This document shows positions 1-64,000 of a DNA stretch of 64,000 bases, in pieces. The notes under the pieces were generated by a model that worked only from the letters and a program-made list of their open reading frames with translations, was not told where the DNA came from and did not search any database. The stretch lies in the NCBI GenBank assembly GCA_040285745.1, contig JAUFOR010000001.1, positions 372,001 to 436,000 of the forward strand. Reading direction: 5' to 3'. The first letter of the stretch is position 1, and every line of letters begins with the position of its first letter. The DNA is from Barthelona sp. PCE (Eukaryota). Both the position numbers and the translations under genes were made by a program.

Positions 1-3000
1 CAAATGACAAACTGTCTCTCAACAGAACGTTGAACAAGTGCATAGAAACGCATTTCTTCGGCATTCATGTCCATAGTGTTCAGAACACTAATCGAATCAA
101 CAATGATTTCAGCATCATCAAGACCCATAGCGATGTTGCTCTTCGCTCGTGCAGCAAGTGTAAGACCAACTGCAATACGCTGAGACTGCTCTTCCTCGAT
201 AAGAGCAAGAGGACCACGGCGAATGGGAACACGGAGGTACTTGTGAAGAACAGGAACAAGTTCGGGTTCAAATTCAAGTTCCTCAACCTCAAGAGAGGCA
301 GCACGGCGGACCGATGTGAGAATCTTGGCCTCCTTTCTTCCAATGCGCTTGGCAGGGATAGTCTCAAAGATATCAAGAATAAGTCTAATAATCTCAAAGG
401 TGGCACTGAAACCCTCCTTCTTCATAGCCTTCTTGGCAAGCTCTTGTGTAAGCAAGAATGCACTGTGAACTGTTAGAGAAGTCTCATAGAGTTCAGCTGG
501 ATCATCTTCATCAGAATCGTTGAAAGTTGCCTCCCAGTTATCGATTTCATTCTCGTTAAAGACATCAGCGTTGAATTCTGATTCGTCGAATTGCTTGGCA
601 ACACGGCGGAAGTACTTGGTCACCTTCTCACCAGTTTCTTCATCAGTCTCCTCGACGATCTCAATGTCTGAGCCGTCGTAATCACTCTCAACAGGAATGA
701 GATCGAAACCTCGGTTGAGAGCGTTAGTAAGACCATCGCCATCAACACCAGCGAAGCGTGACAAGGACTCAGCCAGAGCTGCAGCATCCTTGCTTCCCTT
801 GGTGTTATTGATAAGCTGCTTGAATGAACGGTACTGCTTAAGAGTAGCCTCATCAAGACCTTCTGCATCAAGAGCAGCGTCAAGATAATCAAGTCCCAGT
901 GCAGCCTTGAGCTGGTCAATAGGTTGAATCTTTCTGCGACGACGGCGAATGTAAATAATGAGAGGAACAATAATGAGAAGACAGATCACAATGACAATAA
1001 GTGCAATAGTGGTTGTAGGGAACTCTTCCTCACGCGTGGTGGTTCGGATGAATGCCTCAGCCTGCAACTTGATGGACTTAATCTGATGAACGGTGATGTT
1101 CTTAACGATAACACCTGAACCATCAACAATGGTGATGTTGGCAGTTGTGTGGATGTAAGAAGTCTTTGAAACGTTGGTCTGTGGGTGTTTGAAGCTCACA
1201 GCAACAACAAGATCCTTGTTCAGATCATCTCCTGCAACGGTGTGGTATGAACGTGAAGATACAAGCTTGGGAACAAACTTAGACATGGGCATAGGCTTTC
1301 TGTCAAGGATAAGTACGTTCTTCTCAGTGTAGTCGTCACAACCGTAGAAACCGTTTGCAGGGTCATAACGAGGTGGATTGGAAACAGGAGCGTCACAGAT
1401 AACCATCTCGTCAATATAGAGAGTTGTTGATGAAGAGCTCTCCAGCTCACTTTGATCGTTGATTGATGTCAGGCCTACATATGTAGCAACGTTGACGGTC
1501 TCACCAACAGAGAACATTGATTGACTCTGGGTAGGGTCAAGCACAAGAGAACTCAAAGCAATATCATTGCTGAAGAAGATGGAACCGAGGCCAACTGTAT
1601 TGAACTCGGTGTTGATGGGTTGGTAGAACATACTGAGTGTAATCTTAATACGAACAGTCATGTCGGGAACCTCCTCACAGAAGATCATTGACGTAACACC
1701 GTCAGGACAGTCTCTGAGCTTGAACTCAAAGAAATAGTCGCCTGCCAACAGGTTGGGAGCATCGACGGTTGTGAATGAGGTAATATTCCATGTCTGAACA
1801 TTAAGACTGGCACCGCTTCCCTGAATGTGCTCACCAGTGAACTCAAGGTCGTTGGTGCTTTCAACAAACTCAATAGATCTGTTGAAAGGCGATGTGACAG
1901 GGGTTTCAGAACGAAGAATGATGGTGTAACCATAAACTTCGCCGTATGTGTTAATGTAGTGATCGAAATCCTTGAAGCGATAATCACCTTCACCGAGGTT
2001 GTAGTGATCGCAATCGGAACCATTGCAAACATCATAAGTAATGTTGTTAATGGAGTAAGCAATTTCGAACTCAAAGTCAGTCTTCCATGATCCAATAACT
2101 TCATCGGCAGAAGCACGAGGCTTGATGATGGTAGCATAGAATGACCCTGAGAAGAGGACATTAGCTGTGTATTGGAACGTATTCATGACAACTGCGCGAA
2201 CATCCATAGAGTTATGACAGTGATCAATCATGGAAACAGGGAAACTACCAGTGTACTCAATGTAACCACACGAGGTGGATTCGAGATCCCAATACAAACC
2301 GGGATTGGAGTAAGCTGGGTAGATCATCGTGTTGAGAGAGTTTGCAACGGCGGCATCAGGAGCTGAACGAAGGAAGTCGAGCGGATCGACATTGTTCTCA
2401 GCAAGAAGAGTTCTATTCAATGCAGCACAGTAGTTAGGACGTGTGACACGGACGTTAGTACTGAACGGAGCAAAATCGATCATCCAAACGTGGCTACGAA
2501 TGTACTGAGCATTAATCCTTGTGGAAAGAAGGTTTGTAGTTTCGTTGAAAGAAACTGTGAAGGTGGGTGATACGTAATCATTAGACAACTCGTCACAGAC
2601 AGAAGGAGCCTGGTAGTAGAAGTCTTCACAGATCTTATCCGGATCCTCGGGAATACCATCACTGTTAGCAGTGAGACAACCGTATGAATCAGTTGAGTTA
2701 CACCAGCCGCAGAAGGAACGCTGAGTACAACTATCCTTTGTGCTGAATGTAGCACAGTCAACGGAACAGTCCAGACCTTCGTAACCGTATGAACAGTTAC
2801 AATAATCAGGAACACACCATGAACCCTCTGAAAGGAGTACCTTACCAGCACCAAGGAAGTGTCCAACGGAACTGGGACGGTTATAGATGGCGTTAGAGAT
2901 ACCATCTAGTTCATAGCTGTTGTCGCTCACAACAAGCAGAGACTCGTTACTCAAGAGACGAAGGTCAGTGAGTTGGGCGTTATTCTCAAGATATACAGCA

Positions 3001-6000
3001 CCGGAATGAACCTCAACCTTACCAAGTTGGAATTGGGAGGTATCACCGGAGTTCTTAACGAATAGACCAAAGCCGCAGTGGTCTCTCCAACGAGCAACAT
3101 CTGAGATCTCTACGGGTGTCAAATCGGAAGGAACTGAAGGACAGTTACCGTCAATGACTAGAGGAGTTGTGAAGATGTTCAGCGTTGTGTTATCATAAAT
3201 GTTGAGAGATGCATCGACAAGGTCGAATGAACCATCATCAACAAAGATAAGCGGACCGTTATGAGTGACTGAACCACCAGCAACAAGCAGAGCACCATGT
3301 ACATCAATGGATCCGTCAGAAATAACGTCGCCAGTGATTGTCAGGTTACCGTTGTGAACAGAGACACCGTTGTGAAGGAAGCCGTTCTTTTTAAGGACAA
3401 CCTTACCATCAGCAACAGTGACCTTCTTACCGAAAGATGCGGGGACATCAACAGTAATGTCACCGCCTAAAACGTATACGGGTGACTCCACCTTGATAGA
3501 AGAGGCACCAGATCCTTCAATGTCGACAGGTGCGCTTACAGTAAAGTTACCATTACTGTTTAAGTTGAGAACGGAATTAACGAGAGTAATATCGTTCTTA
3601 ACAGACATGTCCTTAGCGTAAATGTTGAAGTTAATGAAAGTTACCTCATAGTCTTCAATGTTCATTTCGTCAACGTACAGATCACAGCTATCGGAACAAC
3701 TCATGATTGTATCTGCAGTAAAGACAAGTTTGTTAACATCAACAACACATGATGTGAAGTGCTGCATTTCTTCGACAGTGAATTCGTATACTTCGATGAA
3801 TGACGATGTGTATGAAACACCATGTTTGGAACGGAGTTCACCAATTTTAGCAGTGACGTTTCCAGAAACATCAATAGTATCGTCACCAAGGGTAATAACA
3901 CCAGTGTTAGACATTGCAACACCCTTCTTGAGGGATCCAGCAGTCTTAACATCGAAAGTGCCACCAACAATCGATACTTCATCGTGGAAGATGACATTCT
4001 CGATCTCAAAGACACCCGTGCGATCCTTCTCGACAGTTCCGAAGAATTCAATCGTTGAAGATCCAGTTGTCACAGGTGCAGCGTTGGCACGGCGAATAAC
4101 AAAGTTTGTACCTGGAGCTGAAACAAGCTTACCATCGTTGATAATGAGATTACCTGTTGACCAAGTGGTGCTCTGGTTCAGATAGAGCGTGGCACCATCC
4201 TGGATGTACATATCAGCCGTACCTTGAAGAGCAATAGAGTTGGTGGAGTGGACAGAACCAGCTCCACGAATGTAACCCTTCTGGAAAATAATATCATCAG
4301 AAATGACGGAAACATCATTGAACATTGTCATAGTGAAGTTCCTGAGGTTAAGATTACTTGTTCTCAGAGGAGCTTCGACTGTTACGTCAACTGTACCAGT
4401 GAGATATAACTTCTCAACTGTAGTTTCGCTGTCTCCATCAATGATGAGCTTACCGTTCGTAAGCATGAGTGGATCGTTGGGTGTTGTAACAGTTGCACCA
4501 TTACGGAGCGTAACAATGTTGTTGTCAAAGACGATAGAGTCAGTAAGACTGACGGAAGCCCTGTCAACAAGTAAATCACCGTTGAGATCCAGAGGATAGT
4601 TGAGTGTGAGTACAGCTGATGCACCCACAATAGCATGAAGTCCAGAGTCCATTGTGAGGAGAGATGAAACAACAAGTGTACCTGTTGTATTTGAGAATTT
4701 CTCCAGCACAACATCACCACGTGTATGGTTGAAAAGTCCCTCGTTACGGAAGCCCTGAAGTTTGGACGTACCCGTTGTCATCTTCTTGAAAGTACCACGA
4801 TTAATGATACCACATGTATCAACGTCAATGTATGAAGAACATGAAGCACCCTCGATTGCGAGAATGGATGAAACACTATTAATGAGCGTTGAGGTGTTGA
4901 AGAAGTTGAGTGAGCCTGCCTGCCAGTGACCGTAATTGGATACTGTCAGCATAACGCTATCATGAAGGCTCTTTGCACCGGGACCAGAGATAAGAATCTC
5001 ATCGACATCAATCGTCAGAGAGCCAGTAAACATACCTTCGTAGAAAGATGAGTCGGAGGCTGTGATTGAGCCGGAACCAAGAACGGAACCAGCCTGGAAA
5101 ATAAATTCGTTGGCTACGAGTGATCCATCAATGGAAAGAAGACCAAGGGTCCACACACGAACTACATTAGAAACGACAACATCGGCACCGCTCTCGATGT
5201 AAACACCAGGTGCGGAGACTGAGAAATCTGGAATGTTGTATGTGAAACCTGTGACCCACTCGGGTACCGTCTTGAACACAAGATCACCGTTGGAAACAGT
5301 GATCGTAATATCGGAAACAATGCTAAGTGGCCACTCAATGTTGAGTGTAGCGCCGTTTCTTACCCAAACGTCGTCTGTACAGTTGTGCTTCTTGATCGAG
5401 AAAGAACTGTCACCAGAGTCGGCCTGGACACGACATGTACCAGAAATGGTACCGTTACCGAGGACGTTACCGCCCTGAAGGAACACGTTACCGTCAATAT
5501 TGATGTAGACACCATCAGCGACAGTGAGATCACCACCGCGAACATAAACTAACTTGTAGTTGGTGTTACCAATGTTGTTAAGAACACCACCATCAATATA
5601 ACAACGGTCAAATGTAGCAGGCTTGTTGGGAACAACCTTGGGTTCAGCGTCCACAACACCACCTTGAACATTGAGCAAAATCGTTGACGACATCTTTTCA
5701 GCGTTGTGGTAGAGATGCAAGTAACCGTCCATCATACTGATTTCAGAGATTACCAGACCTGCATTAACTGTAATATCGGTGGATGCACCATCAACAGAAA
5801 GCTTTCCGGTACCGTCGCCCAAAAGATCAGAACCAATAACATGAGTACCTGAACTGTAGCGAAGTTCACCTGCGTTGTTGAGTTCGATGATACCTGCATT
5901 CAGATCGGAAGCCTTGGCAATTGCCAAAACACCACCGCTAACAGTGATATTACCGTAGTTCTGGAGACCTGCAATCGTAGTCGTCTTGACAGATTGCTTA

Positions 6001-9000
6001 AATATCTCACCATGGTTGATGAGACTGAGCTCCATATCATCTGTATCAAAGTTTGAATCCTCACCAATAAGGTTAAAGTCACCATAATTGTAAAGCTTGC
6101 CTGTAGTTGCGAGCAATGAGCCCTTATGCCACTTCACCTCACCGTGGTTGTACAAGTTGAGGTTGGAAAGTGTCAATAATGATGTCATCTTCAACTCCAT
6201 CAGACCCATGCAGTACATAGATGCTGTAAGTTGGATGCTACCTGCTTCAAGAAGCATATAGTTAGCGTAAACATCCTGGTCACCTTCGAATACACCACCA
6301 CTGATATTGAGAGCAGCAGAGGCTACGTAACTCTCACGGACAGAAAGCGTACCAGCAGAGAGCTGAACGTCACCAAGGGTTTGGTTCTTACCGATAGGAG
6401 AGATGTTTAGACGACCACCCTGAATCTTGATGATGGGGTTGAAGCGGTTGGGTTGGAACCATTCAGAAACGATATCCATAACACCAGCGTAAATTCTAAA
6501 CTCAGTGTTGATAGAAGTGACTCCATCCATAATGAGAGTAGCATCTGCTTCATTGACAAGGACGCGACCACTTGTGACAGTGGCGTTCCATGTGTGAGTA
6601 CCGTTAGCGAGGTAGACAGATGAGAACTGATCCATGTCAATTGTGACATCCGTCAGTGTCATTGTGTCCTTTAGAATAATGCTGGAGAACGCAAGTTCCA
6701 TTGTACCACGAACATCGACGTTGCTCATTGTAGATTGACCAACAACGGTAATGAGACCATCAACTCTGACACCTGAAAGATGACTCTGACAAATGAGAGA
6801 GGTCATGTCAAACAAGTGAAGCTCACCCGAGGCATCAACAGTAATTGTACTGAGTGAAGTGACGTACAACTCAGATGTTGTGACTTCAAGTTTACCAACA
6901 ATATTGATTGTAGCACCATCAATCTCACTCATTGTGGGTGTGAAAGTGGCGGCAGCAGGAATACCTACAGTAGCCCGACCGTTCAAGAATCCACTCATTC
7001 CAAACGTTCCTTCAACGTGCACTTCAGAGCCAAGAGGCATCGTGAAGTTGGCAGAAGAAGAAAGAACTGTTGAAACTGTGAGATGGGTAGCTGCATCGAA
7101 TACAAGACCTGCACCGTTAATATTCATGCGATAAACAACAAATACTGCGCCTGCAAGGTTGGTAACACCATCTCCCGACTGTGTAAAGGTCTTAGACATG
7201 CTGTAATCATCCTGTAAGTTAACAATACCGCTTTCCTGAAGGAAGTTAACCTCAGTAGTTCCAGCAGTATTGACGGTTCCTGAAACAAGTTTGAGAGAAC
7301 CAGGGCCAGACACATTAGATGTTGCTGTGAAGTCGTAGACACCGCCATCCAGAACAACTGAACATGCAGCGCCAATGTAGAACAGATCTTCAAATGTGAC
7401 GTCATCAGTGAACGTCATGACACCCTTACGACAATCGATATCACCGTTCATAATGAGCGTGAAGTTCGTGTAGAAGGCGAATTCAGAATCGTAGATGAGT
7501 GATCCGTCGATTTGAAGAGTGGATCCTGTTCCTACAATCTCCATATCAGCAGTTGAGTCAAGAAGTAACTCTGCGCTGGCGGGGATTGTAATAGTAGCAC
7601 CGTCACTCACAACCTTGCCTGATTCATATACAAACAGATTGCTACAGGTGACATCAACACCGTTGGGTGCAATGAGATCGCCCTGAAGAATGAAGGAATC
7701 ACTAGTGGACATTTTGAGGTGATCACTGACAACCGTTGTTGTCGAATCCCATGTGATGTTACCACCCACAGAAATAAGTTGGTCACCTGAAAGTGTACCC
7801 TCTTCAATGACAAAGTCACCAGTAATGGTAGATGCAGCAGCAGCTGTAAGCGTACCACCAGTGAGCATAAGCTTTGTACCAATGGTCATAACTGAAAGAT
7901 CAGTGATAGAACCACCACTGGAAACGACGAGAGTGTCGATGTTGTACTTCGAAGGAGCAATATCAGCGAATGTGATAATGCCTCCTTGTAACTGAAGAAC
8001 ACCACTGCAGCTGAAACCGCTGACAATATCAAGCGTTCCGCCCTTAGTGATGAAACCTGTACGATCGTTAGTCAGATCGAGAGTACCTGCAACAGTGAAC
8101 GTACCGGAAGACAGCTCAACTGAGCCTTCTCCAGAAATAGAGGCACCAGAGTCGAGATGACTGTTACCACCGTCTAATTGAATAAGACTGTCAGCAGCGA
8201 CGGTGACGTCACCGTTAAAATCGTTATCAGCACGCAATAATAGAGTACCACGATTAGAATTAAAGACTCCATCAATCACAAGACTCCAGTCAATCGTAAG
8301 ACGTCTGGGTGTGTAAAGAGTGAACGTTCCGTCAACCTCAATTACATCAGCGCCTGAGCCCTGAATAGCGAAATTGTAAAGTGAATTTGAGAGGAATTCA
8401 CCGGCAGCACCAACTTGAATGTGAGCGGAGCCGAAAGAAACAATGTTACCCTTCTTTGTGATGAAGCGACCTGTGGGTACAGTAATAGTAGGATCATTAC
8501 GAATGGTAAGAGTACCATCAACAACAAAATCACCATCGACAGATATTGTCTGGCCAGAACCAAGAATAGTACCAGATGCCCATGTGACTGAACCGCCGAT
8601 GGTCACATCAGCAGTACCATCAAGGAAGGTTGATCCGGTGGAAGAAAGCTCACCACTGATCTCAAGGATAGCGTTGGTTGTGAGGTTACCACCTTCGAAG
8701 TAGTAGTTCTGTGAGATATCTACAGGTCCATCAAGAAGAACAAGACCGGCAGTCTCTCTGATAGTATCGATAATGTAGGAATTAGCATCACCACGGGACT
8801 CAAAGTGAAGAATACCATCAGTGCCGTTGATGAGTAGAGGAACACCAGGATCAGTGGTTAACTGGAAGCCCTGATGAGCGTTAAGCGTTCCATTCTCTAC
8901 GTAAACAACAGCTCCTGTTTCAAGCCAGAGATGACAAGCAAGGTTGAGGATTGCGCCGTCAACAACACCGAAGTTGAAGGGACCACGAATAGTGGAGGAA

Positions 9001-12000
9001 CCAGTGATGGTACCACCCTGCAGCTTAAGAGCGTCAATAACACGAAGGTCAACATTGAGCACAAGAGTGCTGCCAACCTGTTGAATGAATTCACTAATCT
9101 CAACCTTACCATTGACTGTAAGTGTACCAGTTGTAAGTGTGATCTTGTCAACCACGTACTTGGTCTGACTCGTGTGAGCAGATGAAGTCATCTGACCAGC
9201 AACAATAATTGCATTCTTATCTGTTCGAATGTTAGCATCCTCACTTAAGATAAGATTACCTGAAGCTGTAATTTCGAAGCTACCAGTTGTACCAATATCA
9301 ATTGAAGCTTTGAGATACACAGGGTCCTGACTAATGGAAATGGCGTTTGAGGATACGAGGGTACCTACACCTTGGATGATTGTATCAGCCTCGAAAACTG
9401 AGGTACCAAGTACCTTGAGATCTGAATCAAGATCCAGAGTAGCATCATTAACTCGAAGTGAATCAACAATTCGTACATCACCATTCATTGTAAATGAACC
9501 ACCATTAATAACAGCCAGTGCCTCAATAAGAATTGAGTGTGGGTTCGTAGCATCTGCATCAAGAATACCACTGCCTGAAACAATGATTTCGTTCGAGTTT
9601 TGTGAAAGTGAAGTATCCTTTGAGAGATACATTGTTCCAGATTGCACAGTGAACGATCCACCAGTGAGACTCAGTGAACCATCGAAGTAGTAGTCACCAC
9701 CGTTAATGTCAACCAAACTTGAAGACTCAAGTACTGAATCAGCGTGAGAGAAGTGATCACCACTATTGAACACAACCTTACCAGTACCACGAATAATCAT
9801 CGTTCCGAAGTTATCAGACTTGGTATCGAGCGTTAGTGTGTTTGAATCAACATAAGTAACGTTCTCGTTGCGGTAACCTTCGAATGTAGAATCGCTGTCG
9901 ACAATGAGTGTACCAAGGTTTGTAAGTGCAGCCGTACCATCAGAAAGGAAGGTTAGACCGGCTCCAATCGTGAGATCAGCACCAGCTGCGACAGTAAGAC
10001 GACCTCCTGCAGAAGCAGTGATTGTGTTACCATCTACGTTGGCGGAACCGAGGAACTGAACATCGAAACCGTTGAGGACAAGAGGAGATGCTCCTACAGC
10101 AAGGGTTTCTGATACAATAAGACGACCGTTATCCTGAAGAACAGGGTTTCCGACAGTGACAGCGTGGCCCCAATCGAAGTCCTTAGTCCTAATGGAACCT
10201 GTACCTCTAATAACACCATCGGTAAGAGCAACCTTACCACTCACAGAAACAATACCGTTCATGAAGAAGATACCGCTGTCCTTGACAATAATGTTATCCA
10301 TTGTGTAGTCTGCAAAACCAACTGATGGCAATGCAAGAAGTGTACCGCCTCTAACAACAAGCGAGTTGCTGTCAGAGTTAGCAATGGTCGTACCAACATT
10401 CATCGTGATTGTACCGTCCATAAGTGTAACGACACAACCCTCAAACAGGTGGACCTCATCGTGGAGTGAGAGTGAGGCGGAAGCCTGATTGATATTAATA
10501 CCAACACCGTCACAGCTGAGGTTAGAGCCTGAGAAGAACTCATGAGCACCAACGACGTACAAATTGAGCATACCAATATTGGTGATGTTAAGTGTACCGT
10601 ATACATCAGTCTTGGTCTTCAGTGAAAGACTACCCTCTGTGACACGAAGCTCACCACCTGCCTTGACAACCATGTTCTCGATCTCAAAGTTGACAGAAGT
10701 CGTAAAGAGACCGTACACAAACATATCTGATGTAATATCGGCGACAATATAAGTTCCGCCATCAACAGTAAATGTAGCGTTAGCGTTAACTGAAAACTTA
10801 GAACCAGATGTAATGCTGAGAGTGGAACCACTAAGTGTACCAGTGTTCATAACATACATCTGGAAGTCAGAGTCAATAAGAACAGCACCTGTACCATCGA
10901 ATGTGATTTCATCAAATGCATAGAGCGTTGTCTGACCTTCGAAAGTACCAGTCTTAATAATAGATGGACAGTTCAGGAAAATCCTTGCATTGTAATCAGA
11001 GTTACTATTGGAAATAGTTCCAGAAACAAAGACAAAGGCCTTGTCTACAATGAGGGTTCCATCAACAACAAGTGTGCCGCCGCTAACTACAAGGTAGTCG
11101 AAACGGGCAATCTTGCCTGAAGGAATCGTGAGGGTGCCTGCAGTTAGAGTGAATTTGTATGTGCCTGTTGCATCAACAACATCGACGCCATCCAATATCA
11201 TACTACCAGCGCTGAACTCAACATCATTGAACAAATTAACAGTACCTGTAAGAACGCTATCTGACTGCACACCGTTGAAAACAAGATCACCATTGACATT
11301 AAATACAGTGGTGCTCTCTGTTACAAGTGTCATGTTACCCAATGTAAGAGTGCGAGACGCATCAATATCAACAGTACCCTTGAAGAGATAGCTAGTGTGA
11401 TAAAGCTCAACATCACCAGCGCTGAGTGAAACTGCACCGTTGAAGTTAATAGGAACATATGAAGAGAAGACATACGCAGTTGTAATGTCGAAAGATCCCT
11501 TCCAGTCAATCAGAGTACTTGTGCTATAATCAACGCTATCTAAAACAGCGTTGGTAGTGGGGCTCATGGTGAATGTACCAGTGACAGAACTTGTGATTGT
11601 GGCAGAACCATCCATCACAAGTGAAGGAGTGGTCCAAATCATATCCTCAACAGCGATATCACGGTTGATGATAACCTTGCGGTCACTTCCATCAACGTTA
11701 AGAGTACCATCGACTGAAATATCACCGTTGTCCTGGATTACACCACCCTCGAATGTGAAATCGTTGGTTGTGTGCACCTCACTGAAACTACCCTTAAGCA
11801 CACCACTGCGCATGAACAAATCAACACAACGGAGCTCAGAGTTTTCTTGAGGGAAGATAACAGGGCTTGTGCCGTAGACATCAAGCGTTCCAGTCATATA
11901 AAGCTTCGAATCTCGCTCAAGCTTCAGGACACCGTCATTGAAGACGTTAACGTTGTTAAGAGTCACTGCGTTGGATGCAACTGGGTCTTCCTTGATAAGA

Positions 12001-15000
12001 AGAGTACCACCACCAATATTAAGCACGTTAGCAGCAAGAGTAGCAGTGTAATAGAGTGCTACATGTCCAGTAGGTTCAAGGTTAATGAGCAAGCTTGCAT
12101 CAGCGTCAAAATCACCATGGATATGTGTGATGGATGTGTTAGTGAACTCATAGTCTATTGTTCCAGTGGAACTGAATGACTCTTCAAATGAAGCAACGCT
12201 GTAATCGAACGTAATAATAGGGTTGGTGGAGATGGCACCATGACTGGAGAAATCTCCTTCAACAGTGATAGTATCACGAAGTACAGTCGTAGAACTATCA
12301 GTAAAGTAAGTCGTGTTCTTGAGCAGAGCTTCAGTGAGCATAATGATGTCGGACTCGACGTAGAGGTGACCCTCGTTGATGAATTTGGCACGATTTGGTG
12401 TCTCCTTCTTATCAACAATTGAAACGGGTGCAGTAACGTGCATTTCACCATAGTTAACAATGGTGGCCTTATTATCAAGAACCAGATCCGAAGACAGGTC
12501 TGTAGACTTATAAAGCTCGATGCGGCGTTCTGTAACTGTATGAGCAGTTGTATCGATTGAGATGTCGCCGTAGAACTTTGACACAGAACCAAAACCGCCC
12601 AAGACAGTTGCCTGCCATGTTGTTACATCATTAGAGATGGTTGTACCACCACCAATCATTGTACCATCAAGCAATTCCATAGTACTATCTACTTCCACAT
12701 CACCATCGATACTTAAATCACCATTTGTTAATCTGAGAAGATCAAAGATATGGAGGTTAAGTCCGAAACCAACACTAACTTCTCCGTCGAATATCTCAAG
12801 TACACAGATGTCAATATTCTCGAAAGCTCCAGATGTAGTCATTGAGATGAGACCACCATGTAACATGAGTGCGCCGTCACAGTTATCAAAGACTGCAGGA
12901 GCTCTAATGTACATCTGACCAATATCAGTAACGTTGATGTTAGAAATGTTAGTGAAACCAGAGAACGTGACGGTTGAATTGTCAATGGTAACGTTACCGT
13001 CACCAATAAGCTTACAAGTAGAACCAATGAAGAAGGTCGAAGCTGCAAAGACAAAGTGACCATCGCTGGAAACATTGATGAGACCTGCAAGGGAACCACC
13101 GCTCTGTAAGGACATTGTACCATCGTTAACAATGACGTCACCGTTGAGCACGAAACTCGACTTCAGGTTAACATCAGCAGAGATGTTCCATAGACCATTA
13201 ACTGTCAGATCACCATCCAAATCGATAGTAGCAGGAGTTAATGAACGAAGTTCACCAGTGGACTCAATCGTGAGTGCACCATCCTGTGTTGCCTTCATGT
13301 CACCGGAAGACCATGATAGGAGACCGGCAACCTTTAGGGTTCTCTGAGTCCATGTCTTGGTTGTTGATCCAACAATATAGAAGTTATTCGAAACGTATGT
13401 GATACCATAACCGCGCATAACACCATCGTACCAGTAAAGATCACCGTCAGAGACAGTAATAAGACCTGTTCCCTCGATGACACCACCTGAGAAATTGAAG
13501 GTTCCTTGTGCCACCTCCAAGTCAGCATCAAGTGTGACAGTACCGTTGTTGATGAGGACATCACCGTTAACAACGAGAGGGGAATCTGAATAGAGTACAC
13601 CGTTATTGAGTGTAACATTTGAAACTTCTGCGGGGGATCCAATACCACCACCGACAAACGAGAATGTAGCACCTGAAATGAGAATCGGGAGCGGAACTGT
13701 GAAGGAAACTTCAGGGTAGAAGCGAACTTCACCATTCGAAGCCTCAATCTGTGAAGACGGGTCAAGATCGAATGTACAGTAAGCGTCAACGTTAGTACCG
13801 TTAATGAGGAAGGATCCAGTACCAGACATCGTCAGAGTGTCTGAAAGGAACGCAGTACCACCCTGAAGGATGAAACTAGACGTATCGAGGAACTCAATGT
13901 TACCACGATATGAACCATCAACCATCATATAAAGATCAGTATCACCTTGAATACGAAGAGTACCATTGTTATCAAGGAAAATGGATGCCCAGACAGGGGT
14001 TCCAGTTTCGAACAGGAAAGTACCCGACTCAAGGTTCTTGAGAAGAGGCGTTGAAAGAGCAGGAGCCGTAAGGTTAAAGTTAGGCTTCTTGAACTCAAAT
14101 GTGCCGTGGTTCTCAATAACAGGAGAATCTTCAAGTAATAAATCACCATCTGTGAAGGTAACCGTTCCCATATTAACAATCTTCGATTTGAACACCTTTT
14201 GATCAGCACCATAGATCGACATATCACCCTGGTTATAGATGGTTGTTGATCCTTGAATGTTACCGCTGATCCAGTGAGAATCACCAGGTAATATAAAGTC
14301 ACCAGTACCAGTGAGGACACCTTCTTCCAACTGGAAGTAGTTGCGGAGCTCAATGGTAGCCATATCGGCTGTGAAAAGTGACTGAATAGATGTGATGTTT
14401 GTTGAATCCATAACAACGAGATCACCAACAACATACAATGAACCGTTCTTCATGAGAAGGGAATTCAAAGTGTAACAGTTCTTGGAAGGATCCAACTGCT
14501 TGGGAACGTACACGGAACCACCTTCGATAATGAGGTCGACACCGTAACGCAAAGCATCATTACATGAAGATGGCAGAAGGGTAACCATTGCAGTACCGGA
14601 TACAATAACGGTTGCCTCTAAAGGACCAAGTTCCTGAGAACCTGAATCAATAATAATGGCTGAACCTTGTGTAACGACTGTACCACCTGTGATCATAAGC
14701 TTCTCCTTACCAAACTCAATCTTACCGTCCTCTAATGCACGAATTGTACCACTAGAGTAACCACCACCAATAAAAGCAATGGAACCGTTCAGAATATCAA
14801 TCTGGAAAGTGTTCTCGATGGACCACTCCATACGAACTCTGTTAGTCAGTGAATTATGAATGTTGGGTGCTGCAGGTCTAATAGAAGAGCACAAACCAGC
14901 GGCTCGAAGAGGATCATTGATATCGAACAATGTGTCAAAGTTCCAATAGCCAATGAGACCACTATGCTCATAGTTATCAGCGCTGAAGAGCTGAATACGC

Positions 15001-18000
15001 TCGAAGTTTTCAATACCACGTTCGAAAACTCCCATATGAGTAACGGAAGCAAGAAGGTTGGGTGAACCGAACCACATCTCGTTTTCATTATAAACGGGCT
15101 TTGTATCGAATGGAATATCAATAATTTGAACGTTATCAACAAAGAGATAGAAAGTAGTGTCCTTAAGCTCAACAACAATGCTATGAGAAACGTTATGCTC
15201 AATATAGTGGCACTCTGTGGGCTCGAGGAGACCAGCAGAACATCCACCGTCGTGAACTGTAACGTTTCCAGCATCATTAATGACTGAAAGAACAAATCTC
15301 GTGCCTAAAGCATCCTCAGTTGCATTGTAGAAATCAATCACGGTAAGGTTCCAACTGTCTGGAACACCGAAAAGAGGAATCTCAGTCTCAACCATAGAAA
15401 CTGTACGGTTCATATTGACCGCAAATGAGAAACCAGCAGGGAACCTGAGACTACGAGAGCCTTCCATGACAAGCTTAGCTCCATCAATTTCAAGACCATA
15501 GTCGCTGATAGAATACTCTCCAACGTCACCGATAGCTTGCATCCAATCAAACTGAGATGAACCACAGTAGGTGGCGTCAAACTGCTCGTGATAGTTTGTC
15601 TTTGTGAGGTTACCCATGTTACGGATGGACGCCTTGTTGTCATCTCTCAGCCAGTTAACATTACCAAGATAGGCAATAGCTTCGGCAGGGATGATCATAC
15701 TAGCACCGGACATACCGTGAAGGTTACCCTGGTACCAGGCGAGCTCATCGTAGAAAGAAATAGTACGTTCCTCAACCATTTTGTGGTAACTGCTTGTGAT
15801 GTTAGACGTGCCGTAACATGCTGTCGTACCAAGACCAGCAATAGTACCACCGATAAAGTCGAAACCATTAACAATCTTAAGGCTACCGAAACCACGCTGA
15901 ACAGTGTTGTCCTCTTGAAGAAGACGCTCAGTAATGATAAATGAATCAGAAACAGTGAGGATACCCTCTTCATAAAGGTGGTAACCCTTTGTCACTGTAA
16001 CAGAAGCACCGATAATTAATTCACCAGCCTTATGATCAACCTCTGGCAATACGAACGTGTCAGTATTGTTAGTCTCCTTAATAGAAGTTTCACCACCCTC
16101 AATAAAGAGAATGGAATCAGGGTTAGTCATAGCAAAACCAGTTGAGAACTGAATTACACCATCGACAACACGAATACCATTACCGTTATCGAACTCGAAT
16201 GCCGAGTCAGAAACAAGCTGGGTAAGACCATCAACTATGAATTCACCGCTGTTAACAGTAATGTTAGTGTTATCATACCACGTGTGGTAACCATCGATCA
16301 GATGCAGTACACCATCAGCCTCAACGTCAACAGTTGTATTCCAAACTGAGTCGCACGTGAGGTTGAGTTTACCTTGAGTAACTAAAATAGAACCGGAAGG
16401 ACGACTGTAGAAAGTGGGATAAAGCACCATCTGTGCGTCCATCTTATCAAGTTCAATCTTACCATAGTTCTGAATTTCAGAAGGCATACCTGTACCCATT
16501 GTGATGACAACATCTTCATTATCGTTAACAACATTCAACTCCGATCCCTCATCAATTATAATACGTGCATAATCCTCAAGAATGATCTCACCGGTGGTAA
16601 ACTCGGTGACATTACGTACTCTGAGGGTGGCACGGTTGAGAGTAATATTATCGACAACGTTAAGTTTACCCTCAAGATCAATGTTGAATGAACCAATACC
16701 TCCAAGTTCACCATCTGAGAAGGTAAACTTGTTGGAGACATCAACCTCACGTGAACATGCGAGAGAACCACCTGTAATCGATACTTCAATAAAGCTGTAG
16801 GCGTTACATTGAAGATCAATTATACCACCGTGAACATCAATCAACTTAATATCGAAATTCTTGGGTGGTGTCTTTGCGGTAACGTAGCCGTTAGCAAAAC
16901 CAAGAGTACCTTCACCACGGATATCCGTTCCGTCTTGCCACTCAAAGTAATCAGTGTCAAAATCAAGTACACATGAGTCAGAAACGTTCATGATACCACG
17001 GTTAAAACCTGAGGAACTAACAATAAGATTACCCTCTGTAACGTTAATAAGTCCAAAGTTACGCAGCTCACCAGAGAAACGAGCATCCTCGCTATTAACC
17101 TTCTCAATCTCACCATAGTTGACAGTATTGAGACCATAAATATCCTCAGTACTGTTCTGAGCATTGAGAGTGAACAATGTGTTATCGCTTAAAATGATAC
17201 TACCAGACGAAGCACTGTTATCCATAGATGAAATTCCACGCATAAATTCAACATTACCATTGACTTGGACAGTCATATCACCAAGACGAACATCGGAACC
17301 GTTGAAGATAAGGTCAGCAGAGCTGTCAATCACAATCTTACCATAACCAAACAGTTCAACTGTGTCAACCGAAGAGTTACCGAAAGTCTTCATTGTGTTA
17401 GGCACAGTAATTGTGGATGATGAATCCAAAGTACCTGCCTGGACACGAAGCTCCTTCATGACCTCCATTGATACACACTTATGACAAAGAACACCACCTG
17501 AAACCCAGAGTGAAGGCATGACGGTAAGATCATCGATAATAAGCTCACCACCAGAAATGGAAACAAAACCATCACCCTCGATTGTGCCACGATAGAAGAC
17601 TTCACCAGCAGATACGTCAATCGATGAGAAATCAAGATCGGCATCAGTTGTGTTGAGGAGACCCTCGCAAATAGCATACCAGCCACCTAATTCAATGACA
17701 GATAGTTGGGAATCGAACTGCGAGTTCTCAAGGAACGTGACAACGGAACCAGGTCCGAATGTCAGACTGGAACGCTGTAGAGAGTTACCCTTAATCAAAC
17801 CAGAAATATAAGAGTCGACACCTCTGATCTCCAGGTTACCGTCAATTAGGTGAAGCTCACCACTAAACATCTGCTTGAGAGCACCGTCTACTGAAAAGAC
17901 AACAGTACCATTACCATGCTTCTCTACAACACCACTGTTCAATAAGATGATGTTTGTGTCATAAATGTCTGTGGTATTCAAAATGAGAGTTCCGTGATTG

Positions 18001-21000
18001 TCAAACACCCAACCCGCTCCAGCCGATGGCATGGAGAAACCTGTCTCGGGAGTCATATAGAAAGTAGACTCTGAGTAAATTGATGCCGGAGTTGTGAACG
18101 TCCAGTCACCTTGTGACCACCTAGAAATCATAGAAGGATCAGTCAGTGAAATGAGACCGCTAGTAACAGTCTTGGCAAGTGCACCTCTGACAAGGAAGTT
18201 TGTAGATACGCTGATCAACGACTCCTTGTGAATATTAATTGCACCTGACTGGAGATAGAAGTTATCAATTGAAATGTCAGCCATACCAATGAGTGAACCA
18301 CCACCAATAAATTCGTCAAACTCCAAAGTCTTGAAGTGGGCGCCGTAGTAAATTTCAACGGATGAAGCCTGAATAATTAAGTGACTAAAGTACATATCGT
18401 CGTGCCCAATGTTGTTGATAAACATTGAACCACTGACTGCGTAAATCTGGAGATCATCACTGGAATCAGAATCAATCACGCAATGTTGGAACTCCACACT
18501 GCCTCCATCGAACTCAATAATACCAGATCCGTTCAATACACCGCCTCTCTTAATAAATGTAACTCCATCAAACACAGTGATAGAACCATTAAGAGATGTA
18601 ATGTAAGCACCTTCATCAGTGAAAGCACCGCCAATCCATGTACTGTTACCAGCAGTCATATTAAAGAACGAACCACTCTCAAGGAGTACTGTCTTAAATG
18701 TGATTGATGTGTGGTTAGTGTTATCAATGACAAGAGTACCACCTGCCTCAACAATAATGTCAATCTTTGTGTTGATGATTCGTGCCTCTTCTGAGTTAAC
18801 AATTTCCATAACAGCACCATCACGAATACGTATGACAGAGTAGGCCGTGCTTGAGAACGTATGATCACCTGAATTAAAAGTGAGCGTGCCGTACACATCC
18901 ATATTACCGTTGAACGTACAACCGGGCTCGTTAAGAGTAGCTGTTGCACCCTCGGTAATAATAAAGTTAGTGTATATAATGGTACCACCGTAAATATCAA
19001 GGAAATCAAGCACTTCAATCTGTCCTTTCCAAATTGAACTTGTTGTGATCGTACCACCATATGTTGTTGTTTGGTTGATGTGAAGGATCTCATGAAGCGT
19101 CAATTGGCCGCCTGTAATGTTAACACTACGAATATCAATGTCCCAGAAGTTCATGTTCAGCACACCTGTATCAATGACGACGTCACCCATTGACTTGAGA
19201 TTTGTCGTCTCTGATTCGCACCAGATATCTAGGATACCTGTTGTACAGTTGTTCATAACCATCGAACTGATCATATCAATCTGTGATGCTGATACAACTG
19301 AAGTACCATTAAAATCATAGTTGTTTTTGAAGTATGACCTGAATGCTGAATTAGTATTATGATGAAGAGTACCGTTACCATAAATATTGAATCCAAGACC
19401 AAATGCATATGAACGGATTTCAAGCGTGGCAAACTCATTGATCAAGAATGTACCGTCGATCAGAGTATATGCAGAACTACGAGCATTCGAACCTAAGCGC
19501 AAATGTCCTTCATCAACCTCAACCACACCATCCTCTAAAGTTTTAATATTGAATTGAATGACGAATGGAAGTGAACCATTCTTGACCAACATACCATAGA
19601 TATATAGAGCTGGTGTTGAAGCCGATCCATCATAACTGATAACTGAAGTCAAGTTAACATCAGTGGGATATATATTCAACAAACCAACGTCAGTCACTGC
19701 AAGATAAGAAGAAGTTGCAAAATAGAACTCACCATGGATCATATCCATAATACCGTAAATCTTGACATCACAATTGCTGCTCAGTGTAATCCTACCCTCT
19801 TCCGTGGAGTTATAGTCGATCAACATTTGTCCATAGACATTAAGATCGAAACCACAGTTAAGGTTGGAACCACCACGCACATCAAAGACACCGTCATCAG
19901 TAATGTTAAGAATACCGTTGCCGGACAACTGACCGTACATTAACAGATCGTTGAATGATGCTGTGGAGTATTGAATAACGAGGTTAGCACTGTTTGAAAG
20001 AATCTTGGTGGGAGCAATAAGTGTTGTGATAGCATCTACAACAAGACTCGATGAGTTATATGTAATGATGAACTGTTGACGAGCAAGATCAGACCAGTCA
20101 ACTCCGAAAGCTGCAACGATTGATCCACTGTCGTAGGCGATAACATCGGTACGCAAGTCAACATGGCCACTAAGTTTCAGAGTACCAGTGTTGTTTACGA
20201 ACACTAAACCATCACCTGTTAGGTTACCACCGTTGTGATAAAACGTCTTTTCTTGGACGTTGATTTCAGCACCGGCTGCGACTGTAATGTCACCAAAGTT
20301 AACCCAATCCATAATAAGCTCAATGGTTCCTTGGGCAACAGTGAGATTATTGTAGTTGGTTACGACACCCTCAATGATTGTAGAACCATCCAGGAGTAGC
20401 AAACCAAAGTTACGAATTGTACCATAGTCAGCGAGCGTTGTAATGATACGGTAATCGTGTCTTTCAGGTATTGTCCATGAAGCAGTATCTGCAATTTCAA
20501 TGACACCCAGCAATTGAAGGTCAATATTGCCCTCTGTCCACAAAACTTCATTCTTAACGTGAATGATAGACGCCTCGATTGTCTTGGTAAACTCAGTGTC
20601 TAACACAAGATCATTTTGGACAATAATTGAACCGGTTGACTGAATGAGACCCTCCTTAAAGGCAAAGTTATTCAAAACATCAATTGTTCCAGTAATCAGA
20701 ATTGTACCATTACTCAGTTCGAGGTCAGTATCAACAGTACAGTCAGCTTCTACGAAAAAGACGGCACTTTCGTGCGCAATGTTCATCATGGGAAGCGTAA
20801 GATCTGTTGAAACCTGGAGCATACCGTTACCAATCAAATGAACTTCGAAATCGGCATCATACTCCAGAATTCCTGCAATGAACAAGATAGATTGTGAATC
20901 GGCTGTGGAAGTCGTTGTCTTGAAGACAGACGTAGTCTCAAAGCGAAGGGTACTTGTGGTTGTATGTCTGAAGACATCACGCTGATGATTGAGCACAGCT

Positions 21001-24000
21001 CCTTCCATAAACAACATGTAACCAATGTTCTCGGCCTCACCTCGCATGAAGAGCGTGGCGTTACCGATTGTACCGTTGACAATAGTACTAGCTGTCATTG
21101 CGTTGATAAACTCCGTCTGAATAACAAAAGGCGACTCGATAATCAGACTGTTGTCGTTGTGAATAAGAATCTCCATCTCACAAATCTCGGATTCACAATC
21201 CTTGACTGTGAGGTTCTGATAATTTGTGAGCACTGGTCGATCCAGTACAGGAATTCCAGAATCCATTGCGAAAACTGAACCTTCAGTGAAGATCATTTCA
21301 GCTTCGTTGTCCAATGATGATTGTGTTTTGAAAAGAACAGAAGCGTTGATAACTTCAACAATACCCTCTAACACAAGTTTCTTTGTTTGAATAGATTTGG
21401 ATTCTTCACCAATAATACGAGTGAAAGCCTCGGATGTTAGACGACCAGCACCACGAATATCACCAGAAATCCATGTAAAGTTATTTCTAACATTGACATC
21501 AACTGAAGTATCAAGTGAACCAGCCGAAAGAATGAGCTCACCTACAGAACAGTAGAGAATACAAGCAAATGTACCACCCTCAACGTTAACAAGTGCTGTG
21601 GAGGTACCTGTAGGCCAGTAAGAAAATGAACCAGAATACAGGTCAATGGAAGGTCCGTTGATCTCACCAGCTAGCTCGAAAGCACCACCAGATATAATAA
21701 CAGAACCAGGTCCATCAAAAAGGGCACCCTCATACACAATGAATGATCCAACGGTGTAGTTATATGTTGAACAACTAGGTACGCTAATACCTGAGTAGAA
21801 TTCACCACCACCAAGGAAATCAATCTCGGAGCAACCAGCAAAAGTCATGGTTCCGTTGTTGGAAACAAAGAACTCAACGTCCAGTTTGATAGCTGCTGCA
21901 GAAGACATGTCACCTTGGTTGTTCAACGTACAGCTAGTGGATGAAATGAAGTTATACTTCTCATCCGCGGGTGCAGTTAAATCAATGTCCTTCATGTTGT
22001 AAATCAATCCACTGTCTTCACATGTGATGTTGGCAGATGCAATGGTAAGGGTACCCTTGTTCACAAACTGACGTTCGCTAATGGTTACCTCACCACTAAT
22101 ACTGTGAGCAAAGTCATCCAACACGGTTGAACCCGTGCCACGCATTTCACCGCCAGTCCACGTTAGCGCATCAATCTTAACGAGAGATGTACCTGTGATG
22201 ATACCACCATTGAGGTTCATCATAACAAAATGAACCTCCTTCGAGACGATCAGCTGGCCAGAGACCAACGTGATTGAGTTGAAACCTACAACGGGATTAG
22301 TGAGCGCGAAAATGAGATCACCATCACCCAAACTAACATCACCGCTGAACGGCATCGTTCCTGAAACCGTTGTTGAACCCTTGGCAAAATCAATTACACC
22401 AGAACCGTCAATGACACCGAACATGTCTCTTACGGCGGTGGTTTCACCAAGAACAAGAATACCATCAACAATATAATTAATATCATTAATAAAAGTACCG
22501 TCTAAACGGAGTTTACCATCATCAATGTTGATTTGACCAGATCCTGTGATCTCAGTTTCAATAATTGTCTCGTATGTGGCATCTATCTTCTGCATACCAC
22601 CGTTCACAATGATCTCTGCATCGAACCCTGAAATTAAAACATCCTCAGTTTGATCAAACACAAGCTTACCATCCGCACTTACAATGAGCACAGCAACTGA
22701 AGTTAGTGTCAGGTTACCCTTAATGAACTTCAGATCTGAGTGTACAATAAGAGTAGAATCAAGCACTGATGCGATCTCCACAGAGTCATGCTTGGCAACA
22801 AACCCGTTCTCCAATATGACAGAACCTTCGCCTGTGATCTCACCTGCAGCCCAATCGAAGCTGTTGATGGAAACCAAACCACCATTATCAAGACGTGAGT
22901 TATATCCTGACATGTCAAATGCTGAGGTTGTAAGAGAGGCATTACGCTCAAGAGTTAGAGAACCATTGATAATTGTAATAGAACCGATCGTATTAACAGC
23001 ATGAATGGCAACACCAAATGAGAATGTAGTCACTCCAGAAGTGTTCTGGATAACCATATCACCCTCGAATTCAAAAGTTCCGTCAAAACGTCCATAACCC
23101 ATCTGGTCAACAGTGAAGCCACCGTCACCAGAAAGAGTAGAGCCGGATACGAACATGAGCATCTGTGCATCATCTGTTGCGTTGAAAACAACAGTTGCAG
23201 ATGATCCAACGTCAACAGTACCGGTAAAACGCGAGTTGCGCTTATATTCGGCAATAGCTGAACCGCTCAGTGAGACGGATGAATCATCTTGTACCTGACA
23301 ATCAAACTGAACATCGCCTAAAATGTTTACGTTATCATACAAGTACACATAGTGACTGCTGGAACCGTCAGTGTGGAATGTGACAGGGTTACTTGAAGCA
23401 AACAGTACTGTCTCATGAAGATGTAAAGCAGCATCATTGTTGAGAGTTATTCCGCAATTATTAATAATGTATGAGACATCAGTAATGTGTACACTAACAG
23501 AATCCAGCGTGATATCACCATCTTCAATATCAACACCACCTAAAAGGTAAACCTCACCAACACCAGTAATAGAACCAGAGTTCAATGTAGTGGATGTGGT
23601 GATGTTAAAGAGATAGTCAGAATCAGCCTTGAGAGTACCACCATTGAGATGGATACTCTTGATGACACATGATGAAACACCGTTGCAATAAAGCGTGGAA
23701 TCAGCACCAAGTTCAAATGACATGTCTTCAGTATCAGTATCATTGATGTGCAAAGTAGCAGGAACATCGGGTGCAAACACAACAGTGTTCGTAAGGATGC
23801 CACCGGAAACAGTTACATCATCAAATACACCATAACCACCAGCCAATATGAAGGCACCAGGACCAGAAATGGAACTGTCATAGAAGTTTGTAAAGCGAGT
23901 TGCTTCTGAGTTGTTGTAACCAATCTTACCATCAACGGCAACATTGAAAGTACTTAATACAATATCAGCATAATCAAAGAGCAGACCACCCTTCGTTACT

Positions 24001-27000
24001 GTAGCCGTAACACCATTCATACGCACTCTCAAAGTCTTGAGATACATGTTGATGTCTGCGGCATCGTTGTTCACAACAAACGTAACAGTAGGATCCATTG
24101 TAAGCTCGGGGATATGAGAACTAGTCTCAATACCACAAGCTTCAGAACACTCTGCGCTGATAGACGTCTTCACATGGATGAAATCATTAGAAGATACTGA
24201 AGTGTCCATTCCGTGAGTATATGAATAAAAACCGCGAATAAACTTAAGGTTATCAACTATAAACTCAATTCTCTCAGTCTGTCCTGAACCGCTAAAGACC
24301 GGATCAACATCGATCTCAAGTGTCGTGGCAACAATTTTAACATAAGCAATACCAGCATGGTTGGTAATCTCCTTAAACTCACCGCCAGCCAGAATAAGAT
24401 GGTTAAAATTCATGCTTATCTGAGCAGTTGTAATGTATCCCTTCATGAGGCGAACAGTACCAGGAATAAGTGGTGAGTCACCAGCAGAACCAAGACCGAG
24501 AACATGAACAATTGTGTTGTTAATCATGAGTTCTGTGCCTGATGTTACAAATGAGTCCATACCCCACATACGTAATGTGGATACACGAGACTCGAAAACA
24601 ACAGAACCTGTCAGTGATGCTGAGGAGTAGATAAGAGCAAGAGAACCGTCAACAACAATTCTACCTGTTCCTGTAATAGCACCGTGGAATTGATGGTTGT
24701 TTGAAGTGCCTTCAACATAGAAAACAACGTTATCACCAAGATCGACAGTACCATGAACTTCGACCGCGTCTGTAACGAGCAAATTGCAATCATCATCGAT
24801 GGTTAAAGTTCCGTCAGTGGGAACGACAATGGAATTGATTGTGTTGTTTGTACCCGTCACACTAACAGTCTTAACTGCAATGGACTCACGTGCACTTAAA
24901 GATGATATGAGAACGTCACTCTGAATTACTAAAGTACCGTTACCAGTGATCATCTGCTCACGATCAGAGTTGATGTACACCTGGTCAATTGTGAGCGTAG
25001 CGCCCAATGAAATGTGGATGTAAGCAAATGTGAATGTGAAGTCATCCAGACCACCATCGATTACACCTGCAGCACCTGTCTCAAGAACAATTCGGCCAGG
25101 AGCACCAGATATGATACCTCCTTCCCATGTGAATGAGTTACTCACATGTATTGTTGAACGAGTCAGCGTAAATGCTGAACGAACAGTTAGATCTTCAACA
25201 TAAATATTGACATCCTTCAACTCTACGCTTCCTGCACCATCAATGATAAGACCCTTCATTGAATGGTTATCATCGATATGACACACTGCAGCAGGATCTG
25301 TCATTGTGATGGTGACAACATCACCATCAGTTGGGAATCCGTTGGGTGAGAAAGTAGTTGAATCATCGAAGAAATCTACAGTAACAGCCGAAGAGAAAGT
25401 TCGAGGAACGTTTGCTTCTGTTGATGACGCACAAGTACCGCCATAGAAACCGGGCTCACAAAGACAAGCTCCGTTGAGACAGCGCGCATTGTTAGTACAT
25501 GAACCGCCGCATGTGTCAGCAACGGAACAATCAGGACCTGTGAACCCACCGTCACACGTACAAACACCTGAAGAACAAGCTCCATTACCCGAACAATCAA
25601 GAGGGCATTCGTATATGTTAAAGAGAACATCAGAGCCTGACATAATTGGAGTGATAGTGATACCACCAACAACAGCAGGTGTGATCTCAATATTATAGTG
25701 GGGTGAGATAGAGGAAGACGAATCGAGGAACTTGTACTGTCCCTCAACAAGTGCTCCAGCGGTATTGGTGATCTTTAGCGTACCCAAAAATTGCATAGCG
25801 CCAATAGACGCAATATAAAAATCATTGATGGATCTTGTTTGATCAAATACACCCTCTAACACAGCTGATGAATCACCAATGAGAGCGCCTCCCATACGTG
25901 TTAACATCTTTGTTAACTTAACATAACCGCCGTAGATATGCGTCTTTGTGGTACTGATACCATAATCAAGTGTGGCTTGACCATAGATGTACATATTGGT
26001 GGCAGTCAAGTAAGTAGCAGCAGAAGACTGATCAACACTGCCATAAACAATTAATTCAGTTATTGTTGGTGATCCGGCAGAGTGTGTGAGTAAACCATTC
26101 ACTATGAACCTACGTGCACTAATACTACCTGTGATATCCACAGTTGTTCCGCTGTGGAACACCCAACTGTAGTTTGGATCACTACCTGAGTCCCACTGAG
26201 AACCAGCATTCAAAGAGTGTGGTCCAGGAGCAGAAATCTCAAGATTACAAGGTGCCTGATAACAGCGAACATTACTGTTCATTGTGAACGTACCACCGTT
26301 AATAAAGAAATCAGTGATGTAAAGGTAGAAGTAATCGGCACTAATCGTCAGATCATTGTTAAAGATCCAAGCACCAGGTCCGTTAAAGTACATAATGTTC
26401 GAAGGAGCAAGTACAAAGTCTAATGTCAAAGTTCCGTTAAAGACATAATGTCTACCGTATGGCATAATATTTGTGGATGCACTGCCTAACGATGAGTGAC
26501 CGAATGAGCGAATACCATAATAATATGAACTGTGATAACCACTATAATAGCTAATACTGGACATAAAGTTAACATCCGAATCAAACAAGATTATGTGTGA
26601 GTGGAATCCTGTTGGTGTACGGAAACGCAAATCATGATTAAATGTACAACCAGCACAATCCTTAAACGCAATAGCGTGATCATAAACTTCCCAAGGTGTC
26701 GTAGCCGTGAATGAAAAGCCTGATGTTAACCAAGTATAACCCTGATTGTTCATAATTATGTTTCTAGTACCAAAATCAAATGAACCACTTGATGGTCTAG
26801 GACGCATTGTGTTGGATGAAGAAAAGTAAATGTACTTAGAAGTAGTTGCATCTAACGTCATATTAATGAGACCTTCATTCAATACTTGAAGATAGAAGTA
26901 ATAGTTAGTTGTGGTTGATCCCCCAACATTATCAACCATTTGACCGCCAACTTCAATGTGAAGATACCCATCATTAAACAAATGTTTAGGAAGTGTTCCA

Positions 27001-30000
27001 GTTCTAAAGTAGTGACTGGAAGAGCTGGAGAACTCAAGACTCAGTGTAACACCAGTCTTGACACGAACAAATGAGTTTCCTCTGATGTAAGTTTCACCAT
27101 GCACGTATGTCGAATCACTATTGAGCACAAGACCCTGGTTATCGATGTAGCGTGTTGTTGTTGTAAACACAACACCACCATCAGCAGTAACAAGACCATC
27201 ACCCAGCAAGTAACCGCCAGCAAATGTGAATAAGCCATCCATAACGAGATTTGTATGTTCATCGTGGATGTGAAGGTTACCCTTCATGATTAAACCAGGG
27301 AAATGTACCTCACGAGCACCTGGGAGTGTTGTAATGTGTAAGTTTCTGCCACTCTCTAATTGCCAAATGAAGCCATTAAACCTAGAACCCGGGTTCAAGT
27401 GCAAATGTCCACCACTTGAAATCTGTGGATAACCACGAACAAGTGAGTTAGTCAAGTAAGCGTTCTTTGTGTTTGCAACATCTATAATACAATTGAAAAT
27501 AACATCAAGGAACCAAGTATCCTCCATGACATAGATCTTCAGACCAGAGGCATCAAAGTACACATCATAAACTGTTGTTCTGTATGAAGCAGGCGTGTAG
27601 AAGTATATTGAACCACCATCACGAATCATGACCTTCGTTCTATTGATCATCAGCTCGTGATAGAAGTGGAGAGGACCATTCTGAATAAACAGACCACCAC
27701 CACCAACCGAACGTGAATGATCAATGAAGGGAATGCGGATGACAGAACCTGACGCCGACCATTTGATATATGTACCGTAGTTGACAAACTCAGGAACAAA
27801 ATCTGTGCTCTGGGTGTTCAGCGTGTATGATGTTCTATCCATAAACAAGTTATAGTTGTTAAATGTGATAGAACGGTCGTGATCGCAGTCAAACATGATG
27901 TTACCCTCCTTCCACTCAAACTCACCGTAGTTTTCAAAACTAAAGTATCCCTTGAAGTAGTGAACATTGGACGACTCGATCGAGAAATCAAGCTCAGGAA
28001 GTGTAATCTTTCCTCCCTCAGATCCATGAAGCGTACCTGAAATGAAACGGGAGTGACGACCAAGAACCAGATGGTTTGAGAAATGGACAGTGCATGAAGT
28101 AAGAATCAACTTCATTCTGATTTCCACATCATAGAAGTCGACGGAACCTGAAGAACAGTCGAGGATGCTGAAGAAAGGCACTGTATCATCAATCTTTGTG
28201 CGTTCGATGAACTCTAGTTGCTCCCTGTCATCAGTCTGATAGTTTGGTGGGAAGTGAATGCTTGCACCACTTAAAACTGAAAGTTTCGAATCCCCAGTGA
28301 GATTATATGAACCATACATGTAGTACGTCGCACTGTGGAAATCAATCAAACCAGTACCGTTCAATGACGATTCGGGTTTGAACGTAAAGTGTTGGTATCC
28401 GACAGGAGCTCTGTGACTTGATTGTAAATAAAGGCGAGAGTAATCACCAAGATAAATCATGCCAGAAGATACACCTGTATGGTAGAGATAAAGATATGAC
28501 TCTGCTCCACCTGCTGAACCGTATACATATACACTACCACGATTATCGAAGGGAACCTCGAAAGAAGCGTGATAGTGCACATAAACTTTAGTAATGTTAC
28601 CGGTAGGCATGTTGATGATCTTTGAGCACAAAGGATCTGAACCACCACCATTATAAATATTAATGTAATACGTCAAGTACATTGTACCATAATTATGAAT
28701 CTCAGTACAATACAAATATGTCTGAGGAGAACCGTATGTGGTCATTTCACCATCAATAACAAGATTGAAGTGACCAAAATGCTGGTAATCATCTCTAAAA
28801 TCAATTTGAGCGTCGGGAGCAATCACAAGCTCGGGAGCAATACGAAGATTACGGTTTTTATCATAATTAATATATGTGTTTGCCATCTTAAGCTGTACTA
28901 AGAAGGTTGCTCTGTTATTGAAACGCAGTTCACCATAACTACTAATATACATGCGTCCAATATAAAAATCATTGTTATACACGTCCAAATTACCACCAAC
29001 AATATCAATGTAACCAAACTCCGGGTTGACAATTGACATTTGCCTGTAGTTACTGATACTCTGGTCAAGGATAGCTTCAGCATCAGAACCATACAAGTGA
29101 AGGTTAGCTGATGAGTGGACATGGACTCGAACCTGAGTCTCATTGTAGAATGTTATCTCTGCAGAGACATGAACAGTTGTTTGACAGTAAATATAACCAC
29201 TGATGTGGAATTCTGATCCAGGGTGGAACGTGGTCGGTTGATACATGTCGAATCTAGAAACCTTGCTCACGTTAACCAAACCATGGAAATGGTGAGGCTC
29301 AGTTTGCAAGTACGTGTGACCAGTATTGATATCATGCCATTCACCACCTTCATGGACAGTCATAGAACCATAAAACTGAGTGTAACCAGTTGTGTCACGG
29401 ATGAATTTACCGTAAATCTGGACACCTCCTGAGTTGGAAGTGTACATATTATGGTTAGCAGGTGACCTATCTGTTACTGAACCTGTTGTATTAACAACAA
29501 ATTTGGCAAAGTTTTGAACATAAATATGTCCACCATTCCAGTCACAATCTCCATTAATCATAACTTCAATTCCCTCCTGAATGTAGTGTGTACCACGCAT
29601 AGTACAACTGTCTGCAACGTCAAGAATAACGAGACCGTCACCCTTAATGTAACCACCACTGATATCAAACTCTTTGTGAACACGAAGAACAGCACCTTTT
29701 TCAACAACAAGGTTACCCGAACTGATGATGAGGTCGTTAGTCTCAATTGACTCTGTGATAACCAGGTTACCACTTGAGCCAGTTACACCAAGAGATCCGA
29801 ATACAGCAGCAAGTTTACGCAAACGTAATTCACCTGCTGAAACAATAAGAGCAAAATCTGAATTTGAAAATGAAACGTCAGCGGATGAATCCATAACCAG
29901 ATTACCTCCAGCAACACGAAGATCACCGTCAATACTAACCTCGTTACCAAACATCAAATGACCGCTATTCAGCTCAAACACACTGTTAGCATCGGAATCA

Positions 30001-33000
30001 ACCTTAATATGCACGTGCTCCAAAACGTGATCAGTACGAAGACGTTTGGAACTGTCATGGTAGTAGTGCAACTCACCATCTTGGAGGATGGTAATGTTGC
30101 CCTTCAAATGTGTTAAACCGTACATACGAATGTCATCACGAATAATTGTTAGGTTGTTATAATTATAGAAGTTAGCATAAACATAATGTTCATAGTTGGA
30201 ACTGTCAAATATAATTGTACCGTAATTATGGATTGATGACAAGAACAGTCCTGATGCAGAACTTGAATAGATGTGAGCAGAACTATCTGCAATCTTCCAA
30301 TCGTTGTAAGAGTTCTCAGTAAAGTTCAAAATGGAATTATCATGAAGATAAATATGACCTGTAGTCCATGTTGACCCGTTATTGATCTCAACTATCTTTC
30401 CATAGAAACGCTTGTTATAATTTTGAGATAATTTCAGTTCACTGTTAAGGCGCAGAACTCCTGAACCATAAATACGACCATATCTAAAGTCAAGACTGCC
30501 TTCTTCAGTAACGGTAACGAGTCCATCGTGATAAAGACGACCATCATCACGAATAATTACAGTGTTGTTAATAAACATAACGTGATCATGGAAATCTATG
30601 GCGCTGTAGTACATATCAAGAGAATTTAGCTCGAGAATAGTACATGAAACGCCTGCTAAACGCAACGGATCTGTAATGATTGGATCATGTGCTGTGTGGA
30701 AGTGTAATGTACCGCGCCCATATGAATAACCACTGTTAGTATAAGCTGCAGTTAAAGATGTAGTCGTTGCATTGTATCGTCCATAAATATGTGTGTTACA
30801 ATGTCCATAATTGATAAACTGACCCAACACAGTAACATTTCCATACACATATGCGTTACATGGATAAGCAGTACTGGTACTTAATGGATGTATGTAAAGT
30901 ATACTTCCTTCATCTACAAAAACATTGCCATAAAACTCAGAGACAAGTCTAAAGTAAACAAGGGTTGAACCATTAATAATAAGTTCAGCACCAGGCATGT
31001 GACGGAAATCTATACCAAGATGATTGTTAGAGTTACCACTATTAGCAACAATAAGACCGTAATTGTACCATGTTGGTTTGGCGGCAGTTGGTGTAGGGTA
31101 GAAATTCCAACTGGCAGTTGTGTAGAAGTACGTTACTGAATCTGCACCTGTCCAGATGGAAGCGCTGCTGTCCATGTATAATCGAGTCGAAACCTGCTCA
31201 AATGTACCATTGACAATGAACGCATGATCGTAGATGTATAGATTTCCACCATCACGTGTATCCAGCAATGCATCGTTTTCAATGTATGTGACAGCACGTC
31301 CACGGTAGTTACCATTACTTAAACGCAGATGCTTGGGCTTGAAGTCATAGTCAACATACAGAGTACCACCGTTAACCTTAAAGAAATCGGCAGTAACGGG
31401 GTTCATAAGATAAAAGTTTCCGCTACGCGTCTGCCAATATGGATAATGCTCTCCATTCAGGTAGTGTTCACCTCCTGAATCTATAGATGGATTTGACTCC
31501 CATGTGGTTGTGTTATAGTAGTGGTAATAACTTGTTGCATCATAAGCGTCCCAGTAATATGTACCGTATCGATGCATATGTCCGTGGAAGTGATGATGCC
31601 CATCAAGTCTGAAATACAAATGGTAACTTGTAAGAGAACAGCATTGATAATCAGAACGCCACATAAAGTAGCCATAGTAATGGACCGTACCAGCGATGTA
31701 AAAATTAGTCTGTGCACGAACATAGACCTTAAAGTTATTGAAATATGTACCTGACGAGTACAAATACAAATCTTTGCTGTCACAATAACAACGATCAGGA
31801 TGGTAGCCATAATGAACACGACAATCATATTGCTCAAAATAGAAATACGTGTTGTCGAAAATAGAATCATAAATGAAAAAGAACTTTGGTGAATGACGAT
31901 ATATACTAAATGTTGTGTGATTAGAGTGTATGTGTGCCATCAGATGGATACCAGGACTGTTTGCCCAATCTGTTGAACGATGCAAATAGAAATGAGAATG
32001 ATCCAGAATCAGATAGTTATGACACGATGGATTAGTACGGTCATTATACATATCTGTGTGACCGATAATCCTGCCAAATGAATCCCAACCATGATCGTAA
32101 TAATCAACGTGACCAGGATCCATATTCCTAATCAAGAACTCTGAACCCGGACGCATAACCACAGAAGATCCACCATACCATCTGAAGTTCTTGTACTCAT
32201 AATAATACAATTGATATCGAACATGAAGTGCGATTCCTGATTCTAATATAGCCCACAAATCATCACGGTACTGATAGTTATAGTAACTACTAGTTTCGTG
32301 CGGACGACGAACATTCTGCAAATGAACATAGTTTGCTGAAACGGCACCAGGACCGTATACTCTAGCTGAATATAGATACATATTCTGCAAATAGAAACGA
32401 CAAAAAGCAGAAACATGTACCTGTGAAGCTTCGTACATGTGGAAGTTGTGGCTGTTAGGAATAGTAACATTTGACTGGATATGAAGCTTACCACCATTAC
32501 CTGAATAAGTGTAAATGAAAAAGATCATCTTCAAAGTTGCAGGTTTAGTCACAAACATTTGTCCATTTTGGTACAAGTTAATGTAATCACCTAACTCAAC
32601 ATCTGTTGTGGTCTCAGGTTCAATGTACATATTATGGTTAGTAATATGTGGACGATCATAACCACTGGTTGAAGTTATACCACGGAAATATGAATAACCA
32701 GAATCAAAGTACATGTTAACATCATGCCAATTACTGCTACCACGGGAACGAGTTTGGTATGTGGAACCAGCTTCAAAAATCATTGCACGCAAGTGAGAAT
32801 AATACTGGTATTGATACCACTTCGAACCACTCTCAAATGTATGTGGACCATCTTGCCAAACTGTGGAACCATACAATGTAACAACAGCACCATTCAAGTG
32901 ACGGGTTGGAACAACAAAATACATGTGATAGAAACCACTGGAATATTCGTGAGCTGTGGTAATGGATCCTTCGTTTAGCAACAGGCCCTTAGAACCAGTG

Positions 33001-36000
33001 TATGTAGCATGTCGAGTCTGTGTACTGTCTGGGTTACAATCATAATGACCACCAGGCATAATATGGAATACAACACTATCAGAAATATACGTATAATAGC
33101 GATACATGTAGTATCTTCCATAGAGTTGGAACTCACCAGGACCATAGAAATAAGTATGATGATATTGTTTAAACCAAGAAGTGACCTTGATGAAGGAGTT
33201 CTTCTCAAAGTGAAGACTTGAACCACTGTTGGCATACCACTGTGTGACAGTTAATGAAGCACCTTCATAAGCATAAACGCGACCACTAGCTGCCTCAGTA
33301 TAGAGATACGGTGTCTCAACATCGTAGTGATAGACATGCATCTGTGATGAATCATAGAGGTATACTCGGGGAAGACTGTTGACCTCTGTTGAATTCTCAA
33401 TTTGGAAAACAGCACTGTTGCGGAAATACAGGTTACCACCAGTGATTGTTGAACCTTCTAGAAGATTGACAGTAGAGGTAGAGTAGAAGTTGGCGGCCGC
33501 AGTCAGTGCATAGTCACCCGCTAATCTAAAGTTAACCGATCCTGTGACTGACAACGTACCAGCACCTTCCAAAGTTGAATTCTCACCAATATATACAAGA
33601 CCATTGCTACATGTGAATGTAGCTCCGGATGCGATTGAGATCAAATCTTCAGAAACAAAATGTTTCTCGGTTGTTAGTCCTCCACTGTTAAGGAAAATAT
33701 TTGAATTGTTGTATGTGAACACTGGAATCTGAAGATTGACAACTCCTGAATGACCACTGGTTGTAATGTTACCAAAGAGCATAACTCTCGAAATATCAGG
33801 CTTGGCATCATTGTCATACATATAAACAGTACCAGAAGCTATGCTTAGTGTAGCCACAGCCGTATCATTAATGAACAAGTGTGACTGATCAAAGTGCATG
33901 CTTCCCGAATCCCACCAAAGTGAATCAAAGACTGTAACAGTACAGTTATCCAGACGCCAATGCGAACCAGTCAATGTAACTTCATCCATGAGGAAGAAGG
34001 CTTGATAGAGATGAGCGTCTGAATTCATTGCGTAGCTACGGAATGTAACCGTTTCAAGACCCTTCCAGACACCATTGGTGTGAACCAAATCCTTAACAAC
34101 GGGATTCGAACACTTGGAATCGATAGTTCCGTCTACTAACTGCATGTAATCAACAGAACCCACATCAGAGCCCAAGTGAAGATTAACAACAGCTGTGGCT
34201 CCATTAACTATGAATGTACCATAACCATGAAGAATACCAAACATGTCAAAGATGTGATCATCAATGTGCAACTCAGAATTTAGATCCAAATATACGTTAG
34301 CTGACTGTGTAACAACAAACTTATTGTCACAAGATAGATGAACGTAAGTGAGATAATTAACCCTGAAACGAGCAAGTGCCTCAAGATAAATACGGTTCGA
34401 GTGAATGATGACCGGGCCCTGTCCTCCAATTACAAAGTCTGCGGCCCTGTGTATATGCACTCCCCATGACAGATCGAGTGCGTGTATAGAATCCATAACG
34501 AGCTCGTTCTGAATGTTGATGATTGATGGGTTATCAATCTCATTACAGACAATCTCAATATCTTCAACCTGTAAAAGACGAGCTGCACCCATAAAGTTCA
34601 TGATTGCAGCGTTGATACCGTTGAGGTTACCGCGCTTCCATGTGAAAGCAGCGGTAGAATTAAGAGTATATCTATCTATTGTCATGGGAACGGTTGCCTC
34701 AAACGTTACGTTATCGGAAACCAAAGAACCTGTATCACGAAGATAACCACCTGACCAATAAAAGTAAGAATCTGCATTCAGTACACCCTTTCCAATAACC
34801 TCACCATCATTTGACAAATACAAAGATGACATTAGAATATCAAGACAGTTGTACAAGAACTTGCCACCCTTGACAAAATACTGAGTGTAATCTGGCGGAG
34901 TCTTACGCAAATCAAGGGAACCACCTGTAATATAGACGGGAACACCCAAGCTTGAAAACTGAACGGTATCCTTGAAAAGTACATATCCACCTGAAACAAA
35001 AAGTTTACCATTATTGTTAAAGTTCATTTCACTCACAAACGTGTTACCACCATATGAATGAACAGCGCCTGCACAATCAAGTGTACCAGTTCGCAAGTTT
35101 GCGATACCGTCTCCGACTGAAAGCGTACCGAACAGGAAGATATTGATTGGGCAATCAAAAATGACATCTCTGGTAAACATGAGCTCACCAACTGAAACGT
35201 CTAATTGACCAACAATTCTAATGATTATTCCAATGGTTCCCTTAATATCTTTACCGTTTGACTGGACGAGAATACGTCCAGAAGATTCAAAAGTAGATTG
35301 TAGACCGGATCCATGAAGCCAGAAGTAATCATCAGCCAGCTCAATTGCAAAACGCCCATCTGGGGCATTCTTGATGTAAGCAGCATCGTGGAAAGTCAGA
35401 TTACCTTCAACCCAGTGAATAATACCAGTGTTAACGAAAGACTTGGCCTTTAGATGCTTCTGTTGTGAAGAAAGAAGATACATATCTTGCTCACACTCGA
35501 GAGGACCACGGCCAGAAAGTGTACCACCGATCCAGTTGAACACACCCTGCAACAGGAATGTACCTTCGCCAGTCATCTCACAAGAATCAGACATATTGAA
35601 GACAGACTGAATCTGAGAAGTGTTATGGATAAAGTGAACACCACCAGAACAGAATGAAGGTTGTGCGACACGGAAGTCACTGAAGAACGCAGTTTCACCA
35701 CCTGAGAAATCGAAATAGGTATCAATAGTGATGGGAGCACGCGCAACAAGTCGACCACCCAAAACATGTAATGGCGGAAGACTTTGTGACTGGAAACCAT
35801 CATAGTTCAAAATTGATGATGATGAACCATCGACGTACAAGGCACTACAGAAGAATTGTGCACCGTCATAGACTGTAACATCGGAACCGTTGACGAAAAT
35901 CTTAGACTGTGTCTGATTCATGTTAAGCATAGAACCAGACAGGAAGTATGTGAGACCTCCGGTCATGTCAACGTCACCATCACCCTCGACAAACGAGTTT

Positions 36001-39000
36001 TCTGCAAAAGTGAAACCGTTACCTCCACCAAATCCAAGCACTGCACCACTGCTCACAGAGAAGTTTCCGTAAGCGAAACCACCACCAGAGAGATCAACCT
36101 TACCTTCGACAACCTCAAGGCGGCCAATGGTGTTGAAGTACCATTCAATGGTGTTTGTGTTTGTACCAGATTTGCGATAACGGGCAGCGTTACCCAACTC
36201 AGGTCGAGCACCTTCAGAGTTATGATAGTACATATTAGCACCTGGTGACAACGTGAAGTTGGCCTCAGGATTAACAATAATTGAACCACCGTTCCAACCG
36301 TAGATGTCACCATCATAATAGATCGAAGGTGCCTTTAACTCGATACGACGAGAATCAAGGTAGTGATCATCGTTGAGAATATACAAGTTTGACTTACAGT
36401 CGAACATGTTACTACCAGAAATGGTACCACCAAACCAATAGACTTCATCAAACAGAGTTGTGGAGCCATCACCACCGAAATCACCACCAGTCAGATTGTA
36501 AACACCAGCAATTGTGCTCTGCGCATCAATAACTGAGTCACCGCCGTGTTGAGTCCAATCACCTTGGACAACAACCAGCGAGTCGGATTGGAAGCGACCG
36601 CCTGTAATCAAAACATTAAGTGCGTTACATGTGTAACCGTGGAACTCACAAATACCGGAACTGATGTTCAGCAGTAGACCGATGTTAGTCATATCAAGAC
36701 CAGGCTCAAAAGAACCACGGCCGCCAGTGAACTTTGTGTCACCAGAGATATTGTATCTACATGTGACAACAACATCAGCACCAACATCATAAACAGCGTT
36801 ACCTGAACCGTAGAGCTTAGCGGCTGGTTTGAGCAACTGGTTAGGACCAGCAAAAATGACCTGAGCAGTTGAGTTGACAAAGATCTGTCCAACTGCTTCA
36901 AGTCCACCAGAAAGAACAAGGTCACCATCCTGTACTTCCATAATACCGGAGTGAGCGACGTCAATGTTGATTTCTGCAGCAGATGTATCCTGCTTCTGAA
37001 TGAAACCTGAATTTTCAAGCAATGGCATATCGCCACCACCATACAGAAGAGAACCACCTGGTAAGAGAAGGAGTTTGGAAGCACCCAAATTCTTGAAACG
37101 TGCTCCGTCATAGGCATAGATATCACCCAAAAACCATCTGACTTCGACACTGTTAAAGAACTCGGAGATTTCCAAACGTTTAGCTGCGGCACCTGAATGA
37201 ATTTCGCAACCACCTTCGGTTGTAATACGACCAGCACCAAGAACACCACCACCGTACCAAGAAAAGAGGCCGGCACAGGTTACCTGTGAGTCGTCAATAA
37301 GATTACCCGCATACAAGTCGTACGCCTGGTTGATTGTAAGGAATCTTGGAACAGTAATGTTTCCACCAGGCAAATTTTGGTACAGATACTCGACCGAACA
37401 TACAGATTCGAGATTGAGTACACCACCAGAAACAGCAATTTTGTCAAACACCGTATCAACCTGATCAAGGAAGACGGTACCGGCAGTGACATTAAACCAT
37501 TCACCGGGAGATTGCATGATTATGGTTGGCATAAAATGAATGTCTGCACCTGAGAAAAGCGAAACGCTTGTTGAATTAAAAACGGTAGTATCGAGTGTAA
37601 CGACACCACCATGGAACTCAATGACACCCTCTGAATGAAGTTCAGCAGGGAACACAAAGCTCATACCGTTGTTGATAGCGATACGACCGTCTGCTGCAAT
37701 CACTGAACGAGAGATAGAATTACCGTCTCCGCCAAAACCAAGAGTACCCTCTTTAATGAGGTGCTCACCCTGTAGGTCGGCGAATAATGCAATGTTAGCA
37801 TAACCTGTACCGTTCTTAATGATCTTACCGACCTGCAAGAACGTGTTCACGGTTGCGTCACCAGCATAGATTTGATGATAACCTGGCTCAGCGTCAATGT
37901 AAAGAGTAGAACTAGTCCTAATCTCCACAACAGCCGCATTCACAACAGTCATGTTACCAGAATGCCAAACAACGGTGTCGTAAAAGTAAACTGTCTTATT
38001 ATTGATTGATTTCAAGGGATCACCCTCGATATCAACTCGACCGAGGGTACGCATGAGACCAGTATCACTGACAGAACCACCAACCCATAAAAAGTCATTG
38101 GCAATACCAAGCTCAGAGACTGTACTGATCTCACCACCCAGCATCTCAAGATAATCAACATCAAAGACGGCTGCAACAGTTGGAGCAATCATTTGACCGG
38201 TACCAGAAGTTGTCAACTTAGTGAAGTGAACTGGAGCATCATAGGTGAGAACACCTCCAGACACGTTAAAGTGCACTGTGAAATCGACAGCAAGATGGAA
38301 GTTACTAATACCACCAGTGGAGTTACCCTGGACTGCTGCAAGAGTGTAGAATTCATTGGCACCACCATTGATGTTCATATATTCATTGATCGTAAGGGGA
38401 CCATAGAATTTGTTAACACCATCATTAATATAGAGAATGTCCATAACCCATGTAACAGAACTGTGAAGCTCAATGTTAAGCGAACCATCAAGGACAACAA
38501 CGGAACCCATTGCGTCAAGATCAGCACCATCGTTAATACGAACGATACCATCCATCAACTGGACTTCACCGAGAATATTAACAGTGGCTGCACCTTCGAC
38601 AATCATGTTAAGATTATTAGAGTAACCTTTCATGTTACCTGCACCGTAAGCCTGTGATAGATACTCGAAAGTAAAGTCATCACGAGCATAAAGCCAAGCG
38701 TCTTGGAGGATCTCAATCTCTCCGGATGATAATGTTCTGTCAAGAATTAAAATACCTTCTTCAACAATAACCTTAGCATCGTTATCAAGAATAAGACCGA
38801 GTGCAATTTCATCTGAACCGCGTTTCACAAGTGTACCTTGATTCACAAACGTACAATCTGTTGACTCCTTAATGAACGCTTTTTCCTCGTTGGCACCACC
38901 CTCAAATGCAAATATTGCACCAGGAAGGTTGTACCAAACTGATCCGGCAACAATGCTGAAGTTACCATTCTCGAAGGTGGTGTTACCTTCAGCATAAACA

Positions 39001-42000
39001 AGTTTCTGAAGACGTTTAGGACCGTCGGTGGTTACAACAAAGTTTTCATAAAAACGAAGGGTGTCACCACTCGCAAGACCAAACATACCACCGCTTTCGA
39101 ACGTAATGTTATCAGCTGTGACAGGGGTATCAAAGTGGAGCTGAGCACCACAAACACGTAGATGTTTATAGTGCTTAGAATTGCCATTATTGTAATTATT
39201 GACTGTACCACCACAGTACTCAACAAAGTCGATCTCGTGGTTGTTATACCAACGTAGATTACCCTCAGTCATGTTAATGTGCTCGACAAAAGCATCAATG
39301 TGGAATCGAGTATCAGAAGTATCATTGATCTCAAGATATCTCACCTTGGTGTAGATATCAATATCAATAAAACCACCAGATACGTGCATGCTATCAACGT
39401 AAAGGTTGTCTACGTCAACAGAACCTCCAGTAACAAAGAACTCATTAAGTATAAGACCAACAGAACGGAAGGTACCAGCAACAACTGTGAGCTTGTCTGC
39501 AATAAAGAAACCTGAGCTGAGAGTCAAACCGCCTGACGTAACGTCATAGACAACCTCCGTAGCTGTAAGGTTTCCATAAACTGTGAGTGTACCGGAACCG
39601 CAGAATATCAATTCTCTAATATCGGCAGTGCCCCAAACAGTGACGCTTCCACCGCAAATATGCATGCGGTCTGCTTTGACGCTTTGACGGAATTTAAGTT
39701 GCGATGTGCCCTCGACCTTAACCAAATCGGTAACATTTACGAAGGCATTAATATTTGAGTGAGCAGCGCTTTTGAGGAACATCCTGTTAAACGTGGCGTT
39801 ATAGTTACAAAATAAATCACCATTGCTCTGATTAAAATCACCTGAAACGTTGAGAAGATCAGCACCGTGAGACCAGACACCATTAATAATCTCAACATCC
39901 TTAACCGTGATTTCGGTTGCAGTTATGAGATCAGATGTACTGCTTTCAAGAACGAACTTACCTTCCTCAAGATCAAGCACACAGTTGTCGTCAATTTCAA
40001 CCTGGGCACCTGTTTCCACCTTGAGTGATCCACCCAATGTAAGCGTTGTGCCAGTTGTGAACATATAATCGTTGTTTCCACCCATGTGCAACTCGGCATC
40101 ATCGGCCACAGTAACAACACCATTAAAGTTGGCGTCACCTTCAAGCCTATGAATACCTTGATTAACAACAAGTGAACCTTTGACCTCATAATCAACTACA
40201 TGATCAGCGAGGTATGTTGAAGCACGATTAACAGTGACTCCAGGGTTAATATTGAATACACAACGTTGTCCTGTGCCTGGATAATCAATCAAAGCATCGT
40301 CACCATTCGGTGAAATAATAACTGAAGCTCCAGACACAAAATTAAATGTAGATGCCTTGTCACACTCGAAAGTACCAGAATGCAAGAGCTTAGTTGTAGA
40401 TGAACTTAATAAATTGAACGTTGTCAAATCACTGAGCTTCAATACATCACCCTTAACATCAAACTGACTCTCAATATGCATTGTGATCTGTTCGACAGCA
40501 CCACCGTTCCAAACGAAACTGGTGATATTGGTTATACCTTCACCCTCAAAGCGACCTCCGTTCATCGTATGCAAAAATTGTTCCAACTGAGAGTCGGATT
40601 CCTTAATACTGATGAGACCATCGTCTTGAACAATTTGAGAAACATCGGCATAGTCGACAAAGTACAAATTTCCACCCAAATGATTAATGAACAAGATGGA
40701 TGTGTTATAGTTGAAGTTGATGGTACCAGTTGCACCTGTGTGTGAATCAAGAGCATCAATAGTTGTATTTGATTGGAAGTCGTGTGTTCCACCAATCAAC
40801 TCAAGCGCAGCAACGTGCGTGATGTTGGTGTATTCAACTGTTCCTCCGAACAACAACATGTGATCGATAGTACGTTGTGTGTTGATGGTTATAACACCAC
40901 CGTGCACCTCGAAACGCGCAGTCGAGTCCCAAATGTTAGGGAGGAGCTCAAAGCTTCCTGCATAGATCATTATGAGCTTGTCAATCTTCAGCGCATCATC
41001 CGCTGTGATACTGTAAACCTGATTCAGACAGACCGCTGGGCCAGTTGAATCCAGTGTGAGCACAGTGGGATTGGAGAACGTGATGCTATCATCAAATGTA
41101 CCACCGCAGAAAAAGTTCCAATTGCTCGCACCAGACGATTCAACAGGACCTTCTGCCTGAATGAAAGCAGAAACTGTGATGTTTTGGAACGAGTTACGTG
41201 AGAATGTACTCTTTGTATTGATAACACACTTCGTTCCAGTCGATCCCTGATTCCAATTGAGTGGAACAGAGCCTGCGTATGAGATTGAGAATGTATCGTA
41301 CATCTCAAACAAAGCACCATCTTGACATGTGATAGTACCGTCAGTCCATGTAGTCGTGCCTAAAACGCGAAATGTCATTGTGTCGAATGTTTTCGTGCCC
41401 GTTGTGGACCACAAACTGTTCGACAAGACTTCGATTTCGTCACTACCGTACACTTTTCCTTTCTCAATCGACAAGTCACCTGCAACAAAAAGCTTACCTT
41501 CGACCTCAATTTCACCATCCAGCAAATCAAGTGCGCCGGACAGGTAATAGTTGAACTCTGTCTTCAACTTACCACCTTCTCTAATAACAATATCAGTGGT
41601 GTTGAAGTCAAAATCATTGTACAGTACTGCTGGGATGGTTGGATCTGCATCAATATATGTTGTACCTGCGGTTATTGGACACGCTGTAGCGTCATAAACC
41701 TTAGCAGACAAATAGAAATCAGTGAAATCCAAATTCAACCCCGAACAGAAAAAGTGCACCTCTGGCCCTATCAATCCAAAGCTTTCAAATAGATTGAAGT
41801 CAAACTGATCTTGGTCCAGACTGTACGACGCAGAAGATGCAAAAACAACAGTAGAATCTATGTCGATTACCTTCTGCCAATACTTCAGATTACTGAAATC
41901 ATTGACACAATAAATGTTTGGATTAGAGTGATAGTATACGCCTGGATGGTAAGATGAACCACGATGGATATACCAACCATCTTCACCAGTTGCAAGAGAG

Positions 42001-42803: not shown

Positions 42804-43549
42804 GGATTGTGTCCCTTGTAAACCCTTTGAAAAGAAGATAAAATGCAAAACGAGTATTTATGCTCGTATGAGTCACTAAAATAGTTTATTTCATGGCCAA
42901 ATGTTTGCATGAGTAATTTAAGGAAGATTGCATGGAAAAAAAAAGCAAGCGATGCTTATGAGAGGGCATTTCGCAAATTCACCGTTTGAGTAAGTTACAG
43001 TAATAATAATGGTACCAATTGGGCGCATGTCACAATTTTCGTCTGTTATACTGACACATCATGCTTCAAAAATCTTTAGATGAAAATATTCCCCTGCACA
43101 ACAGTTTAATATTCTTGTCCCTGTATTGAGCATAGTGATATGCTCGTGCAGTGGATGATTTCTTTTGTGTAGGATTACTGTATCCTGTCATTATCTGCAA
43201 ATTCTTAACAAATCTTCAATGAGACTGGTAAAACTTCATCTATGTGCGCGTTTTGGCTTCACTTCAAATATTCAACAACGATCACAACAATGGTAGCACA
43301 GCGCTTCAGATGTTAGTATTAGAAAAACAATCAATGAATGTGAGAAAATTCTAATTAAGAGTAATTACCATTAACTAGCATTTTCTTGGGGTTAGTATGT
43401 GGTGTAAAATTATACTTACGTGTGATTTACGCGATATTAATCTAAAAATGAGTGTATTTGGGCCTTTCACCTTTTCTCAACGTGTATTCCATTTCCATTT
43501 TTATAATTTCTACAATACCTGTCACACTTAGGTAATCACGGATAAAACA

Positions 43550-44611
43550 ATGTCATTATTGAAAAAACAAAGCATTTATACGGTTAGTGAAAAACCAGTG
43601 AACTACACCTTGTTCGGATGCGAATGGATCCCTTCCTCGAATCGCTTGGTTGTTGTTGGATCAAACCCCAACGCAACAGGATCACTGAGCATCATGCGTC
43701 TCGATGAAACAGAAATCAAGGTTGATAAAGTTAGCTCCAAACCTTCTGCATTACATTGCTGCTCGCTTCTCGATCGGAGAAGAGTGGTAGTTGGTGATTA
43801 TAATGGGTCAGTCGGTGTTTACGACATGCTTGACCTTGCACATCCTACTTTTAAGGTTCGTGCACACCAAGGAACTTGTTACTCTGTGGATACGTGCGGC
43901 TTGGTTGGAAAGGGCGCAGCTGAAATTGTCTCATGTGGTCAAGACGGTGCAGTACGTGTTTGGGATCCTCGTCAACCTTCTGCACCAGTTGCAGCATTAG
44001 AACCAGATGAGGGTGTCAAGGCACGCGATTGCTTCTGCGCCGCCTTCGGACACGCTCATACAAACACTGATAGGATGTTTGCTGCAGGCTATGACAATGG
44101 TGATGTGATTATATACGATTTGAAAGCGCAGGACATCCTTGCACAGTGGAACGTCGGGTCTGCTGTAATGGGTATTGAGTTTGACCGTAAAGATACAGTA
44201 ATGAACACATTGGCCATAACCACAATTGATGGTGAAATCTTCTTCTATGATCTTCAGACTTTTAATATGGACAGTGGGTTCGCTTCTCTAAAGGAGAACG
44301 TAGCGTCTTGTGCTCTTTGGAAAATTAAACATCTGCCTCAATGCAAGGAAATTATGGCAACAAGTGGAGGTGATGGAGAGATTCATTTATTCAAGTATCA
44401 GTATCCTCAAGAGAGGTCAAGGATTGACCCAGAGACCAATCAGAAGGTTGGTGTCATTGGAAGTTTCAACAAAATCACACAACAGGTCCTATCGACTCAG
44501 CCAGTTGCATCCTTTAGTTTCTCACCAGACTTTTTGGGTTTGTTTGCGTGCACGGCTTTTGATCAGACACTGAGATGTGGTGTCATTACCAGACTAGATG
44601 AACTACTGTAG
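43550..44611 (+). CDS. WDR92: WD40 repeat protein WDR92 / dynein axonemal assembly factor 10
   Basis: 353 aa; NYTLFGCEWIPSS, GAAEIVSCGQDGAVRVWDPRQ, ARDCFCAAFG, AAGYDNGDV, EFDRKD, LFKYQYP, STQPVASF, AFDQTLR. Confidence 0.9.
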   Translation: MSLLKKQSIYTVSEKPVNYTLFGCEWIPSSNRLVVVGSNPNATGSLSIMRLDETEIKVDKVSSKPSALHCCSLLDRRRVVVGDYNGSVGVYDMLDLAHPTFKVRAHQGTCYSVDTCGLVGKGAAEIVSCGQDGAVRVWDPRQPSAPVAALEPDEGVKARDCFCAAFGHAHTNTDRMFAAGYDNGDVIIYDLKAQDILAQWNVGSAVMGIEFDRKDTVMNTLAITTIDGEIFFYDLQTFNMDSGFASLKENVASCALWKIKHLPQCKEIMATSGGDGEIHLFKYQYPQERSRIDPETNQKVGVIGSFNKITQQVLSTQPVASFSFSPDFLGLFACTAFDQTLRCGVITRLDELL

Positions 44612-44648
44612 AATGTAAAGAGTGCGATTTTTTATTTTTAAAAAAAAC

Positions 44649-45311
44649 TTACTTCTTGCCCAAAATTTGCAAGATATAAAGGAATAGGTTAATAATATCA
44701 AGATACAAATCAACAACAACAATTGCCCATTCTGTTTCCAATTGGTCAATATGCATATGCATTAAACGAGCTGTATCACCAATAAGGAAAAGACTGAAAA
44801 TAAATGCACCCAGTATACAGTAGAGAGTGCTCATGCCAGTAACGGCGGGGAAGAGCCAGAGCATAACCCAGGACATAATGAGCAGAGTCATGGCCATACC
44901 CATACACTGGTTTGTGATTGTATAACTGATCTTTCCTGACCAAACCATGCCTGTGAGCACTAAAACAATAGTTCCAGTCAAGAAAACTGCAGCAGTGATT
45001 GCATCAGCTTCATAACTTGATACAATGAATCCAATACAGAAAGAAAAACAGAAAACGAAAGAATACAAAACAATCAGTGAGGCCATCGTGGAATGTTTGA
45101 CACAGAAAAGTGTAATAAGCAAAATAATACTTAAAACGTAAGGCACTACGAAATAAGAAGCATCGGTAGTAACTTCAATACGGCCATACATTGCGTAAGA
45201 GATGACTGCGGTCAATGTAAGAGTTAGGCAAAGGTGCATATAAACACGTTTGACTGCATCGTACTTCATCTCATCTTCTAGGCTAATGCTGTATTCGTCT
45301 AAGAATCCCAT
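44649..45311 (-). CDS. Bax inhibitor-1 / TMBIM family multi-pass membrane protein
   Basis: About 7 hydrophobic segments; KRVY N-terminal motif, IFSLFLIGDT and LYLDIINLFLYILQIL. First ATG is at 45311 (track used an upstream TTG at 45347). Confidence 0.88.
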   Translation of the reverse strand: MGFLDEYSISLEDEMKYDAVKRVYMHLCLTLTLTAVISYAMYGRIEVTTDASYFVVPYVLSIILLITLFCVKHSTMASLIVLYSFVFCFSFCIGFIVSSYEADAITAAVFLTGTIVLVLTGMVWSGKISYTITNQCMGMAMTLLIMSWVMLWLFPAVTGMSTLYCILGAFIFSLFLIGDTARLMHMHIDQLETEWAIVVVDLYLDIINLFLYILQILGKK

Positions 45312-45860
45312 TGTCAAAAAAAAAGGAGGTGAAAGAGGTTGAGACAAGTTTAAAAGGAGTATTCAACTTGTTTTCTCTATGAAATGTACTATACCACATT
45401 GCGTGCCTTTATTTCTATATTTTTTACAGCTTTTGACATCTTTATATAGTGTGAAGGAGGAACAAATTGAGACTCTTTTTAACCTTTCTTTGCATCAATA
45501 TATTGCATATTTTGCAGTTCTTTCCTGTCATTAAACCCTTTTCCTCGTCCTTAGTATATTTTACTCAGTCAGAGTAAAAAATTCAGTTTTGAATAACATT
45601 TTTTAAAGGGAAAAATCTTGTGCAGCTCAGACCCATGCCTGTCGCCCTTTCTGATGTACCTTCTTTGTTTAATTGAATGAAAATAATTCATTTGAAATCT
45701 GAGCTATTTACTACTACTTTTTGTAATCTATTTGACGTTGCTCATGACCTTCAGAACAGTTGTGAATGCTGGAAAAGGTTTTTGTTGTTCTACAAATTGT
45801 AAGATTTTTTTCTACTCATTTTCAGCGAAACTCTCTTAGTTATCACATCTCACTGATCAT

Positions 45861-46841
45861 ATGCCTAGTTCGGGATCCATTAACCAGAGGAATGCAAATT
45901 CTTCTTCTTTATTTCAGGATTGTACTTTTTCAAGTTCAGATAACAATTTAATTATTCAAACATTGCATGATGACAACCAACATTACGAAAAACCAGCGAT
46001 TGTAGATCATTTCAATAATTCAATCACCATTCTTCAGCCAATAGTTGAATATCAAGGTGTTGTTTTGCTTGATGCTCATAGAATCTATGATGAGACAAAA
46101 TGGCGCACAGGGTTTGTAACTAGAGAAGATTCTTATTGTATTTTATATATTGATGAAACTGAAGTAGCACAGTTTTCTATGCCAGAGTCATTTGAAGATT
46201 ATGAAATTGTATTTAACAGACATCATTATGCTTATTTCTCTCCTTTTAGGGACGGTTTTTACATAAATCAGGTTTTCTTTGGTGGTGTTGAAGTGCAATT
46301 ATTAAAAATTGTAGGTAATTACGTTTGGTATATTGATAGTTCTAATGTGTTAACAATGCTCATATTGAGTGAAAAAACGTTGGGTGTGATAACATCCGTG
46401 CAGCACAATTTAGAAGGTTTTCCTTTGTTTGTGTGTACCAATCCTTATTGTCCAAATGAGTGTTTTATTTATGGAGAAAACTCTTATTTTATACGTTATG
46501 ATAGTAGTAAGAAAGAGTTCATTACAATAAGTGTAGTATTTCCTGCAAACATTATCATTAGTAATGCATGTTTTATTGATGAGAGTATCTTAGTTTGTGA
46601 CAGAAGAGCATACGAGTTTGCTGATTCATATGTTATAAACATCTGGGATATTCCAACTATTGATGGAGTATTTACTTCACCTGAACCTGGTGTTTTAACT
46701 GGAGGATTTCATAACCAGTTACAAATCTTAAAGTTTGACGGCCGTGATAACTTTGAAAATAGTGTTGAAATCGTAGATGATACGAAATTCCTTTCAAAGT
46801 GTGAATTTTCAAAATTTTCCTGTTTCGGGCATTTCAAATAG
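45861..46841 (+). CDS. Hypothetical beta-strand-rich protein, possibly 5'-truncated
   Basis: 326-aa ORF, AT-rich, aromatic/acidic; in-frame TAG at 45837-45839 just upstream; no recognised domain. Confidence 0.6.
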   Translation: MPSSGSINQRNANSSSLFQDCTFSSSDNNLIIQTLHDDNQHYEKPAIVDHFNNSITILQPIVEYQGVVLLDAHRIYDETKWRTGFVTREDSYCILYIDETEVAQFSMPESFEDYEIVFNRHHYAYFSPFRDGFYINQVFFGGVEVQLLKIVGNYVWYIDSSNVLTMLILSEKTLGVITSVQHNLEGFPLFVCTNPYCPNECFIYGENSYFIRYDSSKKEFITISVVFPANIIISNACFIDESILVCDRRAYEFADSYVINIWDIPTIDGVFTSPEPGVLTGGFHNQLQILKFDGRDNFENSVEIVDDTKFLSKCEFSKFSCFGHFK

Positions 46842-46872
46842 TAACTGTTAGTATTCATGTTTTTTTTTACAT

Positions 46873-48993
46873 CTATGTTTGGTAATTAGGCATATGGAAT
46901 TCAATAATTGATGCCTCTGCAATGAAAGAGGGAATGTAAAACGTTTCCACTTTAGGATTTGTCGACTCTGGATCTTCTTCAACGTTATATGTTCTCAATA
47001 CCATGCTTTTAGTCTCAGCTTCAAATGTTGCTGATTGCACAACGTTATTCGGTTGATTTAAACTTGCATTATTAATGCACGGTATGTCATCATTGGTAAA
47101 AAAACGAGTTTTAATTACACCATCTTCAATAAATACTTTAATGATACCACCTTCAACGTGTAAGTAAGAATCTCCCAAGAAACCTATGAAACATCGACCT
47201 TCTGAAGCCCCATCACTGTTGGAAAAATCATAGAGCAGAATGGGTTTCAAAAAGCAACCAGTTGACCAATCCAAGCAGTGCAAATACTGAAGTTGGCAGT
47301 TCTCATAGTCTTTATGTACGATAAAGAGATGGTGATCAGCTGTTTCCACCATTGGAAGATTGTTAAGTTGTACATGTAATCCCTCAATGTCATAATCAAA
47401 GGTTATGTGTTTCTGAACCTCCACATCATTTCCATTGATGATTAATTGAACGAAATGCACTGCATTATCGCAAAAAAAAGCTGCCAAGTCTCCAGCAAAT
47501 GAGCAACAATGAGTAATATTGGTCTGAGGCGGTAACTCTAAAACCATTGTATCGCCCACATATAAAATGAGTGTATAATCATCAAGATAGTCAGTACTGA
47601 AAGATAGACCAAGAATGATGTTTCTAAAATTACTTCCTCCCTGCCCATATTCAGTTATGATAGGCTTGGATTCTGAACATTCCCATTCAATTTTGACCAG
47701 TCTTTTGTTCTGTCCTCTTCCATACCTCTCTGCCATCACAAAAAAATTATCCTCTTCAGGATGTACTGATAGTTGACTATATTTAAGTTGAAAGTTACTG
47801 TTGCTACTCACATTCCTTAATATGACGATTTTTTTTTCTTTAAGATAGAAGAAATACTGGGTATCAAAACCACTACTGCAAAAACATGCAATTCCGTCAT
47901 GAAAAATTTCCACAGGTTGGAGATTAGTAAGCTGCATCACATCGCTATTAATACATCTATACTGTATTGAACCGTAAGCTCCTGTATCATTACAACCACC
48001 ATAAAAAACACAATCATCATGATGAAAATCACTTTCTAAATCAATATCTTTGATATAATTGCATCTAATGTCAAAGAAAGACAGTCTACCCTCAGACATC
48101 TTCATTTCCCCGCCTTCTATATGCACTACAGTACATAATAATCCGTCGCTGACGATCATAATAAGAACATTCTGTGTCAGTGTAAACAAACTCATCCAGA
48201 AAAAGTAGCTCATCCTCAAAGCTTTCAGTTGTGGGAACCTTTCCATTAAACTAACGTAGTTCCTTTGGGTATCAACAATAATCATATCTAGAAGTCCATT
48301 ATTGCTAAATTTGCCAAAACAAACACAATTGGCGTTGCAACATGTCACATAACTGCTCTGATACACATCTTCCAAACGCTCAAGATCCGGCTCATGAGAT
48401 TCGTTCATGTCATCCACGGAGAAATTGTAGTGGTAAATGGAATTGTCTTCGAAACTATTCAAAACAATGAACTTGGGATTTATCTCCGAAGATATGAAGT
48501 AACTAAAATCACCAAGGCACCTGTACTCCTTGCTCTGTATATTCAAAATGTAACTTCGTGTTACTTCCTCATGCATATCGTCATTTGTTTCGGAAATGGA
48601 AAAAAAAAGATGTTTATCATCTAACGGTAAAACATCGCTCGACAAATATTGATCCTGATGAAGAGGGAAAGGTATATTTATACTTGTGTATTCATTACTT
48701 GTGATTTCCTTGAAGAATAAGACTGTAAGATCCACAAACATACCTTTGTTATCATAGTTTTCTTGAACACTGATCCAACCTGTGTCTGATGATCTAAACT
48801 TAGAGATATACTCAAGATGAATACCATCTACATACCCAACAAAGTCCTTGCCTTCAATGGCGCTTTCAATGAGGCTGATATCTGTGTTTTCTCTTGACTT
48901 AAGCAATCTTAGACCATGACCCTCAAATATCAGCTGCCCCTCGGGATACGCCCTGATGATAAGGTCGTCCTCGAATTTTCGAACCCTAGGCAT
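46873..48993 (-). CDS. Hypothetical beta-strand-rich (propeller-like?) protein
   Basis: 706-aa ORF, AT-rich, short alternating hydrophobic strands; no recognised family. Confidence 0.75.
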   Translation of the reverse strand: MPRVRKFEDDLIIRAYPEGQLIFEGHGLRLLKSRENTDISLIESAIEGKDFVGYVDGIHLEYISKFRSSDTGWISVQENYDNKGMFVDLTVLFFKEITSNEYTSINIPFPLHQDQYLSSDVLPLDDKHLFFSISETNDDMHEEVTRSYILNIQSKEYRCLGDFSYFISSEINPKFIVLNSFEDNSIYHYNFSVDDMNESHEPDLERLEDVYQSSYVTCCNANCVCFGKFSNNGLLDMIIVDTQRNYVSLMERFPQLKALRMSYFFWMSLFTLTQNVLIMIVSDGLLCTVVHIEGGEMKMSEGRLSFFDIRCNYIKDIDLESDFHHDDCVFYGGCNDTGAYGSIQYRCINSDVMQLTNLQPVEIFHDGIACFCSSGFDTQYFFYLKEKKIVILRNVSSNSNFQLKYSQLSVHPEEDNFFVMAERYGRGQNKRLVKIEWECSESKPIITEYGQGGSNFRNIILGLSFSTDYLDDYTLILYVGDTMVLELPPQTNITHCCSFAGDLAAFFCDNAVHFVQLIINGNDVEVQKHITFDYDIEGLHVQLNNLPMVETADHHLFIVHKDYENCQLQYLHCLDWSTGCFLKPILLYDFSNSDGASEGRCFIGFLGDSYLHVEGGIIKVFIEDGVIKTRFFTNDDIPCINNASLNQPNNVVQSATFEAETKSMVLRTYNVEEDPESTNPKVETFYIPSFIAEASIIEFHMPNYQT

Positions 48994-49258
48994 GAATAGC
49001 CGTGATGAAGTAGGTGAATATTATGATAGCTTGTATTTCTTAAAAATTAGTGCTTGTATGTGGCATATATGGATGATATAATACATTTTAAGTTGAAAAA
49101 AAACGCGAATGTGAAACAGAACTGCATTTGCATTTCTGTCCCCTCACAGTTTTATTGATGTGGCTTGCAGGGCTTGTAGCTCGTGATGGGCAAAATGGTG
49201 GACGGGTGAGGGCATTGGGTTGATTGTGGGGCACGTTTGCTGCATTGTGTTTTTTTTA

Positions 49259-51373
49259 CTAAATCAAATCTTCATCTATTTCATCATCCATCTCAGACTT
49301 GGCATTCTTAATCTGATCCTGGGAGTTATACATTCGCAGGATACGCTCACATGAAGTAGCATCCTCAATACCCTTATCTTCGCGAACGCACTTGAAACGT
49401 GGGAACCGACATGATATTCCTCTGTTTGGCTCAACTCTGTTATATGCAACGCGGTATAGGGGACTGATTGTTAGATCCGCAACAGATATCTCCCAGACCT
49501 GTGAAGGCTCCAACCAGTGAAAGCCTCGCATTTTGGCTTCGACTGGCACCTCAGCCATCACATCCGGCGGCCTTTTGTCCAAAACACGGGGCATATAATA
49601 GTTATGGAACTGGTCAATTAAGTCATCGGTAAGACCCGACCCAAACTTAAACATTGAAATGTAACACTCTTTTTCTTCATCGTACGCAGCCATGAGATAC
49701 GATCCTAGTTTCTTTGCTCGCTTTCCTGTACCGCCCAGAGCACCAACGGGTACCAAATCGAGTGTATCACCGCAACCCTCAATGTAATCCTTCTTTAATT
49801 TGCGCCATGCGAAGGATCGCTTATCAGGTGTGTAATTAGCGTCATCATAAAGACTCTTGATCATCAGACCCTCTGTTCCTGCTGACCTGCTTGTATCAAA
49901 AAACTCTGAAACCTGTTCCCAGTCGTCACATCGTCTCGACTCGGCAAAACGTGCAATACCCTCTTTCTTGGTCGGGTCAACCACACGGTGAAGCACGTCC
50001 TGTCTCTCAGCCAGACATTCATCGAGGTAGTGCTTCCCATTGTAATACATAAGGTCAAAACAGTAAAGAACGACGTCATGCTCAGCCCCATACTCCCTTG
50101 CCTTGGTGTCCTTGCGTCCACGGCGCTGAAGGTCCTGGAATCGCATCATTTTTCCGTCCTCATCATGAGCGACAATCTCGCAATCAATGACGATCGACTC
50201 AACTTCGTCTGAAAGGATGAGAGGAAGATTATCACGTAGTTTCGGATACTTGTCTGAAAGGTCCTCGAGGTTACGGCTAAAAATACGGAGATACTCTCCT
50301 TTTTTATAGTGAATCTGCCCACGTTCACCATCATACTTGAACTCACATACGAATTCCTTGCCCTCAAATCTTTTGAAGATCTCTTCGATCGCCTTTGATG
50401 ACTCGGCGAGCATTGGGTGACAAGGAACACCAATATCGAATTGTATTTCTTTTGCAATCAGCTCATCTGTTAAATTTTTGAAATTATCAAATATTACGCT
50501 GGTTATGCGTTCAACAACAGGATAAACACACCAAGCTTTCATAAGAGTCTCGTTTTTAAGGTTAACAGCCGCGGAAAGGCAAGGAAATATAGTTCGACTG
50601 CTGATACCAATACGCAATCTTCCCCTTACGAAACGTGCAATAAATTTGGCCTCAACCGTGGAGCACGAAACGAGCATACCAACTATCATATCCATCTTTG
50701 TCCGCTGCGAATTGCTTCCACTTGTTCCTGCTATTGTACGAAACTTATCAATAACGTTTATAACACTGAGTGTAGTTTTCTTTTTTTGGAAATATGCAGA
50801 CAGTGTCTTGCCCATTTTGAGATGTTCCACTGCATCACCGATGTCTCCATGGCGTAATTTTTCACGTACCTGCTTAACTTTCTTACCTGTTGCCTGCGCG
50901 ACACACTGAATGATTTGTGTCTCCCCAACTCCCAATTCAACACCATGGAATGTAGGGTATAGCTGCAGTAACATGAAATAGAGACATGGAGATAGATCTG
51001 CAGGGTTAATAAGAAGAACTGACTGGAAAAAATTACTTAAATACTCTGCCTTCTCTAGACGTTTAGTTGTACTTCCAACAACGTCAAGACACTTTGCTAG
51101 CGCACTGAATGGCATGCTCTCAAAGCAACCCCAAGGTTTGATATCCATGATACTCAGAAGACGACCTGCAATCTGTTGCTTCTGTTCAGGAGTCTTATCT
51201 TCATATAAATCAATGGATGGATCTATGGATACCTCCGCTTTTGGGTTGGTTTTTGCTACTTTGGTTGGATTTGAAGAAACTGTCCTAGATTTCGAAACCT
51301 TTCGTTTCTTCTTTTTCGTTTTCGAGCTCTTTTTCTTTGCCCCAGCACCAAAAAAGTGCGTTAAATCTTTCAT
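49259..51373 (-). CDS. LIG1: ATP-dependent DNA ligase I
   Basis: 704 aa; motif I CEFKYDGERGQIH, EGLMIK, WRKLKKDY, GDTLDLVPVG, SCRFPRF..VREDK; N-terminal PIP-box-like MKDLTHFF and Lys-rich NLS. Confidence 0.96.
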   Translation of the reverse strand: MKDLTHFFGAGAKKKSSKTKKKKRKVSKSRTVSSNPTKVAKTNPKAEVSIDPSIDLYEDKTPEQKQQIAGRLLSIMDIKPWGCFESMPFSALAKCLDVVGSTTKRLEKAEYLSNFFQSVLLINPADLSPCLYFMLLQLYPTFHGVELGVGETQIIQCVAQATGKKVKQVREKLRHGDIGDAVEHLKMGKTLSAYFQKKKTTLSVINVIDKFRTIAGTSGSNSQRTKMDMIVGMLVSCSTVEAKFIARFVRGRLRIGISSRTIFPCLSAAVNLKNETLMKAWCVYPVVERITSVIFDNFKNLTDELIAKEIQFDIGVPCHPMLAESSKAIEEIFKRFEGKEFVCEFKYDGERGQIHYKKGEYLRIFSRNLEDLSDKYPKLRDNLPLILSDEVESIVIDCEIVAHDEDGKMMRFQDLQRRGRKDTKAREYGAEHDVVLYCFDLMYYNGKHYLDECLAERQDVLHRVVDPTKKEGIARFAESRRCDDWEQVSEFFDTSRSAGTEGLMIKSLYDDANYTPDKRSFAWRKLKKDYIEGCGDTLDLVPVGALGGTGKRAKKLGSYLMAAYDEEKECYISMFKFGSGLTDDLIDQFHNYYMPRVLDKRPPDVMAEVPVEAKMRGFHWLEPSQVWEISVADLTISPLYRVAYNRVEPNRGISCRFPRFKCVREDKGIEDATSCERILRMYNSQDQIKNAKSEMDDEIDEDLI

Positions 51374-51494
51374 GGTTGTTCAAAAGGGATCAATATGTAG
51401 AAACATCGCTTTTATATTTTCTTTCCATATTTAGGGCTTAAAGAGTTTTTGTGTATTGTGATTCTTAAATTTTCAATTTTAATAAGGGAAGTAT

Positions 51495-51947
51495 TTATTC
51501 AATTTCGTGAAGGGCAATCCTATTCTGAAGATCATGAATTTTCTTTTTCAAAACTTTAATAAGCAAATTATCATCGTTTCTCAGGCTTAAATCTTTGATT
51601 TTATGTGATAGAAAGGCTTTTTCTTCCTCTAAAGCAACTAAACGTTCCTTTAGTGATTGGTTCTCATTTTTTGTTGCTTCTAGTTCACTTTGTAGTGAAT
51701 CTATGGACTCGTTTGTCATATTAAGGAGCTGTAAACGAAGGCGCTCGTTTTCTTCGATCAATTTGTTAAGAATTGTAAGATCATGCATTTTGGTAGAAGA
51801 ACGTCTATTCATTGCGATATCGTCCTGTATGAGATTAAACTGTTGACTTAAATGAAGAATTTTCCTATCTTTGTCCTCGATGATATCAATAAGGTGCTCT
51901 AAGTACTGTTCTGCCTGATCAATGTTGTCTATATCGGTGCTTTCCAT
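51495..51947 (-). CDS. Small coiled-coil protein
   Basis: 150 aa from ATG 51947; L/E/K heptad pattern. Confidence 0.7.
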   Translation of the reverse strand: MESTDIDNIDQAEQYLEHLIDIIEDKDRKILHLSQQFNLIQDDIAMNRRSSTKMHDLTILNKLIEENERLRLQLLNMTNESIDSLQSELEATKNENQSLKERLVALEEEKAFLSHKIKDLSLRNDDNLLIKVLKKKIHDLQNRIALHEIE

Positions 51948-52135
51948 CAAAAGGTGTTGTGAAAGATGTTTGAAAGTAAAAAATTGTTCTAAAACGTGAG
52001 AAATCTGAAAGCAGGTTTTTGCTTTCGCTTTGATTCAGGAAACTTTTTTGTCAAAACGGATACATTGTATAAAGTATAACCCTTCTCGAAAATTCATTTG
52101 GATAAATCAATGTTTTTCATAATCAGTCCATTTTC

Positions 52136-53626
52136 ATGAAGTTGTTTTGTTTATTGGCAATTGTAACCCTCGCAATGGGTGTCAAATTGTTCATGGTCCA
52201 CATTGACGATATCGAACACACCGAGTTCATGAACAAGCTTCAGAACTATTGTGTCAACCAGAACTTTGATGTTTCACCAGAATTCAAGCATAAGGATGGG
52301 TTTGCTGTTCTTATTTCGGGCGATAAACATTGTCGTGAATGTTTCGAAGACGAAGACTTGACAGTTGATGAGTTTACTTCAGATCTTCACAAAAAATTGT
52401 TTGATCGTCCAGAGTCATCCTTCCAGCTGCGTCAGTCAAAGATGTCCAAATTCTTAGAGACACATCGCAATCGTAGAAGCGCTTCACGCACTGAAACGAA
52501 TGTTGGGTCTCAGCACAATGTTGACCAAAAGACTTATGAAATCGCACTCAAGCGCCTCAAAGATACGGTAAAGCATAACAAAGACCTTCTGAGTGTACTT
52601 GTTACCCATATTCGTGATCATTACAATGAGCTGTATGTTCAATACCAAAATTTGATACGCAACATGGATGTTGACGATGTCAAGCCCGTTGTCATCAAGG
52701 CAATCGAATTACGTATCAAGATTGGGGAGAAAGCAATCGAACAGATGGGGGAGACACTTGTTAACACAGCGCAGAAACTAACGATTTCGAGATTGACGGT
52801 GGAAAGTGCTGAAAGGGGTAACACCCATGATCTTGAACTGGCTTTGGATCTCAGCCGTGGCTTCCTTCAAAAGAGAAAGGATGATACAATGGAAACGTTC
52901 ATCAATGACGTCTGTGATGTTTTGTCCTACTTTAAGCTTGATTGCCATGCGGAAGTTGATGTCAATAAGCATATTTCAGCATTCTACGATAGAATTTCTG
53001 AGGCACAGTCTCATTTCGACGAAGTGGTGCGTTCTCACCTGATCAATATCAAGAATGGTGTCAGAGACACGGTTTTTGACTTCGAAGAACTGGTTTCTGG
53101 CGTATACTACACTATAATGGAAAAAGACATGATAATGCACTTCACAAACAGTAATATTGCACTTCGTAACATTATGTCTGATGTAATCAAAGCTATTACT
53201 GTCAATGTCGACGGCCTCCGCAGTTTACTGAGCAATTTGGAGGATGAGAAGAATGAAGAAGTGGTGAACAAAAAGGTCGATCAGTATCTGAACGTTAAGC
53301 AAGGCAAGACAATTGCACCTAAGGAAGAGAATACTTCCATTGAGGACGCACTGAAGCATATCAAGAGTGTCGCAATGCAGTTGAGAGAGCAGCTGGAACT
53401 GAACAAGAAGATCAGAGAAGATTTAATACGTGAAACTCACAAGGCTGTCGAAAAGGCTGCAGGAGAAGCTTTATCGGGTATTTCTGAACAGCTGATGGGC
53501 CATGATGGTCTTCTGGATAAGATCGAAAAGCTTAAAAGAATGAGGTTGCCTGGATTTCATAAAAAGGCTAAGAAAGAAGAGGTTAAAGAAGAGAAGGAAA
53601 TGTCTGAAATGTTAGACGATCTCTAA
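52136..53626 (+). CDS. Secreted or ER-luminal helical/coiled-coil protein of unknown function
   Basis: 496 aa; signal peptide MKLFCLLAIVTLAMG; RNRR basic site; long amphipathic helices; ends in LDDL. Confidence 0.8.
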   Translation: MKLFCLLAIVTLAMGVKLFMVHIDDIEHTEFMNKLQNYCVNQNFDVSPEFKHKDGFAVLISGDKHCRECFEDEDLTVDEFTSDLHKKLFDRPESSFQLRQSKMSKFLETHRNRRSASRTETNVGSQHNVDQKTYEIALKRLKDTVKHNKDLLSVLVTHIRDHYNELYVQYQNLIRNMDVDDVKPVVIKAIELRIKIGEKAIEQMGETLVNTAQKLTISRLTVESAERGNTHDLELALDLSRGFLQKRKDDTMETFINDVCDVLSYFKLDCHAEVDVNKHISAFYDRISEAQSHFDEVVRSHLINIKNGVRDTVFDFEELVSGVYYTIMEKDMIMHFTNSNIALRNIMSDVIKAITVNVDGLRSLLSNLEDEKNEEVVNKKVDQYLNVKQGKTIAPKEENTSIEDALKHIKSVAMQLREQLELNKKIREDLIRETHKAVEKAAGEALSGISEQLMGHDGLLDKIEKLKRMRLPGFHKKAKKEEVKEEKEMSEMLDDL

Positions 53627-53654
53627 TTCCAATGTTAAATAACTGTTAATAAAT

Positions 53655-56600
53655 TTATTCATCATCTTCATCGTCATCATCCTCAATGACACGTGTACGG
53701 TGCACTTTCTTTGGCGGCTCCTCGGTTGGCGCTGCATGGATAGCTTGATCCTCTGAAGCCATACGTGCACGGTTCAGGGTCTCAGTATCTACTTCTGCTG
53801 CTGCTGCTGCTGCTGCCTCTTCTTTTTCTTCTTCCACAAGAGCATTGGCGCGTTCAAAGATAGTTACTGCCTCAACCTCGTCTTCTGATTCCAGATCACT
53901 CTCCTCAGTTTCGTATCCCTTGAGCTCATCATCAACGGTAATCTTTGAGATATCAGCAAGCGCTGCCTCTGTGGCCTCTTTAGCTGCCTCCTTCTTAGAT
54001 TTACGACGCGGTTTGCTCTTCTTATCCTCAGGAACTGATGATTCACGATCCAACTCCTCCTGTGCCTTCTTAAGACGCTGTTGCTGATCATCCTTGAACT
54101 TGCGCATCATCTCTTTTCTCTCCTTTTCTTCTTGAAGTATGCGCTCTTGTGCTTCGTTCTCCTGACGACGTTTCTCCTCGATTTGTTGCTGACGCTCGCG
54201 TTCTGTTGTCTCCATTGTCTTTCTAAAAACATCATACTGTTCCTCTAATCGCGGAATCAAATCGGAGAGGGAGTCCAGTACACCGTCAATACGATCAATG
54301 AACCCTGTGTAATCATACCTCTTCAACGGCAACAAACGACGTGGGAGATCCTTGGTGTCAACATAAGCCTTCGCACCCTCAAAAAGACGCTTACTGTTGG
54401 CAAACAGATCACGGATCTCGTACTCATCCTTGAGAATCTTCTGAAGATCTGCAGTGTTGCTGATGTTGATCCTCTTACGTTCCAAATTATAATACGAGAA
54501 GCCTGTACAGTCCTGCATAGAACGAGCGAGATCGTACGAAATGAGCGCAAAATTGTGCATGATGAGCACGTTTTCAGGGTTCTCCCGGTGTAAATCAGTT
54601 AAAAGAGGTACGATATTGCTAAATTGTGACTGTGCGAGCTCGTAACGAGACTGGTTTCGCAGCTTGTAACCCTGTGACGCCACACTAAGCATCAAGAGTT
54701 CCTTCCACCTGATTGATAAAATTGCATCATCCTCAATAACTTGCATAGGGAAACTTTGAAGCGTGTTTTCGGCAGAAATAAAATCTTCCATTAAAATATG
54801 ACACTGTACAAGCCCCAACATCACATCGATATTACTTTCTTCAATAACCTTCAACTTACGGAACATCTCACGTGTCGACTCGGCCATGGCACGGAAAGTC
54901 ACCTTAAGCTGCATGTTCTGAGTCTGCGTGTTTGTCTGCTCCACGAATGTTTTGAAACGTTTAACCATTTCACCCATGATAACTGCTAAAAAGAGAACGA
55001 CATAGAAGTTGTTCTTGTTGTTTTTGCGGAGATCAAGCAAGTTGCGGAAGGACGACTCAAGCGTCTTGGAGGCGTTCGAGGTACGCTCGGACAGATAAAT
55101 GGTGTGGTAGAGCTTAGCAATGGTGATAAAGTTTGCTGTGGACTGCGACGACGTGTCTGCGAAATCATCGACCGCTTCCCATTGGGAATTCTTCAGCAAA
55201 AGAGCAATGACGTAATCACTTACCAGCTTCTTACCCTTAGCACCGTCAACACTGCGCTTGTACAAATCCATAATTGTCTTGACGATGAATTCAACAGTGG
55301 TCTTACGCTGAGCAACATACTGGGGAACTTGTGGAGATCCCGCCTTACGTGCCTGCCTGAGGTTTTCCGCTGAAATTTCGTCAATAAGAGAGCAGTACTT
55401 GAGCGTGACATGGACGAACTGTTTGTTCTTTTTGAGTATTCCTTGTAGAATATTCTTAGCCTCCAAAATGAGTCCCTGGCGCTCCTTTACCATGCTCATG
55501 TTGAACTCTGTATGGATGCAAAGGTATTGCCAGAACATGTTGACGAGTTTCTCCGGTGGAACATCACCATCATCGGCACATCCTAGCTTGAGGATACCGT
55601 TTTCTTGCTGTGATGCAATCTCGTCCTTGCGCAGACGCTTAGATACGCCAAAGCAACGCTCTGCACGGTCGATCTGGCCGAGCATAAGATACGTTGTGCC
55701 AAGGTTGTGCACCAGCACGGATGAAACAAAGTTCGGGTCGCCGCACGCCGTGATTCTGTCGTAATCCTCAATCATTCCCTGTTCAAACCCCCCAAGACGT
55801 AACGCGATAAGGTAACAGTTGAGAGATTCGGTACAGTTGCTCACAGTTAAGGGAAGAGAGTGAAGAATTGACGCATGGGTCAACCAGAACGCGGGCATCG
55901 TCTTACCTGCCTTCCAGTTCTGCATGTTCTCAAGTGCAGCCTTGTGCTGACCGGAACGTAGTTGTAAGACAACGTGAATGTATCTGATAAGAGGTTCATT
56001 GGGGTATCTCTTAAGGATCGCAAGAAGGCGCGACTGTAGGGCAACGATCTCTTGTTGCACCCTCTCTTGCTGCGCCTTTGTGTCGATAGTGTTTGACAGC
56101 ACATGATCATTGAAAGATTTGGCCTCAAACGAAAGTAAACTCAGGACAAGAGAAATGAGAATTGATGAGAATGAAGCGGGGAGGAACTTCTGCTGACCCA
56201 ACATGAAGTATTTCTTGGCGGCCTTGAAATAGTCGATACGTTGAGATAAACCCTGACAATTGAGACCGAGCTCGTGTTGATACCGTCCTCGAACATAATT
56301 GTTACGGGCAACCAGCTCCTCAGACAGCGACAGCGTACGGCCGGAATTGACGGCCAATGAGTTGCCCAATCCATACTTGTTAACCTTAAGGCAAACAAAA
56401 GCCAAAAAGGCTTGAACGAAAGGATTCTGGCCGTGTGCTGTAACGAGACGCTCCATTCGCTCGTTACACAGCTCCTCCTGTGCAGCGAATTGCTGTCGGA
56501 GCTCCTTTGAAGTTGCAATCTCCTGAATGTAACCGAAACGGTTGTTAAGATGAAGACCAATGAGACCGACGAGACCACAAATATCAGTGGCATCCAAGGT

Positions 56601-57278
56601 CACTGCTCGGTGGAACGCATGGTATGCGACAGAAACATTACCAAGATAGTAATGACAGAGACCAATACATGACCTTACTGATGGTGGGGCAGTGGGACAA
56701 CTACGAAGTACAAAAACAAAACGCTCAAGCGCCTTCTTGTAGTCCTTCGTCTTGAAGAAGCTGCACCCAAGCAACATAGATGCTGAGATAATAAACCGAC
56801 TTGAGTTGCTGACACCCTTCAGGTGATCTTGGGCTTCTTGGAACTTGTTTGAGTAGAAACAGAGTAGGCCCTGTGCGTAACCGACGACGTCTTTGCTACT
56901 TGACTCGGTGAGAAGATCATAAAATGAACCAGCAAAACGGTCTGCTTCATCGATTTCACTTGTGTACAGCGCCTTCTGCTTTGAAGCAATTGCGCTCCTT
57001 AAGTGGAAGAACTCCCGAGAGAGGAGTGCATCCTGAAAGGCAGTCATATCAGCAGATGAAAGTTTGTGACGCGGTTTAGATATAATGGTCTGATTAAGAT
57101 CCATGAATACAGAAACCTCATTGTTAAGCAGTGCAAAGATCGAAACGCGCTGCCAGTGAGCGAGCATAACGTTTTCCTTTGAAAGGAAGTACTTCAAAGA
57201 ATCAAAATCCTGTAGGTGTGTAGTTCGGATGCGAATGACCTTGCCATCGTTGCCAAATGGAACCAAAATGGAATCCAT
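53655..57278 (-). CDS. CTR9: TPR protein, PAF1 complex subunit CTR9 homolog
   Basis: 1207 aa; N-terminus ILVPFG..KVIRI...L...L.KE...W; TPR KDYKKALERF..VLRSCPTAPPSVRSCIGLCHYYLG...A..AF.RAV.LD; C-terminal charged coiled coil and acidic tail. Confidence 0.78.
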   Translation of the reverse strand: MDSILVPFGNDGKVIRIRTTHLQDFDSLKYFLSKENVMLAHWQRVSIFALLNNEVSVFMDLNQTIISKPRHKLSSADMTAFQDALLSREFFHLRSAIASKQKALYTSEIDEADRFAGSFYDLLTESSSKDVVGYAQGLLCFYSNKFQEAQDHLKGVSNSSRFIISASMLLGCSFFKTKDYKKALERFVFVLRSCPTAPPSVRSCIGLCHYYLGNVSVAYHAFHRAVTLDATDICGLVGLIGLHLNNRFGYIQEIATSKELRQQFAAQEELCNERMERLVTAHGQNPFVQAFLAFVCLKVNKYGLGNSLAVNSGRTLSLSEELVARNNYVRGRYQHELGLNCQGLSQRIDYFKAAKKYFMLGQQKFLPASFSSILISLVLSLLSFEAKSFNDHVLSNTIDTKAQQERVQQEIVALQSRLLAILKRYPNEPLIRYIHVVLQLRSGQHKAALENMQNWKAGKTMPAFWLTHASILHSLPLTVSNCTESLNCYLIALRLGGFEQGMIEDYDRITACGDPNFVSSVLVHNLGTTYLMLGQIDRAERCFGVSKRLRKDEIASQQENGILKLGCADDGDVPPEKLVNMFWQYLCIHTEFNMSMVKERQGLILEAKNILQGILKKNKQFVHVTLKYCSLIDEISAENLRQARKAGSPQVPQYVAQRKTTVEFIVKTIMDLYKRSVDGAKGKKLVSDYVIALLLKNSQWEAVDDFADTSSQSTANFITIAKLYHTIYLSERTSNASKTLESSFRNLLDLRKNNKNNFYVVLFLAVIMGEMVKRFKTFVEQTNTQTQNMQLKVTFRAMAESTREMFRKLKVIEESNIDVMLGLVQCHILMEDFISAENTLQSFPMQVIEDDAILSIRWKELLMLSVASQGYKLRNQSRYELAQSQFSNIVPLLTDLHRENPENVLIMHNFALISYDLARSMQDCTGFSYYNLERKRINISNTADLQKILKDEYEIRDLFANSKRLFEGAKAYVDTKDLPRRLLPLKRYDYTGFIDRIDGVLDSLSDLIPRLEEQYDVFRKTMETTERERQQQIEEKRRQENEAQERILQEEKERKEMMRKFKDDQQQRLKKAQEELDRESSVPEDKKSKPRRKSKKEAAKEATEAALADISKITVDDELKGYETEESDLESEDEVEAVTIFERANALVEEEKEEAAAAAAAEVDTETLNRARMASEDQAIHAAPTEEPPKKVHRTRVIEDDDDEDDE

Positions 57279-57595
57279 TGTTTGGAATATACGATAACTT
57301 AGAAAGAGTAAAGAAATCCAAAAACAACTGAATATATTGTTAACTAGTTATAATTTATGTCCCCAAGTAACATAAATTCTCATGTTACATGTAAAAAACA
57401 ATGCAAAATTTGTAAAAACCATTGATCCCAAAGTAGGCAGGGTTGAACAACAAAAATGCCTTTCACCACAATTTTATTCCCAAAACTTGAGTCTATAGGA
57501 ACGTTAGAACTGCAGTGGGCGAAGAAATAGTCGCCATCAAGTAAGTGAACTTGTTCAAACGTTTTTACTACCCTAATCGACGTACACCGTATAAG

Positions 57596-58322
57596 ATGAG
57601 CAACAGACACAGTAACCGCAACAACTTCACAACCACACGTATGCATATCATTAAAATCTTGTTATTTGGATATTTTTTGAAGCTAACATTTAGGAATGAA
57701 CAGAACCCAGCCTCCTAAGGCGGGTGCGTTCCGCAAGCGCCGTGCTAGACCCTCTGACTTCCGTAGATTCTATGACAGAGGTGACCTTCAAGTTGGTGTT
57801 GATTTTAGCGGACCTCACAACCGTATTAAGTGGAAGATCCCCTTAGAGAAGTTAGATATGGCACACTTCCTCCCTATCTTCTTCTCTGGCCTTCGGGAAA
57901 AGAAGGAGCCTTACAGATTCCTTGCTAGAGAAGGTACTATTCGTCTTTTAGAAGATGGTGGCTCTGCTAACATCCTCCCAGTCATCCCCCAACTGATTCT
58001 GCCGATTAAAGAGGCCCTTAATACCCGTGATCCCGAAATCATTTGTGTTGTTCTCAAGATGATTCAGCTTCTTGTACAATCTGGAGACGTCATTGGTGAG
58101 AACCTTGTGCCCTATTACAGACAAATCTTGCCTGTTTTGAACTTATTCCTTAACAGAAATGTCAACCTTGGTGATGGTATTGAATATGGTCAGCGTAAGA
58201 GAGAAAACATGGGTGATCTTATCTTGGAAACATTGCAGCTCTTGGAGATCCATGGTGGACAAGACGCATACGTGAACATTAAGTATCTTGTCCCTCAGTA
58301 TGAGAGCGTTGTTATCCGCTAA
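57596..58322 (+). CDS. PACRG: Parkin co-regulated protein (axonemal inner junction); spliced model 57596-57638 + 57694-58322, 223 aa
   Basis: [79 protein letters not shown]. An upstream exon [14 protein letters not shown] joins in frame across the intron. Confidence 0.95.
57639..57693 (+). other. 55-nt spliceosomal intron in PACRG
   Basis: GTATGC...GCTAACATTTAG, AT-rich; removal gives C|GA and joins ATG 57596 in frame to the conserved ORF. Confidence 0.8.
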
Positions 58323-58385
58323 ACGTGAAAAACATTGTAAAATTATGGTATCAATTATTGTTTATTTTAATATGTAACTTGGTGT

Positions 58386-60446
58386 TTAAAAAACATTACC
58401 TTCCTTCTCCAAAAGAGCAACAAAGTCTTCAATGGTCATCAAGGTCTGCTCCTTCTCATCACGCTTGCGCACCATAACACTGTTGCTATTGGCTTCCTGC
58501 TCACCGACAACAACCATATAGTTGTATTGCGCGGTTTGAGCGTTGCGGATCTTCTTCGGGAGGGTGTTGGTAGACAAGTCTACATCCACATAGATCTTCT
58601 TGGACTTGAGAATGTCCTTAACAGACACAGCGTACTCGTGGAACACGCCAGTGACGGGGATGATCTGCACCTGTCGGGGTGAAAGCCAGAGAGGCCACTT
58701 ACCGGCGTAGTGCTCAGTGATCATTGCCAGAAAGCGCTCAAGTGAGCCCAAAATAGCACGGTGAATCATAACAGGGTACTCATCTTCACCATCGCGGTTC
58801 TTATACACAAGGTTAAAGGCGCGCGGCATTTGGAAATCGAGCTGAATGGTGGCACATTGGTGAGAACGGCGAAGGGCGTCACGTACTTTAATATCGATCT
58901 TAGGACCGTAGAAAGCACCATCACCCTCGTTGATACGATAAGGAAGACCAAGTTTCTGAAGAACAGAAGAAAGAGCGGCTTCTGCTCTTTCCCAGAACTC
59001 ATCATTGCCCATTGCCTTTTCGGGTCTGGTGGAAAGGGTGAGCTCAAACTCGAGCCCAATGAGATCGTAGATCTCACGAACCATGGAAAGAACTGACATG
59101 ATCTCTTCCTCAATCATGTGCGGTTCGATATAAATGTGACCGTCGTCTTGAATGAAGCGGCGGACACGACTGAGACCGGCGAGCGCACCTGAGTCCTCAT
59201 TGCGGTGGAGAACACCAAACTCTGCATAACGAACGGGCAGATCACGGTAAGAGTTCACTACGTTCTTGAAACAGACGCAATGGAAAGGACAGTTCATGGC
59301 AGCAAGACCAAAAATGCTGTTCTCCTTAACCTCCTCACCGCGGGCCCGCTTCTCTTCTATAACTGACTGCTTCTGACCAACCTCGAAAGTAAACATGTCC
59401 TCTTGGTAGTGCTCCCAATGACCGGAGGTCTCCCATAGCCTCTTATCAGCCATGTTGGGGGTCTGCACCTCCATGTAGTCGAACTTGTGATAAAAGCTTC
59501 GCACTAAGTCCATGAGTTTCTGATAAATACGCTGGCCGTGTGGTAAAAAGAAGGGAGATCCGGCAGACATATCGGGGTCAAAGAACCAGAGCTTCTGCTT
59601 GGCACCAATCTTGATATGGTTGCGTGCCTCGGCCTCCTTCAGGAACTTCTTATGTGCCTGAAGAGCCTTTTTATCAGGGAAAGTAATCATGCGAACACGC
59701 TGTAACTGTTCACCATCAGAGACACCACGCCACCAAGCGTTTGAAGCAGAAACAACCATGTATGCGCCAATGGACTTGGAAGAAAAGAGGTGTGGACCAC
59801 GACAGAGATCAACAAAGTCTCCTACTCTGAAAATAGAAACGGTCTCCTCCTCAGCAGGAATAACCTCATTAAGAATCTCAGTCTTGAACTTGGAGTACGC
59901 AAAGAGGTGCTTTGCGTCGTCTTTTGAAACAATCAACTTCTCAAACTTGTTAGGATTACGAACAGCAGCCTTATAAGCCTTCTCAATCTCAGAAACACGT
60001 GATGCATCAATGGTTGAACCATCCTGCAACTGAGCGTCGTAGAAAAAGCCACGTTCGTCACATGGACCAGTGCCAAGTTCTGCACCAAAAAGATCTTCAA
60101 GTACCATGCCCAAAACGTGAGCACTGGAGTGCCAAAAGACTTCCTTGCCTTCCTCGGAATCGAAGTCAAGGAGGAAGAGGCTGCAATCCTCCATCAAAGG
60201 TTCTTGCATACCCCAAAGCTGATTGTTGACTTTAGCTACACACGAACGCTTAGCCAATGATTTTGCGATCCCAGCAGCGATGGAATTGGGGGTTGAAATA
60301 CCTGCTTTACCAACGATGACGGTGCCATCAGGCATAGTAACGTTAATATCAACATCTTCAACTACATGATCAGAGACAGTGTATTTCTCCTTCAGTTCCT
60401 CGTAGATTGCTAACCTATCTGCAATAAACTGCTTGTCAAATGACAT
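58386..60446 (-). CDS. TARS1: Threonyl-tRNA synthetase, eukaryotic cytosolic type
   Basis: 686 aa; TGS domain, WHSSAH, DLCRGPH, LWETSGHW, MNCP, HRNE.SGAL.GLSRVRRF.QDDGH, GAFYGPKID, QCATIQLDF, IHRAILGSLERF, anticodon-binding domain. Confidence 0.97.
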   Translation of the reverse strand: MSFDKQFIADRLAIYEELKEKYTVSDHVVEDVDINVTMPDGTVIVGKAGISTPNSIAAGIAKSLAKRSCVAKVNNQLWGMQEPLMEDCSLFLLDFDSEEGKEVFWHSSAHVLGMVLEDLFGAELGTGPCDERGFFYDAQLQDGSTIDASRVSEIEKAYKAAVRNPNKFEKLIVSKDDAKHLFAYSKFKTEILNEVIPAEEETVSIFRVGDFVDLCRGPHLFSSKSIGAYMVVSASNAWWRGVSDGEQLQRVRMITFPDKKALQAHKKFLKEAEARNHIKIGAKQKLWFFDPDMSAGSPFFLPHGQRIYQKLMDLVRSFYHKFDYMEVQTPNMADKRLWETSGHWEHYQEDMFTFEVGQKQSVIEEKRARGEEVKENSIFGLAAMNCPFHCVCFKNVVNSYRDLPVRYAEFGVLHRNEDSGALAGLSRVRRFIQDDGHIYIEPHMIEEEIMSVLSMVREIYDLIGLEFELTLSTRPEKAMGNDEFWERAEAALSSVLQKLGLPYRINEGDGAFYGPKIDIKVRDALRRSHQCATIQLDFQMPRAFNLVYKNRDGEDEYPVMIHRAILGSLERFLAMITEHYAGKWPLWLSPRQVQIIPVTGVFHEYAVSVKDILKSKKIYVDVDLSTNTLPKKIRNAQTAQYNYMVVVGEQEANSNSVMVRKRDEKEQTLMTIEDFVALLEKEGNVF

Positions 60447-61110
60447 ATTTTCGTGAAATAAGTGAAAAAAATGAAATGAGGCGTTCTATTATTATACAAG
60501 GGAATTAGACGTCAGATATCTGTGAAATACTGTTTACTGATTAGTAAGGATGTGTAAAGTACGAAAAAATGTGGGCTTGATCATTGCTCAATATATGATT
60601 TTGGACCTTACATTGGTTATACAATGAACTTTACATTTACAGGGCGTATAGAACAGTATATGCTCTGATATATCATCACAAAATACCAGGAAATTTTGAT
60701 TTACAATTGATTGAAGTTACATTTTTCGGTTCTTAAAGCTATAAGAACTATGACAATTTTTTGAGAATTAGTATTACTGAACGGCACGCATGTGAATAAC
60801 ACGTTTATTTCGAAGAAGTAAATCTATCTGAGAAGTAAGCACAAGATTCTTCAAAAATTTGCACCACACTTCTTTCTCCCCCTTTTCTTTTTTAAAAAGG
60901 CGTTAGAACATTTTTCATCACCAACATAGCAATTGAGGTCGCTCACACTCCCGAACAAATGCCTAACTCCAAAGTAAATATCCAACACTAATAATGTTAC
61001 AAAAAGTTTTTTTTTTTGCATCAGAAGATGTTGTATGTCATCAAGTTTACCTCAAAAGCAAATGTGAAACCATGGAAACTCATTCTACTTTATACTACCT
61101 TTTCAAAACA

Positions 61111-61144
61111 GTAATAGGTGTTTTAAGCTTTGTAACGTGATCAG
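61111..61144 (+). other. Candidate 34-nt intron at 5' end of phosphodiesterase gene
   Basis: GTAATAG...TGTAACGTGATCAG; removal joins METHSTLYYLFKT (ATG 61072) in frame to MDVYSYL. Confidence 0.4.
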
Positions 61145-64000
61145 ATGGATGTATACTCATACCTCACGACACAAATGCTTTCGCTCGAAAATATGAAAGA
61201 TCTTGCAAGTATTTTTTACAAAATAAGTTTGCAGGAGTTAAATTCATTCATTAACGATGGGAAAGCAGCATTGTACATACTCTACGAAGGTAGCGCAGAC
61301 CTTGTAACCTCTCTCTTGGGGCAAACCATTCATTTAGCATGTCTTCATCCAGGAGATACATTTTTAACGCCAAATTGTCTTGAATTAATAGCTTTAGAAC
61401 CGGATGACCACGTAGGCATGATGGATATCGACTATCGGTTTAAGAATATTTTGGACGTTGATGTAACATTTTTAGAGATACCCATCGAGTATTTTATTTG
61501 TTTGTTCGCCTCTCCTGTAACACAGATGGCAATGGAGTATCTTTTACTTGTCAAGGACTATAAAGATATCCTTTTTGTACTTTTTGCAAGCGCAGAATCA
61601 GAAATTCGCACTTTAAAAACGTTTATGTGTCTTAAAAAACTTCCAAAGGAGACTATAGAGAAACACACATTCGGAGACATGTCATATAATGACGCAATCA
61701 GCCTTGTCACCGAACTGGGTATCAGAATTGACAATCTTGACACCCATGAGATAGCAATGTCGTTGTTCTGTCTACAGGAGATAGATCTGACCTCCGAGTA
61801 CAGGGAGGGCTTCTTCCACGAGGATTTCAACACCGATCTGAAGTTTACAATGCAGGAAATGGAGAAGCAGGAGACTTCATTTGATATTTCGACGTTAGAC
61901 CCCGCAAAACTTAATAACAAGGGGTTCAAGGTGCTAAAAACAGAGCTACTAAGAAGAATGTTCATTAGGTACTTTAAGTATCTTTTGACATCAATTCCCG
62001 CCCATACAAACAATGACCCCTCTGTTCAGTCATTCGATGATCTGGGAAAGTTCCATGTGAGCCAAAACGATGCTGGGAATAAGATGATGGGGAGCGAGTC
62101 ATCTTCCAATCATCTTGTTTTTGAGAAGACCATAAGCTTCTTGAAAGGTGACCTCAAGAAGCTCCCTTCACCTGTCTTCTCTCCATCAACCGCTCGTAAG
62201 TTCTCCTGGGACCGCAGATTCAGCGACCTATCACTCACAAACAGCATCACCAGTGATTTCTTTGGTGAATTGACTTCCCCGAATGGATCACCGAGTAACC
62301 CGCTGCTGAAGCAAAAAAGCAGTGGCTCAAGCAAGTCCAGTAAGCTCGACCAGGTGATTGGGACCCGGAGATCAGCTTCAGCGGAACCATCCACCGTGAA
62401 AGCCTCTGAGAAAATGCTAAGTCTTGCTGCTCCGCCTGAAATGACACACTGCCCCTCAGAGTTCATTGATGTTAACGCCGATAGTATAACATCGAGTTTC
62501 ATTGGTCGTACTGACTCCGGAATATCGCTCAGACCTGCACCGAATACCATGCATAGAGCTGGGTCGTACAAGACTATCGATGAGCAATCTGTAGAGTTCG
62601 ATCCGTCAAAGGTGATGGAGATGGAAAACCATGATAGTTTAATCTTTGAGCAACCAAGCGGAGGAGAGTTTACCATCGAATTTAGTGATGGAAGCGAGAA
62701 TCAGCTGCTTTCTGTAGAGACCGACACTTCATCCGTCGCTGTGGCCTTTCCTATCAGCCAAAAGCACTCCCCATCGTCGCCTCTGTCTCCTGTAACACCC
62801 AATTTAGGTGGCGAGGATGATTTGTTTTCTGCGTTTCAGAGTATAGTTATGCTTGACCAAAATGAGAATGAAGACCCGGAGGACGTGAACAACAATGTAT
62901 TTTCCGTTTTCAAAAACATTCTCGTTGTCTGCAATGCACACCAAAAAAGCATTTTTGAAATTTTCTGCCGACAGCTAAAGTGTACGTCGGTGTTTCTTGA
63001 TATAGCATTCGATGTTTCGTATATAGCTGAGCGCCGCTCCACTTGCTATTACATGTTCCTTATCTTTTTGTACACTCTTGATTTGGTAACAGTGTTCAGT
63101 TTAGATGAGCTACGTCTACGACAGTTTTTTTACATTGTTTTTGATTTTATGAGCCCCACAAACAGATATCATAACAGAAAGCATGTAATCGATGTGTCTT
63201 ACGCTGTTCTTTTGTTCATGAAGGAAATGTCATTCAAGGAAGTGTTCTCTTCCGATGAGGTACTAGCACTCATGCTTTGTGCGCTCGTGCATGACGCTGG
63301 GCACTTTGGCAAGACGGAAGATGTGTTAAGGAAGACTGACCATATCGTCATTAATAAGTTCAAGGAACACGAGTCCCCCCTCGAATACTTTTCTGTATGC
63401 ATTTTTGAATTTGCTTTGGAGCAGTCGGGACTCCTATCTCACCTTGATCCAACGCGTGTGAAGCGTATCATCAACATGTGTGGTTCGATTATTCTTGCCA
63501 CCGACATGAAACGACACGCGCACTACCTTGACATGGGGTGTGAGCTGGAGGGTATGCAGTTAGGCGAGCTGAATGAGAGCGGAAGACTCGTATTTTTGCA
63601 GCTTCTATTTAAATGCGCTGATATTTCCAACTTGTGCAGGGGTTTTAACATTGCTAAACGATGGGCCAGTCGTTTATATGGAGAAATTGAGGATATGAAG
63701 AAGGATTTCCCAGATATTCCACAATCACTCTCTGTAGAACGAGATGATCCTGCAACGCTAGTGCAGCAGCAGATGTCCTTCATATCATATGTTGCCGAGC
63801 CTTTGTTCAGGCTGGTAATCACTGTGCTTCCCCAATTCAAGTATTTTTTGGATATCATGCAAGTTAACTATGAACTGTGGTCTTTGCGTTTGGCCCGCAT
63901 TAATTTGACACCGTTGGCTACACCGAATGAGGTTGCCATATCCACATCAGCAGACATTGATGATGAGCTGGAGACGGAGTTTTTCAGTGGAACCATGACG
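61145..64000 (+). CDS. Class I 3',5'-cyclic nucleotide phosphodiesterase with N-terminal cNMP-binding-like region (>=952 aa, 3' end outside window; may begin at 61072 or 60994 via a small intron)
   Basis: Not in the ORF track (no stop in window). ATG 61145 is in frame with YHNRKHVIDV (63167), ALVHDAGH (63290), ILATDM, LFKCADISN and QQQMSFISYVAEPLF. Confidence 0.88.
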   Translation, partial: MDVYSYLTTQMLSLENMKDLASIFYKISLQELNSFINDGKAALYILYEGSADLVTSLLGQTIHLACLHPGDTFLTPNCLELIALEPDDHVGMMDIDYRFKNILDVDVTFLEIPIEYFICLFASPVTQMAMEYLLLVKDYKDILFVLFASAESEIRTLKTFMCLKKLPKETIEKHTFGDMSYNDAISLVTELGIRIDNLDTHEIAMSLFCLQEIDLTSEYREGFFHEDFNTDLKFTMQEMEKQETSFDISTLDPAKLNNKGFKVLKTELLRRMFIRYFKYLLTSIPAHTNNDPSVQSFDDLGKFHVSQNDAGNKMMGSESSSNHLVFEKTISFLKGDLKKLPSPVFSPSTARKFSWDRRFSDLSLTNSITSDFFGELTSPNGSPSNPLLKQKSSGSSKSSKLDQVIGTRRSASAEPSTVKASEKMLSLAAPPEMTHCPSEFIDVNADSITSSFIGRTDSGISLRPAPNTMHRAGSYKTIDEQSVEFDPSKVMEMENHDSLIFEQPSGGEFTIEFSDGSENQLLSVETDTSSVAVAFPISQKHSPSSPLSPVTPNLGGEDDLFSAFQSIVMLDQNENEDPEDVNNNVFSVFKNILVVCNAHQKSIFEIFCRQLKCTSVFLDIAFDVSYIAERRSTCYYMFLIFLYTLDLVTVFSLDELRLRQFFYIVFDFMSPTNRYHNRKHVIDVSYAVLLFMKEMSFKEVFSSDEVLALMLCALVHDAGHFGKTEDVLRKTDHIVINKFKEHESPLEYFSVCIFEFALEQSGLLSHLDPTRVKRIINMCGSIILATDMKRHAHYLDMGCELEGMQLGELNESGRLVFLQLLFKCADISNLCRGFNIAKRWASRLYGEIEDMKKDFPDIPQSLSVERDDPATLVQQQMSFISYVAEPLFRLVITVLPQFKYFLDIMQVNYELWSLRLARINLTPLATPNEVAISTSADIDDELETEFFSGTMT

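What the first reader, a model, noticed from the sequence alone, without database searches (positions are those of the whole stretch)
25290..25800. Two complete beta-helix rods fused end to end through an EGF hinge
Seen: the mature N-terminus reads WYDSTSYFSPNLGRWPNTGDDVIH, and right after the two EGF repeats a similar motif recurs (FFDDSTTFSPNGFPTDGDVVTI). Just before the EGFs is a non-repetitive stretch, LGTLKIT...EGQYKFL...SGSDVLFNI. Knowledge: W..S.W...P...DDV.I-type motifs start G8-like and autotransporter-like beta-helices, and such helices end in capping strands. Inference: rod 1 (~5,700 aa) and rod 2 (~7,500 aa) are independently capped units, consistent with fusion of two giant adhesin genes and a jointed fibril.
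Basis: partly seen in the sequence, partly recalled or inferred. Interest (0 to 1): 0.7.

Follow-up and report, generated by a model that had tools for sequence, protein, structure and literature searches.

The report
Giant two-rod protist surface protein
A single-celled eukaryote encodes a 15,000-residue membrane protein whose outer part is two long beta-helix rods of a bacterial-type module joined by two EGF domains; the second rod starts afresh with its own cap, but whether two genes fused and whether the joint bends are unproven.

Summary
An intron-free 15,089-codon ORF encodes a type I membrane protein: signal peptide, about 5,700 aa of degenerate ~270-aa beta-helix repeats, two tenascin-type EGFs, about 7,500 aa more repeats, a TM helix and a long cytoplasmic tail.

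The second N-cap holds up. A profile from 137 independent caps ranks the post-EGF motif and the true N-terminus first and second in the protein. The junction ranks 1 of 132 windows and is kept in both paralogs where it could be read.

The C-cap of rod 1 is only positional (profile scores are at background level). However, an unrelated homolog has a canonical C-cap-EGF-EGF-N-cap junction.

The capped module is widespread, and I found no Pfam or NCBIfam model for it. It is often chained: 15 of 155 homologs carry two or more N-caps.

Two-gene fusion is unresolved. No stand-alone half was found in this genome and the rods are not collinear duplicates, but sister-lineage halves lie on separate contigs. 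Rod 2 carries a LamG-like insert and lacks the family C-cap. Flexibility and adhesion are inferred. New variant of a known kind.

The parts
3..42803 (-). Giant intron-free ORF from the likely start M16; continues past the window to the stop at G000:C1:369579 (15,089 codons counted from the TTG at 42848)
42705..42803 (-). Signal peptide (aa 16-48, hydrophobic core ending ASA)
   Evidence: read by eye from the sequence; no predictor run
42531..42704 (-). N-cap 1 (motif aa 62-85 at 42594-42665)
   Evidence: 10.9 bits, rank 2 in the protein with the independent N-cap HMM; probability 27, E 6.6e-4
25929..42422 (-). Rod 1: degenerate ~270-aa beta-helix repeat units (18 profile hits); Tyr 6.4% against 2.8% in rod 2
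   Evidence: beta-helix in the model for aa 5501-5665
31449..33251 (-). Aromatic-rich stretch of rod 1 (aa 3200-3800; 38-56 Y+H+W per 200 aa), candidate ligand-binding surface
   Evidence: function inferred
25608..25832 (-). Non-repetitive pre-EGF stretch (aa 5673-5747), probable degenerate C-cap of rod 1
   Evidence: same position as the canonical C-cap of P0017; own score at background; model pLDDT under 50
25527..25607 (-). EGF 1 (six Cys, tenascin/teneurin type)
   Evidence: Pfam PF23106 and PF07974 above cut-off
25431..25511 (-). EGF 2 (six Cys)
25224..25385 (-). N-cap 2 (motif aa 5826-5847 at 25308-25373)
   Evidence: 13.0 bits, rank 1; probability 91, E 1e-6; rank 1 of 132 windows; clearer in paralogs C4 and C2
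2817..25223 (-). Rod 2: same repeat family (29 profile hits, one unit split by the insert); ends without the family C-cap
   Evidence: beta-helix matches start at about aa 5810-5820
14859..15581 (-). LamG/concanavalin-A-like domain inserted inside one repeat unit of rod 2
   Evidence: ESM Atlas score 0.97 to PF13385 clusters; repeat unit split at aa 9087/9334; no Pfam hit; also present in P0225
2589..2816 (-). Cys-rich EGF-like plus PSI-like segment ending rod 2
   Evidence: sequence; weak EGF hit, E 0.039; the PSI label is a recalled motif with no Pfam hit
1014..2588 (-). Juxtamembrane extracellular region of unknown fold, conserved in three paralogs at 27%
948..1007 (-). Transmembrane helix followed by a basic stop-transfer run
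   Evidence: read from the sequence
3..947 (-). First part of a ~1,120-aa cytoplasmic tail (rest lies outside the window)
   Evidence: aligned with C4 at 17%

Best explanation
This is a type I cell-surface protein whose ectodomain is two separately started right-handed beta-helix modules in series, joined by a disulfide-bonded EGF pair. The module (N-cap, n x ~250-270-aa repeat, usually a C-cap) is a building block shared with many bacterial secreted proteins, where copies are often chained head to tail through short linkers. Here the linker is a eukaryotic EGF pair. Most likely working: the protein enters the ER by its signal peptide and each module folds as its own capped solenoid, so no exposed edge runs from one into the other. 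The TM helix anchors a filament of roughly 0.3 micrometre. Rod 2 is the stalk and carries a side lectin-like LamG domain. The aromatic-rich rod 1 is the distal binding arm for glycans on prey or substrate. The EGF pair is a thin spacer that lets the arms change angle, and the long tail couples to the cell interior. Shown: ORF, EGFs, second N-cap, repeat family, conservation in paralogs. Inferred: C-cap of rod 1, length, flexibility, adhesion, tail function. Origin of the tandem is left open between fusion of two genes and module addition within one gene.
For: N-cap profile ranks. Junction kept in paralogs C4 and C2 at about 25-30% identity, with clearer caps. In 155 homologs, 120 have an N-cap, 107 a C-cap, 15 have two or more N-caps, and 33 C-cap-to-N-cap junctions occur in 15 proteins, 31 with 4-27 aa linkers. 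P0017, held out of training, has C-cap 51 bits, two EGFs and N-cap 49 bits and aligns to this junction at E 1e-19. P0029 (labelled sponge Oscarella) and P0030 have two N-capped rods (P0030's own N-terminal cap was not detected) joined by a Cys-rich hinge. Models give beta-helix on both sides; solved beta-helices align to one side or the other (model residues 1-207 or about 310-600), and matches spanning both have rmsd 16-23 A. About 19 residues per coil in the model with the textbook 4.8 A rise gives about 270-330 nm for 19-23 residues per coil.
Against: Cap 1 and cap 2 resemble each other only weakly (probability 15.8), and single-sequence scores are only 2-4 bits above the next hit. The C-cap is not detectable in C1, C4 or C2. 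Junction pLDDT is 27-50, so the models do not fix the geometry. No family model, ligand or localisation is known. Counts of caps in the homologs use profiles trained on most of those same proteins.
Confidence: 0.72

Rival explanations
1. One reading: two formerly separate giant genes, a secreted rod 1 and a membrane-anchored rod 2, fused through an EGF pair.
For: Three Skoliomonas-type rod-1 homologs (P0014, P0015, P0227; 44-47% identical) have signal peptides and all stop within a few residues of one aligned position, with no EGF pair or TM. In two species the rod-1-like and rod-2-like records carry distant locus tags on contigs of different length. The rods are not collinear duplicates, and they differ in composition.
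Against: No stand-alone half in this genome: the two single-rod giants (C8, C6b) are not collinear with either half. The Skoliomonas ends map tentatively to about aa 4,350-4,450, some 1,300 aa short of the junction. Repeat similarity does not split at the junction more than elsewhere (0.65 against up to 1.03). The same junction in distant P0017 suggests it may be old.
Confidence: 0.4
2. The tandem arose inside one gene by duplication or recombination of a capped module, as appears routine in the bacterial relatives, followed by independent repeat expansion; no second gene was involved.
For: Chained modules occur in 15 of 155 homologs, up to six N-caps. Repeat subtypes are shared across the junction (units at aa 2437, 4119, 7394 and 8708 score 10-39 bits; 1862 with 9523, 33 bits).
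Against: No collinear diagonal between the rods (best offset mean residual 1.8 bits, neighbours negative). The split Skoliomonas records remain to be explained.
Confidence: 0.4
3. There is one continuous beta-solenoid, the EGF pair is an insertion looped out like the LamG domain, and the second motif is a chance look-alike.
For: Rod 2 does tolerate an inserted domain mid-repeat. The C-cap is not detectable and scores in the window protein are modest.
Against: The LamG insert splits one repeat unit that resumes in register, whereas the EGFs are followed by the top N-cap hit in 3 of 3 paralogs examined. P0017 shows canonical caps on both sides.
Confidence: 0.08
4. The junction is an assembly chimera or other artefact.
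For: The C2 paralog is frameshifted and the C6/C7 copy is cut at contig ends, so these genes are hard to assemble. No reads were laid on the junction.
Against: Two intact paralogs of 15,089 and 15,488 codons with no detectable DNA similarity to each other share the junction, as does C2.
Confidence: 0.02

Closest known systems
Fibrocystin / PKHD1L1
   Same: Large single-pass protein with two tandem regions, each a G8 domain continuous with a parallel beta-helix (passages of bioRxiv 10.64898/2026.10.19.758525). The post-EGF cap of homolog P0017 touches Pfam G8 below cut-off.
   Different: No IPT chain, PA14 or SEA domain was detected. The rods are thousands of residues of a different ~270-aa repeat, joined by EGFs. 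The window's own caps give no G8 hit.
Bacterial giant secreted beta-helix proteins (two-partner-secretion/FHA-type, PEP-CTERM and Phycisphaerae proteins; P0003, P0009, P0060, P0076, P0107)
   Same: Same repeat unit (11,320 clusters at E <= 0.001), same N-cap, and the same habit of chaining capped modules.
   Different: Eukaryotic signal peptide, TM anchor and cytoplasmic tail. EGF pair instead of a 4-27 aa linker. Modules of 5,700-7,500 aa rather than a few hundred to 3,000. No TPS domain.
Type Va autotransporter passengers (Vag8, Ag43, IcsA)
   Same: Right-handed beta-helix fold; best structural match Vag8, Z 16.8, rmsd 3.7 A over 269 residues. The family C-cap recalls the autochaperone/junction region (recalled, not tested).
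   Different: No beta-barrel translocator. Sequence identity about 14%. The match may reflect only the common fold.
Amnionless
   Same: Its N-terminal motif gives weak hits to caps of paralogs C4 and C8 (E 0.044 and 0.0057) and to P0031. A type I membrane protein with beta-helix parts (recalled).
   Different: All hits are far below the cut-off of 30.4 bits and cover only the cap. This protein is over 30 times longer.
Tenascin / teneurin EGF arrays
   Same: The two hinge domains are of this EGF type.
   Different: Only two copies, all cysteines pairable, placed between two beta-helices.

Membership tests
G8 domain (PF10162) | Pfam G8 match at or above cut-off at each cap | tested here: not met
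   No G8 hit at E <= 10 for 8 of 8 cap fragments from the window and paralogs. Homolog P0017 reaches 19.9 bits against a cut-off of 22.9, so resemblance only.
Fibrocystin/PKHD1 | Chain of IPT/TIG domains plus PA14 and SEA | tested here: not met
   Pfam scan of all 14,282 in-window residues in 7 pieces found none
Fibrocystin/PKHD1 | Two capped parallel beta-helix regions in a single-pass ectodomain | tested here: met
   an analogy of layout, not shown homology
Type Va autotransporter | C-terminal beta-barrel translocator | tested here: not met
   A TM helix and cytoplasmic tail instead; no Pfam hit
Type Va autotransporter | Autochaperone-like cap at the end of the beta-helix (rod 1) | tested here: inconclusive
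   In register but at background score; low-confidence models; IcsA fragment only rank 18, Z 8.6
Two-partner-secretion (FHA-type) adhesins | N-terminal TPS domain | tested here: not met
   Absent from the window protein; present in homologs P0060 and P0088
Unnamed capped beta-helix module (this report) | ~250-270-aa repeat unit | tested here: met
   47 profile hits along the protein (profile built from the protein itself); bacterial P0004 finds the gene at E 1.6e-15
Unnamed capped beta-helix module (this report) | N-cap at the start of each module | tested here: met
   Top two hits in C1 and C4; top hit of the junction ORF in C2
Unnamed capped beta-helix module (this report) | Family C-cap at the end of each module | tested here: inconclusive
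   Rod 1: positional only. Rod 2: no hit at its end. Clear in C8, C6b and P0017 (24, 31 and 51 bits).
Tenascin/teneurin-type EGF | Pfam match above cut-off, six cysteines | tested here: met
   PF23106 38.3 bits against 24.3; PF07974 25.4 against 22.1
LamG / ConA-like (insert in rod 2) | Family match | tested here: inconclusive
   ESM Atlas 0.97 to PF13385 clusters; hmmscan gave none
Adhesin (function) | Surface display and binding to prey, substrate or other cells | not testable with these tools
   inferred from anatomy only

The most novel reading that the evidence does not exclude
An unnamed, widespread capped beta-helix module that bacteria chain through short linkers has been adopted by several eukaryotic lineages (barthelonid/Skoliomonas metamonads, the unnamed source of P0017, a sponge). 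They join the modules with their own disulfide domains (EGF pair, PSI-like pair) to build articulated surface filaments about 0.3 micrometre long. In the metamonads the distal arm is a separate secreted protein in one lineage and covalently fused in its sister, giving a traceable case of giant-gene fusion or fission.
Probability: 0.3. Interest if true: 0.78.

Novelty: new variant of a known kind. Interest (0 to 1): 0.56.

Why it matters
A 10-Mb genome spends about four 45-kb genes on this two-rod protein and two more of 29-35 kb on single-rod relatives, so the filament is likely central to how the cell meets prey or surfaces. It defines a repeat and cap family with over 11,000 clusters for which no Pfam or NCBIfam model was found in the proteins scanned. 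It shows how very long beta-helices can be built from separately capped units. It gives a testable prediction: a two-segment filament about 0.3 micrometre long, with a joint about 55-60% of the way out from the membrane. The layout itself has precedent (fibrocystin, chained bacterial modules), which caps the surprise.

Tried and rejected
Whole-protein self-BLAST returned nothing; chunked BLAST was used instead. A homolog search among 5,500-17,500-aa proteins for the junction found none of 452 candidates. A second junction search returned 45 hits, 44 tenascins and one uncharacterised EGF-containing protein, and missed the known positive P0017, so it is uninformative. Foldseek gave no match at E <= 0.001 for model 1. 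The ESM Atlas gave only leads of 0.83 or less for the junction. Four tests for a C-cap in the window protein or its paralogs stayed at background: HMM, profile-profile, P0017 as query and a glocal PSSM (rank 19 of 245 peaks in C1, 179 of 252 in C4). Alignments with whole homologs were scattered and were dropped. The second model, with 4 sequences, stayed at mean pLDDT 51; no autochaperone domain stood out in its fold search. Locus scans with P0017, P0031 and P0030 found no relative. No RNA holder was listed for the junction, which is no evidence either way; no reads were laid. Whole-gene tandem duplication was rejected (no diagonal). C8 and C6b were rejected as stand-alone halves (not collinear, different C-termini). 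No repeat-unit tree was built: units are about 20% identical. Three look-ups of earlier findings returned nothing.

Full report
What is there. The finding lies inside one minus-strand ORF of 14,282 codons in the window that ends 807 codons beyond it, 15,089 in all. The genome G000 is 10.2 Mb in 8 contigs. Neighbouring genes are intron-free and eukaryotic by eye, and the closest named homologs are from barthelonid and Skoliomonas-type metamonads. By eye the protein has a signal peptide (aa 16-48), a TM helix (aa 13948-13967) and a ~1,120-aa tail. Pfam finds only the two EGFs above cut-off. Chunked self-comparison shows a degenerate 270-290-aa repeat; a profile built from the protein maps 47 hits, 18 before the EGFs and 29 after.

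Observation. All quoted motifs are present at the stated coordinates. The EGFs span aa 5748-5806, each with six cysteines.

Paralogs. The genome holds an intact 15,488-codon paralog on C4, a frameshifted collinear one on C2, and a near copy of C2 cut at the ends of C6 and C7 (95.6% and 99.3% DNA identity). C4 and C2 keep the junction, and their second caps are clearer than the window's. The C6/C7 copy lacks that part of the assembly. C1 and C4 are about 25-41% identical per 500 residues with no DNA match, so the junction is old and not an assembly chimera. Two more giants, C8 (11,555 aa) and C6b (9,673 aa), are single rods with one N-cap and one C-cap, followed by a different C-terminal half with a Cys-rich part and multiple TM segments. 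They are not collinear with either half. Eight own-genome searches with parts of the protein and one with a bacterial homolog found no stand-alone half; these searches give lower bounds.

The module family. A profile of 24 repeat units hits 11,320 clusters at E <= 0.001. Among 155 homologs examined (P0002-P0156; P0001 left out as a close relative), 120 have an N-cap and 107 a C-cap. Fifteen have two or more N-caps, and 33 C-cap-to-N-cap junctions occur in 15 proteins, 31 with linkers of 4-27 aa. These counts use profiles trained on most of the same proteins. Named examples are Synechococcus P0076, Methyloversatilis P0107 and a gammaproteobacterial P0088. Pfam (9 homologs) and NCBIfam (6 homologs and 3 window pieces) gave no model above cut-off for the repeat or caps.

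Test of the second N-cap. I rebuilt the cap profiles without 20 proteins of low G+T+S+A content, which removes P0017, P0029, P0030 and the Skoliomonas-type rod homologs then in hand. In the window protein the two best N-cap hits are aa 5834-5874 (13.0 bits) and aa 73-107 (10.9); the next is 8.6 and reversed sequences reach at most 6.9. In C4 the top two are again the two caps (17.6, 13.9; next 10.9), and the C2 junction scores 15.0. With a C1+C4 profile cap 2 gives probability 91, E 1e-6 and its window ranks 1 of 132, with cap 1 third. Against this, the two caps compared directly give only probability 15.8. The G8 label is not met by any of 8 cap fragments; weak amnionless hits appear for two, and P0017's post-EGF cap touches G8 at 19.9 bits, below the cut-off of 22.9.

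Test of the C-cap. The support is positional. P0017, an unnamed 3,413-aa record, has a canonical C-cap (51 bits), two EGFs and an N-cap (49 bits) in the same order and aligns with aa 5724-5911 at E 1e-19, largely through the EGFs. I put a degenerate C-cap at about 65%. Rod 2 has no C-cap hit at its end and runs into an EGF-like and PSI-like segment. It is also interrupted by a LamG-like domain (score 0.97) that splits one repeat unit.

Structure. The model of aa 5501-6100 (2 sequences, mean pLDDT 60.8) has beta-helix on both sides and pLDDT below 50 for aa 5667-5840. Solved beta-helices align to one side only, most starting at aa ~5810-5820 (Vag8 Z 16.8, rmsd 3.7 A, 269 residues); matches spanning both sides have rmsd 16-23 A. 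A 4-sequence model was no better (pLDDT 51.4).

Fusion or not. A unit-by-unit matrix shows no collinear diagonal between the rods, so this is not a whole-gene duplicate. Within-rod similarity exceeds cross-rod similarity (p 0.004), but equally or more so for arbitrary split points, so the junction is not a special boundary. In favour of separate genes: three Skoliomonas-type rod-1 homologs of 4,545-4,857 aa, 44-47% identical, start with signal peptides and end at one aligned position. In two species the rod-1-like and rod-2-like records lie on contigs of different length. Against: their ends map only tentatively to aa ~4,350-4,450 of the window protein (probability 94 against 93 for a rod-2 site). 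Those assemblies are Nanopore with Illumina correction and AUGUSTUS gene models (passages of PMC11316075), and unseen adjacent fragments cannot be excluded. I rate two-gene fusion and within-gene module addition about equal. P0029 (labelled Oscarella pearsei) has two N-capped rods joined by a Cys-rich hinge of another type, and P0030 has the same hinge and internal cap, so hinged tandems are not confined to this lineage. A transcript-derived protein from Barthelona sp. PAP020 covers the C-terminal ~4,000 aa (P0054), showing that a relative is expressed; the junction itself has no expression evidence.

How it likely works. Inferred from anatomy: a membrane-anchored filament of about 270-330 nm (19 residues per coil in the model, up to 23 allowed; the 4.8 A rise is textbook knowledge). 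It has a stalk (rod 2 with a side lectin-like domain), a thin EGF spacer and a distal arm (rod 1) rich in Tyr, His and Trp at aa 3200-3800, suited to binding glycans of prey or substrate. Separate caps would let each solenoid fold and end on its own. A preprint proposes such a nucleating role for fibrocystin's G8 domains (passages). Flexibility is not shown; EGF pairs can be stiff (recalled).

Known and new. The layout parallels fibrocystin, and the module chaining parallels bacterial relatives, but defining features of G8, fibrocystin, autotransporter and TPS families were not met. Five answered paper searches, seen as listings and abstract starts, showed no description of these proteins. Term searches in the main text of three barthelonid/Skoliomonas papers found no mention of giant, adhesive or coat proteins (passages only), though PMC11603281 notes cells sticking to slides. 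I saw only passages of bioRxiv 10.1101/2023.11.21.568195. I did not open any supplements; annotation tables there could mention these genes, and subscription journals are not covered.

Verdict. A real, conserved two-module architecture with a proven second N-cap, a probable degenerate C-cap, and an open history. New variant of a known kind, interest 0.56.

Noticed in passing
G000:C8:841255-875919 (L053-L056) and G000:C6:640834-669852 (L061-L064): Two single-rod giants of 11,555 and 9,673 codons with canonical N- and C-caps, then a second repeat region, a Cys-rich segment and a multi-pass membrane domain; a second receptor-like family built on the same module.
   Followed up: partly
G000:C2:1887968-1933178; C6 end; C7 start: The C2 paralog is broken into about nine frames only in its middle, where its near-identical C6/C7 copy is missing; probably uncorrected long-read errors in a recent duplicate.
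   Followed up: partly
window 14859-15581 (-): LamG/ConA-like domain inserted within a repeat unit of rod 2, also present in the Skoliomonas-type homolog P0225.
   Followed up: yes
window 31449-33251 (-): Stretch of rod 1 with up to 28% Tyr+His+Trp where the repeat signal fades; candidate binding surface.
   Followed up: partly
window 3-947 (-) and L010: Cytoplasmic tail of about 1,120 aa, apparently helical and loosely repetitive, ending in a poly-Lys run; conserved at 17% in C4 and also in P0054; fold unknown.
   Followed up: no
P0014, P0015, P0227 (aa ~950-1400): Skoliomonas-type rod-1 homologs carry a Cys-rich insert of varying copy number that the window protein lacks, and all three end at the same aligned position.
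   Followed up: partly
P0029, P0030: A sponge-labelled 4,759-aa protein and a metagenomic relative have two rods joined by paired Cys-rich (PSI-like, recalled) domains, with no membrane anchor.
   Followed up: partly
P0207, P0212, P0220, P0060, P0107: Bacterial-type proteins with five to seven chained capped modules; the family has no Pfam or NCBIfam model in the scans run.
   Followed up: partly
window 43550-64000: Neighbours look by eye like a WD40 protein, a Bax-inhibitor-type membrane protein, DNA ligase, a TPR protein, PACRG, threonyl-tRNA synthetase and a phosphodiesterase; two ORFs (45861-46841, 46873-48993) have no obvious identity. Labels are recalled, not tested.
   Followed up: no
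L011-L017: Other large EGF-containing surface proteins in the genome, including two subtilisin-like EGF proteins and an RCC1-like/IPT-like EGF protein of 3,671 codons (labels by eye).
   Followed up: no
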